Position numbers and translations under genes: made by a program
Shown here: piece by piece, positions 1-64,000 of the stretch
Layout of the letters: each line of letters starts with the position of its first letter
How positions within the stretch are numbered: the first letter of the stretch is position 1
NCBI GenBank assembly: GCA_963810095.1
Contig: CAWEMM010000006.1
Coordinates: forward strand, 128,001-192,000
Length of the DNA: 64,000 nucleotides
DNA from: an uncultured Chloroflexia bacterium
GTDB lineage: Bacteria; Chloroflexota; Anaerolineae; CG2-30-64-16
Direction of reading: 5' to 3'
The notes under the pieces: model-generated
Told to the model about the DNA's origin: nothing
Database searches by the model: none
What the model saw: the letters and a program-made list of their open reading frames with translations, nothing else

Positions 1-821
1 GTGCGCCCGGTCAGCGGGCGACAGGCCACCAGCGTGAGCCGCTCGCCCGTTCCCGGCATCCTGTATACCGTCAGGGTCTCATAGCGGGTGGTGGCGGGGC
101 GGCCCTGGCTGGCCGCGATCACGCCCATACGTTTGCGGTCGCGCGGGTCGTGGCCGATTGCGCCGTTGATCTCCCCGCTGACAGGGTCCAGGCCCCCATA
201 AACCAGCGCCAGATAGGTCTTCTGCACCTCGCGATTTTTGAATTGCGTCTGAAGATGACGATGTGCCGCGTCGTTTTTCGCCACAAGGATCACGCCCGAG
301 GTGTCCTTATCGAGGCGATGCACGATGCCGGGACGATGCGCGCCGCCGACGCCTTCAAGATCGGGTACGTGGAAGAGGACCGCGTTGACGAGGGTGCCGC
401 GCCAGTTGCCTGCGGCGGGATGTACGACCATGCCCGCGGGCTTGTTGATCACGAGCACGTCGGCATCTTCGTACAGCGCCTCGAACGGGATATCCTCGGG
501 CTCGACATCATACTCGCCCGCCGGCGGGATGACGACCTCGATTACGTCGCCCTGCCCCACACGGTAGCTCTGTTTGAGCGCCCGGCCAGCGGAGGTGACC
601 TGACCCGCTTCGATCCAACGTTGAACTTCCGCGCGCGAACGATCGGGCAGTTGGCCGGCGAGCCACTTGTCAAGCCGCTCGCCCCCGCCTGCAGCAACCA
701 GCGTCAACAGTTCGGGCTCGTCTGCATCGTCCGCCGCGTCAAATAAAACTTCGGAAGCCGCATCGACTTCCGAAGCAGAGATTTCATCGTGAGCCGCTGG
801 CTTGTCGAGGGGTGCCGTCAT
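1..821 (-). CDS. rluD: RluA/RluD-family RNA pseudouridine synthase (3' end outside window)
   Basis: Manual minus-strand translation (absent from ORF track): MTAPLDKP...ERLDKWLAGQLPDRSRAEVQRWIEAGQV (S4 domain), RPGIVHRLDKDTSG catalytic motif, LTGRT at the window edge. ATG overlaps the lspA stop (ATGA). Confidence 0.9.
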   Translation of the reverse strand, partial: MTAPLDKPAAHDEISASEVDAASEVLFDAADDADEPELLTLVAAGGGERLDKWLAGQLPDRSRAEVQRWIEAGQVTSAGRALKQSYRVGQGDVIEVVIPPAGEYDVEPEDIPFEALYEDADVLVINKPAGMVVHPAAGNWRGTLVNAVLFHVPDLEGVGGAHRPGIVHRLDKDTSGVILVAKNDAAHRHLQTQFKNREVQKTYLALVYGGLDPVSGEINGAIGHDPRDRKRMGVIAASQGRPATTRYETLTVYRMPGTGERLTLVACRPLTGR

Positions 822-1342
822 TCGGTTTGCTTGGTCTCCGTCGTCTCCGGGTGCGCCGACTCCGTGCGCAGCAGCAAGATCGCCAACAGGATCGTACCGA
901 CGACAATGGACGCGTCGGCCACGTTCCAGGCCGGCCATTCGTACACACGGCCTCCGATCGGCACGGTGAAGCGCATGAAGTCGGTCACAAGGCCGTTTTG
1001 AGTGACCCTGTCAACCAGGTTGCCCATGGCGCCGCCAAGCATCAGGCCGAGCGCGAGCCGCATCCACCAGCTGTCATAGGCGAGGTAGCGTGAGTACATG
1101 ACGATGATGACGATCACCACGACGGCGACGACGACGAACAGGCCGGCCTGGCCGCGGAAGAGGCCGAAAGCCGCGCCCGAATTCTGATAGTGAACCAGGT
1201 TAAAGAATTGGGCCAGGTTCGGGAAAGGTGGGTAGCCCTGCCACAGGGGAATGCGAACCTCGATGAGGTTCTTGGACCATTGGTCAAAGGCGACGATAAC
1301 TGCCGCGATGAGCACGACCCACAGCCAGCCGATTCTACGCAT
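818..1342 (-). CDS. lspA: Signal peptidase II (lipoprotein signal peptidase)
   Basis: DQWSK, NSGAAFG, GGAMGNLVDR, VTDF and WNVAD motifs with four hydrophobic segments. Start placed at MRRIGW. Confidence 0.95.
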   Translation of the reverse strand: MRRIGWLWVVLIAAVIVAFDQWSKNLIEVRIPLWQGYPPFPNLAQFFNLVHYQNSGAAFGLFRGQAGLFVVVAVVVIVIIVMYSRYLAYDSWWMRLALGLMLGGAMGNLVDRVTQNGLVTDFMRFTVPIGGRVYEWPAWNVADASIVVGTILLAILLLRTESAHPETTETKQTE

Positions 1343-1494
1343 GCAGACTCTACTTCTCCAACTTTGGCGCGCTGTTGAAAGCGACATCTTACCACAGAGA
1401 CACGACGACATGCAGAACTAGCAAGCCTTCGCTAAAGCCCGGTTTGCCGTAGGCCTTCGTGCCCTTTTGACTTCTCAGGCGTGCAGCATCCGCA

Positions 1495-1845
1495 CTAATG
1501 CAGCTCGGCCATCCGCTGGCAGGTCATACAGAGCGCAGCCTGGGGAACCGCCTTGAGCCGGGCGAAGTCGATCTCTTCGTCGCAGCGTTCGCAGCGCCCA
1601 TAGGTGGCCTCGTCCATGCGGTGCAGCGCGTGTTCCACATCGGCCAGCGCCCGCTCGTGGTCTCGTCTCAGCGAAACCGTGGTCGCCTGGTCGAATGCAG
1701 CCGTCGCGTCTTCGGCCATATGATTGCCGAGCCCCACGTTCGCCTCCTGGGAAGCGTCGGCCAGGCCTACAAGTTCTTGCTTCAGGCTGGCTTGTTCCTC
1801 CAGAAGGTAGCCGCGCAGGCGCTCGATCCGCTCGGGTGACAACAT
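1495..1845 (-). CDS. TraR/DksA family C4 zinc-finger protein
   Basis: Coiled-coil N-terminus then YGRCERCDEEIDFARLKAVPQAALCMTCQ. Confidence 0.9.
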   Translation of the reverse strand: MLSPERIERLRGYLLEEQASLKQELVGLADASQEANVGLGNHMAEDATAAFDQATTVSLRRDHERALADVEHALHRMDEATYGRCERCDEEIDFARLKAVPQAALCMTCQRMAELH

Positions 1846-2066
1846 GGGACATCCTCAGGGACGGAGCTTCGGTGCTCCCAGTTATCCGGCTCACGCGCCG
1901 CGGGCGCAACGGCCCGGGACTCGTGCTGACATCGCCGGCCCGCGTATTGTACTGTAAGTGGCGGAATTCGCAAAGCTCCCGCGCAGCCGGTCCCGTCGGA
2001 CGGGGTTTCGGATGGGCTGGGGTATAATGCAGCGGTTCTGGCATTCGTCCCGATGGTGCGAGCCGT

Positions 2067-3785
2067 ATGTTGGCATCCCTCCCGCCGCTGCTTTCGCTGC
2101 TGGCCATGGCTTTTGGCGCCGCACTCATCGCGTATGTCATTGCGCGACGGCCGCACGAGGCGTCGTCCTGGGCGTTGAGCACCGTTGCCCTGGGCATCCT
2201 GATCTACTACCTGACCATTTACTGGCTCTACCGGCCCGGCTTGGCGCTGCAGGCCGGTTTCTTTTGGCAGAAACTGGGCGTGCTTGGAACGGGCATCGCG
2301 TCCATAGGCGCGGTGGCGCTCGTCTTCGCGCTGCGCGAAGGCACGCCGCCCCGCTGGGAGCGTGTCCTGGCAGTGGTGCTTGTCGCTCGGGCCGTCGGCG
2401 ATATGGCATTTGTTGCGGCCCTGGTCCCGCGTCCCCGGCCGGGGTGCCTCTTGCCCTCGGGCTTCCCCATGCTGCACTGCGGCCTGACGAACGATGTCGG
2501 CTCGGGGCTGGCCCTGCTCTCCGTCGCCGCCACCTTATTCCTGTTCTACCGCACATTTCGGCTCGCGTCTGACGCACGGCGCCAGATCTTCATGCGCCAT
2601 CTACTGCCGGCGGCCGCACTCATGTGCCTGGCCGCGGGCATGAACCTGGTCTGGAGCATGAACCCCGGCTCCCAATATCTTCCAAACGCGCTGATGATGG
2701 TCCCGGCTGGCGCGCTGATCGCGCGCATGCTGTTGGAACTCGAGCAATCCGACCGCGGGCTTCAGTTGTCGTCGTCGGCGCGCGGGTTTATCGCCTGGAC
2801 CGCGCTGCTGGTTGCGGCTGTCGTGCTGGACGCGTGGTGGTTCCCCGGCGGCACCCCGCTCGTTTCGCTGCTGGCACTCGTGGCCGGGCTCGTCGGCGGG
2901 CTCACGCTTCTCGGCCAGCGCGTCGCCAGCGAGGTGCCCGTGATGAAGGATTTGGGACACCTCGTCGCGCGCAACGCGGCGCCTGACGCAGCAGACCCCC
3001 TACCCGCTGGGCCGGATAAGGAAGCCCCATGGCTGCGGATTTCCCTGCTAGGCCCCTTCAGGGTAGAACGCGGGGGCGACGCGGTGCCGAACAGCGCACG
3101 CTCCTGGCGTTCGGACAAGAGCAAGTCGCTGCTGGCCTATCTCATCCTCAGCCACCCGGCTGGGCTGACGGCCACCCAGCTTGTCGACGCGCTGTGGCCG
3201 ATCGGCGACGACGGTGACGGCGACAGGGAAAAGAAGGCGCTCAACGCCCTGCGCAGCTATGTCTCGACGCTCCGCCACATCCTCGAGCCCGACCGGCCGC
3301 GCGACGTCCCGGGCCTGATCCTGCATGAAGGTGGACGTTACCGCCTCGCACCTGGCCCGGGCGTATGGGTCGACGTGTGGGAGTTCGAGCGGCTGACCGG
3401 GGCGGCCGAGCGGATGGCCGCGGCCGGGGATTTGCAAGCGGCGGCGGAAAGCTGGGAGCAGGCAGTTGCCCTGCACGGCGAGCTGGGCCTGTTGCCCGAC
3501 GAGGGCTGGCTGCCGCCCGAGATCGTGGAGCCGGAGCGCGAGCGGCTGCGCCAGCAGTGGCTGCGGGGGGTGCGTTGGCTCGCACGGCATGAAGCGACTG
3601 CCGGGTCTACCGAGCGCGCCGCAACCCTGTGGGAGACGGCATGGCGGGCGGCGCCACTCGACCAGGAGGCGTACGGATGGCTGGCAGCGCACTACCGGCA
3701 GACGGGCCAGACGGCGCAGTTGGCCGCGCTGCAGGACGCCCGGCGGCGGATAGAGCGTGAAATGGGCGCGGAGGAGGCTGCGTAA
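2067..3785 (+). CDS. Membrane-anchored SARP-type regulator (N-terminal multi-TM region, winged HTH, BTAD)
   Basis: About 8 hydrophobic segments in the first ~280 aa, then LRISLLGPFRVERGG...KSKSLLAYL...QLVDALWP (wHTH) and VWVDVWEFE...ERERLRQQWL...PLDQEAY (BTAD). Confidence 0.8.
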   Translation: MLASLPPLLSLLAMAFGAALIAYVIARRPHEASSWALSTVALGILIYYLTIYWLYRPGLALQAGFFWQKLGVLGTGIASIGAVALVFALREGTPPRWERVLAVVLVARAVGDMAFVAALVPRPRPGCLLPSGFPMLHCGLTNDVGSGLALLSVAATLFLFYRTFRLASDARRQIFMRHLLPAAALMCLAAGMNLVWSMNPGSQYLPNALMMVPAGALIARMLLELEQSDRGLQLSSSARGFIAWTALLVAAVVLDAWWFPGGTPLVSLLALVAGLVGGLTLLGQRVASEVPVMKDLGHLVARNAAPDAADPLPAGPDKEAPWLRISLLGPFRVERGGDAVPNSARSWRSDKSKSLLAYLILSHPAGLTATQLVDALWPIGDDGDGDREKKALNALRSYVSTLRHILEPDRPRDVPGLILHEGGRYRLAPGPGVWVDVWEFERLTGAAERMAAAGDLQAAAESWEQAVALHGELGLLPDEGWLPPEIVEPERERLRQQWLRGVRWLARHEATAGSTERAATLWETAWRAAPLDQEAYGWLAAHYRQTGQTAQLAALQDARRRIEREMGAEEAA

Positions 3786-3883
3786 GTTATTCGTAACGCT
3801 GCTTTGGTATGGTGGATGGGATACGTCGCCGGTGCGCGGTGGCGCAAGCTGCCCGCCGCATCTCAGCAAAGGAGCCACCCCCT

Positions 3884-6800
3884 ATGAAACCTCGTCTGTT
3901 CACGTTATTCCTGCTCACAGTGATCGTCGCACTGCTTTCGCCCCTGACGGCTGCCGCGCAGGACGCGCCGCCGCTCCACACCTTTCAGTTGTCGGGAGAG
4001 GAAAGCGCGTCACTCAAACCTTCTATCGAAGGCGGTGGGCCGGCGGGCCGCGCCTTCGGAGCGGAGCCGGCCGCGGTCGCGCTGGGCCAGCCGGGGATAA
4101 GCTTCCGATATGTCCAGACGTTCGGGCAAGCCGAACGGGGGTATTTCGACGACACGGCCCATCTCAACTATCCCTACGGCCTGACGACAGACGGCAACAA
4201 CGTGTGGATTGCGGACTCGCTGGGTCTGCGTGCTGTCAAGTACACGAATGACGGCATGTTCGTGAGCCAGATCGGCAAGTCGGGGTTCCGTTATGGGACG
4301 GGCCAAGATTTGCAGTTCGTCGCGGACGTCGGCGTCGATAGCGCGGGAAACGTCTGGTTCGTGGACAACGATGCCAATTACGTGCTGAAATTCGACGCTA
4401 CCGGGAAGTACCTGAGCAGTCTCGGCCGGAGCTACGACCCGGGCCAAAGCAACGACCGTTTGCATGGACCGCACAGCATCGCGTTCGACGGCGCCGGGAA
4501 TATCTACGTCAGCGATAGCTGGAACAACCGGATCCAGGTTTTCAGGAGCGACGGCAGCTACCTGGCCACGATCGGACAAACCGGCGTCCAGGGCTCTGAC
4601 AATGCCCACTTCTGCAACCCGCAGCACATCGCCATCAGCGGCGCCGGCCTATGGGTGGCAGATGCCTGCAATCACCGCATCCAGGTTTTCGATATCGCCA
4701 ATCCGGCCGCAGCCGCCTACCAGGCGACCATCGGCGTCTCTGGCCAGTCGGGCTCCGACAACGCTCATTTTGATCTCCCGTACGGTGTTGCGGTGTCTGC
4801 CAACCGCATCTTCATCGCGGACCAGGACAACCACCGGGTCCAGGTCTTTGATCGCGCCACACGCGCATATCAGGCGACCATCAGCCAGGGGTGGGGTCAG
4901 GACAACGCGCACCTGCGGCATCCCACCGACGTCGCGGTGGACGCGTCAGGCAACCTCTACGTGGCGGATTGGCTCAATGCCCGGGTGCAGCAGTTCAACA
5001 GCGGCCTGACCTATGTCCGCACCTATGGCACGACGGGAGTGCCCTACCTGACAGACAACCTGCACTACAACAACCCGTCCGGCTTGGCCGTGGCGCCCGA
5101 CGGCAGCATGTACATCACCGAAGCGAAGGGCGAGCGCCTGATCAAACTGAGTGCCAGCGGCGCGCCGCAATGGGCGATTGGCATGCCCGGCGTGATCGTG
5201 GATGCCGAGGCTACCGGCCGGCTGAATGACCCGCGCGATGTCGCGCTGGCACCATCGGGCCTGGTTTACGTGGCGGATAGCGGCAACAACCGCATCCAAA
5301 TCTTCAACCCCGATGGCTCCTACTACGCCACCCTAGGCGATGGATGGGGCACGGGCGACTACCAGTTCGACCGGCCGACCGGTCTTTTCATCACCCCGGG
5401 TGGCACAATCTACGTCGCCGATTACAACAACCACCGGGTGCAGATCTACAACAACAGCCGGGTCTACGTGGGCACCATTGGCGTGACAGGCGTGGGCGGT
5501 TCGGACAACGCGCACTTCCAAAATCCGCGTGACGTGGTCGTGGACGGTCGCGGGACGATCTACGTTTCAGAGAATAACAACTTCCGGGTTCAGGTGTTCG
5601 ATGCGAACCGCAACTACGTGCGAACGATCGGCGTGACAGGGGAGGGCGGCGACGGCTTCGACCATCTGAACGGACCGCATCATCTGGCCGTGGATGCGCA
5701 CAACAACCTGTACGTCTCGTCGAACTGGAACTCTGCTGTGCATGTCTACAACCAGGACGGCGCGTATCTCACGACCATCGGCGGCAGCCGCGGTAACCGC
5801 AGCGGACAGCTCGCGGGGCCGTACGGCCTCGCCTTTGACCCCGCAGGCAATCTGTACGTCGCAGACTCGGACAATCACCGCATCCAGAAGTACGCGCCCG
5901 GCGTGCCCGGGTGGAAGCAGGTGAACATCAACGGCTGGGGCGAGCGCTATGCGAGCATCGACAGCCTTGCGCCCTTCGGCGGCAACCTGTACGCGGGCGG
6001 CGGCAAGACCATCCGTCGTATGGACAGCAACGGCACGTGGACCCCGGTTATGTCAGACGGGTTCGGCAGTCCGAGCAACGTCGGCATCGATCACGTGATC
6101 GAGTTCAAGGGCCAGTTGTACGCGGGTACCTGGACCTGGCTGTGCGACGATGCGAACTGCAACACCGGCCACCCTACCGGCGGGCAGGTATGGCGCACGG
6201 CAAACGGGACGCAGTGGACGAAGGTAGTGGATGCCGGCTTTGGTGACCCCGCCAACGCCGAAGTATTCCGCTTCGTCGTCTTCAACGATCAGCTATACGC
6301 TTCGACCTGGGCTTCGTCCAATACCCACGGCGCGGAAATCTGGCGCAGCAGCACGGGCAACCCGGGCGAGTGGACCCGCGTGGTGACCAAAGGCTTCGGC
6401 GACCCCACGCACACGGGCGTAGTCGCTTTCGCCATCCATAACGACGCGCTTTACGCTGGAACCTTCAATGGCGCAGGTAAGGGCGGCGAGGTGTGGCGCA
6501 GCGCAAACGGCAGCGACTGGTTGAAGGTAGGCCTCGCGGGGTTTGGCGACCCTGGAAACCGCGCCGACACGGGCGCACTGGCCTCATTCGGCGGGAATCT
6601 GTACGCCGGAACATACAACAGCACCACCGGCGGACAGGTGTGGCGCTGCGCGCAGTGCGATGGGAGCGACTGGACGCGCGTCGTGGGCGATGGCTTCGGT
6701 GATCGGGAGAATCGCCGCCTGGCTGCCCTCATCCCCTTCAACGGCGCGCTGTATGCGGTCACCAACAACTATTACGGCAACGGCTTAGGGCTGCGCCGGA

Positions 6801-7879
6801 CCATCGACGGTGTTAACTGGACACTGGCTGCGGCCGCCGGCTTTGGCGACAGCAATAACACGGGGCCATACTGGGGCAACTCCGTGACAGTGGCGAACAA
6901 CCGCCTGTATATTGGGACGGCTAATGATGCGAAGGGCGCGGAGGTCTGGGCCACCGCGCTCACCGCCGATTTCACCGCCACGCCCACGCGCGGCCGGCCG
7001 CCGCTGGCCGTCCAGTTCACCAACACCTCGGCCGGCGACTACACCTCCAGCCAGTGGGAGTTCGGCGACGGTGCGACCAGCACGGAGAAGAACCCCGCGC
7101 ACACCTACACGCAGGCGGGGACGTACACGGTCAAGTTGACCGTGAGCGACGGGACGGACAGCAACACGCTCACGCGCGAGACAGTCCACGTCGGGTACTC
7201 GCTCTACCTGCCAACCCTGATGCGCAACTACGACGCCCTGCTGTACGACAACTTCGACGATCCGGCGTGGGACGGCGCCTGGAACCCGGCGAAGTGGACT
7301 GCGAGTTGGAATCCTGCGCTCTTTCGCGTCATCCAGCAGAACGGCTCGCTCACATTCACGAGCGGCAGCAACGTGCCTGCCGCTCAGGGCGCCTACCTCC
7401 AGATGGCGGCTCCGAGTGAGCGCAGCCTCAAACAAATCAAGGTGTACGAGGGCAAGTTGAGGATCAGCAGCGATCACCAGGGCGGCTGGGGGTCGGTCAG
7501 TCTCTTCGTTCCGGCGGATAATATCAATGGACGCGGGTGGTGGATGCAATGTAGTCTGGGCGCCGGACCGGATCGAAAGCCGGGGACGGGCTGCGACGTA
7601 TACACTTATGTCGGCCAAAACTACACTGGCGAGTATAACACCGACGCTTTTCCCAGCGAGTACGACCACTGGTACACCTTGCGAATCGAAGCCGATCCTG
7701 CGACGGCGCACTTAAGGTTCTACCGAGACGGCCAACTTTTGGGAGAATACACGCCAAAGGACGCTGCCGCGCTTGTGACAGCGACTAACCTCAGACCACA
7801 AGTGTCGATCTGGAACGGCGACGCAAACGTCGTAATGAGCCGCTACGTCGACGCCGTGCGGATCACGCCGGCGAAGTAG
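3884..7879 (+). CDS. Large secreted NHL-repeat beta-propeller protein with a second propeller-like region, PKD domain and C-terminal beta-sandwich
   Basis: AAAGGAG RBS before ATG 3884; signal peptide MKPRLFTLFLLTVIVALLSPLTAAA; many NHL repeats (PxGxAVDxxGNxYVADxxNHRIQ); GFGD repeats; PKD WEFGDG...NPAHTYTQAGTYTVKLTV; LYLPTLMR motif. Confidence 0.85.
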   Translation: MKPRLFTLFLLTVIVALLSPLTAAAQDAPPLHTFQLSGEESASLKPSIEGGGPAGRAFGAEPAAVALGQPGISFRYVQTFGQAERGYFDDTAHLNYPYGLTTDGNNVWIADSLGLRAVKYTNDGMFVSQIGKSGFRYGTGQDLQFVADVGVDSAGNVWFVDNDANYVLKFDATGKYLSSLGRSYDPGQSNDRLHGPHSIAFDGAGNIYVSDSWNNRIQVFRSDGSYLATIGQTGVQGSDNAHFCNPQHIAISGAGLWVADACNHRIQVFDIANPAAAAYQATIGVSGQSGSDNAHFDLPYGVAVSANRIFIADQDNHRVQVFDRATRAYQATISQGWGQDNAHLRHPTDVAVDASGNLYVADWLNARVQQFNSGLTYVRTYGTTGVPYLTDNLHYNNPSGLAVAPDGSMYITEAKGERLIKLSASGAPQWAIGMPGVIVDAEATGRLNDPRDVALAPSGLVYVADSGNNRIQIFNPDGSYYATLGDGWGTGDYQFDRPTGLFITPGGTIYVADYNNHRVQIYNNSRVYVGTIGVTGVGGSDNAHFQNPRDVVVDGRGTIYVSENNNFRVQVFDANRNYVRTIGVTGEGGDGFDHLNGPHHLAVDAHNNLYVSSNWNSAVHVYNQDGAYLTTIGGSRGNRSGQLAGPYGLAFDPAGNLYVADSDNHRIQKYAPGVPGWKQVNINGWGERYASIDSLAPFGGNLYAGGGKTIRRMDSNGTWTPVMSDGFGSPSNVGIDHVIEFKGQLYAGTWTWLCDDANCNTGHPTGGQVWRTANGTQWTKVVDAGFGDPANAEVFRFVVFNDQLYASTWASSNTHGAEIWRSSTGNPGEWTRVVTKGFGDPTHTGVVAFAIHNDALYAGTFNGAGKGGEVWRSANGSDWLKVGLAGFGDPGNRADTGALASFGGNLYAGTYNSTTGGQVWRCAQCDGSDWTRVVGDGFGDRENRRLAALIPFNGALYAVTNNYYGNGLGLRRTIDGVNWTLAAAAGFGDSNNTGPYWGNSVTVANNRLYIGTANDAKGAEVWATALTADFTATPTRGRPPLAVQFTNTSAGDYTSSQWEFGDGATSTEKNPAHTYTQAGTYTVKLTVSDGTDSNTLTRETVHVGYSLYLPTLMRNYDALLYDNFDDPAWDGAWNPAKWTASWNPALFRVIQQNGSLTFTSGSNVPAAQGAYLQMAAPSERSLKQIKVYEGKLRISSDHQGGWGSVSLFVPADNINGRGWWMQCSLGAGPDRKPGTGCDVYTYVGQNYTGEYNTDAFPSEYDHWYTLRIEADPATAHLRFYRDGQLLGEYTPKDAAALVTATNLRPQVSIWNGDANVVMSRYVDAVRITPAK

Positions 7880-7945
7880 GTGCGACGCGCAAGGGCCGCC
7901 ATGCGCGTGCGTGACGGCCCTTGCGCAGAGCGGAAGAAGGCGAAA

Positions 7946-8185
7946 TCAGCCCTTGCGCTGATTCTCCATGTAGTCTTCGACCGTAAAGCCGGCGTCCTTA
8001 AGTATTCGCGCAGCCAACCCGCGCCCGATATCCGTTCCAGTATGCATGGGAACCGTCACGGATCGGCGCCTCGCCTGATGCCAGAGCGTTAAGTGACTAC
8101 CCGACTGCCTATCTTCGACGAAACCTTGCGACTTCAAGAACCTGACAAGATCGCGCGCAGTCACCTGCGGCATACGCGTCATCAT
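7946..8185 (-). CDS. hicA: HicA family toxin
   Basis: LKSQGFVEDRQSGSHLTL...VTVPMH...ILKDAG; overlaps the hicB stop. Confidence 0.9.
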   Translation of the reverse strand: MMTRMPQVTARDLVRFLKSQGFVEDRQSGSHLTLWHQARRRSVTVPMHTGTDIGRGLAARILKDAGFTVEDYMENQRKG

Positions 8186-8418
8186 GGCAGACCTACAGAT
8201 AGCCGCTCCACGTACACCATCTGATCTAACTGAGGAACCGCTTCGCCGTGCGCGTGCAGCGTGGCAATATGCTGCTGGACTGCGTCGCGGATGTTCCGCC
8301 GCGCTTCTTCGACTGTTCGACCATTGCTAAAGCAGCCCGGCAAACCGGGGATGTATGCGCTGTATCCTTCGTCTTCGGGTTCCTTCTCAATCACAATGTC
8401 AAAATCGTAGAATTTCAC
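8182..8418 (-). CDS. hicB: HicB family antitoxin (short form)
   Basis: GYSAYIPGLPGCFSNGRTVEEARRNIRDA; GTG start with AAGGAG RBS; hicB-hicA order. Confidence 0.9.
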   Translation of the reverse strand: MKFYDFDIVIEKEPEDEGYSAYIPGLPGCFSNGRTVEEARRNIRDAVQQHIATLHAHGEAVPQLDQMVYVERLSVGLP

Positions 8419-8473
8419 GTCGCGCTCTCCTTCAACAGTCTGCTCAGAGTATACATCGTTCTTATGGCAAGCG

Positions 8474-8517
8474 AAACGGAAACCTTCGGGGTTCTGTCAC
8501 CTCGAAGGTTTCTGTTT
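8474..8517. repeat. Imperfect hairpin just downstream of ileS (REP-like element or terminator)
   Basis: AAACGGAAACCTTCGGGG-ttctgtca-CCTCGAAGGTTTCTGTTT. Confidence 0.55.
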
Positions 8518-8534
8518 GGTGATGTGTGACGGCC

Positions 8535-11867
<3,333 letters not shown>

Positions 11868-11990
11868 AATGCTTCCCTCGCTCGATTGAGAGCTCAATCA
11901 CCACCAAGACACCAGGACACAATGGTACGCGAAGCCAGTTGCGATAGTCGTTGTGAACCTTCGTGTCTTCGTGCCTTCATGGTTCTCCAG

Positions 11991-12728
11991 TTACCCAACC
12001 TCGATATAGATGCGCTTGTTGATCGCGCCTTTTGACTTGTAATCCGTGACCTTGATCTTGCCCACCTCGCGGGTGTTGGCCACGTGGGTCCCTCCGTCGG
12101 CCTGGAGGTCCAGCCCGACAATCTCCACGGTTCGCACTTCCTTGATCCCCTCGGGCAGAAGGTTGATCTTGGTGCGAATGAGATCGGGAATCTGGAAAGC
12201 CTCCTCCCGAGGGAGGATCTTGACCCGCACGTCGCGGGCGGCCTTGATCTCGGCATTACACTTCGCTTCGATCTCCGCGACCAACTCACCGTGCATCGTG
12301 GCGAACTCGAAGTCCATGCGGCCCTGGCCCGGGTCCATGTTCCCGCCCGTCACTAGTGCGCCGTAGTCTCGATAGACAACCCCGCACAGGATGTGCAGCG
12401 CAGTGTGGGTCTGCATCAGCTTGTAGCGACGGTCCCAGTCGATCGACCCCGTTACGGCCGTGCCCTCCTGCGGCAGAACGCCGTCGAGGGTATGCCAGAC
12501 CCGGTCTCCGTCCTTCTTGACGGCAGTCACGGGAACGGATACTTCGGGTGTCTCCGCGCCCTCGAACACGTGCAGTTGCAGCATGCCGACGTCGTTCGGC
12601 TGGCCGCCCCCGCCCGCATAAAAGGCCGTCCGATCCAGCGACACCCGGCTCCCAGCCGCGTCGACCGCCACGACCCTGGCGTCGAACTCCTTCAGGTAAC
12701 TATCCGTCTGATATAGCAAGTCCGTCAC
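11991..12728 (-). CDS. alaX: AlaX-M type aminoacyl-tRNA editing protein
   Basis: LDRTAFYAGGGGQPND, IDWDRRYKLMQTHTALH (HxxxH), DLQADGGTHV. GTG start with GGAGG RBS. Confidence 0.9.
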   Translation of the reverse strand: MTDLLYQTDSYLKEFDARVVAVDAAGSRVSLDRTAFYAGGGGQPNDVGMLQLHVFEGAETPEVSVPVTAVKKDGDRVWHTLDGVLPQEGTAVTGSIDWDRRYKLMQTHTALHILCGVVYRDYGALVTGGNMDPGQGRMDFEFATMHGELVAEIEAKCNAEIKAARDVRVKILPREEAFQIPDLIRTKINLLPEGIKEVRTVEIVGLDLQADGGTHVANTREVGKIKVTDYKSKGAINKRIYIEVG

Positions 12729-12826
12729 GACCTTCCTCCAGGATCAAGACGCTCAACACAAAGACAGCAAGGCACAAAGAAGACCGAGCGCCTCTTCACC
12801 TCATTGTGTCCTCGTGTCTGTGTGTT

Positions 12827-12862
12827 AAACAAAAAGCTCCCGTCCCACATGGGGACGAGAGC
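12827..12862 (-). terminator. Intrinsic terminator of the T-box leader
   Basis: Minus strand GCTCTCGTCCCC-ATGT-GGGACGGGAGC followed by TTTTTGTTT. Confidence 0.85.
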
Positions 12863-13172
12863 GTCTGCTCTTCGCAGCTAGACTCCCGCGATACCACCCC
12901 GCTTGGCGGGTCTCGCAATGCGAGACACAAGCGCTGCCCAGGCAGCGCACGCCCACTCTGTTGAGGCGCAATCACGCCTCTGCGCTCGCTAACGGTGCGC
13001 AATGCCGGCGACGCCTACTGGCGGAGCGATAAGGTGCTCCGGTTTCGGGTCGCAGCTCCGGAAGGATTTTCGACGGTTCTTCGGCATCCGGCTCGCACCG
13101 TCCCGGACTCGCTGAGGCCTTGGCTCCACGTATCTGTTGGATTACCGCCTACTCGTTTCCATCATGGCCGTT
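12827..13172 (-). ncRNA. T-box riboswitch, Ile specifier (AUC)
   Basis: Minus strand: Stem I with AGTA, CAGCGAG (AG bulge), GGTGCGA apical loop and specifier loop GAAA-ATC-C (codon at 13065-13067); T-box AAGCGGGGTGGTATCGCGGG at ~12885-12904; terminator follows. Confidence 0.9.
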
Positions 13173-13181
13173 ACAGCGCCA

Positions 13182-13210
13182 ATTTTAGCACGTGCTGGCT
13201 GCCGTGTCAA
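13182..13210 (-). promoter_or_regulatory. Sigma70-type promoter of the T-box/alaX/ileS transcript
   Basis: TTGACA-17 nt-TAAAAT with extended -10 TG, immediately upstream of Stem I. Confidence 0.8.
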
Positions 13211-13238
13211 GCCAGTTTGGCCCCAAGTAGTGAGGCTT

Positions 13239-14162
13239 CTACCGCTGCAGGAGCGGTAGCCACACCCGCTTGTCGCCGACGCCATACGAGACCGAGGTGT
13301 CGGCCAGGACGGCAGTGCCGCCGGCAGTCATGTGCCCGTCGAGCCGGTAGAAGTACTGCTTTCCCCGCACCGCCGTGGTGTCGGTCCAGGTGTAGGTGTG
13401 GCTGCCGCCGCCGGGGTTGGCCGTTGGAATCGGCAGAGCGTTCAGTTTCTGCCACGGTCCACTCTTAGCAGGGCCGCGCTGCAGGTCAAAGCCGAGCAAC
13501 TCGCTTTCGGTGACAGTCTCCCATGCCAGCAGGACACCGGCGGGCCGAGCGGTCGCGGTGAAGTAGGCCACCTCGGCGCCGAGCGGTGGGATGAACTTAT
13601 TTGCGCACCAACGCGGCCAGTTGTACCACGAGCCGTAACGGAAGCTGCACTGCTTGCTGTTGTTCGGATCGACCCCGCCAAACAGTTCCGAGTCCCCGTA
13701 GTAACTCGCGGCTTGTGGCGTGGCCGCGTTCCAGGCCCGAATGTAGACGGAGCCGCAGTTTGGCGGCGTGCCCACGCTGACCTCAACGTCGCTCCATTTG
13801 AACGGAATGTACCCTTTCCCGAGCAGGAACGGCGGCAGCGTGTTGTTGGGATTGTAATCGACGCTGTTGGCCGCTGCGGCAGAAACGCGCAGGTCGTCTC
13901 CGGTTGTCGAGCCGTCCGCCTTTGGCGGATTGATCTGGCCGTCTGGCCCGGCCCAGATCAACTCGGCGAAGTCGCCCTGGGCCAGGGGGACCGTACAATT
14001 CTGAGCGCCATCGTAGACGCCGTAAGCGTCGGCTGGCTTGCCCGATGCGTAGGAGGTTCCCCATTGAAACTGCAAGGCCTGCGCTTGAGCAACCAGTGTC
14101 CCGAGCGCAGCAAGCGTCACCATCACCAAGCCCACACGCACCCATCGTTTTCGGTTGTGCAC
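13239..14162 (-). CDS. Secreted protein with C-terminal Fn3-like domain and terminal VWLPLLQR motif (last gene of the large operon)
   Basis: GTG start with GGAGG RBS; signal peptide; FTATARPAGVLLAWETVTESELLGFDLQR...YTWTD...YFYRL. Confidence 0.75.
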   Translation of the reverse strand: MHNRKRWVRVGLVMVTLAALGTLVAQAQALQFQWGTSYASGKPADAYGVYDGAQNCTVPLAQGDFAELIWAGPDGQINPPKADGSTTGDDLRVSAAAANSVDYNPNNTLPPFLLGKGYIPFKWSDVEVSVGTPPNCGSVYIRAWNAATPQAASYYGDSELFGGVDPNNSKQCSFRYGSWYNWPRWCANKFIPPLGAEVAYFTATARPAGVLLAWETVTESELLGFDLQRGPAKSGPWQKLNALPIPTANPGGGSHTYTWTDTTAVRGKQYFYRLDGHMTAGGTAVLADTSVSYGVGDKRVWLPLLQR

Positions 14163-14189
14163 CGCCTACCTCCCTCTGTTCGGGGCGCA

Positions 14190-17100
14190 TCAGCGCCTGT
14201 GGACCCAGGTTGCCGGTTCGTGACGATTCAGGAACCAGAAGCCGTAGCCTGGCCGCAATTCGATATCGGTCGGCGCGTAGTTCTCGTCGAGCCACCGGTT
14301 CGTGAAGTCCGGCAGCCACTGCTGGCACTCGCTGCCGCTGCAGTACCAAGCGGTCTTGTACGTTTCGCTCGCCGGGTCCCAGGCCTGCACCGTATCGGAC
14401 TCGACCGGGCTGATGGTGCCCACCGCAGGCAGGTTCGCAACGTCAAGCGGGCTGCCGGTAGGCAGCTCAGGGAAAGCGCGACCGAGCAACTGCCAACCCT
14501 TGCCGATGGACACCGAGCGGGTGCCCTCTTCGACGCCGCCCACAATGCGCAACGTTTCCGTTGCACCCGTGCGGTTGAGGATCCAGAAGCCCATGTCGGG
14601 CCCCAGTGCCAGGGTGCTGTGACTGTAGTCATCTGCCAGCCAATGGTTGACATAGGGCTCGCCGTAGACGTCACAGCTTCCGCCGCAGTACCACCCGGCC
14701 GTGTACGTCTCGCTCGACGGGTTCCACACGGTCACGACATCGGCGGTGTTCGGGCTGTCTGTGCCGTGCAGTTGCGCACCAAGCACGCTGTCGAGCGCGG
14801 CGTCGTAGACCAGCAGCGGCCACGACACCAGGTTCCACCCGCTGGCCAGGAACCGAGTGAACTTCCCCACCCGGTTTGACCGTTCTGAGCCCTGGTCGAC
14901 CCGGCACATGGCGCGCACCATGTAGTAATGGTTCTGCTCGTCGGCCCACGGGCCCGTCGTGCCGCCGGATGTGTCGACGTAGCTTACCGCGGTGCCCCCG
15001 CCGGCCGGCGCGGGCACCGTACCGACCAGGCTGGAGTAAGCGTCTCCGAAGGCGAAATACGCATTGTGTTCCGCACGCCAGACCTGGTAACCGCTCTTTG
15101 CCGTTCCGACGTGCGTCCAGGACAGCTTGAGGTTCGCGCCGTCCACCGCGATCCGCAAGTCGGCCACCGGATCCACGTAGCACGGGATGACGATCTGGCC
15201 GGCCCGGGTGCCGGTGGGGATGGGAACCTCGGCGGTGTCGACCAGGTTATCGACGACCGGCGTTAGCGGCGAGGTCTGGCCTGCGACCGCGTTTGGCGCC
15301 TGCGCGAACTGGATGTCGAACAACTGGGCGTCGCCGTCGATGCCAGACGACGCCACAAATGCGGCTCGCACCACGCCGGGCAGCAGCGAACAATAGCCGC
15401 CATCCAGCTGGGGCGTCAGGTCGGAGCGCAGCGTACAGCCGGTCGCGCGGGCGACCTTGTTGTCGTAGCGGATTTCCAGCGTGCCCGCCCCCAGCTTGGG
15501 CGCGTTCGTGACCCAGACCGGAACCGTCGCAGTGGAGCCCCAGCTTACGGTGTACGCCGCCGTGCCGGTGAGGGCCGGCGGCCCAACCACAATCCGGGTC
15601 GCGTTGACCGGCGCTGCGACGGTCACGACCTCGTCGGCCGCAGACCACGTGCGCGGCACGCCGTTCGGCCCCGTGATGGCTTCTACGGTGAAATGAAGCG
15701 GGCTCGACGCACCTTCGGGCGCGGTCGAAGTGGGCTCCATCCGGACGACAAACGGGGTGATCGTGCCCCCCACGCCATGTTCCGACTCGGCCAACAGGTT
15801 GAACCGGATGATGCCGTTGGGCTGCTCCGACTCGGAGTTGCAATACCCGGCCGGCCCGCTGCCGCCATCGTTGCGGATGCACCGTGTGGGCCGCAGCACC
15901 TTCGGGTCATAGTGGATGCTGGCGCTGAGGGTGACGAGGGGCCGAGCGGGGTCGATCACGAACCGTACCGGAAAGTCAAGGAAGCTGCCGTGTGATAGGC
16001 CGTACGGCGGCGTGCCGGGCAGGCTCATCGCGACGGCCGGCGAGCCCGCCGGGTCTTGCACGGTGATCGCCGCCTTAACCGTTCGATATGCTATCTGGGC
16101 GCCGGACTCGCCGGCGAAGTTGGTCACCTCGACGACGAGATCGGTCTTGGCGGGCGGCTGCGCCTGAGGATGCCGGCGAAAGGTCACCAGTGCGAGATTC
16201 GGAGGGAACAGCGCGGCGGCCGGCGAGCGCACTGCCGACATGCGAATCAGCCCTGGCTCGCCTGCGGCATTGCAGCCGCCGCCGGCGTAGAACTCGCAAC
16301 TTACGGCCTCGACGACGAGCGGATCGTACCGGATGCCCCAACTGCCGCTGAGCAGGGCGGCGCCGTTGTCCAGGTACAAGCGCACGCTCACTCGCTGATC
16401 GCCGGCCAGGTACTGCTCGACTGGATCCAGCCGGAGCGTGGGTAGGGTGGCGGTATCCCCTTCGTCGAGACGGAGCGAGTTGTTGTATACCTGGACGGTG
16501 ATTGGCTTGCCCGCCGTATCGGCGAATGCGCCGAGCGTCAAGGCCAGCGCGCTCTCTTGGGGTGCGGCCGCCGTGGCTGCGAGGGCGAAAACCACCTCGA
16601 AGGCCGTCAGCGGAGCGGACAAGCCCGCCGAGGAGATCAGGTTGGCGCTGACGTGATCCGCATGGACCGCACAGGCACCCGATCGATCGTCGCCGGCGAA
16701 AGGCTGCACCGGTCGGCACTCAAGCACCCGGACGATCTGCGGGTCGAAGGCCAGTGAAAAACTGGCCGAGCCGAGCCCGGTCACCCGGACGATGTCGATC
16801 GGAACGGTGACCCGCTTGCCGGGTGCAATCGGAACGGGATTCGGACCCGACTCACGGCCTACGTAGACGGCCGGCCCCGTGGTGTTCGAAGCCCCGACCC
16901 TGACCGTGCTGCCCGCCAGCCACGAGGTCATGTAGTTGCCGTAGACGTCGGCAATGCTTTCGAGCAGGGGGACGACCGCGGTGACCTTGTTGATGGTGGC
17001 CGTGGCCGCGGGCGCAAACGTGAGGTTGAACACATCTGCAGCGCCGAGCACGCCGCCAGGCGCGAGGATGTTGAAGCGGACGAGGCCTTTCGCCTTGTCC

Positions 17101-17477
17101 CACGCGATGTTGCAGTAGCCGCCGGGCGCGCCCTCGGGCCGCACACAGGCGACCGGGCGTAACTCCTTCGGGTCGTACTGCACGAGCACCGTCGCAGAGC
17201 CCAGCGCGGCTGCTCCTTCCACCGACACGGCGATAGGCAAGTCGAGCCCGTTCCCCTGCAGCACCTCGTATTCGGCGCCCGTTCCAACGTTCAGCGTGAC
17301 CTGGTACGGGCCTTCGCCTGGCGACGCGTCCGCAGCTGGAGTTGCCGGGGCCGCCAAGATGGCCGGGGGCGCGAGGAGCGCAATGATGCACGCGGCCGCG
17401 ATGAGCAGCGCGAGCAGGTCGCGTGCGTTCCACGCCGCCCGTCTACGGCAGTACGCGATCAACTGGCTGCTGGGCAT
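14190..17477 (-). CDS. Scaffoldin-like secreted protein: five cohesin-like domains, Fn3-like domain, two GWNL-type modules
   Basis: GGAGGAG RBS; signal peptide; five repeats LGSATVLVQYDPKELRPVAC, LGSASFSLAFDPQIVRVLEC, LLSGSWGIRYDPLVVEAVSC, LVTLSASIHYDPKVLRPTRC, LGAGTLEIRYDNKVARATGC; C-terminal GWNLVSWPL and GWQLLGRAFP duplicated modules. Confidence 0.75.
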   Translation of the reverse strand: MPSSQLIAYCRRRAAWNARDLLALLIAAACIIALLAPPAILAAPATPAADASPGEGPYQVTLNVGTGAEYEVLQGNGLDLPIAVSVEGAAALGSATVLVQYDPKELRPVACVRPEGAPGGYCNIAWDKAKGLVRFNILAPGGVLGAADVFNLTFAPAATATINKVTAVVPLLESIADVYGNYMTSWLAGSTVRVGASNTTGPAVYVGRESGPNPVPIAPGKRVTVPIDIVRVTGLGSASFSLAFDPQIVRVLECRPVQPFAGDDRSGACAVHADHVSANLISSAGLSAPLTAFEVVFALAATAAAPQESALALTLGAFADTAGKPITVQVYNNSLRLDEGDTATLPTLRLDPVEQYLAGDQRVSVRLYLDNGAALLSGSWGIRYDPLVVEAVSCEFYAGGGCNAAGEPGLIRMSAVRSPAAALFPPNLALVTFRRHPQAQPPAKTDLVVEVTNFAGESGAQIAYRTVKAAITVQDPAGSPAVAMSLPGTPPYGLSHGSFLDFPVRFVIDPARPLVTLSASIHYDPKVLRPTRCIRNDGGSGPAGYCNSESEQPNGIIRFNLLAESEHGVGGTITPFVVRMEPTSTAPEGASSPLHFTVEAITGPNGVPRTWSAADEVVTVAAPVNATRIVVGPPALTGTAAYTVSWGSTATVPVWVTNAPKLGAGTLEIRYDNKVARATGCTLRSDLTPQLDGGYCSLLPGVVRAAFVASSGIDGDAQLFDIQFAQAPNAVAGQTSPLTPVVDNLVDTAEVPIPTGTRAGQIVIPCYVDPVADLRIAVDGANLKLSWTHVGTAKSGYQVWRAEHNAYFAFGDAYSSLVGTVPAPAGGGTAVSYVDTSGGTTGPWADEQNHYYMVRAMCRVDQGSERSNRVGKFTRFLASGWNLVSWPLLVYDAALDSVLGAQLHGTDSPNTADVVTVWNPSSETYTAGWYCGGSCDVYGEPYVNHWLADDYSHSTLALGPDMGFWILNRTGATETLRIVGGVEEGTRSVSIGKGWQLLGRAFPELPTGSPLDVANLPAVGTISPVESDTVQAWDPASETYKTAWYCSGSECQQWLPDFTNRWLDENYAPTDIELRPGYGFWFLNRHEPATWVHRR

Positions 17478-17502
17478 TTCGCTCCTCCGGTGGGGGCTCG
17501 CC

Positions 17503-17643
17503 GGCCCCCGGCGCCCCTGTTACGTCTCTTTGCCGGGGATGCTGGGCCCCCGGTGCCCCTGTTACGCCTCTTTGCCGGGGACCTCTGGCCCCCGGCGCCC
17601 CTGTTACGCCTCTTTGCCGGGGACCTCTGGCCCCGGCGCCCCC
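17503..17643. repeat. 42-bp tandem repeat, about 3.3 copies
   Basis: GGCCCCCGGCGCCCCTGTTACGCCTCTTTGCCGGGGACCTCT-like units start at 17503, 17545, 17587 and (partial) 17629. Confidence 0.9.
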
Positions 17644-17647
17644 GACA

Positions 17648-17908
17648 GGGGGCTGCGCCCCCTTGACCCCCAAAAACCACGCTCTCAGGCAACATCACCC
17701 CTGGAATGAACAGGGTCTCCAAACCACTCGGTCCTCCACCCGCGCTCCCCACAATAGGATGAGGGCTCCAAGCCCGAACCGGGCAACCCCGTGCTCTGGC
17801 GAGCCCGCAGGCCATGCGGGCGGATTTACTCCCGGACGAACGCATTTGGGGGTCGAGGGGGCGAAGCCCCTCGGCCAGGGTGCAGGGGGCGGGCCCGCCC
17901 CCTGCACG
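17648..17908. repeat. MITE/REP-like element with inverted ends
   Basis: GGGGGCTGCGCCCCCTTGACCCCCAAA (~17648) is mirrored by TTTGGGGGTCGAGGGGGCGAAGCCCC (~17846), followed by hairpin GTGCAGGGGGCGGG-CCCGCCCCCTGCAC. Confidence 0.55.
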
Positions 17909-17934
17909 AAAAGACAACACATCTGCCGTCGCTA

Positions 17935-20900
17935 CTAGCGCACCGCTGTCCTCGGAAGGTCGACGGAGCCACCGGGCACACCCACCAGGCCCTTTCCATC
18001 CGGCGCGGCCGGGGGTTCCGGCGACGGCTCAGGAGCTACCTCGATAGGCGCCGGAGCCGGCATAGGTCCAGCCGCCTGCTGCATCATCAACGGCAGGAAG
18101 AGCTTTCTCGGCGCCGGCGCCGTCCCGTCGGGTCCGAACACCGGCAGCAGCACCGACCCTTCCAGGTCGAATGCCGACACGTCGTCGAGCTCGATGAGGC
18201 CCTGCCCCGGCTGCTCCAGCGCCGCTGGGTCGAGCGCCCGCAGCCGCACCTCGCAGATGCTCGTGGCGGCTGTGATGCCGGTCGCCGTCACGCCCGTGAA
18301 GCGAACCTGGCCGGTATCATAGGCCGGGTTGCAAACCGCCAAGGTCATGCCCTCGGCAGTCTGTGTGCATGTCGTGACTGCGAAGCGAGCCGGGTCGTAG
18401 GCCAGGTTCAGCGCAGCCACCGCCAGCGGCACGTGCGGCGATTCGGCTTCGACACGCACCACCAGCTCGCCGGTCTCCGCGTCGACCGTCTCGTCCAGCC
18501 TGAAGTAGGCCGGGTTCGCCGGGCTGACATCGCTTGCCGCCGAGAGGTTGGGGGCCGACGAACTGGCTCCACCGGGACACGCGGCCAACTTCACGTCGCA
18601 CATGAGGATGCGCAGCGCGTCGGTCGAGTTGCACGCGCCGTCCTGCGTCACATCGCAGAGCGGCAAGTACACCGTATTGGGGCCGGGCGGCCAGCTCGTT
18701 ACGCCCTGGGCCAGCCCCACGTCGTATTTCAGCACCATCAGCGCGTCGGCCGAGTCCCGCTTGCCGCTCACGTTCACGTCGCCGGGCGGGTAGCTGCCGG
18801 GTCCGCTGACGTCGATCGTCACGGAGTAGCCGCCGCCCACCAGGTCGATGCCGAAGGCCTGGTAGCCCGTGCCGGCCGTGTCACGCAGGAGGGCAGGCAC
18901 GCCGTTGATCGTAAACCGGACCGTCTCGCCGACCCGGGCCGACGTCGTCGAGAAGTTGGTCTCGCCCGGGTCATAGTAGTCGAGCGGAATGGCAATCTCG
19001 TAGTTGTAGGGGGTACCCGTGATCGACGCAATCTCGGCCGATGCCGTGCCTCCTCGCGGCAGCACCGCAGTGAGCGTGCCGCTGGTCAAGGGCGTGCCAT
19101 CGCGCAGCGCGATGCCGTAGAAGAGCGCATCTGGCTGCGGCTTGGGGTTCGGTGTCCCCGTCGCGGCCGCATCTTCGATGGCGTCGGCGCCGGGGGCGGA
19201 CTGTGCCGACTTCTTGCCTGCGGCAGCCGCGTCCGGGGCTTCCGCGTCCAACGAAGCCGCGCCGCCCCCGGCGTAAGCGTAGGTCTGGAAGTAGACGTAG
19301 ACGTCGTCCACATCCTCGATGAAGCGGTCGATGCCCAACTGGGGGTCGGCCAGCAGGTTCGCGCCGGGGATCACGAGCACCCACTGGGTGTTCCAGACCG
19401 AGCGGCCAATGAGCCGGGTGTCGGTGTTCATCTCGCTGGCCGCGAGATTCTCGGTGTACGGGAATGCCTGGAAGGCCGCGTACGGCTTAACCTGGTACAT
19501 CTGGCCTTGCAGCCCGTCCATGGCGGGAATGAACCGCGGGTTAGCGATGTTCGCATCAGTCAGCGGGTAGGGCAGCGGCAGGAGCTGCTCGCTCACCGGC
19601 CAGTAACGCAGTTTGCCGTCCGTATTCCGCGGGCGGATGACGTCCTGGCCGCCCGGCAGCAGGTACACGTAGGGCATTCGGGCCAGGCGCTTCGTATCGT
19701 AGCCGTCGAACCAAACTCCCACGCTGGCGATCTTCGTGACGAACTGCGTCGGGTTGTATGCGCCGTCACCGGGGCCAAGCGGCAGGTCAAAGAAGTTGCG
19801 GCCCTGCTGAATGATCGACGTGAACGGGATCACGAGACCTGGCTGCGGGCCGGTCGTGCCGTAGGGCTTCTTGGCCAGCTTGTCCACGACGCCGGAAGCA
19901 TAGATGTTGGGCGTGTAGTAGCGCTGGAGCGTCTTCCGCCACTCTGCATCCGACGTGTCGCGCAGGCGGAACAGCTCCTGGCGGAGGCTGAAGCGGCTGG
20001 TCTGCGACTGCGGGTTGTTGAAGCCCATCTGCCCCTTCAGCACCTTGAAGTTATCGCGCAGCCGGCCGAGCACGTCGGACAGGCCGCCCGAGCCCACGAT
20101 CGGCTCGGGGGTCCAGTAACCGTTCGGCCAGCGCATCTCGCCCAGCGTGCGCTCCTCCGCGATCTGCTGCAGCAGCTTGGTGCCCGCGGCGGGGTCCGTG
20201 CCTTTCAGGTTGGTCTCGTAGTCGTAGGCTGCGGCGGTCAGGTAGGTATAGGTCTGCGCCAGCTTGAACTGCTCGCGGTACTTTGCCAGCGCGTCGGTCT
20301 CCGTCAGGCGGTAGGCCATGTCGTTGTAGCGGGCGGCCATGACCTGGCCCGCCCAGCGCTTGCGTACAGTGATCAGGTCCTGCAGCTTGCGCTGGCCCTT
20401 TTCGACGGACGCGTCGTAGGCGTTCTCCGCGCCGGCGAAGTTGTCGACGGCAAGGAACAGGTCGAGCCGCAGCTCGCGCTCCTTGCGGATCTGAGCCTGC
20501 AGTTCACGGCCCTTCTGGCGCAGCTCGTAGTCCGATTCGGCGTCGAAGACCTCCCTTTCGGTCTGCCGTTCGGTAATCTCCTTGCTCAGCTCGCTCAGGT
20601 CGACCAGGGCTTCGAGGTTTTCTGCGACCTGCTTTACCACAAACCCCGCAATGGATCCCGCCATTTCGATGGTTGCCGAGGCAGGTGCCCCGGCGTTGAC
20701 GGACGTACCGACAAATGTGATGAGGTTTTCGCCAACTTCCTTTGCGTGCTCCTCAATCGACTCGCCGGTCGTCTTCAGGCCCCGCGCGACGATCTTGGTG
20801 GTGGCGATGGTCGCATCCAGCGAGTCCAGCGCCCGGCGCTCCGTGTCCTTGAGCCCCCGCTTCGTGTCGACAAAGTCGGCGTAGTCGTGGAGCGCCACCG

Positions 20901-23900
20901 TGGCTTCGTCGATCTCCTCGATCTGGTTTTCGTAGGCCTCGATGGCCTTCTCCATCTCGGCCCGCTTATCGTAGACGTCCCACAGCTTGCTCTGGAGCTC
21001 GCCCGAGGCCTTGCGTCTCGCGCCGGCCCACGATGAAGGCAGGTAGACGCCCCGGCCCGCGTCGAGCCCGATGCCCACCTCATACTTGACGCCCAGCTCG
21101 GTCGGCTCGTTGACCCCTTCCTCGCAGACCTTCGGGGCCTTCGAGTCCTCCAGCGCCTCCACGTAATGACCCAGGCACTCCATCCGCGGGAACTCGACCA
21201 ACTCCGTCTCTGTCGTCGCCCGGCATTCGTCCGTCCCGCTCAATTCGCCACAGCGGGCTTCCTTGTCGGTCAGGTCCGTGCGCTCAATCAGGAAGTAGTT
21301 GTAGATGTCGGGCCCCGCATAGCCTGCTGGGTAGGTGCCGTTGACGCCGATGTCCTTGTCGTACGGGTAGCCGAAGAGTTCGATCAGCTCGTTCACCCGG
21401 GCCCGGTCCTCGGCCATCATGTTGGTTGCGAAAGTCTGCTGCTCGTCCTGGCCCTGCCGCTCCGCGACCTTCGCCTCGTTGGCGAACGCGAACATCTTGA
21501 GGCTGTTGGAGAGCGCGTCGATCGCCTTGTCGTATACCTGCTCGAAGTGCGTCTGGCCCGGCTTCTCTGGCGTCGTCTTGGTAAGCGCAGGGTCCAGGTC
21601 GAACATCAGCGCGTCTTTGTTCAGGCCCAGCGGGTTCACGCCCGTGTCCGCTCGGTCGAGGTCGGTTTGGATGTTGGTCAACTCGCTCGCAATCGCCGCG
21701 ATGTCCTCCACGGTCGTGCGATCGATCTTCCGCACGTCCGAGTAGCGGTCGTCAACCGGGGGCACGATTGCGTTCGCCACCAGCCAGTCGAAGTATGCGC
21801 CCTCGCCCGTCCGGCCGGCCCAGTCGGCCACGCCCCAGGCCCGCTTGTTGCAGCCCGCCGCGTCCTCCGCGCTGCAGCGGTCTGACGGGTCAATGTACGC
21901 ATCCCGGTAGGGCTGCACCTCTGGCTCGGCGTAGTTCTTGTGATAGGTCAGGTCGACAATTTCCGCGCCCATCTTCGCGCGGACGGCCGCGGCTGCGGCG
22001 AACCGGCGCTCATCATAGTAGTCGACGAGCACCGGCGCGCCGCCCACCATGATTGACTCGGCCCGCGGCACCCAGGTGTAGTTCGGATGCCTCAAGAGTT
22101 GGTAGTAGAGTGTCACCGCGGTCAGATCATGGCCGTAGGCATCGCCGTGACCCTGGGGGAACATGATCTGTGCGTCAGCCTCGTTGATAAACCCGTCGAG
22201 GTTGGTGTCAGCGGTATTGTAGTTCTGGACGTATGCCACCTCGCCGTCGCCGTTTGTGAAGTTCCAGGTCAGGCGGTTATAGGTCGGCGCCGCGGCCACG
22301 CCGCCCAGCGTCTCGTCGCGGCCCCGCAGCAGGGCCAGTTCCTCGTCGATTGGTCCAAATTGGTCGGGCCGGAACTGGTTGGCGAAGGCAAACATGGCCG
22401 GCGCACGCATGCCCAGCGACGCCTGATCGAAGCCGACGATCGGGTCGAGCGCGTCGTTGTATGCATCGTTGCCCAGCAGCATGTAAAGCTCGGCGATCCG
22501 CGTGGTCACGTTCAGAAGCGCGGCGTTGGCGCCCGCGTCGTTGACGTTGGAGTCGATGGATAGTGCTCGCCCCCGGTCGAGGATAGTCTGGTACGCCTCG
22601 ATGAGGCCCATCTTGTTCAGGTTCTCGGGGTCCGAGTTGAGGGCCACCGGCCCTTCGTAGCGCGGGCCCGCCTGGCGGATCATGTCCACGTTGGTAGCGA
22701 CCGGCGAGCTAACAAAATCGTCGACGCGGGTGTCGAACGGGTTCAGCGCGTCGACCACCCGCTTGATCCAGCCTTCGGCGAGCTGCCCCTTCACCTCGGA
22801 GGGCTTGGCCGAGGGGTCACCCGCGAAGGCCGAATAGCGCCACTGGTTGCCGCAGACCGGGCAGCGGGTGTTCTTGTACCGCACGATGACCCAGTTGTCG
22901 CGCAGCGTGGTGGGGTTTGCCCCTTCGATGGTGATTTCGGGGCCGGGATCCGTGCCGCCGGGCAACCCCTTGGGCGGGGCCGTCCACTTCTGCCAGGGAT
23001 AGCTCGAGGGCAGAACCGTGGGCGAGGTCCCCGTTTCGTCGCCCGCGATCCACCACTCAAACTGGAAGACGTCGGGCCGGCCGCCAAAATCCCCGGTGTG
23101 GCGCAAGGTCAGCTTCTCGTCGAACAGGTTGTCCGACTTGATGACGAGGAGATTGCCGCGGTACGGGCTTTCCTCATTGTTCTCGTTCCGTGCGCACTCC
23201 ACCTTGACGACCTGGAGCGAGACCGGGAGCGCGCCCAGCGACGCATCGTTATTGTAGACGAGGGTGACGTAGCCGGTGCCGGCCGCGTTGCCCGCGGTCA
23301 GCGCCTTGCCCTTGCCCAGACCCTCGAACGGCTCGGGGATACCGTCGTCGTTGGCATCCTGGACGTCGATCAGGAATGCCTCGTCTGCCACCCCGTCTCG
23401 CCAATACGGATCGCCGCCCACGGCGCTGCACGGCTCACCGCCGGCGCCGGCCCGGAGCTGGTTTTCCGCCGGGTCGAGATCGCCGGGGAACAGCTTGCCG
23501 TCGCTGTTGCGGCACAGGTCGAGCCCGCGCGGGTTGTATGTCTTCCAGTACAGCTCGTCGACCGCGGCCAGGTACTCGTCGCACCCCGCAGCGCTATCGA
23601 CCTGGTTCCCATTCATACACAGCTGCTTCAGCCGCTCGCGATCCGAATCGGCCATCACATTTAGGAGGAGCAGCGGGTCGCCTTTGATGTACTCCTTCGA
23701 CGTCCCGTCATAGTAGCCCTTGAACACCAGCATGCCGGCCGCCACGCTCTCGCCGTCCTCGTCGATCGTCGCCTGGCGATAGACAACCCGGCTCCGCAGG
23801 CTGAACGGCAGCGCCTTGTCCGGGTCGCCGGCCCTGCCTGCGAGGCTGAGCCCGCCGCCCAGCAAGGGCTGGGTCTGGATGACCGCCGGCAGCGCCGGCA

Positions 23901-24084
23901 CGCCGTCGGGCCCTGTAAACGGTACCTCGGTCTCAACCTCCGCCAGGGGGTCGATGAGCGACGTAAGATAGACCGAAGCTTCCTTGCCCGTCAGCTTGAT
24001 CTGGTTCGCGTCGTTGTCCCACTCGCCCTTGGCCAGGTCGTCGTAGATGCGAGACACCGCCAGCTGCGACGCGACGGCAGACAC
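17935..24084 (-). other. Giant gene C-terminal ORF segment (2049 aa): conserved core, EF-hand-like loop, helical hairpin, TcA-C-terminal-like fold, dockerin, cohesin-like domain
   Basis: DTNLDGFINEADA; long acidic helices around LITFVGTSVNAGAPASATIEMAGSIAGFVV; GDVNVSGKRDSADALMVLKY and CDVTQDGACNSTDALRILMC; LAVAALNLAYDPARFAVTTC; KLFLPLMMQ. Confidence 0.7.
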
Positions 24085-27000
24085 GCCGCCCTTGCGCGCT
24101 GGAAGACGGTCTCGCCGACGTTCAGCAGGCCGGGGGTTTGAGGCCAGTCCGCCGAGTAGGCCGTGGGATAGACCGCGGCCGAGTAGCTCTTACCGTCCGC
24201 GCCGGTGTAGGCGATCGGGGCCGGCGTCACCCCTCCCGGATACTCGCCCGCGGGTAGCTTATCCAGCCATGGTACGCACTGCCCGACGCGGCTTTCCTCG
24301 TCGGCGGCCAGGCCGTGGCTCGCCGGGTAGTTGCGGGCGTCGGGATAGACGTTGGCATCGTCTCCCAGGAAGAAGCCGGGCTGCAGCGGGTAGAAGTAGT
24401 TCATGGTCATGTCGCCAGCGGCGCGCGTCCACAGCATGCCCTTCCAGTCCTTCCAGAACGGTTCGGGCATCTTGCCATTTACCGGCGAGGCCTGGGTGGC
24501 GTCGCAGGGCCGGATGTCCAGCAGACTTCGCAGCGGCGTCGGCGCGTAAACCGGGTTGCCCGCGGTCAACGAGAACCTGAGCCGGGTGTAGTCGGCATCC
24601 TGGAGCTTCACGGCGCCCCACCCGACCGCCGCGTCGCCGGCCGCAGCATTCTGAGGGCGGGCGAAGGTGAGGTCGGCCAGCTTGAAGTCGCCGCTCCGAC
24701 CGTGCCGGCTGAGCGCCCGCAAGTCGAGGATTAGCTTGCCGTCGCCCGCCGGGCGGCACCCGGTCTGCGTACCGGCCGCGGGCAGCAGCACCACCTGGTG
24801 AGTGGGGTTCGCGGGATCCATTACGTGCACGGCCAGCGTTGCCGCAATGGGCGTGGCGTACTGCGGGCTGGACACCTTGACGGTGACGGTGTAGTTCCCA
24901 GCCTTCTCGTACACATGGCTGATTTCGGCGTCGCCGTAGACCCCGGATGCACCGGCGTCCTCGTCGCCGAAGAGCCATTGGTAGCGCAGGTCGGTGCCCG
25001 CCTGCACCTCGGCCCGGAAGTGCACGACGCGCTGGGCCAGCACATAGTCGTCGGATTTGAGCGCCACCCCGTAAGGCCGCTCGGAGACGACGTTGTGGCT
25101 CGGCAAGCAGCGGACCGGGGTCAGCTTCTTGCTGTCGTAAGTGATCTCCATCGTGGCCGAGTAGAGCCCGGTGGCGCCCACCGCGTCGACAGAGAGCGTG
25201 GTCGTGCCGTTGTTCGTCAGCACGCCCGACCCGATCTTGAGCGTAACGGTGCCGGCCGAAGCCGCAGCCGGAACCGCAGTGGGACCCGCCGCGGCGGGCG
25301 TAATCTTGCCGGGGCTCGTCGCGTACGGCAGCGTCGAGACGGTGCGCGTCAACACGACCGAGTAGGCGGCGAGCTGGGTGCGATTGCCCTGCGCCGCATC
25401 CTGATACTTCAGCAGGGCGAACGAGGTGCGGCTGCCGCCCGTAGCGCGGGTCGCCAGGTCGGTGCGCAGCGCGTACAGCGCCGGCGCTGAGGTGCCCAAG
25501 TTGGAGGCCGACAACAGCGCGTGCTCATAGTTCGGGCTGTAGCCCGGCCAAGCGGGGTTCACCTGGTTGTAGACCGTCGGGTTGAGGTAGCGAGTCGAGT
25601 TCAGCACCGCCTGGCCGGCGATTTCGGACCCTAGTTCGCTGGCGACGACGATCTTCGGCGCATTCTTGGGCCACTGGCAGCGGTAGCCGGCAGCCTTGAC
25701 CGGCCACGCCACCTTACGGGCATCGGGCCGGTACCACGCCACGTCCAGGTCGTACGGCCCGGTCGTCGGCGCCGCGGCCAGGACGGGCAGGATCGGGCCG
25801 CTGCGCGTCTCCTGGACGTAGGCCGGCGGCAGCAGCCCATCCGTCGTGTTGCTCGCCACAGCGAGGTCGGCCGAGACGCGGACGCCGTCGTACGCCGTGC
25901 CGGCCAGGATCTGTCCGCTTTTGCCTTCAGGGTCACTGTGCGCGGGTAGACCGTCGGCGGCCGGATAGAGCAGCTCGGAGCCGATGATGCAGTCGGTCGA
26001 GTCGTAGTCGTCGGCCGGGTTGCGGTCGCGGCGGTCCAGGATGCCCGGCATCTGCCAGTCGACCGTGCGCACGACCAGTACTTTGGCTTGAGTACTGCCG
26101 TTGGTCTGCTTCGCCAGCTGGATCACCGAGTAGGTCGGATCGGTGCCTGTCACGACGCTGCGGGTGAACACATTGTTTGCCACAATGGGCGGAAGCTGGT
26201 CGTCGGGCACCCGACCCTTGAAGGCGCGGGCTGAAGTAGGCGCGAAGCCGTCCGTGATCTTATCGTGGCTGAGCGTGACCGGCGCCGTCGAAACATGAAG
26301 CTGCGGGCCGGCCGGCCATTCAATCGTCGCCGTCTGCGTAAAGGCATCGATCACCGATGGGTTGGGGTCCCGATCCCACACCGCGTCGGCCCACTCGCCG
26401 GCATCCAGGTGGCCGGGCGCATGCAACGGGGTCGGGCGAGTGGGGAAATCGAGCGCGTCGGCGCCGCTCCAGGCGTCATAATCCGTCACCTGCGCGCCGT
26501 CGAGCTTCCAGGTGGGTGGACCCGAGCCGGCAGCCGAAGGCGGCCGCAAGAGCGCCTCGCCCACCGTCCAAGGCCGGTACTCGACCGCGCCCACGTCGCA
26601 CAGGTAGCCCGTCCAGCCGCGCTGGGGCAGAGGCATGCCGCGCTGATCCGCCGGACGCTCCTTCGGGTTCACCAGAATGCTGCGCCGGCTTGTCTCATTT
26701 CCGCTGCCGTCGTAGACGCGATAGCTGTAGGTTGTCCCCTGAGCAGAAGACGCGGTCAGCTGTATTGGCTGCGAAGTGCCGTTTGCCGGGACGTCGATCA
26801 GGCGCACGCCCGCCTCGCCGTCGTTCAGAGCCACGGTGACAGCCGGGGCGCTCCGCCACGCTACAACGTCGCCGCTGTAGATCTTGATGGAATCGCCCGC
26901 CTGGCCTAGATCGACGGTACGCTGCTCGGCGGCCTCGCCGTCTTCACATGCTGACAGCGGCACCATGTCGATGCCGGGATTACCCGGCAGCAGCGCGTGG

Positions 27001-30000
27001 GAATCCGTGTACCCGCTGAGGATCCCGGTGTCAAAGTCGATCCAGTTATTGTCTTGCAGCGGGCCAAGGTTGAGGACTTGAGAGCTGACGATGCGATCGG
27101 TCAGGGCCCCGACGCAGCTCGAATCGTCCACCAGGTTATAGTCGCCCGAAGAGAGGCTCGTGCGAGTGCTCCCCGGCCGCAGCTCACAGCTCTTCGATTC
27201 AGACTTGCCGTCGTAGACCACCGAGCGCGCGAGCTTGACGTCGGCGTAGTCGGTCACGAAGACGTTGTTACCGTATAGCGCCAAGTTGGGCACCTGGAGC
27301 GTGATAACCAGCTTGCGCGCGGTGCCACTCGTGCCGTCGGTCACGGTGACAGTGTAGCTCTTGCCCGCTTCCTTCCCCTTGCAGATCAGAGGCACGGACG
27401 GACCGACCCCCATGACCGGCAAGGTGAGCTGCTGTGGCGGGTCGCACGTGACGTCCTTGCCCGGCTGGATCGAGAGCGTCACGGGCTGGCCGCTCGTGCG
27501 GTTCTCAAAGCGCACCCAGTCTTCGGAGAGGACTGTAGACGTGGGTGGGTCGAACGACGAGTCGAGAACGCCGACGAGATAGGTATCGGGGAGCCGAGCC
27601 GCCTTGTTCAAGGCCAGCGTGCTGTTGGTGACGTAAGCGTGCCGGTAGAGCGGCGCGCCCGCCTCCGAGACTGCGCTGCCGAACGCCAGCCCGCCGCCGT
27701 TCGATTCGGCAACGTTGCCCGACAGCGTGCTCCAACGCACATTCAGCGGGCCCTGGCTGTAGATGCCCGCGCCTTCACCGGGTTCGACCACGGTGGCGAT
27801 GCCCGCCGTTTTGTTCCAGAGAGCATGTGCGGCGTTGTCTGCGAGGGTGCAGCGCTCCAGAGTCAGGTCGCCACGGTTGAAGATGCCGCCTCCCCGCTGT
27901 GCGAGGCCGTTGCGCACGGTCAGATCGCGGAGGGTGACGACCACATCGCCCCCCGCGAGGATCGTGCTGGCCGTGGGCAAGTAGCTCTCGATGCGAAGGA
28001 CCGAGCCGCCTTCGATGCCCAACTGGCGCTGTCGCGCCACCGGATACTCGGACGCCTGCAGGATGGCCTGCACGTTGACCGGCAGCTCGCGGTGCAGCTT
28101 ACTCAGGTCGATGCCCGCATGCTCGATCGTCACGTCGCGGTAAGCAACGGCACTGCCCGTGTGGACGCCGGCCTCCAGTGCGACGACGTCGCCTGTGCCG
28201 ACCGCATCGAGCGCGTCCTGCAGGTTGTCAAAGATGAGGTTCCCCGGGTCGGGCTCGCAGTTGGCACATACATCCAGCCTCCGCTGCGTGACCTCCACAG
28301 CGCCGATGTCGCACCTGGCGGTGGCGCCCGACACGCTGTACGGACGGGGGATGCCGCGCTGGTCCGCGTCGAGCGCACAGTCCGCCTCACCGGCCTCCAT
28401 GGCGGCGCCGTACAGTGCAGGGAAGACGGTGAGCGTGACGCCGCCGTTGTCCCGAAGGTAAGCCAGTCGCCGCGTCGCCCGTTTTGTCGTGTGCGCCGGT
28501 AGTGCACGCTTTGGCGCCGTCATACAGGTTGTAGTCGCCCGCGGCGACGCCGCTGCAGACCACCTGGTCCGGCTGGCCCACCAAGATATTGCCGACCGCC
28601 GAGCTGGCCTTGCTCAGGTGGAGCGAACCGTTGGCCTGGAAGGTGTTGTAGCGCGCGACGATGTCGCCCGTGCCTGCAATCGCGGCATTGCCGGTCCCCG
28701 CCGTGTTAGAGATCACGGTGCTGTTCGTCAGGGTGAGCTTCGGGCCGGTCGAGTAGATCGCCGCACCATCGAGCGCGTCGTTGGCGTACAGCGTCGACTG
28801 TTTTACGGTCAGCGTGCCGTTGTTTAGGATCGCGCCGCCGCTAGGCGCGTCGCCGTGGCGCAGGTTCAGGTTCTCGATTGACGCCGTGACGCCGGCCGCG
28901 ATGGTGAAAATGGGTGCACGGTTATGCTGTCCGGTCGGGGCAGATGTAGCTGCCTGCACAATACCCAGGTGCCAGGCCGGCGTCTGCTCTTCCACAGGGC
29001 CCCGGATCGTGACGTTCTTGGCGATGGTCACCGTCTCGGTCACCACCCCGTTGACCACGATCGTATCGTCCGGCTGGGATTCATTCAGTGCCGCGGCGAT
29101 GCTGGTCAGATCGCAGATCGACTCCGCACCCGGCGCCCAAACGATCTTGCCGCCCTCGGTTTTGACATACAGCGGAGGACCGCAAACGCGGTGCTTTTCG
29201 ATACCCAGCTCGAACGCGCCGATGTCGCACCGCCAGTTGTCCGGGTTGGTTTCGGTGTCGCCGTCGGGGCGAATGCCCAGCCGCGGCCGGGCGCGCAACC
29301 GCTGGTCGATGGCCGCGCTCGGGGAAAGCTGCGACTGGCACTCGTTCTTCGGAATTTGATCGACGGCATTGGGGTCGACCAGCAGCTTGTGCGTCAGGGT
29401 TGGACCGCCGTTATCTGCCAACTCGCCCAGCGGCACCAGCTGGTTATTGACGTCAGTCGCCTGGTTAAGCGCCGCGCATGAGGCGTCATCCGTCCGGTTG
29501 TAACCACCCGAAACGATGCCGGCCGAGTAAAAGCAGTTCGTGCGACCGCTCCCGCCGCTCGGCTGGGTGACAATCGTGGCTTCGAGGGTGAGGCCGGTAG
29601 CCGAGTTGTGGACATTCGCGGCCTTCGGACCCGCGTCCGCACTGGTCTTGTTCTGCGTGATGGTCAGGAAGCGCAGGTCGGCCGTGCCGCCCGCGTGCCA
29701 CAGCCCGCCGCCGCTCCACAGGCCCGTGTTGCCCGAGACGGTCAAGTTGCGCCCGGTGAAAGTGCCATCCAGCTGGAAGATGCCGCCGCCACCGCCTGCG
29801 CTGTTGCCGGCGAGCGCCGACTCCTCGACTACGACGTTCGACGCCGGCCCTACGAAGAGGCCGCCGCCCTCGCCGCCGCCGGTCAGGTTGGCCTCGTCCA
29901 GCGTCCCGTTCATCAGGAGGCCGATCTCGGTCCCGGTCAGCTCCCGGTCGTACACGCGGACGCTGCGCACCGTGCCCGTCAGCTTGTATTGGTTGGGATC

Positions 30001-33000
30001 CCATGGCGCCGCGCCGATGACGAAGTCGCTCGTGCCGGTGCCGATCGGGAGGGACGAAGCCGAGGTCTGGCCGTTGGACGCGGGAATGACGCCGTTGACG
30101 TAGACGGTCAGCTTGCCGCCCGTGCGATAGGTCGCCGCGATGTGCGTCCAGGTGTTCGCCGGAATCGACCCGGAGGGATACAGCGTTTTGTGGCCGCTGT
30201 TCGCATCCCAGACCTCGACGCTCACCGCATTATGGTAGACCGAGAGCACGTAGCCGCGGGCGTTGGGGGGCGTCCCCTCGACCTTGCCCAGCACCTTGCC
30301 ATCGCCGCTGGGGCTGCTCGGCACATAAACCCAGGCCGCCAACGTCATCGACGCGGACAGGTTGAGGCTGTCGGAGCTCGGCACACGGATGGGCTGCTTC
30401 GCTTGGAACTTCAGCCCGTAGTAGTCGCCAAGTTTCTCGACCACCGGGCAGTCGTTGCCGTTCGTGTTCGAGTTGAAGCACCAGCCGTGATTCTGGTATG
30501 GGCTGCTGTCGCGGAAATCGCGGCTGGGTCCCACGTCCCACGCCAGCACCTGCGCCCCGTTCTTGTTGCCCTGGACGGTGGTATTGCGTATGGTCAGCGA
30601 AGCGGTGCCGGCCTGCCCCCCTGCGGCAGCGAGGCCGCCACCGCTGACCGCTGCGGTATTGTCGCTGATCTTCGTGCCGCTGATGACCACACCGGCCGCG
30701 GGCAGCACCCTGACGCCTCCGCCGCTGCCCGCGACGCCGTTCTTGAGCGTCAGGTTCGGCCCGGTCACGTTCGTCGTGCCGCCCGCCGCAGTGAGCACCC
30801 GGCCCTTGCCGCCCGCGTCAAGCGTTGCGCTTGCCAAGTGCGTGGTCAGTGTCACGTTCTTCGTCGTGCGGATCAGTTGGTACTCGTCGCCGCCGCGCCA
30901 GGCGCCCACGCACGGACCCTTGGTAATGCTGATGGTGGCTCCGGCCTGCGCCGCATCGACCGCGGCCTGCAGAGCGCTGCCGTTCACGCTCGCCTGCCCG
31001 CCGGCCTCGCACTGGGCGGTCACGCTCTGGGCCTCGTATGCGCCGATATCGCAAATCGTGGTGCCCGCGCCGGCCACGCGCTCCCGCGCTGGTCGACCGC
31101 GGGGGCGCTGCCGCCCAGGTCGCACTTGCCCGAGTCCACCGCAGGGCTTTCGTCACCCGGCTGCGCGTTGAGCGCATGGGTCAGGGTCGTGCCGCCATTG
31201 TTCGCCAGAGCCCCCAGGCCCGGGTCGGTGACCCAGGTTTGGTCAAAAGCCTGGGCGAACTTCGGCGTGCTGTTCACGCGGCCCACGAGGTTGTAGCCCA
31301 AGCTCTGCAGATTGTCTGCACTACCCGCCGTCCGCTCCACGTCGTCGCCAGTGATGTTGGCGGCGAGGATCGTGTTGCCCACCTGCAGCGTGCCACCGCT
31401 GGTTTCGTATGCCAGGCCCACGCCCCGCGGCGCGGTGTTGGCCGTGATCGTGCTGTGCAAGATCTTGCCGCCGGTGCCCGCGCTGAAGATCCCGCCGCCC
31501 TTCACGGTGGCAGTGTTGCCCGAGGCCGTCACCAGGCTTAAGGAAGCTTGCCCGCGCTACTGGTGCACAGCCCGCCACCGCTCTGGCTGTTGTTGCCCGA
31601 CAGCGTCACGCTCTGCAGGTCAAGCCCGGTCCCGGCCGCGTAGATGCCGCCGCCGCAGATGTCCGCGGCATTGCCGCTGACCGTCGTGTTCTTAATCGCC
31701 AGCGAGTTGCCGCTGCCGTCGAAAATGCCGCCCCCGTAGTGCCCCCGGTTGGCCTCCACCCTCGAGGCGTTCACCGTCATTGTCGCCCGGTTGGCGATGC
31801 CGCCGCCGCTCGCAGTATCCGCAACATTGTCATGGATGTAGGCGTTGTTAAGCGTCAGCGTGGCAATGCGGTTCAACAGCCCGGCCCCGTCGTCGCCCAG
31901 GTGACCGTTAACCAGTTCGAGGTTGCTCGCCGTGACCGAGATCGAGGCGGTGTTGTCCAGCAGCAGCACCCGGCCGAGGCCCCCGGCGTCAATGACGGCC
32001 CGGCCCGCCGGCGTCGCGCTCTTGTACGTGCTCGGGGTGCCGCCAACGATCGTGAGGCTCTTGTTAATCAACGCCGTCTGGACGGTGCCCGCTTTGAACC
32101 ACATCCCCTTGCACACGCCGCCCACGTTCACCCGCTCGGTCGCCTCGTCGAGCGCGGCCTGGAACGCTCGGCCATTCACGCTGGAGCGCTCAGTCGAGGC
32201 GAAGTTATTCGTGCTGAAGCAGTTCGCCGTGACCGACTGCAGCTCGACGGCCCCGGCGTCGCAGTACGATGAACCCGTGCCTGGCCGCACCTCGCTGCGC
32301 TGGTCCTGGGCCGTAGATCCGCAGATGCCCGCGTCTACGGCCAGGCTGGCGGCCGACGGCGCGTGCGTTTTGATGCGCACGGCAGTGCCGCCCTGGGCCG
32401 GCCCGCCGGCGTCTTGCAGCGTTCCAAGCCCAGGATCCGTGATCCCCCGCTGGTCGAAGTCCACGGTAAACCTGTCGATGTTGCCGCGGCCCACGATATT
32501 GCCGCCGCCGCTGGTCACTTTATTGCCGTTGTCGCTCACGTCGGCATCGTAAGCGCCGGTGTTTGTGCGGTTCCCGGCAATGATGCTGGACGTGATGGTT
32601 GTGGCAGATCCGGACACGGCCAGGCCCGCGCCGCTCGGGGCCTGGTTGTCCGTGATGGTGGTATTCCTGATGGTGACGGCGGCTGTGCTCAGGTACAGGC
32701 CGCCGCCCGTGCCGGCCGGCGCACTGTTTCCCGAGATCGTGCAATTGTCGATGGTGGTAGGCTTTGCGACGACCACGCCGCCGCCGAAGCTGCCGCTGGC
32801 CGTGTTGCCGCTGACCGTCACCCCGCTAAGCGAGATCGACGAGCCGGCGTTATTGTAGATTCCGCCGCCCTGGTCGGCCTTGTTGCCGGCAACCGTGGAG
32901 TCCGTCACGCTGAGTGCGCCAAGAGCGATCAGGCCGCCGCCCAAATGCCCGACCGACTCATTGTTGCTCACCACGCTGCGGGTCAGCGTCAAGTCCTTCG

Positions 33001-35678
33001 TCGCATAGATGCCGCCGCCATTGCCCGTCGACTTGCTCGAGTCGACGGTGGCATCGGTCAGCGTCGTCGGCAGTTCCGTGTACAGCCCGCCTCCGCCCGG
33101 GTTGGCGCTGCTCGATCCGCCGCGCAGGGCAAGGTTATTCATCTGGAATGATCCGTAGTTGCTCCCGGCAACGTAGACCGCTCGGCCCTGACCCCACGCG
33201 TCCACCACGGCAGGGGTGTTCGTGCTTTGGGCCGTGAAACCCGTGTTCCAGTTGCCCGAGAGCACGAGCTTGCCGTCACTGTACCAAGGTGCCGTCAGCT
33301 TGACCGACTGCTGGCCCATCTGCGTTTTCGCACCTACACACGTGCCCGCCAATCGGACTTGGCCGCCGTCGACGTCGAGCAAATCGGCGCTGGCCTGCGC
33401 CGCAATGCCATCGAGCGTCGCGTAGACTGTGCCGTCCGAGACGCCTGCGTTGTCCTGCGCCTTGGCGTAGCACGCGTTGCGCCCGCCAGCCAACAGCGTC
33501 GCGATTTCTGTCTCGCTGAGGCCGCGCAAAAATGCGCAGGTCGTCGAGATTGCCGACCAGGTAGGGGGTGCTGGCATCTGCAGAATACCCCAGGCGAACG
33601 TGGGTTTGGGTGGTGAACGAGGAAGTGGTGGCCGTGCCGCTCGCTCGCAGCACGCCATCGACGTACAGGCGGTCGCCCCCGACGGTGGCTCCGAAGGTGT
33701 GGACGACATGATGCCAGTTGTTGTCCAGCACCTTCACCCCGGTGCTGCACAGCGTCTCGCTCGCCCCGCCGAGCCACACCCGGCTGCACACATACGCGTA
33801 GGTATCCTTGTAAGGTTTCAGATAAACGTGCCGGTCGTGCGAGCTGCCCGCCTCGTTCGTCGCCGAGAACAGCCCACAAGTGCTGCAGTTCGTCCTGAAC
33901 CAGAAGGAGAGCCCGTAGTTGCTGTTCGACAGCACCAATGCGCCCGACTCGAAACCGCCGCCCGCGAGCTTCAGGGAACCGGGATTGGCGTAACCCGACG
34001 CCTGAATGGTCGCGGCCGTCGTGGTGTCGATGCTCACCGTCGAACCGCTGGCGCTGGTATTGCGGTCGGCGACCACCCCGCTGCCCGCCGAGTCCGTGTC
34101 CTTCTTGTTGTCGCTGGACGCACCATTAGGGTCGAACCGCCAGTACGCGGCCGGCGTGCCGTCGCCGGCCAACCCGCGGATCTCGTCCGCGTCGAGTTCC
34201 CGGTCGTAGACGCGCACGTCGTCCACTTGGCCCGTGACCCGGTGCGCGCCCGTGTCCCACGGGGCCACCCCGATATAGAGCGATCGGGTGGTGTTGCCCA
34301 GGGGATCGGTGTCGGCAGCCGTGTTCGCCACGAGCTTGCCGTTGACGTAGGCCCGCAGTTGGCCGCCCCGCGTCCACGTGCAGGCCAGGTGCACCCATTC
34401 GTTCTTCAGGATGGAGCCCGCCCAGGCATCCTTGTCGGCGCCCGAAAAGCTCTCGCACTTGAGCTTGCCATCCTCGACGCCGAGCACCCAGCCGAGGTCA
34501 TGGCTGCCGTCGGTTTTGCCGACGATCTTCTGATCGTTCGCAGGATTGGTCAGGTTGACCCACGCGGCCGCGGTCACGGCGTCCTGCAAGATCAGGTCGG
34601 GATTGTCGGCTACGCTGACGTAATGGCTCCCGTCGAGCGACAGCGACTTCGTGTTGGTATGCGCAGTGGGCGCCGCGCTCCCATATCCCGTTGTTGGAGA
34701 GGAATTCCACGAGCCGTCATGCCCGTTCCCGCTAGCGTCGGCCAGGTTGCTGTCGAACTTCCAATAGCCGATCGGGCGGCGCGTCGTGGCCGCCAGCGCA
34801 GCAAGCTGTGCCTCGGTCAGCACCCGGTTGTAGACGCGCGCCTCGTCAAGGCTGCCCTTGAAGCGCTGGCCACTTTGGGGGGCGCGGCCAATCCAAAAGT
34901 CGCCTGAGCCGGCGAAGTTGGCGCCGGCAACATCCTGTGCAACAAGCACACCGTCACGGTAGAGCTTGCGCGTTTTGTTAGCGACGTCGTAGGTGCACGC
35001 CCAGTGGTGCCATGCGCCGGTGTCGGTATAGGTGGGCGCGTCCAGATCGTCGTCATAGAATGCGCAGGTGAACTTGTTGTTGTCGCGGAATCCGAAGTGC
35101 AGCGCTTGGTTTGTGGTTCCCGCCTTTCCCTGGCCGAACAACCAATGGGCGGACCCGGTGGCCCCGCGCTTGGCCCACACGGCCAAGGTGAACGAGTTAT
35201 TGGCCAGGGGCATCCCCGCGGTCACCGTGATCCAGCCGCTGGTGGAATCACCCGGAAGCCTGAGGCTCCGGTCGTTGGCGAAGAATGTCGGCCCCCCGTC
35301 GTCGACGATCCATTGGTAGTTGGAGGGATACAGGGTGCCGTCGCGGCCATTGCCCGAAGAATCGTGCGCGACCAGGCCCGATCCCTCGTCCAGGTTCCAG
35401 TAGCCGAGCAGGCCGTCGGTCAGCGGATCGGTGGCGGCCGGCGCCTGGGGCGCGGCGAGCGCGCCCGGAGGCGCGCTCGCCGGATCGGCCGGGGGCGGCA
35501 CTGCGGCATGCAGCACGGTCGCGCCGGCGCCGAGCAAGAGAAGGAGGCAGACCAGTACGGCCGCTGCCCGGCCAGCAGCAACGCGCCATGCCGCTGCTTC
35601 GACAGCGCGGGACGAGCGTGCGCCGGCAGGAAGCGCCGTTTGGAGACTGTGCTCTGAGGATTGGATGTGGGCGCTCAT
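17935..35678 (-). CDS. Giant secreted multidomain protein (~5,900 aa reconstructed across 5 frameshifts): LamG x4, beta-helix/choice-of-anchor-Q-like repeats, PKD, cohesin-like x2, TcA-like helical hairpin and C-terminal fold, dockerin
   Basis: Six overlapping ORFs join in sense at ~33525, ~31550, ~31083, ~28472 and ~24093, each junction falling inside a continuing motif. One signal peptide at the 5' end; the ATG overlaps the upstream gene stop (ATGA). Confidence 0.75.
23991..28523 (-). other. Giant gene ORF segment: beta-helix, Ig-like, cohesin-like and PKD regions
   Basis: DQRGIPRP...CDIGAVE, GGGIFNRGDLTL, WLFGD...ISHVYEKAGNYTVTVKVS. Confidence 0.7.
28387..31125 (-). other. Giant gene ORF segment: beta-helix repeats with an inserted LamG domain
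   Basis: SMTLAAWV...WTHIAATY...LTVYVNG...VRVYDRELT; LADNGGPTLTH...DQR...CDIGAFE. Confidence 0.7.
31020..33709 (-). other. Giant gene ORF segments: polymorphic-membrane-like beta-helix (GGGI/GN) repeats
   Basis: Repeated xxNxAxxGGGIY units; DPGLGTLQDAGG...THA...DQR...CDAGAVE; DPGLGALANNGGTTLTHAL. Confidence 0.7.
33276..35678 (-). other. Giant gene N-terminal ORF segment: signal peptide and three LamG/ConA-like domains
   Basis: GYWNLDEGSG...DEARVYNRVL; GYWKFD...DDVRVYDREL; AYWRFD...DDLRIF. Confidence 0.8.
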
Positions 35679-44867: not shown

Positions 44868-47800
44868 TCAGGGCTTGACGATGTCCCAGAACGGGATGTT
44901 GGCCCACAGGCGGGCATTCTTGCTGTCTGCCGACGTGCCCGGCGTGAAGGTCGAGCTGTCGCCGCCGCTGTTGAAGGAGGCAGATTGCTGTTGGGCAGTC
45001 TGCATTGCCTTCGTGTTCGTGCCGCACAGCGCGCTTTCCCACTGGACAAACATGCCGCTTCCACCGGCCGGCACGCTGCCAAACGCCGAGGCGTTGAGTT
45101 CAGCGGCCAGCAGCTGCTGGAGGAGCTGCATGCGCGACTGGTCGATCGAGCTGCGCTTGGCGCCCGTCGAGAGCTTGGCGATGTCGGCCCAGAAGCCGCC
45201 CATCAGCTCATTCTGGCCAGCGAGCATCTGGCTGTCGACTGGGCGACCACAGATTAGCTGGTCGCCGATGCCCGTCGTCGCTACCACGCCGGGGAAGGTG
45301 TGCCCGTACTTGGTTCCACCGTCCCACGCGATCTGGGCCAGTTGCGGATGCGTGGCCCAGAAGCCTTGAGTGCGGGTGGCGCCGTTACCGGTGTTCTCAA
45401 ACGTGCACGTGACCGTGTCGCCGTTCTTCAGGCTGATCGTGGCGATCTGGGTGTTCAGGTCGCCGACGCCAGTGCTGCCACCCGAGCCCGTAACCACGCA
45501 GTTGTACGGGGTATTGGGATCGGTGGAGCCGCCGATGCCGGTCAGCGTCCAGCCGAGCTGCGTGCCTTCCTTGACCGTGTAGGCGCCGGCGTTCAACGTC
45601 TGAGTGTTCTTGTTGCCGCCGTTCGTCGTCGCGCCGGTCAGGGTGAAGCCGTTGTAGCCCGAGCCGGATGTCGTAAAGGCGAAGCTGCCCTGAGCGGGTT
45701 TCGCGTTCTTGATCACGATGATCGTGCCCGGCTGGTCGTTGTTCGTGATCGTGCAGGTCACGTTCTCGTCCTTGCCAACCTGGACGGACCCGTTGTTGAA
45801 CGTCGGTACAACCGTTCCGGCCGCGCCCGTGCAGGACCACGTGCCTTCGGTGTAGCCGTAGACATCGCTCTCCTTAAGCGTGTAGCTGCCGGTGACGACC
45901 GTGATCGTCTGGCTCGTGTAGGTCGTGGTCGTCCCGTTCGCCACGCCGGAATCGAAGGTCAGGCTGCCGGCATTGGTGTTGAGGCCAAAAGCGCTCACCG
46001 TGGCCGTGCCGCCGTTATCGTTCACGACCTTCTTGACGATCGTCAGCGTGCCGCGGTCACGAGTGATCGAGTTGCCGACGGTGATGCTGAACGTGCCACC
46101 CTTGGTGTCGATCGTGACTGACGCCGGGCTGTAGCTGATCGTGCCCCAGGTGTAGCCCGGGATGACCGCCGGCGCGACTTCCGTGACCGTGCAGGTATTG
46201 CCGGTCGGGATGCCGTTGACCGTGGCCGGGCTGCCCGGTGCGACCGACACGGAGCCGGTGTAGCCGGTCCCGCAGTCATAGTTGACCGTGAAGCTGGCCG
46301 GAACGCTCGCGCCATCCGGGTTGCTCAGGGTCTTGAGGACCTTCAGCGAGCCCGTGTCGCGCGTCAGGGTATTGTTGGTCGTCACCGTGACGCTCGAGCC
46401 GTTACCGGACGGAATGGTGACCGTGTCGGACGGGCTGAAGGCCGGCGTGCCGAAGCTGTAGCCGGTCGGCGCTGCCGGCAGGGTCTCGCTCACGGTGCAG
46501 GACGTTCCGGTCGGGATGCCTGACACTGTCTGCGAGCCGCCCGCAGCAACCGAAACGCTGCCCGTGTAACCCGTACCGCAGTCATAGTTGATCGTGAACG
46601 GGCCGGTGTAGCCCGCAGGGCCGCCGGTCAGGCTCTTGGCCAGCACCAGGCTGCCGGTGTCGCGGGTGATCGAGTTCGCAACGGTCAGCTGGAATGTGCT
46701 CGTCGTGTCGGCGATCACGACCGAGGCCGGCGTGACGGTCGGCGTGCCCCACGTGTAGCCGGCGATCGGCGCCAGGGCCGCTTCGCTGACCGTGCAGGTA
46801 TTGCCGGTCGGGATGCCGCTGACGCGTCTGCGAGCCGCCCGCAGCGACCGAAACGCTGCCGGTGTAACCCGTGCCACAGTCATAGTTGATCGTGAACGAC
46901 GCCGGAACGCTCGCGCCGTCCGGGTTGCTCAGGGTCTTGGCGATCTTGAGCGCGCCGCGGTCGCGGGTGATCGAGTTCGCAACGGTCAGCTGGAACGTGC
47001 TCGTCGTATCGGCGATCACGACCGAGGCCGGTGAGACACTCGGCGTACCCCACGTGTAGCCGGCGATCGGCGCCAGGGCCGCTTCGCTGACGGTGCAAGT
47101 GTTGCCGGTCGGGATGCCGCTGACGGTCTGCGAGCCGCCCGCAGCGACCGAAACGCTGCCGGTGTAGCCCGTGCCACAGTCATAGTTGATCGTGAACGAA
47201 GCCGGAACGGTCGCGCCGTCCGGGTTGCTCAGGGTCTTGGCGATCTTGAGCGCGCCGCGGTCCCGGGTGATCGAGTTCGCAACGGTCAGTTGGAACGTGC
47301 TCGTCGTATCGGCGATCACGACCGAGGCCGGTGAGACGCTCGGTGCGCCCCACGTGTAGCCGGCGATCGGCGCCAGGGCCGCTTCGCTGACTGTGCAGGT
47401 GTTGCCAACGGGGATGCCGCTGACGGTCTGTGAGCCGCCCGCAGCGACCGCAACGTTACCGGTGTAGCCCGTGCCGCAGTCATAGTTGATCGTGAACGAA
47501 GCCGGGACGCTCGCGCCGTCAGGGTTGCTCAGGGTCTTCGCGATCTTGAGCGCGCCGAGCAACTGCGACAGCGAGTTGTTCGTCGTCACAGTGACGGTGG
47601 TGCCCTCGCCGATCGTCACCGTGCTTGCAGGACTGAACGTCGGTGTGCCGAACGTGTAGCCCGCCGGCGCGCTGGGCGGCGTCTCAGAGACCGTGCAGAC
47701 GGAACCAGACGGGATGCCGTTGATCGTCTGCGAGCTGCCTGCGCTGATCGTAACGGAACCTACGGTCCCGTCCGTGCAGCTGTAGTTGATGGTGAACGGG

Positions 47801-48984
47801 CCGGTGTAGCCGTTCGGGCCGCCGGTCAGGCTCTTGGCGAGCGTGAGATTGCCCGGCTGAACGACGACCGCGGCAGCCATCGACTTGTCGGTGTTGCCCA
47901 GGTTAGGCAAGCTGGGTCCCCAGCTAATGAGGCGCATGTGATACGGCGAGCCGCTAATCCCGCCTGCCGAGTTACAGGTGCCGTTGGTCGTGCCCCAGAC
48001 CGAACACTGCGAAATATGCCCAGCCCATGCCAGGACCGCGGTCGGATTGTCAGGGGTAAACGTTACGGAGATCTGCGTCTCGGACTGGTTCGCGGTCAGG
48101 CTGCCCTCCGATACATACGCGATCGCGCCAATCGTACCGCCGAAGAGGGTCATCACCCGTTCGGCTGCGGGCAGAGCGTTAAAGCTCGCCGTAGGCTGGC
48201 CCGCCACCGGCGAGCCTGCGGAGCTCGGGGCGGGGATGGGGAACGTGCTGGTGGTCGCCGAGAAGCCGGTCACCCCGTCGGTCGGGAACACGGTCTCGGC
48301 GGGGTGTCCGAAATAGGCGTGCGGCTCGAGGCGCTGATATTGCGTCAGGTAGTCGTAGGCGTTCGCTCCGCTGTTGCGGATGTCATAGCCGATGACCAAC
48401 GTGATCGGGTTGCCCGTGGGCAGGTTCGTCATCACCGCCCGGAACGGCGTCGAGTAACCTTCGAGCATGTGCGCCTGCGAAGCGCCAACGTTGCCGTTTA
48501 CCCAACCCGTGTTTCCGCCGAAGTCCTTACAGTCGTTCGGACTGGAAGCGCTGCCGTTGCGGCACTGGTCGAGATCGACGGATGCGGGAGCATCGGTGAA
48601 GGCCGTGGTCGCGCTGCCCGAGGTCGGGCCGGTCGCGGTCACATCGTAATCGGAAACGAAGTAACTGGGCAGTTGGAAGACATCACTGAGGGTGCCGTCC
48701 GCTGCCGCATTAACTGTCACGTCGCGCTGCCAGGTTTGCCCGATCGTGTCATTCGTGACGATACGGACTGCCTCGCCCGCTGCCCAGCCGGCGCCGGTTA
48801 AGGTCACGGTTGAGCCAGCGCTGTAATCCGCTTTATCGCTTGCGATCGAGGCCCCTGAGGGTGATGGCCCCGCGAAGACGGCCCCGCCGGGAAGCAGGGC
48901 GCCTAACACCATGACCAGAGTTATCAACATGTTCAGCCCGAACATGCGCGGACGCCTACCTGTACTGTTTCTTTCGAAACGCAT
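44868..48984 (-). CDS. Large secreted surface protein (~1,370 aa) with DUF5979/SpaA-like Ig repeats (frameshift at 46825)
   Basis: AGGAGG RBS; signal peptide; repeated GALKIAKTL...FTINYDC...GIPTGNTCTVSE...TVANS; prealbumin-like TLTIVKKVVNDNGG; C-terminal TQGFWATH domain. Confidence 0.8.
46661..47556. repeat. Three near-identical 300-bp intragenic tandem repeats
   Basis: Equivalent positions at 46661, 46962 and 47262 (periods 301 and 300). Confidence 0.9.
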
Positions 48985-49452
48985 CTGATCCCTCCTAAAC
49001 TCACTAAAAGGCTGCGGCTGCATCGATCGCTCTGTTCTGCCCGTGGTCACCAACTCTTGCATCATCATTCGAGTTCATCGGCGATTCTCATATCCTCACC
49101 CAGGGATCTTCGTATCCGCGCGCCCTGGTGCGCCACGACGGTTCGGTCGAAACCCTGCACGCTGTCGAGGCTGGCTGCATGCGAGGTAAGCCCGGCCGCG
49201 GAGTTTGGCCAGTCGACCCGCCCGCCTGCAATCGGACCCGGAGTACGCCCAAAGCGGTTCGCGGCGAGTGCGTAGCTCGCACCTCCTGTGAGCTACCCCC
49301 TAGCAGTTTCTGGACGCAATATCGTTTGGCCGGGTCCATAAAGGCGCGCTGGAAAGGCTCCAGCGCCGCCGTCAATCAGGATAGAGAGACTGAAGCCGCG
49401 AGGCAATACGTCTGGGGATGAGGTTCAGGATGATTTTTCGGCGGTGACGCGG

Positions 49453-50094
49453 TTAATACCCGGGTCCGTGTTGGCTGGCCCAGCCGACCAGATCCGACCG
49501 GCTCTTCATCCCCAGCTTCTCGAGGATGTGCGAGACATGGGTCTTGACGGTGTTTTCTGAAATGACCAGGCGGGCGGCGATTTCGCCGTTGTCCGCGCCA
49601 TGCACCAGCAGTCCGACGACTTCTTGTTCCCGTGGAGTTAAGCTCGCCTCGAACGCCGGTCGCATCTGGATCCCGCGCAGAATCTCGATGACCTTCGGCG
49701 TAGCAAGGTTGCAGAGCGCCGCGTGCCCCTGATGCACCTGCTGTATAACATCGAACAGGGAATCGGCGTCCGCATTCTTCATGACGTACCCTCTGGCCCC
49801 CGCCTGAATGGCCGCAACCAGGTCCGCGCTCTCTTCAGAGGCGGTGAGCACCACAACCCCGAGGTCGGGGCGGCAGGCAAGCAATTGCGGAATGACCTGG
49901 ATGCCCGATGTTTCCGGCATGCGCAGGTCGACGATGGCCACGTCGGGATTGGCGTCGGCTAACAGGGCCAGCGCCTCGCGACCAGATGCGGCCATCGCCA
50001 CGACCTTGAAGGCGGGCTCACTCTCCAAAAGGCTTGCCAGGCCCTGGCGGAACAGGCGATGATCGTCTACGATCAGGAGATTAATGCGCTCCAT
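49453..50094 (-). CDS. NarL/LuxR family response regulator
   Basis: MERINLLIVDDHRLFRQG...PDVAIVDLRMP...GYVMK...LTPREQEV...TVKTHVSHIL. Confidence 0.93.
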   Translation of the reverse strand: MERINLLIVDDHRLFRQGLASLLESEPAFKVVAMAASGREALALLADANPDVAIVDLRMPETSGIQVIPQLLACRPDLGVVVLTASEESADLVAAIQAGARGYVMKNADADSLFDVIQQVHQGHAALCNLATPKVIEILRGIQMRPAFEASLTPREQEVVGLLVHGADNGEIAARLVISENTVKTHVSHILEKLGMKSRSDLVGWASQHGPGY

Positions 50095-51935
50095 GGCTCC
50101 TCCTTGCGGCGCTGACCTTGCGTCGGCGCCGGAACAGTGACATCTACAGTCGTACCTTCGCCGGGGCGACTTATCAGTCGCAGTTCGCCCCCGATCGACT
50201 GCACGCGCTGGCGCATGATTCGCAGACCGAAGTGCTCGCCGGCGTCGTTCTGGGGTGGCAGACCCGCGCCGTCGTCCCGGACGCTCAATTCGACGGCAAC
50301 CGTCGATTGGCGCAGGGTGACGCAAACGTGCTCGGCCTGTGCGTGCCGGTGCGCGTTGTTGAGCGCCTCTTGGACGATCCTAAACAGCTGGCCCTGGATC
50401 TCAGGTGGGAGTTGGATTTCGGGCCCCAAATCGAGCGAAACTGCCAGGCCGGTGCGCCCCGTGAAGACTCGGCAGTAGTTCTGAAGCGACTGGGCGAGGT
50501 CGTCCCCTTCCTCTCGGCTGCCACTCAGGTCGAGAATCATCCTGCGCACTTCGTCGTACACTTCCTGGCTGCCCACGCGCAGTTCTTGAAGGGCCGCGTC
50601 GGCTCCAGGCACGTCGCCGCGGCTCAGCAGGCGCTGCACTTGCTGCACCTTGAAGTTGTAGAATGCCAGGGCTTGCGCTACGCCGTCATGCACCTCGCGC
50701 GCCAGGTGATTCCGCTCTTCAAGCACCGCCTGGCTTTCCAGGCGGCCAAATAACTGAGCGTTCCGGATCACCAGAGCCATCATGGTCGCGACGGTATCGA
50801 GGATGCTGGGATGCGGAAGGTGCACCGCGGAGTGCGACGCGAGAACGAGCACACCCAGCACCTGGTCCTCGCTCGCGATTGGCAATGACAGCACATAGGG
50901 CGCCGAGAGCGAGCTACCCGCTGCTCCAACGCCGGACGGCGCCCCCGGCATGCGCCCAGTCAGTGCCGTCAAGTTCGCTGCGTCTTCGAGCAGCGTAGCG
51001 CAGGCATCCGCGTTCGGCCAGGCCGCCGCGCACGACAGCCGCTGCTCCGGGCCCTCGTCGCTCAGCAGGTATACCGCCGCGGCCGCAAGCGGATGCTCGG
51101 CGGCAATATCGGCCAGGATGTGCTCAAAAGTTGGCACCAGACCGGTTTGTTCGGTGACGATATTCCGCTGCACCTGCCGAAGCAACTGGCGCTCGTGCGC
51201 ACGAGAGCTCGCCCGGTCGAGCGCCAGGGCCAGGCCGGCGGCCAGCGGCTCGAGCGTTTCGGCCACGTCCGGCGGCACGACGGAGCCCTGGGGCACGTAG
51301 ACAGCCATCATCACCCGTCGCGCCGCTTCATGTGACAGCGAAATGCAAAATGCCAACCGGCGGGGTTCGGCCACATCCGCGATCAGCGCGCGCAGCAGCG
51401 GGCAATCGGCCTGCAGATGACGCTCACTGTCCGACGGGGTGACGCAATCCGGTTGGTCCTGGCGCCTTGCCAGCCCGGCCTGGATGCACGTGACATCGCC
51501 TTCGCTAAAGCCCCTCGTACCGGCGAGGAGCCAAGGACGTCCCGGCCCATCCCGAATGATGAGGGCGGTTGCGGCGCTGGGCAGACCCGCGCGTTGCGGG
51601 ACCGAGAGCGCGATTTGCTGTAGTTCATCCAGGCTGCGCGCCGCGCCGCTTTGGCGGCTCACGTCGTAGAGCACCTTCAGCCGGGTCTCGGCGACGTCCC
51701 GCTCCGCCACCCGCCGCATGAGCCACGTGAGTGCGACGAAGATCAGCAGTGGGCCGACCATCGCGTAGAATATGAGTTCACCAACAAATGCCGCAGGGGG
51801 CACATGCTGATTTAGCAGGCCATGCTCTACTATTTCGTAGGCGATGCCGGCCAGAAAAGTAACCGGGGGAAGAACGCGCCGCAGTAAGCGGAGACGATTG
51901 AACAAGGAACTGGCCTGGCCTGGAACTTCTGCCAT
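50073..51935 (-). CDS. GAF-containing sensor histidine kinase (HisKA_3, NarX-like)
   Basis: Two N-terminal TM segments; ERNHLAREVHDGVAQ (H box), QEALNNAHRHA (N box), DDGAG, HFGLRIMRQR, PGEGT. Confidence 0.9.
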   Translation of the reverse strand: MAEVPGQASSLFNRLRLLRRVLPPVTFLAGIAYEIVEHGLLNQHVPPAAFVGELIFYAMVGPLLIFVALTWLMRRVAERDVAETRLKVLYDVSRQSGAARSLDELQQIALSVPQRAGLPSAATALIIRDGPGRPWLLAGTRGFSEGDVTCIQAGLARRQDQPDCVTPSDSERHLQADCPLLRALIADVAEPRRLAFCISLSHEAARRVMMAVYVPQGSVVPPDVAETLEPLAAGLALALDRASSRAHERQLLRQVQRNIVTEQTGLVPTFEHILADIAAEHPLAAAAVYLLSDEGPEQRLSCAAAWPNADACATLLEDAANLTALTGRMPGAPSGVGAAGSSLSAPYVLSLPIASEDQVLGVLVLASHSAVHLPHPSILDTVATMMALVIRNAQLFGRLESQAVLEERNHLAREVHDGVAQALAFYNFKVQQVQRLLSRGDVPGADAALQELRVGSQEVYDEVRRMILDLSGSREEGDDLAQSLQNYCRVFTGRTGLAVSLDLGPEIQLPPEIQGQLFRIVQEALNNAHRHAQAEHVCVTLRQSTVAVELSVRDDGAGLPPQNDAGEHFGLRIMRQRVQSIGGELRLISRPGEGTTVDVTVPAPTQGQRRKEEPWSALIS

Positions 51936-52277
51936 TCAACCCCGTCCAACTCAGACGCAAATTCGATTGCAATGAGGCATGATTTTGCGCGTAGGAAAAT
52001 CAGAATCAGTACACTCTTTCATACACCGTTTTCACCCGGCACTGCGTAGTCTTAGTCACAGAATGAAGCTTTGGATGCCCGTACTTGTCGTCACGAGCGG
52101 GCAAGCAACCGGGTTGCGTCGCGCCCGCGCTAGCCGGTTCGCCTCGTGCCTGCAGCTGTCGTCTTCGAGAAGCGCAGACTCGCTGCCAGTTCGGGTAAAT
52201 CGCGCCTGCGACAGCACTGCTGTTACAATGTGGAGCGGTGCCCGTTGGCCCCGGGGCTCAGTGCGAGGTAAATCGCC

Positions 52278-53885
52278 ATGGAAGCATTCCTCTCAACCGA
52301 AACGCTGGTCATCGAGTTGCTCCTGATCGTATCGCTCGTGGCCATCGCGGTGCGCCGGCTGCGGGTGCCCTACACCGTCGCCCTCGTCCTCGTGGGCCTG
52401 CTGCTTACGACCCAGCAGCCGCTTGACCTGAGCTTCACCCCCGAGCTGATCCTCGCGCTGCTCGTCCCACCACTCGTCTTCGAGGCCGCGTTCCACATCA
52501 ACGTGCGAGAGTTGCAGCGCAACTTGCGGGGCATCCTCCTGCTGACTGTGCCGGGGGTCATCATCACCACGGTCATGGTCGGCTATATCGTGGGCTGGCT
52601 GACGCCGTTGGGCCTGCCGCTGGCGTTTGTGTTCGGGGCGCTGATTTCGGCGACGGACCCGGTGGCGGTGGTGGCGCTTTTCAGGGCGCTTAGCGCGCCC
52701 CGGCGGCTGGCGCTGGTGGTAGAGGCCGAGAGCCTCTTCAACGACGGAACGGCGATCGTCGTCTTTAACCTGGCGATTGCCGCAGCCCTCACGAGCCGAT
52801 TCGATGCACTGGCAGGCGTGGGCCAGTTCCTGCTCGTCGCCGCCGGCGGCCTGAGCATCGGGTTCGTGATCGGTTACCTGATCAGCCGGCTGATCTACCG
52901 CATCGACGACTACCTGATCGAGACCACGCTGACCACGATTGTGGCGTATGGATCCTATTTGCTCGCCGAGCGGCTGCACGTGAGCGGCGTCCTTGCCGTC
53001 GTCGCGGCCGGCCTGGTCGTTGGCAGCATCGGGCCGAAAGGCATGAGCCCGACTACCCGCATCGTCCTGTTCAACTTCTGGGAATACGTCGCCTTCCTCG
53101 CCAACTCGCTGATCTTCATCCTCGTCGGCCTGCAGGTCAGTATCCCGCTGCTGGTAACGTACTGGCAACCGGTGGTGGTCGCGATCCTGGCCGTGCTGGT
53201 CACCCGGGCGGTGGTGGTCTACGGGCTCGGCTGGGTGGGCAACCGGCTGGATCCCCGCTTCGGCGAGCCATTTCCGCAACGCTGGCTGCACGTGCTGAAC
53301 TGGAGCGGGCTGCGCGGCGCGATTGCGTTGGCCTTGGCGTTAAGCCTGCCGGCCGCACTTGGCGAGGGCCGCGAGCTGGTGCAGGTCATGGCGTTCGGGG
53401 TCGTCCTCTTCACCCTGGTCGTGCAGAGCATAACCATGCGCCCGCTGCTGCGGCGGCTCGGCCTTGTCGAGCGCGACCCCGTGCGCCTCGAGTACCAGAC
53501 GCGGCACGCGCGCATGACGGCCTTCCGGGCGGCCGCCCTGCACCTGGACGAGATGCACCGGGAGGGGTTGCTGTCGGAAAACACGTGGGAGGCGCTGCGC
53601 CCCCGGCTGGCGGCCCGGGTGGAACAGTTGGGGCTCGACGTGCGCGGGCTGCAGGCTGCGCACCCCGAGCTGGCGCAGGCGGAGCTCGCCGGCGCACAGC
53701 GCGAGCTGCTGCGGGCGCAGCGGGGCGCGCTCCAGTCGCTACAGCGAGACGGGGCGATTCCGGAAGACGTGTTCGAGGCGCTGGTGAGCGAGGTCGACGC
53801 CGCGCTCATCGCGAGCGTGCAAGCGGGCGAAGAGACGGAACCCGGCCCGGACGCGGTGGGTGAGACACAGTCCGACGATGCTTAA
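52278..53885 (+). CDS. Na+/H+ antiporter, CPA1 family
   Basis: ISATDPVAV, EAESLFNDG, HVSGVLAVV, FWE and GLRGAIALALAL motifs; many TM segments. Confidence 0.92.
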   Translation: MEAFLSTETLVIELLLIVSLVAIAVRRLRVPYTVALVLVGLLLTTQQPLDLSFTPELILALLVPPLVFEAAFHINVRELQRNLRGILLLTVPGVIITTVMVGYIVGWLTPLGLPLAFVFGALISATDPVAVVALFRALSAPRRLALVVEAESLFNDGTAIVVFNLAIAAALTSRFDALAGVGQFLLVAAGGLSIGFVIGYLISRLIYRIDDYLIETTLTTIVAYGSYLLAERLHVSGVLAVVAAGLVVGSIGPKGMSPTTRIVLFNFWEYVAFLANSLIFILVGLQVSIPLLVTYWQPVVVAILAVLVTRAVVVYGLGWVGNRLDPRFGEPFPQRWLHVLNWSGLRGAIALALALSLPAALGEGRELVQVMAFGVVLFTLVVQSITMRPLLRRLGLVERDPVRLEYQTRHARMTAFRAAALHLDEMHREGLLSENTWEALRPRLAARVEQLGLDVRGLQAAHPELAQAELAGAQRELLRAQRGALQSLQRDGAIPEDVFEALVSEVDAALIASVQAGEETEPGPDAVGETQSDDA

Positions 53886-53957
53886 GCAGGCGTGAGCCAA
53901 GCTGACAATCGCATCCTTCGACTGCATTCGGAGCGCCCGGCACCCTGACGGGCCGCA

Positions 53958-53986
53958 TTGACGCACGCGGTGCGGGCGGCTATACT
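53958..53986 (+). promoter_or_regulatory. Sigma70-type promoter of the ABC exporter gene
   Basis: TTGACG-17 nt-TATACT, 9 nt before the ATG. Confidence 0.6.
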
Positions 53987-53995
53987 GGCCGCGAC

Positions 53996-55816
53996 ATGAC
54001 CACTAGCACCGCATCCTCGCCGGGCGATCGCCGCTTGGGCGACGTTCCACTGCCCAACCGGGCGATGCTGACCGGCTACGCGCGGCTCCTACGCTTCGTG
54101 CGCCCGTACTGGCGCCAGCTTGCGTTGGCGGGCGTGATCCTGGTGCTGAACAGCCTGGCCAGCCTGGCGCTCCCACTCGTCATCCGCAGCGTCATCGACA
54201 GCGCGCTGGTCCAGGGCAACCTCCGCCTGCTCAACTTCGTCACCGTGCTGCTCCTGGTCCTCTTCGCGGTGCAGGCCGTGCTCGGCTTCGGCCAGTCGTA
54301 CCTGCTGGGCTGGACCGGCGAGCGGGTGGTGACTAACCTGCGCGAAGAGTTGTACGGCCACCTCCAGACTATGCCGCTGCGCTTCTTTGCGAACGCCCGC
54401 ATCGGCGAGCTGCTCTCCCGCTTGACCAACGACGTAACGACGATCCAGACCGCGGTCACCGACACGCTGCTGTCGCTGCTCTCGAACACGGTCATGCTGG
54501 TGGGCGGCATCATCATCATGTTTGTCATGGCCTGGCGACTGACCGTCGTCATGTTGGCCGTGGTGCCACTCGCGGTGATCGGCATGATCTTCCTCGGCCG
54601 CATCGTGCGGCGGCTGAGCAAGCAGGTGCAGGAGGCGCTGGCAGAATCCAGCGCGACTGCCGAGGAAGCCCTGGCCGGGGTTCGGATCGTCAAATCGTTC
54701 GCGCGCGAGCCCTACGAGATCGATCGCTACGGCGCCGCAGTGGAGAAGCTCTTCAAGATCTCCATCGCCCGTGTGCGGCTGGGCGCTATCCTCGGGCCTA
54801 TCATCGGGTTCATCGCCTTCAGCGCGATTGCTCTGGTGCTCTATGTCGGGAGCCGGGAAGTGATCGCCGGGCGGGTGACGCCGGGCCAGCTCGTCGCCTT
54901 CCTGATCTATACCATCATGGTCGCCTCGCCGATGGCCAGCTTCACCGGGCTGTACAGCCAGCTTCAGCGTGCGCTGGGTGCGAGCGAGCGTGTCTTCGAA
55001 CTGTTGGAGTCGCCGCCCGAGATGCAGGACGTGGCCGGCGCCGTGGAGCTGCCGCCCGTGCGCGGAGAAGTCTGCTTCGACCGCGTGACGTTTGACTATG
55101 CCGACGCCACGGAGCCGCGCGAGGTGTTGCGCGAGGTCAATCTTGCCGTGGCGCCGGGCCAGGTGATTGCGCTGGTCGGTCCCAGCGGCGCGGGGAAGAC
55201 GACGCTCGTGCACCTGATCCCGCGGTTCTATGACGTGACCGAGGGGCAAATCACCGTCGACGGCTACGATGTGCGCGGGGTGACGATGCGTAGCCTGCGC
55301 GAGCAGGTCGGGATCGTTCCGCAGGAGACCGCCCTGTTCAGCGGCAGCGTGGGCGACAACATCCGGTATGGGAAGCTCGAAGCCACGCAGCACGAGCTGG
55401 AAGCGGCGGCGCGGGCGGCCAATGCGCACGACTTCATCACCGCGCTCCCGCAGGGATATGACACCCTCGTGGGCGAACGGGGGGTGAAGCTGAGCGGCGG
55501 GCAGCGGCAGCGGGTGGCCATCGCGCGGGCCCTGCTGAAGGACCCGCGCATCCTGATCCTCGACGAAGCAACCTCTGCCCTCGACAGCGAGTCAGAACAG
55601 GCCGTGCAGGAGGCGCTCGAGCGGTTCATGCGCGACCGGACGACCTTCGTCATCGCACACCGCCTGAGCACCATCACCAATGCCGACTGGATTGTTGTGC
55701 TGGACGGCGGCCGGGTGGCCGAGCAAGGGACCCACGAGGCCCTGCTGGCGCAGGAGGGCGGGCTGTACCGCCGGATGTACGCCCTGCAGTTCAAGCTTGA
55801 TGCAGAGACTGAATAA
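53996..55816 (+). CDS. ABC exporter, fused permease/ATPase (MsbA-like)
   Basis: TM domain; GPSGAGKT, LSGGQRQR, LILDEATSALD and IAHRLST motifs. Confidence 0.95.
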   Translation: MTTSTASSPGDRRLGDVPLPNRAMLTGYARLLRFVRPYWRQLALAGVILVLNSLASLALPLVIRSVIDSALVQGNLRLLNFVTVLLLVLFAVQAVLGFGQSYLLGWTGERVVTNLREELYGHLQTMPLRFFANARIGELLSRLTNDVTTIQTAVTDTLLSLLSNTVMLVGGIIIMFVMAWRLTVVMLAVVPLAVIGMIFLGRIVRRLSKQVQEALAESSATAEEALAGVRIVKSFAREPYEIDRYGAAVEKLFKISIARVRLGAILGPIIGFIAFSAIALVLYVGSREVIAGRVTPGQLVAFLIYTIMVASPMASFTGLYSQLQRALGASERVFELLESPPEMQDVAGAVELPPVRGEVCFDRVTFDYADATEPREVLREVNLAVAPGQVIALVGPSGAGKTTLVHLIPRFYDVTEGQITVDGYDVRGVTMRSLREQVGIVPQETALFSGSVGDNIRYGKLEATQHELEAAARAANAHDFITALPQGYDTLVGERGVKLSGGQRQRVAIARALLKDPRILILDEATSALDSESEQAVQEALERFMRDRTTFVIAHRLSTITNADWIVVLDGGRVAEQGTHEALLAQEGGLYRRMYALQFKLDAETE

Positions 55817-55846
55817 CACGAAGTCACGGCGACACAAAGGGACTCA

Positions 55847-55880
55847 AGACACCTGGTTTCTGCGCAGAAACCAGGTGTCT
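55847..55880. repeat. Perfect 34-bp palindrome
   Basis: AGACACCTGGTTTCTGC-GCAGAAACCAGGTGTCT. Confidence 0.85.
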
Positions 55881-55907
55881 CAGAGATTCCAGAAATGGGC
55901 TGGATGA

Positions 55908-57042
55908 ATGAGTTGGTCGGTCAAGATCGCAAGCGTTAGGGGCATCCCCATCCGGGTGCACGCGAGCTTCCTGTTGATCCTTCTGTGGGCCGCGTGGATC
56001 GGGCTGAGCGAGGCGCGCGGCGAGTCTGCGCTGGGCAACATCGGCTTCATGGTCCTCTTCACGCTCCTGCTGTTCGTCTGCGTGGTGCTCCATGAGCTGG
56101 GGCACAGCATCGTGGCGCAAAGCTTCGGCGTGAAGGTGCATGACATCACCCTCTGGCCCATCGGTGGGGTGGCACGGCTGGCCGGGATGCCGCGGCGTCC
56201 CTCCCACGAGTTCCTGATCAGCGCAGCGGGGCCCGCCGTCAACATCTTCCTCGCCGCGGTGCTGATCGCCGCGGCGCTTGCCTGGATCGGCCCGGCCCAG
56301 CTCGTGCAGCACGGTGGCCACGGGTCGGGGCGTCGTGCGGCTGCTCAGCGGGCAGAACGGGCAGAGCCTGGTCGTGCTGCTGGCACTGCAGAACATCCTC
56401 CTGGCACTCTTCAACCTGATCCCCGCGTTCCCGATGGACGGCGGCCGCCTGTTGCGCTCTTTCCTGGCCTTCTTCCTGTCATTTCGTTCGGCAACGCGCA
56501 CGGCCTCGTTTGTCGGCCAGGGGCTCGCACTGGTGCTGCTCGGCGTCGCGTTCATCCCACCCTTCAACTTCTTTCTCGCCCTTGTCGCGGCGTTTGTGTT
56601 TCTCGGCGCGTGGCAAGAGCGCAGCCAGGTTGTGGCGCTGGAGAACCTGGCCGGGCTGGTCGTGCGTGACGCGATGCAGCCCCTCGGCGTGCGGCTGGAC
56701 GCGGCTGAGCGCGTGCTGGACGCGGCGCGCCGGACGGCCGCCGCTTCGCAGTCCGCGTTTATCGTCGTCGACGGCGCGCGGCTCGCCGGCATCATGACAC
56801 GCAGCGCGCTGCTGGCCGCGGCCAAAAAGAGCAATGGGACGGCCACCGTCGGCCAGCACGTGCCCCAGGTGATCCCGCAAGTCGCGCCCGACGAGCCGCT
56901 GGTTAGCGCGCAGGAGCAGCTGCAGGCGCCGGGGGCGGCGGTGGTCGTCGAGCGGGGGGTCGTCGTCGGCCTGATCGCGCGCTCAGACATCCTGCGGGTA
57001 TCGGAGGCGCTCGAGGTCCTGGACGGCGCCAAGCGCAGGTAA
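55908..57042 (+). CDS. Site-2 protease (M50) with CBS domains (frameshift ~56307)
   Basis: HELGH, LWPIGGVA, AGPAVN, then in the next frame FNLIPAFPMDGGR and a CBS pair. Confidence 0.88.
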
Positions 57043-57160
57043 TGCGCGCCGCGGCCAACTGCCTCCAACGCAACACGACGGCAGAAAGCAGCTGCGAACG
57101 CGCGAGATCCTTCAGGGTCTTGCCGGCCGTGGCGTCGAGGCCGGATCACGAGGAGATGGG

Positions 57161-58877
57161 GTGGCGTCCTTCTTGGGGCAGCTTGGCGAACTCATCCGGA
57201 TGCTGTGGGCATGGGTCACCGCGCGTCCGTACCGTCCATGCCTGCCCTCCGAGCCGAACGACGATTGCGGAGAGACGCGGCGGTTCGTGATCGTCCAGGT
57301 GGACGGGTTGGCGCACGAATACCTGCTGCGCGCGATGGCCGCGGGGCACACCCCGAACATACAACGCATGGTCGCCCAGGGATACCGCCTCCAACGCTGG
57401 CGCTGTGGTGTGCCATCCTCTACCCCCGCCAGCCAGTCCGGCATCATGTATGGGAACAACTGGGACATCCCCGCGTTTCGCTGGTACGAAAAGGAGTCCG
57501 GGTTGGCCCCCCACTGCAAGTCGCCGGCATTCGCCGCCCGCATCAAAGAGTCGGTTTCGACGGGCCGGCGTGGCATCCTGGCCGGCGGCTCCTCCTACGG
57601 CAACCTCATCGATGGAGACGCGCGGCTCGCGCCTGTTCACCCTTTCTGCCATGGGCCGCCAACGGTTCTACGAAGGTCTGCGCGGCCTGGGGTGGGCGCT
57701 ATTGTTCGCCCTGATCCCGTGGCGCATCCTCCGCATCCTGGCGCTGATCGTCTGGGAGTTGTTGCGCGACGTGGGGCGCACGCTCTACCAATGGGTGCGC
57801 AGCGGGCTGCGCAAGCGACTCACACTCGTCAAGCCCGTGCTCCAGGTCTTCACGAATATCATCCTGGCCGAGGTCCAAATCTTCGGGGTGCTGCTCGACG
57901 TGTATCGGGGCATGCCCTCTGTCTACGTCAATTTCTACGGCTACGATGAAGTGGCGCACGGTGAAGGACCGCTGGGCCGTGAGGCGATGCGCGCGCTGCG
58001 GCGCATCGACGCCTACATCGGCCAGGTCGAGCGCATCCGGCGCATCTACCGGCCGGAGTCCGACCTGTACATCATCTCGGACCACGGTATGAGTCCCGCC
58101 GTCCCCATCGCTCGTATCGGCCCGAAAAAAAGCTTCGAACGATTTGTGACAGACTACATCGCCACTTCGGTCGCAACGGACGAGGCCCTTACCCACCCGA
58201 GCCCGAGCCGTGGGGCTGGCGCAGAACCGGGTGAATCGTTCCGGCGGCTGTTTTACGAGCTCGACGGCATCGAAGAAAGGCTGTCACCCCGCGGGAAGCG
58301 GCTAGCACTGGCGCTTCGCAAGCGACTGCTCGAACGGCTGCCGGAAGACCCCGAGTCGGGATACGACCTGGGCCGCGGCGCGGACGTGGTGGCACGGGTG
58401 TCGGGCAATGTTGCCCACCTGTACTTCAAGGTGAGCCGCGAACGGATGGACGTGAGCGAGATCGCCCTCCTGTATCCCGAGTTGCTGGATGCGCTCAATG
58501 ACCACCCCGGGATTGGCCTGCTCCTGGCGCTCGAGGACGGCCGGCCCGTGATCGTGACGCAGCGCGGGACCATGGGACTTGCAGAGGAAGCACTGCCGCC
58601 TGGCCTGTCCGAGCCTGCGCAGAGTCTACAGGATCTCGCGCGGTTGCTCAGCTTCCCCCATTGCGGCGATCTCGTCGCCATCGGCGCCTGGAACGCCCGG
58701 GGACGAGTGGTGACCTTCGAGGACCAGCTCGCGACCCACGGCGGCGTGGGTGGGCCGCAGGATTACCCCTTCCTGCTCGTCCCGCCCAACGCCACGCTCG
58801 ACGTGACGCACGTCACGCATTCGACACAGCTATACCCCTACTTCATCGACACCTACCACAAGGACGGGCGCGGATAG
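57161..58877 (+). CDS. Alkaline phosphatase/nucleotide pyrophosphatase superfamily protein (frameshift ~57632)
   Basis: IVQVDGL, PSSTPASQ, YDEVAH, ISDHG and THGG metal-binding motifs. Confidence 0.82.
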
Positions 58878-59084
58878 ATTCGGGCCGTCAAGAAGGCCCC
58901 GACGGCGCGGGCGCGTTCCGCCGCCGTCACGAAGGTGGACGAAGGACGCGAAGCGGGAAAACACCAATCGCCTTCGCACTCTTTGTGCTTCGTACGCTTC
59001 GATAACCTTCGCGCTCTTCGTGTTCCAAGCGCTCCCCCCACGAGGCGAGAAACCCCGATTGTTTAGGTTCCTGTGACGAGCTAC

Positions 59085-59138
59085 TTGACAGCGCCGAGCC
59101 CTTGCGGTAGAACTACTTTGATGGGTATCGAATTAGTT
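59085..59138 (+). promoter_or_regulatory. Promoter with putative ArsR operator
   Basis: TTGACA-17-TAGAAC overlapped by imperfect inverted repeat AACTACTTTGAT-gggt-ATCGAATTAGTT just before the AGGAGG RBS. Confidence 0.55.
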
Positions 59139-59152
59139 TTAGGAGGCATGGA

Positions 59153-59728
59153 ATGGTCGACGAAACGGTTATGCCCGAGTTGCTGGAGTTCTTCAAAGCG
59201 TTGGCCGAGCCGAAGCGGCTGCAGATCGTGGGGCTGCTGGCTCAAAAAGCGTACACGGGCGAACAGCTCGCGGCCCTGCTCGGCTTGAGCGAGGGCACCG
59301 TATCGCACCATCTCTCATACCTGGTGCACGCGGGGCTCGTCTCAGCCGAGGCTCAGGGATACTACAGCGTGTACACCCTGCGGCTGGATCGCATCCACGA
59401 AATCGCGGAACGCCTGTTGAACCGGGAGGAGTTGCCCAAGCTGGCGGCGGATGTGGACGTGGATGCCTACGACCGGAGGGTGCTGGAAACGTTCACAAAC
59501 GCGGAGGGACGCATCAAGCAGTTCCCGGCCCAGCGCAAAAAGTTCGAAGTGCTCGTGCGGTACGTACTCAAGGCGTTCGAGCCGGGGGTGCACTACACCG
59601 GGCACGAGGTGAACGAGATCCTGTCGCGCTTCAACGAGGACACCGCGTACCTGCGCCGGAGCCTGGTCGACATGAAGCTGATGGCGCGCGAGCCGGATGG
59701 CAGCGTGTATTGGCGGGTGGATGCCTAG
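59153..59728 (+). CDS. ArsR/SmtB family regulator with C-terminal DUF2087-like domain
   Basis: FFKALAEPKRLQIV...TVSHHLSYLVHAGLV; FPAQRKK...YTGHEVN...DTAYLRRSLVD. Confidence 0.88.
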   Translation: MVDETVMPELLEFFKALAEPKRLQIVGLLAQKAYTGEQLAALLGLSEGTVSHHLSYLVHAGLVSAEAQGYYSVYTLRLDRIHEIAERLLNREELPKLAADVDVDAYDRRVLETFTNAEGRIKQFPAQRKKFEVLVRYVLKAFEPGVHYTGHEVNEILSRFNEDTAYLRRSLVDMKLMAREPDGSVYWRVDA

Positions 59729-59831
59729 ACAAAACCCTTCTTTGCCACAAAAAACCAAAGACGCCAAGGTTCACGAAGGCTTCTGAGCCGTAGTGGGTCC
59801 TGGCGTCTTTGACTCTCCGGGGTTACGGGCC

Positions 59832-61604
59832 TTATCCCGGCACCACCTGCACCCGGGTCAGTTCCTGGCCCTCGGGGTCAAGGAGGTGGACGGCGCACGC
59901 CATGCACGGGTCGAAGGAGTGAATCGTCCGCAACACCTCGACCGGCTTCTCCGGGTCTCGCACCGGGGTGCCGATCAGGGCCTCTTCCCAGGCGCCTCGG
60001 TCGCCGTTCACCCCTCGGGGCGACCCGTTCCACGTGCTCGGCACGATCATCTGGTAGTTGTCGATCTTGCCGTTCGTGACCGTCAGCCAATGACCTAAGG
60101 CACCCCGCGGCGCCTCGGTGACCCCCCAACCACTCCAGGTCGCGGGCCACGTGGCCGGCTCCCACTTCGCCGCGTTGTGGATCGCCAGGTTCCCGTTGAG
60201 CATGTTGTACTCGAGTTGGCCCACCCAGTCATGCAGTTGCTCGGCGACCAGCTGCGTCTCGATGCCGCGTGCCGCGACCCGTCCCAAGGTCGAGAAGAGC
60301 GCGGCTGCCCCGACGCCCAGGGAGGCGAGCAGGTTGTCGATCAGCGCGCGGGCCCTGGTGTGGCCCGCTGCATAGGCCACGACCATACGCGCCAACGGCC
60401 CAACCTCCATCGGCGCGCCGCCATAACGGGGGGCCTTGAGCCACGAATACTTCTCGTACCCGCTGACCAGGTCCCATGGAGGCGTGGGCCCCGTGTAGTT
60501 GGGATTCGTAATGCCTTCGTGAGGGTGCTTGCCGGCCGCATTCCCTTCGGGATAGTCGTACCAGGAGTGGCTGATGTACTCCTGGATGAGGTTCTGGTCT
60601 ACGGGCTGGGGCGCGGAGCCCACATTCTTGTTCATCACGATGCCCTGGGGCAGCCAGAGGCTGGCAGAGCTGCCGGTGTTGTCCTGGGGGAAGTCGCCCA
60701 CCGACAGGAAGTTGCCGACGCCCCCGCCGAAGGTGGCCCACTCCGGATAGTACGAGGCGACCATCAACAGGTCGGGCAGGTACACCCGGGTCACGAAGTC
60801 ATACGCCTTCGCCGTGAGCTCCTTCAACTGGGCGATGCGGCCCTCATTGAGCGCAGCCGGGCTGGTTGGATGCACCGGCAAGGCCATGCCTCCGACGAGG
60901 TAGGTCTGCGGATGCGGGTTCTTGCCCCCGAGGATCGCGTGCATCTTGATGATCTCGCGCTGCCAGTCCAAGGCTTCGAGATAATGTGACACTGCCACCA
61001 GGTTCGCCTCGGGAGGGAGCTTGTAGGCGGGATGGCCCCAATAGGCATTCGCAAAAATGCCGAGCTGACCGCTGGACGCAAAGGTGCTGAGCCGCGATTT
61101 GACTGCGGCGAAGTACTCCGGGCTGCTATTGGGCCAGTCGGACAACGACTGCGCCAGGCGGCTGGCAGCAGCCGGGTCGGCCCCCAGCGCACTGACCAGG
61201 TCAACCCAATCGAGTGCGTGCAGGTGATAGAAGTGGATCGTGTGGTCCTGGATGAATTGAATCGCTTCCAGGATGTTGCGCACGAGCCGGGCGTTGTCGG
61301 GAACCGTGATGCCCAACCCGTTCTCCACCGCCCGCACGGAGGCGATGGCATGGACCGTGGTGCAGACGCCGCAGACGCGTTGGGCGAAGACCCAGGCGTC
61401 GCGCGGATCGCGGTTACGCATGATCGCCTCGAGGCCGCGGAACATCGGTCCCACGCTCCAGGCGTCGGTGACCCGCCCGTCCTTGATCTGCACCTCGATG
61501 CGCAAATGGCCTTCGATACGGGTGATAGGATCGATCGCCACCCTGACAGGGGCCGGCCCCGCACTGCCCGGGCCGCTGACCAACGGTAAGAATCCTTTAG
61601 GCAT
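59832..61604 (-). CDS. Group 1 [NiFe]-hydrogenase large subunit
   Basis: DPITRIEGH, L1 QRVCGVCTTVH, L2 SFDPCMACAVH, followed by a cleavable C-terminal extension. Confidence 0.95.
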   Translation of the reverse strand: MPKGFLPLVSGPGSAGPAPVRVAIDPITRIEGHLRIEVQIKDGRVTDAWSVGPMFRGLEAIMRNRDPRDAWVFAQRVCGVCTTVHAIASVRAVENGLGITVPDNARLVRNILEAIQFIQDHTIHFYHLHALDWVDLVSALGADPAAASRLAQSLSDWPNSSPEYFAAVKSRLSTFASSGQLGIFANAYWGHPAYKLPPEANLVAVSHYLEALDWQREIIKMHAILGGKNPHPQTYLVGGMALPVHPTSPAALNEGRIAQLKELTAKAYDFVTRVYLPDLLMVASYYPEWATFGGGVGNFLSVGDFPQDNTGSSASLWLPQGIVMNKNVGSAPQPVDQNLIQEYISHSWYDYPEGNAAGKHPHEGITNPNYTGPTPPWDLVSGYEKYSWLKAPRYGGAPMEVGPLARMVVAYAAGHTRARALIDNLLASLGVGAAALFSTLGRVAARGIETQLVAEQLHDWVGQLEYNMLNGNLAIHNAAKWEPATWPATWSGWGVTEAPRGALGHWLTVTNGKIDNYQMIVPSTWNGSPRGVNGDRGAWEEALIGTPVRDPEKPVEVLRTIHSFDPCMACAVHLLDPEGQELTRVQVVPG

Positions 61605-61637
61605 ACTCTGCTTCCTTCATCTCAAAGCCGCGCGTGC

Positions 61638-62672
61638 TCACGCGGGCAGCGGTAGATGCTTGTAGAAGGGCGTCTCGGCGTCCCAGAAATTGACGCCCGT
61701 GCAGCCCACGCAGCCGTGGCCCGCACCGATGGGCCAGTTCGTGCCCTCGTTCCACTTCACGATGGCGCAGTTTGACTTCGTCTCCGGCCCCCGGCAGCCC
61801 ATCTTGTACAGGCACCAGCCGGCCTGGTGGTGCTCGTCGCCCCAGGCTTCCACAAACTCCCGCTTGTCATAGTGCTCGCGCCGCGGGCACGTGTCATGGA
61901 TCAGGTCGCCGTACGCAAACAGCGGACGGTCCTGGTCGTCAAGGTCCGGCAATTTGCCGTAAGTCAGGAGATACACGATCGCCGCAGTCAGGTTGACCAC
62001 GTTCATCGGGCAGCCCGGCAGGCTCAGGTGGTTCTTCAGGCCCGGCAGGATCTGCTTGACGCCGGCCGCGTTCGTCGGGTTGGGCGCTGCAGCAGCAATG
62101 CCGCCCCAACTCGAACAGGTGCCGGTCGTGATCACGATCCCGGCCTTGCTGCAGACCTCGGTGACAATCTGCTCGGCGGAACGGCCACCGATGACACAGT
62201 AGGGGCTTTGCGCGCCACGGGGGATCGAGCCCTCGATGACCACGATGTACTGGCCAGGGTATTGGGCGACCGTGTCCTCGAGCCCCTTCGTCGCCAGCTT
62301 ACCCGAAGGCACCATCAGCGTCTCATGATAGTTGACCGAAAGCGTCTCCAGCAGGATCTGCGACACGCTGGGGTTGAAGGCGTGCAGGAAGGACTCCGTG
62401 TCGCCCGTGCAGCCCTGGAACTCCAACCACACCAGGGGCGGGCGGGCTGCAGCGGCGGCGGCCGGTCTGACCAGCTGTGTGGCCGATGGCGCGCCGAGCG
62501 CCTTCAGATCAGCTGCGGAGAGGTTCTCCAAGCCGAGAGCCTGGGCGATGCGCGGGCCCTCGGTCGCAGGCAGTGCCAGGGTGGCTGTCATCAGGGCGCA
62601 GAACTTCAGAAAACCGCGGCGCGAGACGCCGCGTTGCTTGAGTCGTTGTTCGAGTGATTGTTGCTCGGACAT
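61638..62672 (-). CDS. Group 1 [NiFe]-hydrogenase small subunit, Tat-exported
   Basis: Own AGGAGG RBS and ATG at 62672; SRRGFLK Tat motif; WLEFQGCTGDTES, GTCSSWGG, PGCP, HDTCPRR, CLYKMGCRGP, GHGCVGC; no C-terminal TM helix. Confidence 0.92.
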   Translation of the reverse strand: MSEQQSLEQRLKQRGVSRRGFLKFCALMTATLALPATEGPRIAQALGLENLSAADLKALGAPSATQLVRPAAAAAARPPLVWLEFQGCTGDTESFLHAFNPSVSQILLETLSVNYHETLMVPSGKLATKGLEDTVAQYPGQYIVVIEGSIPRGAQSPYCVIGGRSAEQIVTEVCSKAGIVITTGTCSSWGGIAAAAPNPTNAAGVKQILPGLKNHLSLPGCPMNVVNLTAAIVYLLTYGKLPDLDDQDRPLFAYGDLIHDTCPRREHYDKREFVEAWGDEHHQAGWCLYKMGCRGPETKSNCAIVKWNEGTNWPIGAGHGCVGCTGVNFWDAETPFYKHLPLPA

Positions 62673-62692
62673 AAGTAGCCTCCTACGGTCGA

Positions 62693-63701
62693 TCATTGCG
62701 TTCCGTGGTCGTCGTCCGTCGCGGTCGGCCGGGGTGTACGCGTCGGCGTCGCGCTCGGCGCGAGGCGTCCGGGTCGGGGTGAAGGTGGCAGTTGGCCGGC
62801 GCGTTTGTGTCGGGGTGGGCGTCTTCGTCGCGGCGCGGACCGACGTGGGGGTTGCCGTGACGGCAGACGAGCCGCCGTCGTCGTCCTCGCCCTTCGTCAG
62901 AATGCGGATGTAGGTTGCGTCGACCGTGCTGCCGGTGCCGCGCACGCCCAACACCCACACCTGCGAGTGCTCGCCCAGCAGGCCCGGCTGCTCCAGCCAG
63001 GTGATCGAAGTCACACGCACCGTCCGCCCGCTCACCTTCCAGTTGCCCTGGTAGTTCCCCGACTCGGGATAGTCCCCCACCTCCCCGAGGAACGCGAACC
63101 GGTTCACCGGGGCGGGCAAAGGCCAGGGCGTCGGCGTGGGCCGCGAGGCTCCCGGCGCGGTAGGGCTGGCTGTCGGCGCAGCGTTCGTCGCGGTCGGCGT
63201 GGCGGTCGGCCCCGGCTGAGTTGCCGTCGCGGTCGGCGTCCAGGTCGCCGTCGGTCCGGGCTGAGTCGGGCTTGGCGTCGGCGTATTGGTCGCCGTGGCC
63301 GCGATGGGCGTGTTGGTTCGGGTCGGGGTCGGCGTGTTCGTGACGGCTGCGGCCGGGAAGTCGTTGGGATCACCCGGGAACCTAATGGCGTTGATTTCGG
63401 CCAGATTGGTGAAGCCGTCCTTGTCCGAGTCAAGCTGTTCGATAGCCGTAAAGCTGTGGCCCGCATTCTTGTAGTCGGCGGCGTACGGGTTCAGCGCGTA
63501 ACCGCCGGACGGGTGGCACAGCAGACAGCTGTCGAGCTTGGTGCCGATGATGTTGGGATACTGGTTGTTGGCGGCTGAGAGGTAGCTGCTGTACGCGCTC
63601 ACCTGCTGCGCATTGACCAGCAGGCCGGCCAGGCCCGCAAGCAGCAGGAACGCGGCCAGATATAGCAGTCGCACCGCCAAGCGCTGGCTCTTAGGTCTCA
63701 T
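62693..63701 (-). CDS. Secreted monoheme cytochrome c with Pro/Thr linkers and DUF5666-like domain (extra base ~62759)
   Basis: Signal peptide; CLLCH; DSDKDGFTNLAEI...PGDPND; TPTPT linkers; GNWKVSGRTVRVT. Removing one base restores RPSATPTRTPRPTATDDDHGTQ-stop at 62693. Confidence 0.7.
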
Positions 63702-64000
63702 AATGGATTCTTCCTGTCAGAGGGTGGCGAGGCAGAAGATGGGCGCCTCGACTTTCCGTTTGCTCCGCGTCTGGCAAGTCGTGTGAATGGACGGAGCTGT
63801 GTAACTTAAGTGCCAAACGGACGGAAACGTAAGAGGTTACGGAAGTACGATACAAAAATGACGAAATCTGTGGAGAGTTAAGAGTACTGACGAATGGATG
63901 GCACCGCCGTGCGCTCGACCTTGGGCTTCGGCATCGCTACGTAAGAAACAACCGAAGGTGACGGGTTTTGTTGAGTTGCGACAGATCGAAACTGGGCGTC

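What the first reader, a model, noticed from the sequence alone, without database searches (positions are those of the whole stretch)
19270..21020. Tc-toxin-A-like translocation hairpin and TcB-binding-like fold without TcB/TcC
Seen: two long charged helical runs flank an apolar small-residue tip (LITFVGTSVNAGAPASATIEMAGSIAGFVV). They are followed in order by YREQFKLAQTYTYLTAAAYDYE, SRFSLRQEL, KIASVGVWF, GRSVWNTQWVLVIP and EDVDDVYVYFQTYA. Known: the TcA C-terminus has a helical-hairpin pore then motifs of the form Y..lA....Ae.ay.yE, tvSL, RIksVsv, W.lel and IsDvilhl.Y in the same order. Inference: a remote TcA homologue by eye. The cargo is unknown because no RHS cocoon is encoded in this window.
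Basis: inference. Interest (0 to 1): 0.8.

Follow-up and report, generated by a model that had tools for sequence, protein, structure and literature searches.

The report
Giant secreted protein with Tc-like needle
This stretch is the end of a giant exported protein from an environmental bacterium whose tail is built like the membrane-piercing needle of insecticidal Tc toxins, but its gene cluster usually lacks the toxin-carrying parts, which points to an undescribed surface machine shared by many soil, sediment and water bacteria.

Summary
All six motifs are present, in order. They lie at the end of a ~5,900-codon gene, split into six frames, probably by assembly errors. The TcA likeness holds. 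Every listed Foldseek hit at E<=1e-3 is a TcA, collinear with TcdA1 ~2010-2516, and a profile match covers the tip and ascending helix. The match is remote (about 10% identity, TM-score about 0.2), and no shell or neuraminidase homology was detected. The core defines a large unnamed family: 813 clusters at E<=1e-30, including 38 of 301 genomes sampled from a Verrucomicrobiota-type phylum. Members look Sec-exported and carry lectin/adhesin arms. They are flanked by two conserved partners (C in 36 of 40 loci, D in 66 of 71), often with a PPIase. SpvB occurs in only 23 of 115 carrier genomes and is cleanly linked in one. Best reading (0.45): a surface-tethered, TcB-independent pore. Rivals: structural stalk (0.3) or translocator with a cargo in trans (0.2). 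Oligomer and pore are untested. Neither the literature searches nor the scan's earlier notes returned this family.

The parts
35675..38323 (-). Partner gene C, about 882 aa from the likely ATG. Signal-like N-terminus (by eye), all-beta, middle PapD/ASH-like Ig domain, C-terminal domain with an invariant HPDH motif. Its stop codon overlaps the giant gene's ATG.
   Evidence: upstream of the giant in 36 of 40 loci with enough flank
17935..35678 (-). Giant gene, about 5,900 codons, present as six overlapping frames with five breaks (near 33.5, 31.55, 31.07, 28.47 and 24.09 kb), probably assembly errors
   Evidence: each piece matches intact homologues separately; short-read contigs differ by indels at 4 of the 5 break zones and list no other indel; close relatives have open frames of 5,401-5,467 aa
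33276..35678 (-). Piece 1: hydrophobic signal-like segment, then three LamG (concanavalin-like) domains
   Evidence: PF13385 E 3e-71, 3 stretches; KD15 2.67 at residue 38
28387..33733 (-). Pieces 2-4: beta-helix / choice-of-anchor Q repeats and a fourth LamG domain (variable adhesin arm)
22585..26600 (-). N-terminal half of the family-conserved core (about 1,050 aa in other members; boundaries approximate; PKD and cohesin-like inserts here). Beta/Gly/Pro-rich, no known family, not folded. It sits where TcA has its shell.
   Evidence: coverage across 194 long homologues; alignment A6; no PDB sequence hit; no profile match to TcA N-terminal or middle regions
21631..22584 (-). Conserved helical bundle and short Pro-containing coil before the channel (possible shell-lobe and linker analogue; unproven)
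   Evidence: model residues 1-318; only generic helical-bundle matches, Z<=10.3; no profile match to TcA
20793..21549 (-). Descending arm of the TcA-like hairpin (model 346-404 and 529-598) with a ~125-residue insert
   Evidence: model 319 aligns to TcdA1 ~2010
20635..20724 (-). Small-residue, moderately apolar hairpin tip
20212..20607 (-). Ascending helix (132 residues) ending in the Y..LA..AY.YE motif
19273..20016 (-). Beta-domain with the fold of the TcA TcB-binding domain; it ends the protein in most homologues
   Evidence: 6l7i_A (TcdA1 2327-2516) Z 8.4, rmsd 4.7, 152 of 179 aligned; tail <=20 aa in 69 of 79 loci
17935..19137 (-). Fused partner D: ~120-aa D domain, dockerin, a cohesin-like domain (by eye) and an LPL-type tail. 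It is a separate signal-peptide gene in most loci.
   Evidence: Dockerin_1 E 1.5e-7; fused in 10 of 79 loci; within 2.2 kb after the core in 66 of 71
14190..17477 (-). Multi-cohesin (scaffoldin-like) secreted protein, a candidate partner for the dockerin
   Evidence: PF00963 E 2e-15; homologues downstream in 15 of 80 loci, all Chloroflexota
13239..14162 (-). 307-aa secreted protein with an LPL-type tail; weakly associated
   Evidence: no Pfam or NCBIfam hit; homologue in 2 of 80 loci

Best explanation
The region is a real, remote homologue of the TcA translocation hairpin and funnel domain, built into a new family of giant Sec-exported proteins. Most likely the giant oligomerises (five-fold, by analogy) into a prepore-like needle on the producer's surface. 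A new ~1,400-residue conserved region takes the place of the TcA shell. Exchangeable N-terminal lectin/adhesin arms, plus accessory arms attached through partners C and D, grip a neighbouring cell. The hairpin tip then enters that cell's membrane as a pore, without a TcB-TcC cocoon. D, which carries dockerin/cohesin, Calx-beta, cadherin or propeller modules depending on lineage, is the likely tether; the PPIase assists folding. SHOWN: motifs, fold likeness, family size, operon, scarcity of TcB. INFERRED: export, oligomer, membrane insertion, tethering role of D, target.
For: Fold: 21 Foldseek matches at E<=1e-3, all 20 listed rows TcA (best 4.5e-7), first non-Tc row E 0.2. Collinear alignment of model 319-1104 to TcdA1 ~2010-2516, Z 11-12.9. 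TcA ranks 1 and 2 of 48,161 chains in a search independent of Foldseek. Sequence: hhalign 94.5%, E 8e-8, 185 columns from tip to the YE motif; in the script rerun the real pair gave 91%, reversed 36%, five column shuffles <=0.2%. An apolar/amphipathic stretch of ~70 residues occupies the same place as in TcA. TcA alone forms ion-permeable pores in bilayers (PMC6795518, section 9 read). No TcB need: SpvB in 9 of 50, 11 of 28 and 3 of 37 carrier genomes; none of four single-contig genomes has SpvB or TcdB_midN. Conserved partners; PPIase-containing ORF cluster in 39 of 80 loci. Tail-collar fibre genes sit inside two loci.
Against: Similarity is remote: TMq 0.16-0.22, rmsd 11-16 A in VIA, ~10% identity; Z about 12 is within the range the tool warns of for long helices. 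Pfam PF18276 does not hit. The tip is less apolar and more charged than in TcA, and its descending half is amphipathic rather than apolar. The hairpin (model 451-700) is the least conserved part of the core, whereas in TcA the pore domain is the most conserved (PMC6795518). The tip is unresolved in the model. No shell, long linker or neuraminidase-like domain was detected, so no trigger or spring is shown. No conserved immunity-like gene was seen, although ORFs under 150 aa were not examined. All neighbours are adhesion/scaffold proteins, which fits a structural role equally well.
Confidence: 0.45

Rival explanations
1. Structural hub: the TcA-like hairpin forms an oligomeric stalk, or an anchor in the producer's own envelope, that displays many adhesin, lectin and cohesin-dockerin arms. 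It would be an adhesion, aggregation or cellulosome-like scaffold that makes no pore in other cells.
For: Neighbours are cohesin, dockerin, cadherin, Calx-beta, LamG and Ig proteins of up to 6,500 aa. The tip is weakly apolar and variable. No cargo or enzyme domain appears among the precomputed Pfam lists of 120 long homologues.
Against: It does not explain why the funnel fold, arm length, small-residue tip and LP..G tip motif of TcA are all kept. A linked TcB-TcC-like gene exists in one lineage.
Confidence: 0.3
2. True translocator: the needle injects a protein cargo, either from an unlinked RHS/SpvB cocoon or from a non-RHS carrier docked on the funnel.
For: In G763 (a Deltaproteobacteria MAG) a 2,250-codon SpvB + FG-GAP + TcdB_midN + RHS gene with a variable C-terminus lies directly upstream of C and the giant, on the same strand. 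Two related MAGs show pieces of the same arrangement (L042; G767). Unlinked RHS-core genes exist in 4 of 4 single-contig carriers and 4 of 5 named isolates. Many D proteins carry a beta-propeller, the type of module that docks TcB on TcA (10.1101/590430, passages).
Against: The window's genome has no SpvB, midN or RHS match (88.5% complete). SpvB is missing in 92 of 115 carriers, many of them incomplete MAGs. RHS genes were seen near the giant in only 2 of 80 flanked loci plus G763. Partner C has no TcB-like fold among the hits.
Confidence: 0.2
3. Chance resemblance: a long coiled-coil hairpin followed by a beta-sandwich, unrelated to TcA.
For: Low TM-scores; no HMM hit to TcA chains in PDB; no sequence signal for the beta-domain; the reversed-profile control still reached 36% over 19 columns.
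Against: Helix, tip, helix and beta-domain match TcA in order and spacing, both ending at the C-terminus. Three method families agree.
Confidence: 0.05

Closest known systems
TcA subunit of Tc (ABC) toxins: Photorhabdus TcdA1/TcdA4, Xenorhabdus XptA1/XptA2, Yersinia TcaA-TcaB and YenA1/A2 (PDB 6sue, 5lki, 6rwa, 6rwb, 9c4k; Pfam PF18276)
   Same: Long helical hairpin with a small-residue tip, the Y..LA..A..AY..E helix end, and a C-terminal beta-domain of the TcB-binding fold, collinear with TcdA1 ~2010-2516.
   Different: About 10% identity. No PF18276, PF03538 or PF18413 hit. A different ~1,400-aa upstream core, a ~125-aa insert in the descending arm, a less apolar tip with a Cys pair in 59 of 84 members. 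Signal-peptide-like N-terminus (TcA having none is recalled, not checked). Huge variable adhesin arms. Conserved C, D and PPIase neighbours instead of tcB/tcC.
SpvB/FG-GAP/RHS (TcB-TcC-like) cocoon proteins
   Same: One such gene is directly linked in G763 and partly in two relatives.
   Different: Absent from this genome and from 92 of 115 carrier genomes by SpvB search; not a conserved part of the system.
Cohesin-dockerin scaffolds (cellulosome-like; PF00963, PF00404)
   Same: Dockerin on the giant's tail and a multi-cohesin gene next door in Chloroflexota loci.
   Different: No catalytic modules were found; the hub is a TcA-like fold; other phyla use different D-linked modules.
Giant surface proteins of putative predatory PVC/Omnitrophota bacteria (10.1101/2023.11.21.568195; PMC12057145)
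   Same: Very large extracellular proteins with adhesion and carbohydrate-binding repeats in environmental lineages.
   Different: Word searches of both papers found no mention of TcA; neither describes this C-terminal core in the passages seen.

Membership tests
TcA (Tc toxin A subunit) | C-terminal TcA_TcB_BD Pfam domain PF18276 above cut-off | tested here: not met
   no hit in P0001 at E<=0.1, in the genome (that search had no positive control ring, but the same model rings in other genomes), or in the Pfam lists of 120 homologues
TcA (Tc toxin A subunit) | Fold of the TcB-binding domain at the C-terminus | tested here: met
   predicted model vs 6l7i_A: Z 8.4, rmsd 4.7, 152 of 179 aligned; no sequence-level signal
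TcA (Tc toxin A subunit) | Long helical hairpin channel with apolar tip | tested here: met
   tip weaker than in TcA and unresolved in the model
TcA (Tc toxin A subunit) | N-terminal VRP1 (PF03538) and middle neuraminidase-like (PF18413) domains in order (criterion of PMC7861375) | tested here: not met
   no Pfam hit in the window pieces scanned or in intact homologues; profile comparison with 5-9 TcA N-terminal and middle regions gave <=0.1%; that half was not folded, so a structural likeness is not excluded
TcA (Tc toxin A subunit) | Proline-rich linker and alpha-helical shell with trefoil knot | tested here: inconclusive
   a helical bundle and a ~20-residue Pro-containing coil precede the hairpin, but there is no profile match and only generic fold matches
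TcA (Tc toxin A subunit) | Homopentamer forming a membrane pore | not testable with these tools
   a five-copy model exceeds the complex tool's size limit; needs cryo-EM and bilayer work
Tc/ABC holotoxin locus | tcB and tcC genes with tcA (completeness criterion of PMC12705794) | tested here: not met
   none in this genome (88.5% complete); SpvB in 23 of 115 carriers; one clean linked exception, G763
Cellulosome-type scaffold | Cohesin and dockerin modules plus dockerin-bearing enzymes | tested here: inconclusive
   cohesin and dockerin present; no enzyme partner seen in the window; the genome was not screened for other dockerin proteins

The most novel reading that the evidence does not exclude
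This is a previously undescribed, surface-tethered, Sec-exported nanomachine: a TcA-type needle with swappable multi-kilodalton lectin arms and its own conserved assembly partners (C, D, PPIase). It is spread across Chloroflexota, Verrucomicrobiota, Acidobacteriota, Desulfobacterota and Lysobacterales, and pierces neighbouring microbes on contact without a cocoon. It may be a sister or ancestral form of the Tc toxin channel, with the G763-type locus showing how a cocoon became attached. The direction of evolution was not tested.
Probability: 0.35. Interest if true: 0.9.

Novelty: new variant of a known kind. Interest (0 to 1): 0.76.

Why it matters
Tc toxins are known mainly from Proteobacteria and a few Firmicutes (PMC7861908, passages), always as an A-B-C machine. 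Here the channel and funnel module sits in a large, unannotated family (813 clusters at E<=1e-30) of exported giants in environmental, mostly uncultured lineages. It is invisible to Pfam and usually has no B or C. If it forms pores, it is a new contact weapon or feeding device for groups whose interactions are poorly known, and it makes the origin of the TcA syringe testable. Cultured carriers exist (Marinicella, Wenzhouxiangella, Chiayiivirga, Catenovulum), so native purification and knockouts are feasible. If it is only a stalk, it still shows the TcA fold reused outside toxins.

Tried and rejected
Sequence searches of PDB with the single protein and with four profiles found no TcA. The best row, ZorA at E 0.0055, is a coiled-coil composition match and was rejected. 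Pfam and NCBIfam gave nothing on the core. The family HMM against 18 TcA-family C-terminal ORFs gave <=7.2 bits, not significant alone. The complex prediction of the C-terminal domain with the D domain gave 'no answer' (runs 0.00, 0.45, 0.00); it is not used as evidence either way. The idea that partner C is a TcB substitute by fold found no support: hits were PapD/ASH-like Ig for its middle domain (Z 10.8), and its N- and C-terminal domains were barely tested. The ESM Atlas on C's C-terminal domain gave unnamed clusters only. Cry domain I, SusD and designed-helix matches to model 1-320 were treated as generic. Pseudogene reading: disfavoured but not excluded for the break near 31.55 kb, where no indel was listed. 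No RNA holder was listed, so there is no statement on expression. The family was not found in 300 other genomes sampled from the window's own phylum, so it is patchy there. No tree was built. Literature: seven searches returned no paper describing this family. Subscription papers and supplements were not seen, and the dbTC supplements could hold orphan TcA-like entries.
Full report
Observation. The six peptides lie in order in the minus-strand frame 17935-24084, at residues 1121-1603. Pfam finds only a dockerin in that frame, and sequence searches of PDB find nothing relevant.

The gene. The frame is the last of six overlapping minus-strand frames from 35678 to 17935, about 5,900 codons. Each piece separately matches intact homologues, and the last two pieces map end to end on single proteins (piece 5 ends at 2509 and piece 6 starts at 2512 of P0002). 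Short-read contigs of near-identical DNA from four runs of one study list four indels over 18 kb, one in each of four break zones. Three are seen in one run each at low depth, and one in three runs. Close relatives have open frames of 5,401-5,467 aa. The breaks are therefore most likely errors of this assembly; the fifth, near 31.55 kb, is unsettled. The gene begins with a hydrophobic signal-like segment (no signal-peptide predictor was available), then LamG, beta-helix/choice-of-anchor Q, PKD and cohesin-like modules. The closest relatives are Anaerolineae and Caldilineae.

The family. Residues 501-1618 find 1,426 clusters at E<=1e-3 and 813 at E<=1e-30. Among proteins of 3,587-5,000 aa there are 201 hits; the 120 listed carry varied lectin, Ig, cadherin, PA14, FG-GAP, RCC1 or Kelch arms and no Tc Pfam. 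The shared core is about 2,200 residues. It ends the protein within 20 residues in 69 of 79 loci, mostly in Y-S/A-G-N-like ends. The 80 fetched loci, which are biased toward relatives of the query, span Chloroflexota, Acidobacteriota, Lysobacterales, Deltaproteobacteria/Desulfobacterales, Magnetococcus, Kiritimatiellota and Lentisphaerae. It occurs in 38 of 301 genomes sampled from the phylum of G740, a Kiritimatiellota record, but in 0 of 300 others from the window's own phylum.

Relation to TcA. The AlphaFold2 model of residues 501-1606 (pLDDT 77.7, pTM 0.70) shows a helical bundle, helices 346-404 and 529-598, an unresolved tip, a 132-residue helix and a beta-domain. Foldseek gives 21 matches at E<=1e-3; all 20 listed are TcA structures, and the first unrelated row has E 0.2. 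VIA aligns about 440 residues of model 319-1104 to TcdA1 ~2010-2516 at Z 11-12.9 with rmsd 11-16 A. It aligns the beta-domain alone to TcdA1 2327-2516 at Z 8.4, rmsd 4.7; that range is the TcB-binding domain (10.1101/590430, figure legend seen). In the Foldseek-independent search of 48,161 chains, TcAs rank first and second, but generic helical proteins follow at Z 10.3. Profile comparison with 13 TcA-family C-termini gives 94.5%, E 8e-8, over the tip and ascending helix. Controls were 36% for the reversed profile and <=0.2% for five shuffles, and the beta-domain gave no signal. A second set of 9 TcA tails reproduced the hairpin match (92.2%) and gave nothing for the preceding bundle. The upstream core gave nothing against TcA N-terminal or middle regions. 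The ESM Atlas places 13 of 30 hits in PF18276-type clusters at 0.94, with a low recognition value. I put homology of the hairpin-plus-funnel at about 0.9-0.95; the protein is not a member of TcA as defined in PMC7861375 (passages seen).

Against a plain TcA mechanism. The tip is less apolar (median KD19 1.18 vs 1.54) and more charged (0.19 vs 0.10). Its descending half is amphipathic, and 59 of 84 members have two cysteines there. The hairpin is the most variable part of the core, whereas in TcA the pore domain is the most conserved (PMC6795518, section 9 and passages read).

The operon. Gene C lies upstream in 36 of 40 loci with enough flank; three of the four misses are loci whose giant is itself split, and one looks gapped. 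C matched in 25 of 30 further-checked genomes. It is all-beta, with a PapD/ASH-like middle domain and an invariant HPDH motif. It can be split in two genes, and its C-terminal domain can be fused to adhesins of 6,237 and 6,522 aa. A ~120-residue D domain follows the core in 66 of 71 loci (the profile was built from these same loci). It is fused in 10 loci and in this window, and otherwise starts the mature product of the next gene. D carries dockerin/cohesin in Chloroflexota, Calx-beta plus a propeller in Lysobacterales and Acidobacteriota, and cadherin/RTX repeats elsewhere. A PPIase cluster appears in 39 and a DUF11 cluster in 33 of 80 loci; neither is adjacent in this window. Two loci insert a phage tail-collar fibre gene between C and the giant. 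N-termini of giants, C and D look like Sec signals by eye. The lineage-specific C-terminal tails (LPL, IFxDGFE, FYRL types) are visible in the sequences, but their role as surface tags is recalled, not tested.

TcB/TcC. This genome (88.5% complete) has no SpvB, TcdB_midN, RHS-repeat or RHS-core match, with controls ringing. SpvB occurs in 23 of 115 other carrier genomes. Four single-contig carriers lack SpvB and midN but all have unlinked RHS cores. One clear exception matters: in G763 a 2,250-codon SpvB/FG-GAP/midN/RHS gene sits directly upstream of C on the same strand, with fragments of the same layout in two related MAGs.

Mechanism. The best reading (0.45) is a surface-tethered, TcB-independent needle that binds a neighbour through lectin arms and opens a pore. 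TcA alone conducts ions in bilayers (PMC6795518). Rivals are a non-lytic stalk or anchor for an adhesion scaffold (0.3), a translocator fed in trans or by a non-RHS carrier (0.2), and chance (0.05). Oligomer state, insertion, orientation and target are all inferred.

Literature. Seven searches found no description. I saw passages of PMC7861375, PMC12705794, PMC7861908, 10.1101/590430, 10.1101/2023.11.21.568195 and PMC12057145, passages and section 9 of PMC6795518, and only listings for the rest; no supplements. Earlier scan notes did not contain this family. Four notes on the same genome also read gene breaks as assembly errors; they are unchecked and are not counted as evidence.

Verdict. Observation confirmed and interpretation supported at fold level. 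This is a new, widespread variant of the TcA channel module in an undescribed operon. Interest 0.76.

Noticed in passing
window 17503-17642: 42-bp tandem repeat, 3.4 copies, 92% matches, in the gap between the giant gene and the cohesin gene; a weaker 22-bp array at 39498-39565.
   Followed up: no
window 44868-49074 (-): DUF5979/SpaA-repeat surface protein present as two overlapping frames; likely another assembly frameshift.
   Followed up: partly
window 41734-44192 and 56975-58877: Further apparent frameshifts, by eye: an AzlC/AzlD-like pair, an O-acetylhomoserine sulfhydrylase-like gene and a phosphodiesterase-like gene (names recalled).
   Followed up: no
window 61638-63716 (-): NiFe-hydrogenase small subunit in one frame with an upstream secreted CxxCH-containing, Pro/Thr-rich protein; a real fusion or a lost stop.
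   Followed up: no
window 2067-7879 (+): BTAD-type regulator followed by a 1,356-aa NHL-repeat/PKD protein.
   Followed up: no
L159:7554-14303 (G763:C402): TcB-TcC-like fusion with a signal-like N-terminus and an inserted C-type GWN domain just before the RHS core, directly upstream of gene C.
   Followed up: partly
L155:1786-3294, L157:16464-17945, L153:13103-15331: Fibre-like genes (phage tail collar PF07484; Peptidase_S74 chaperone) inside three loci of the family.
   Followed up: partly
G741:C381 and G740:C133: C's HPDH domain lies at the end of 6,237- and 6,522-aa frames; the first has at least 15 LamG stretches. It may be a docking module for giant adhesins.
   Followed up: partly
G729, G739: Some deltaproteobacterial/desulfobacterial MAGs hold several copies of the giant (7 and 6 matches, some of them fragments).
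   Followed up: no
L013:9488-12706: RHS/DUF6531 gene downstream of the cohesin gene in one Anaerolineae locus, sharing the GWN domain with it.
   Followed up: partly
L156:16873-17445, L158:391-1233: A small gene with a shared C-terminal motif directly follows the giant in two loci where D lies upstream; possible accessory or immunity factor.
   Followed up: no
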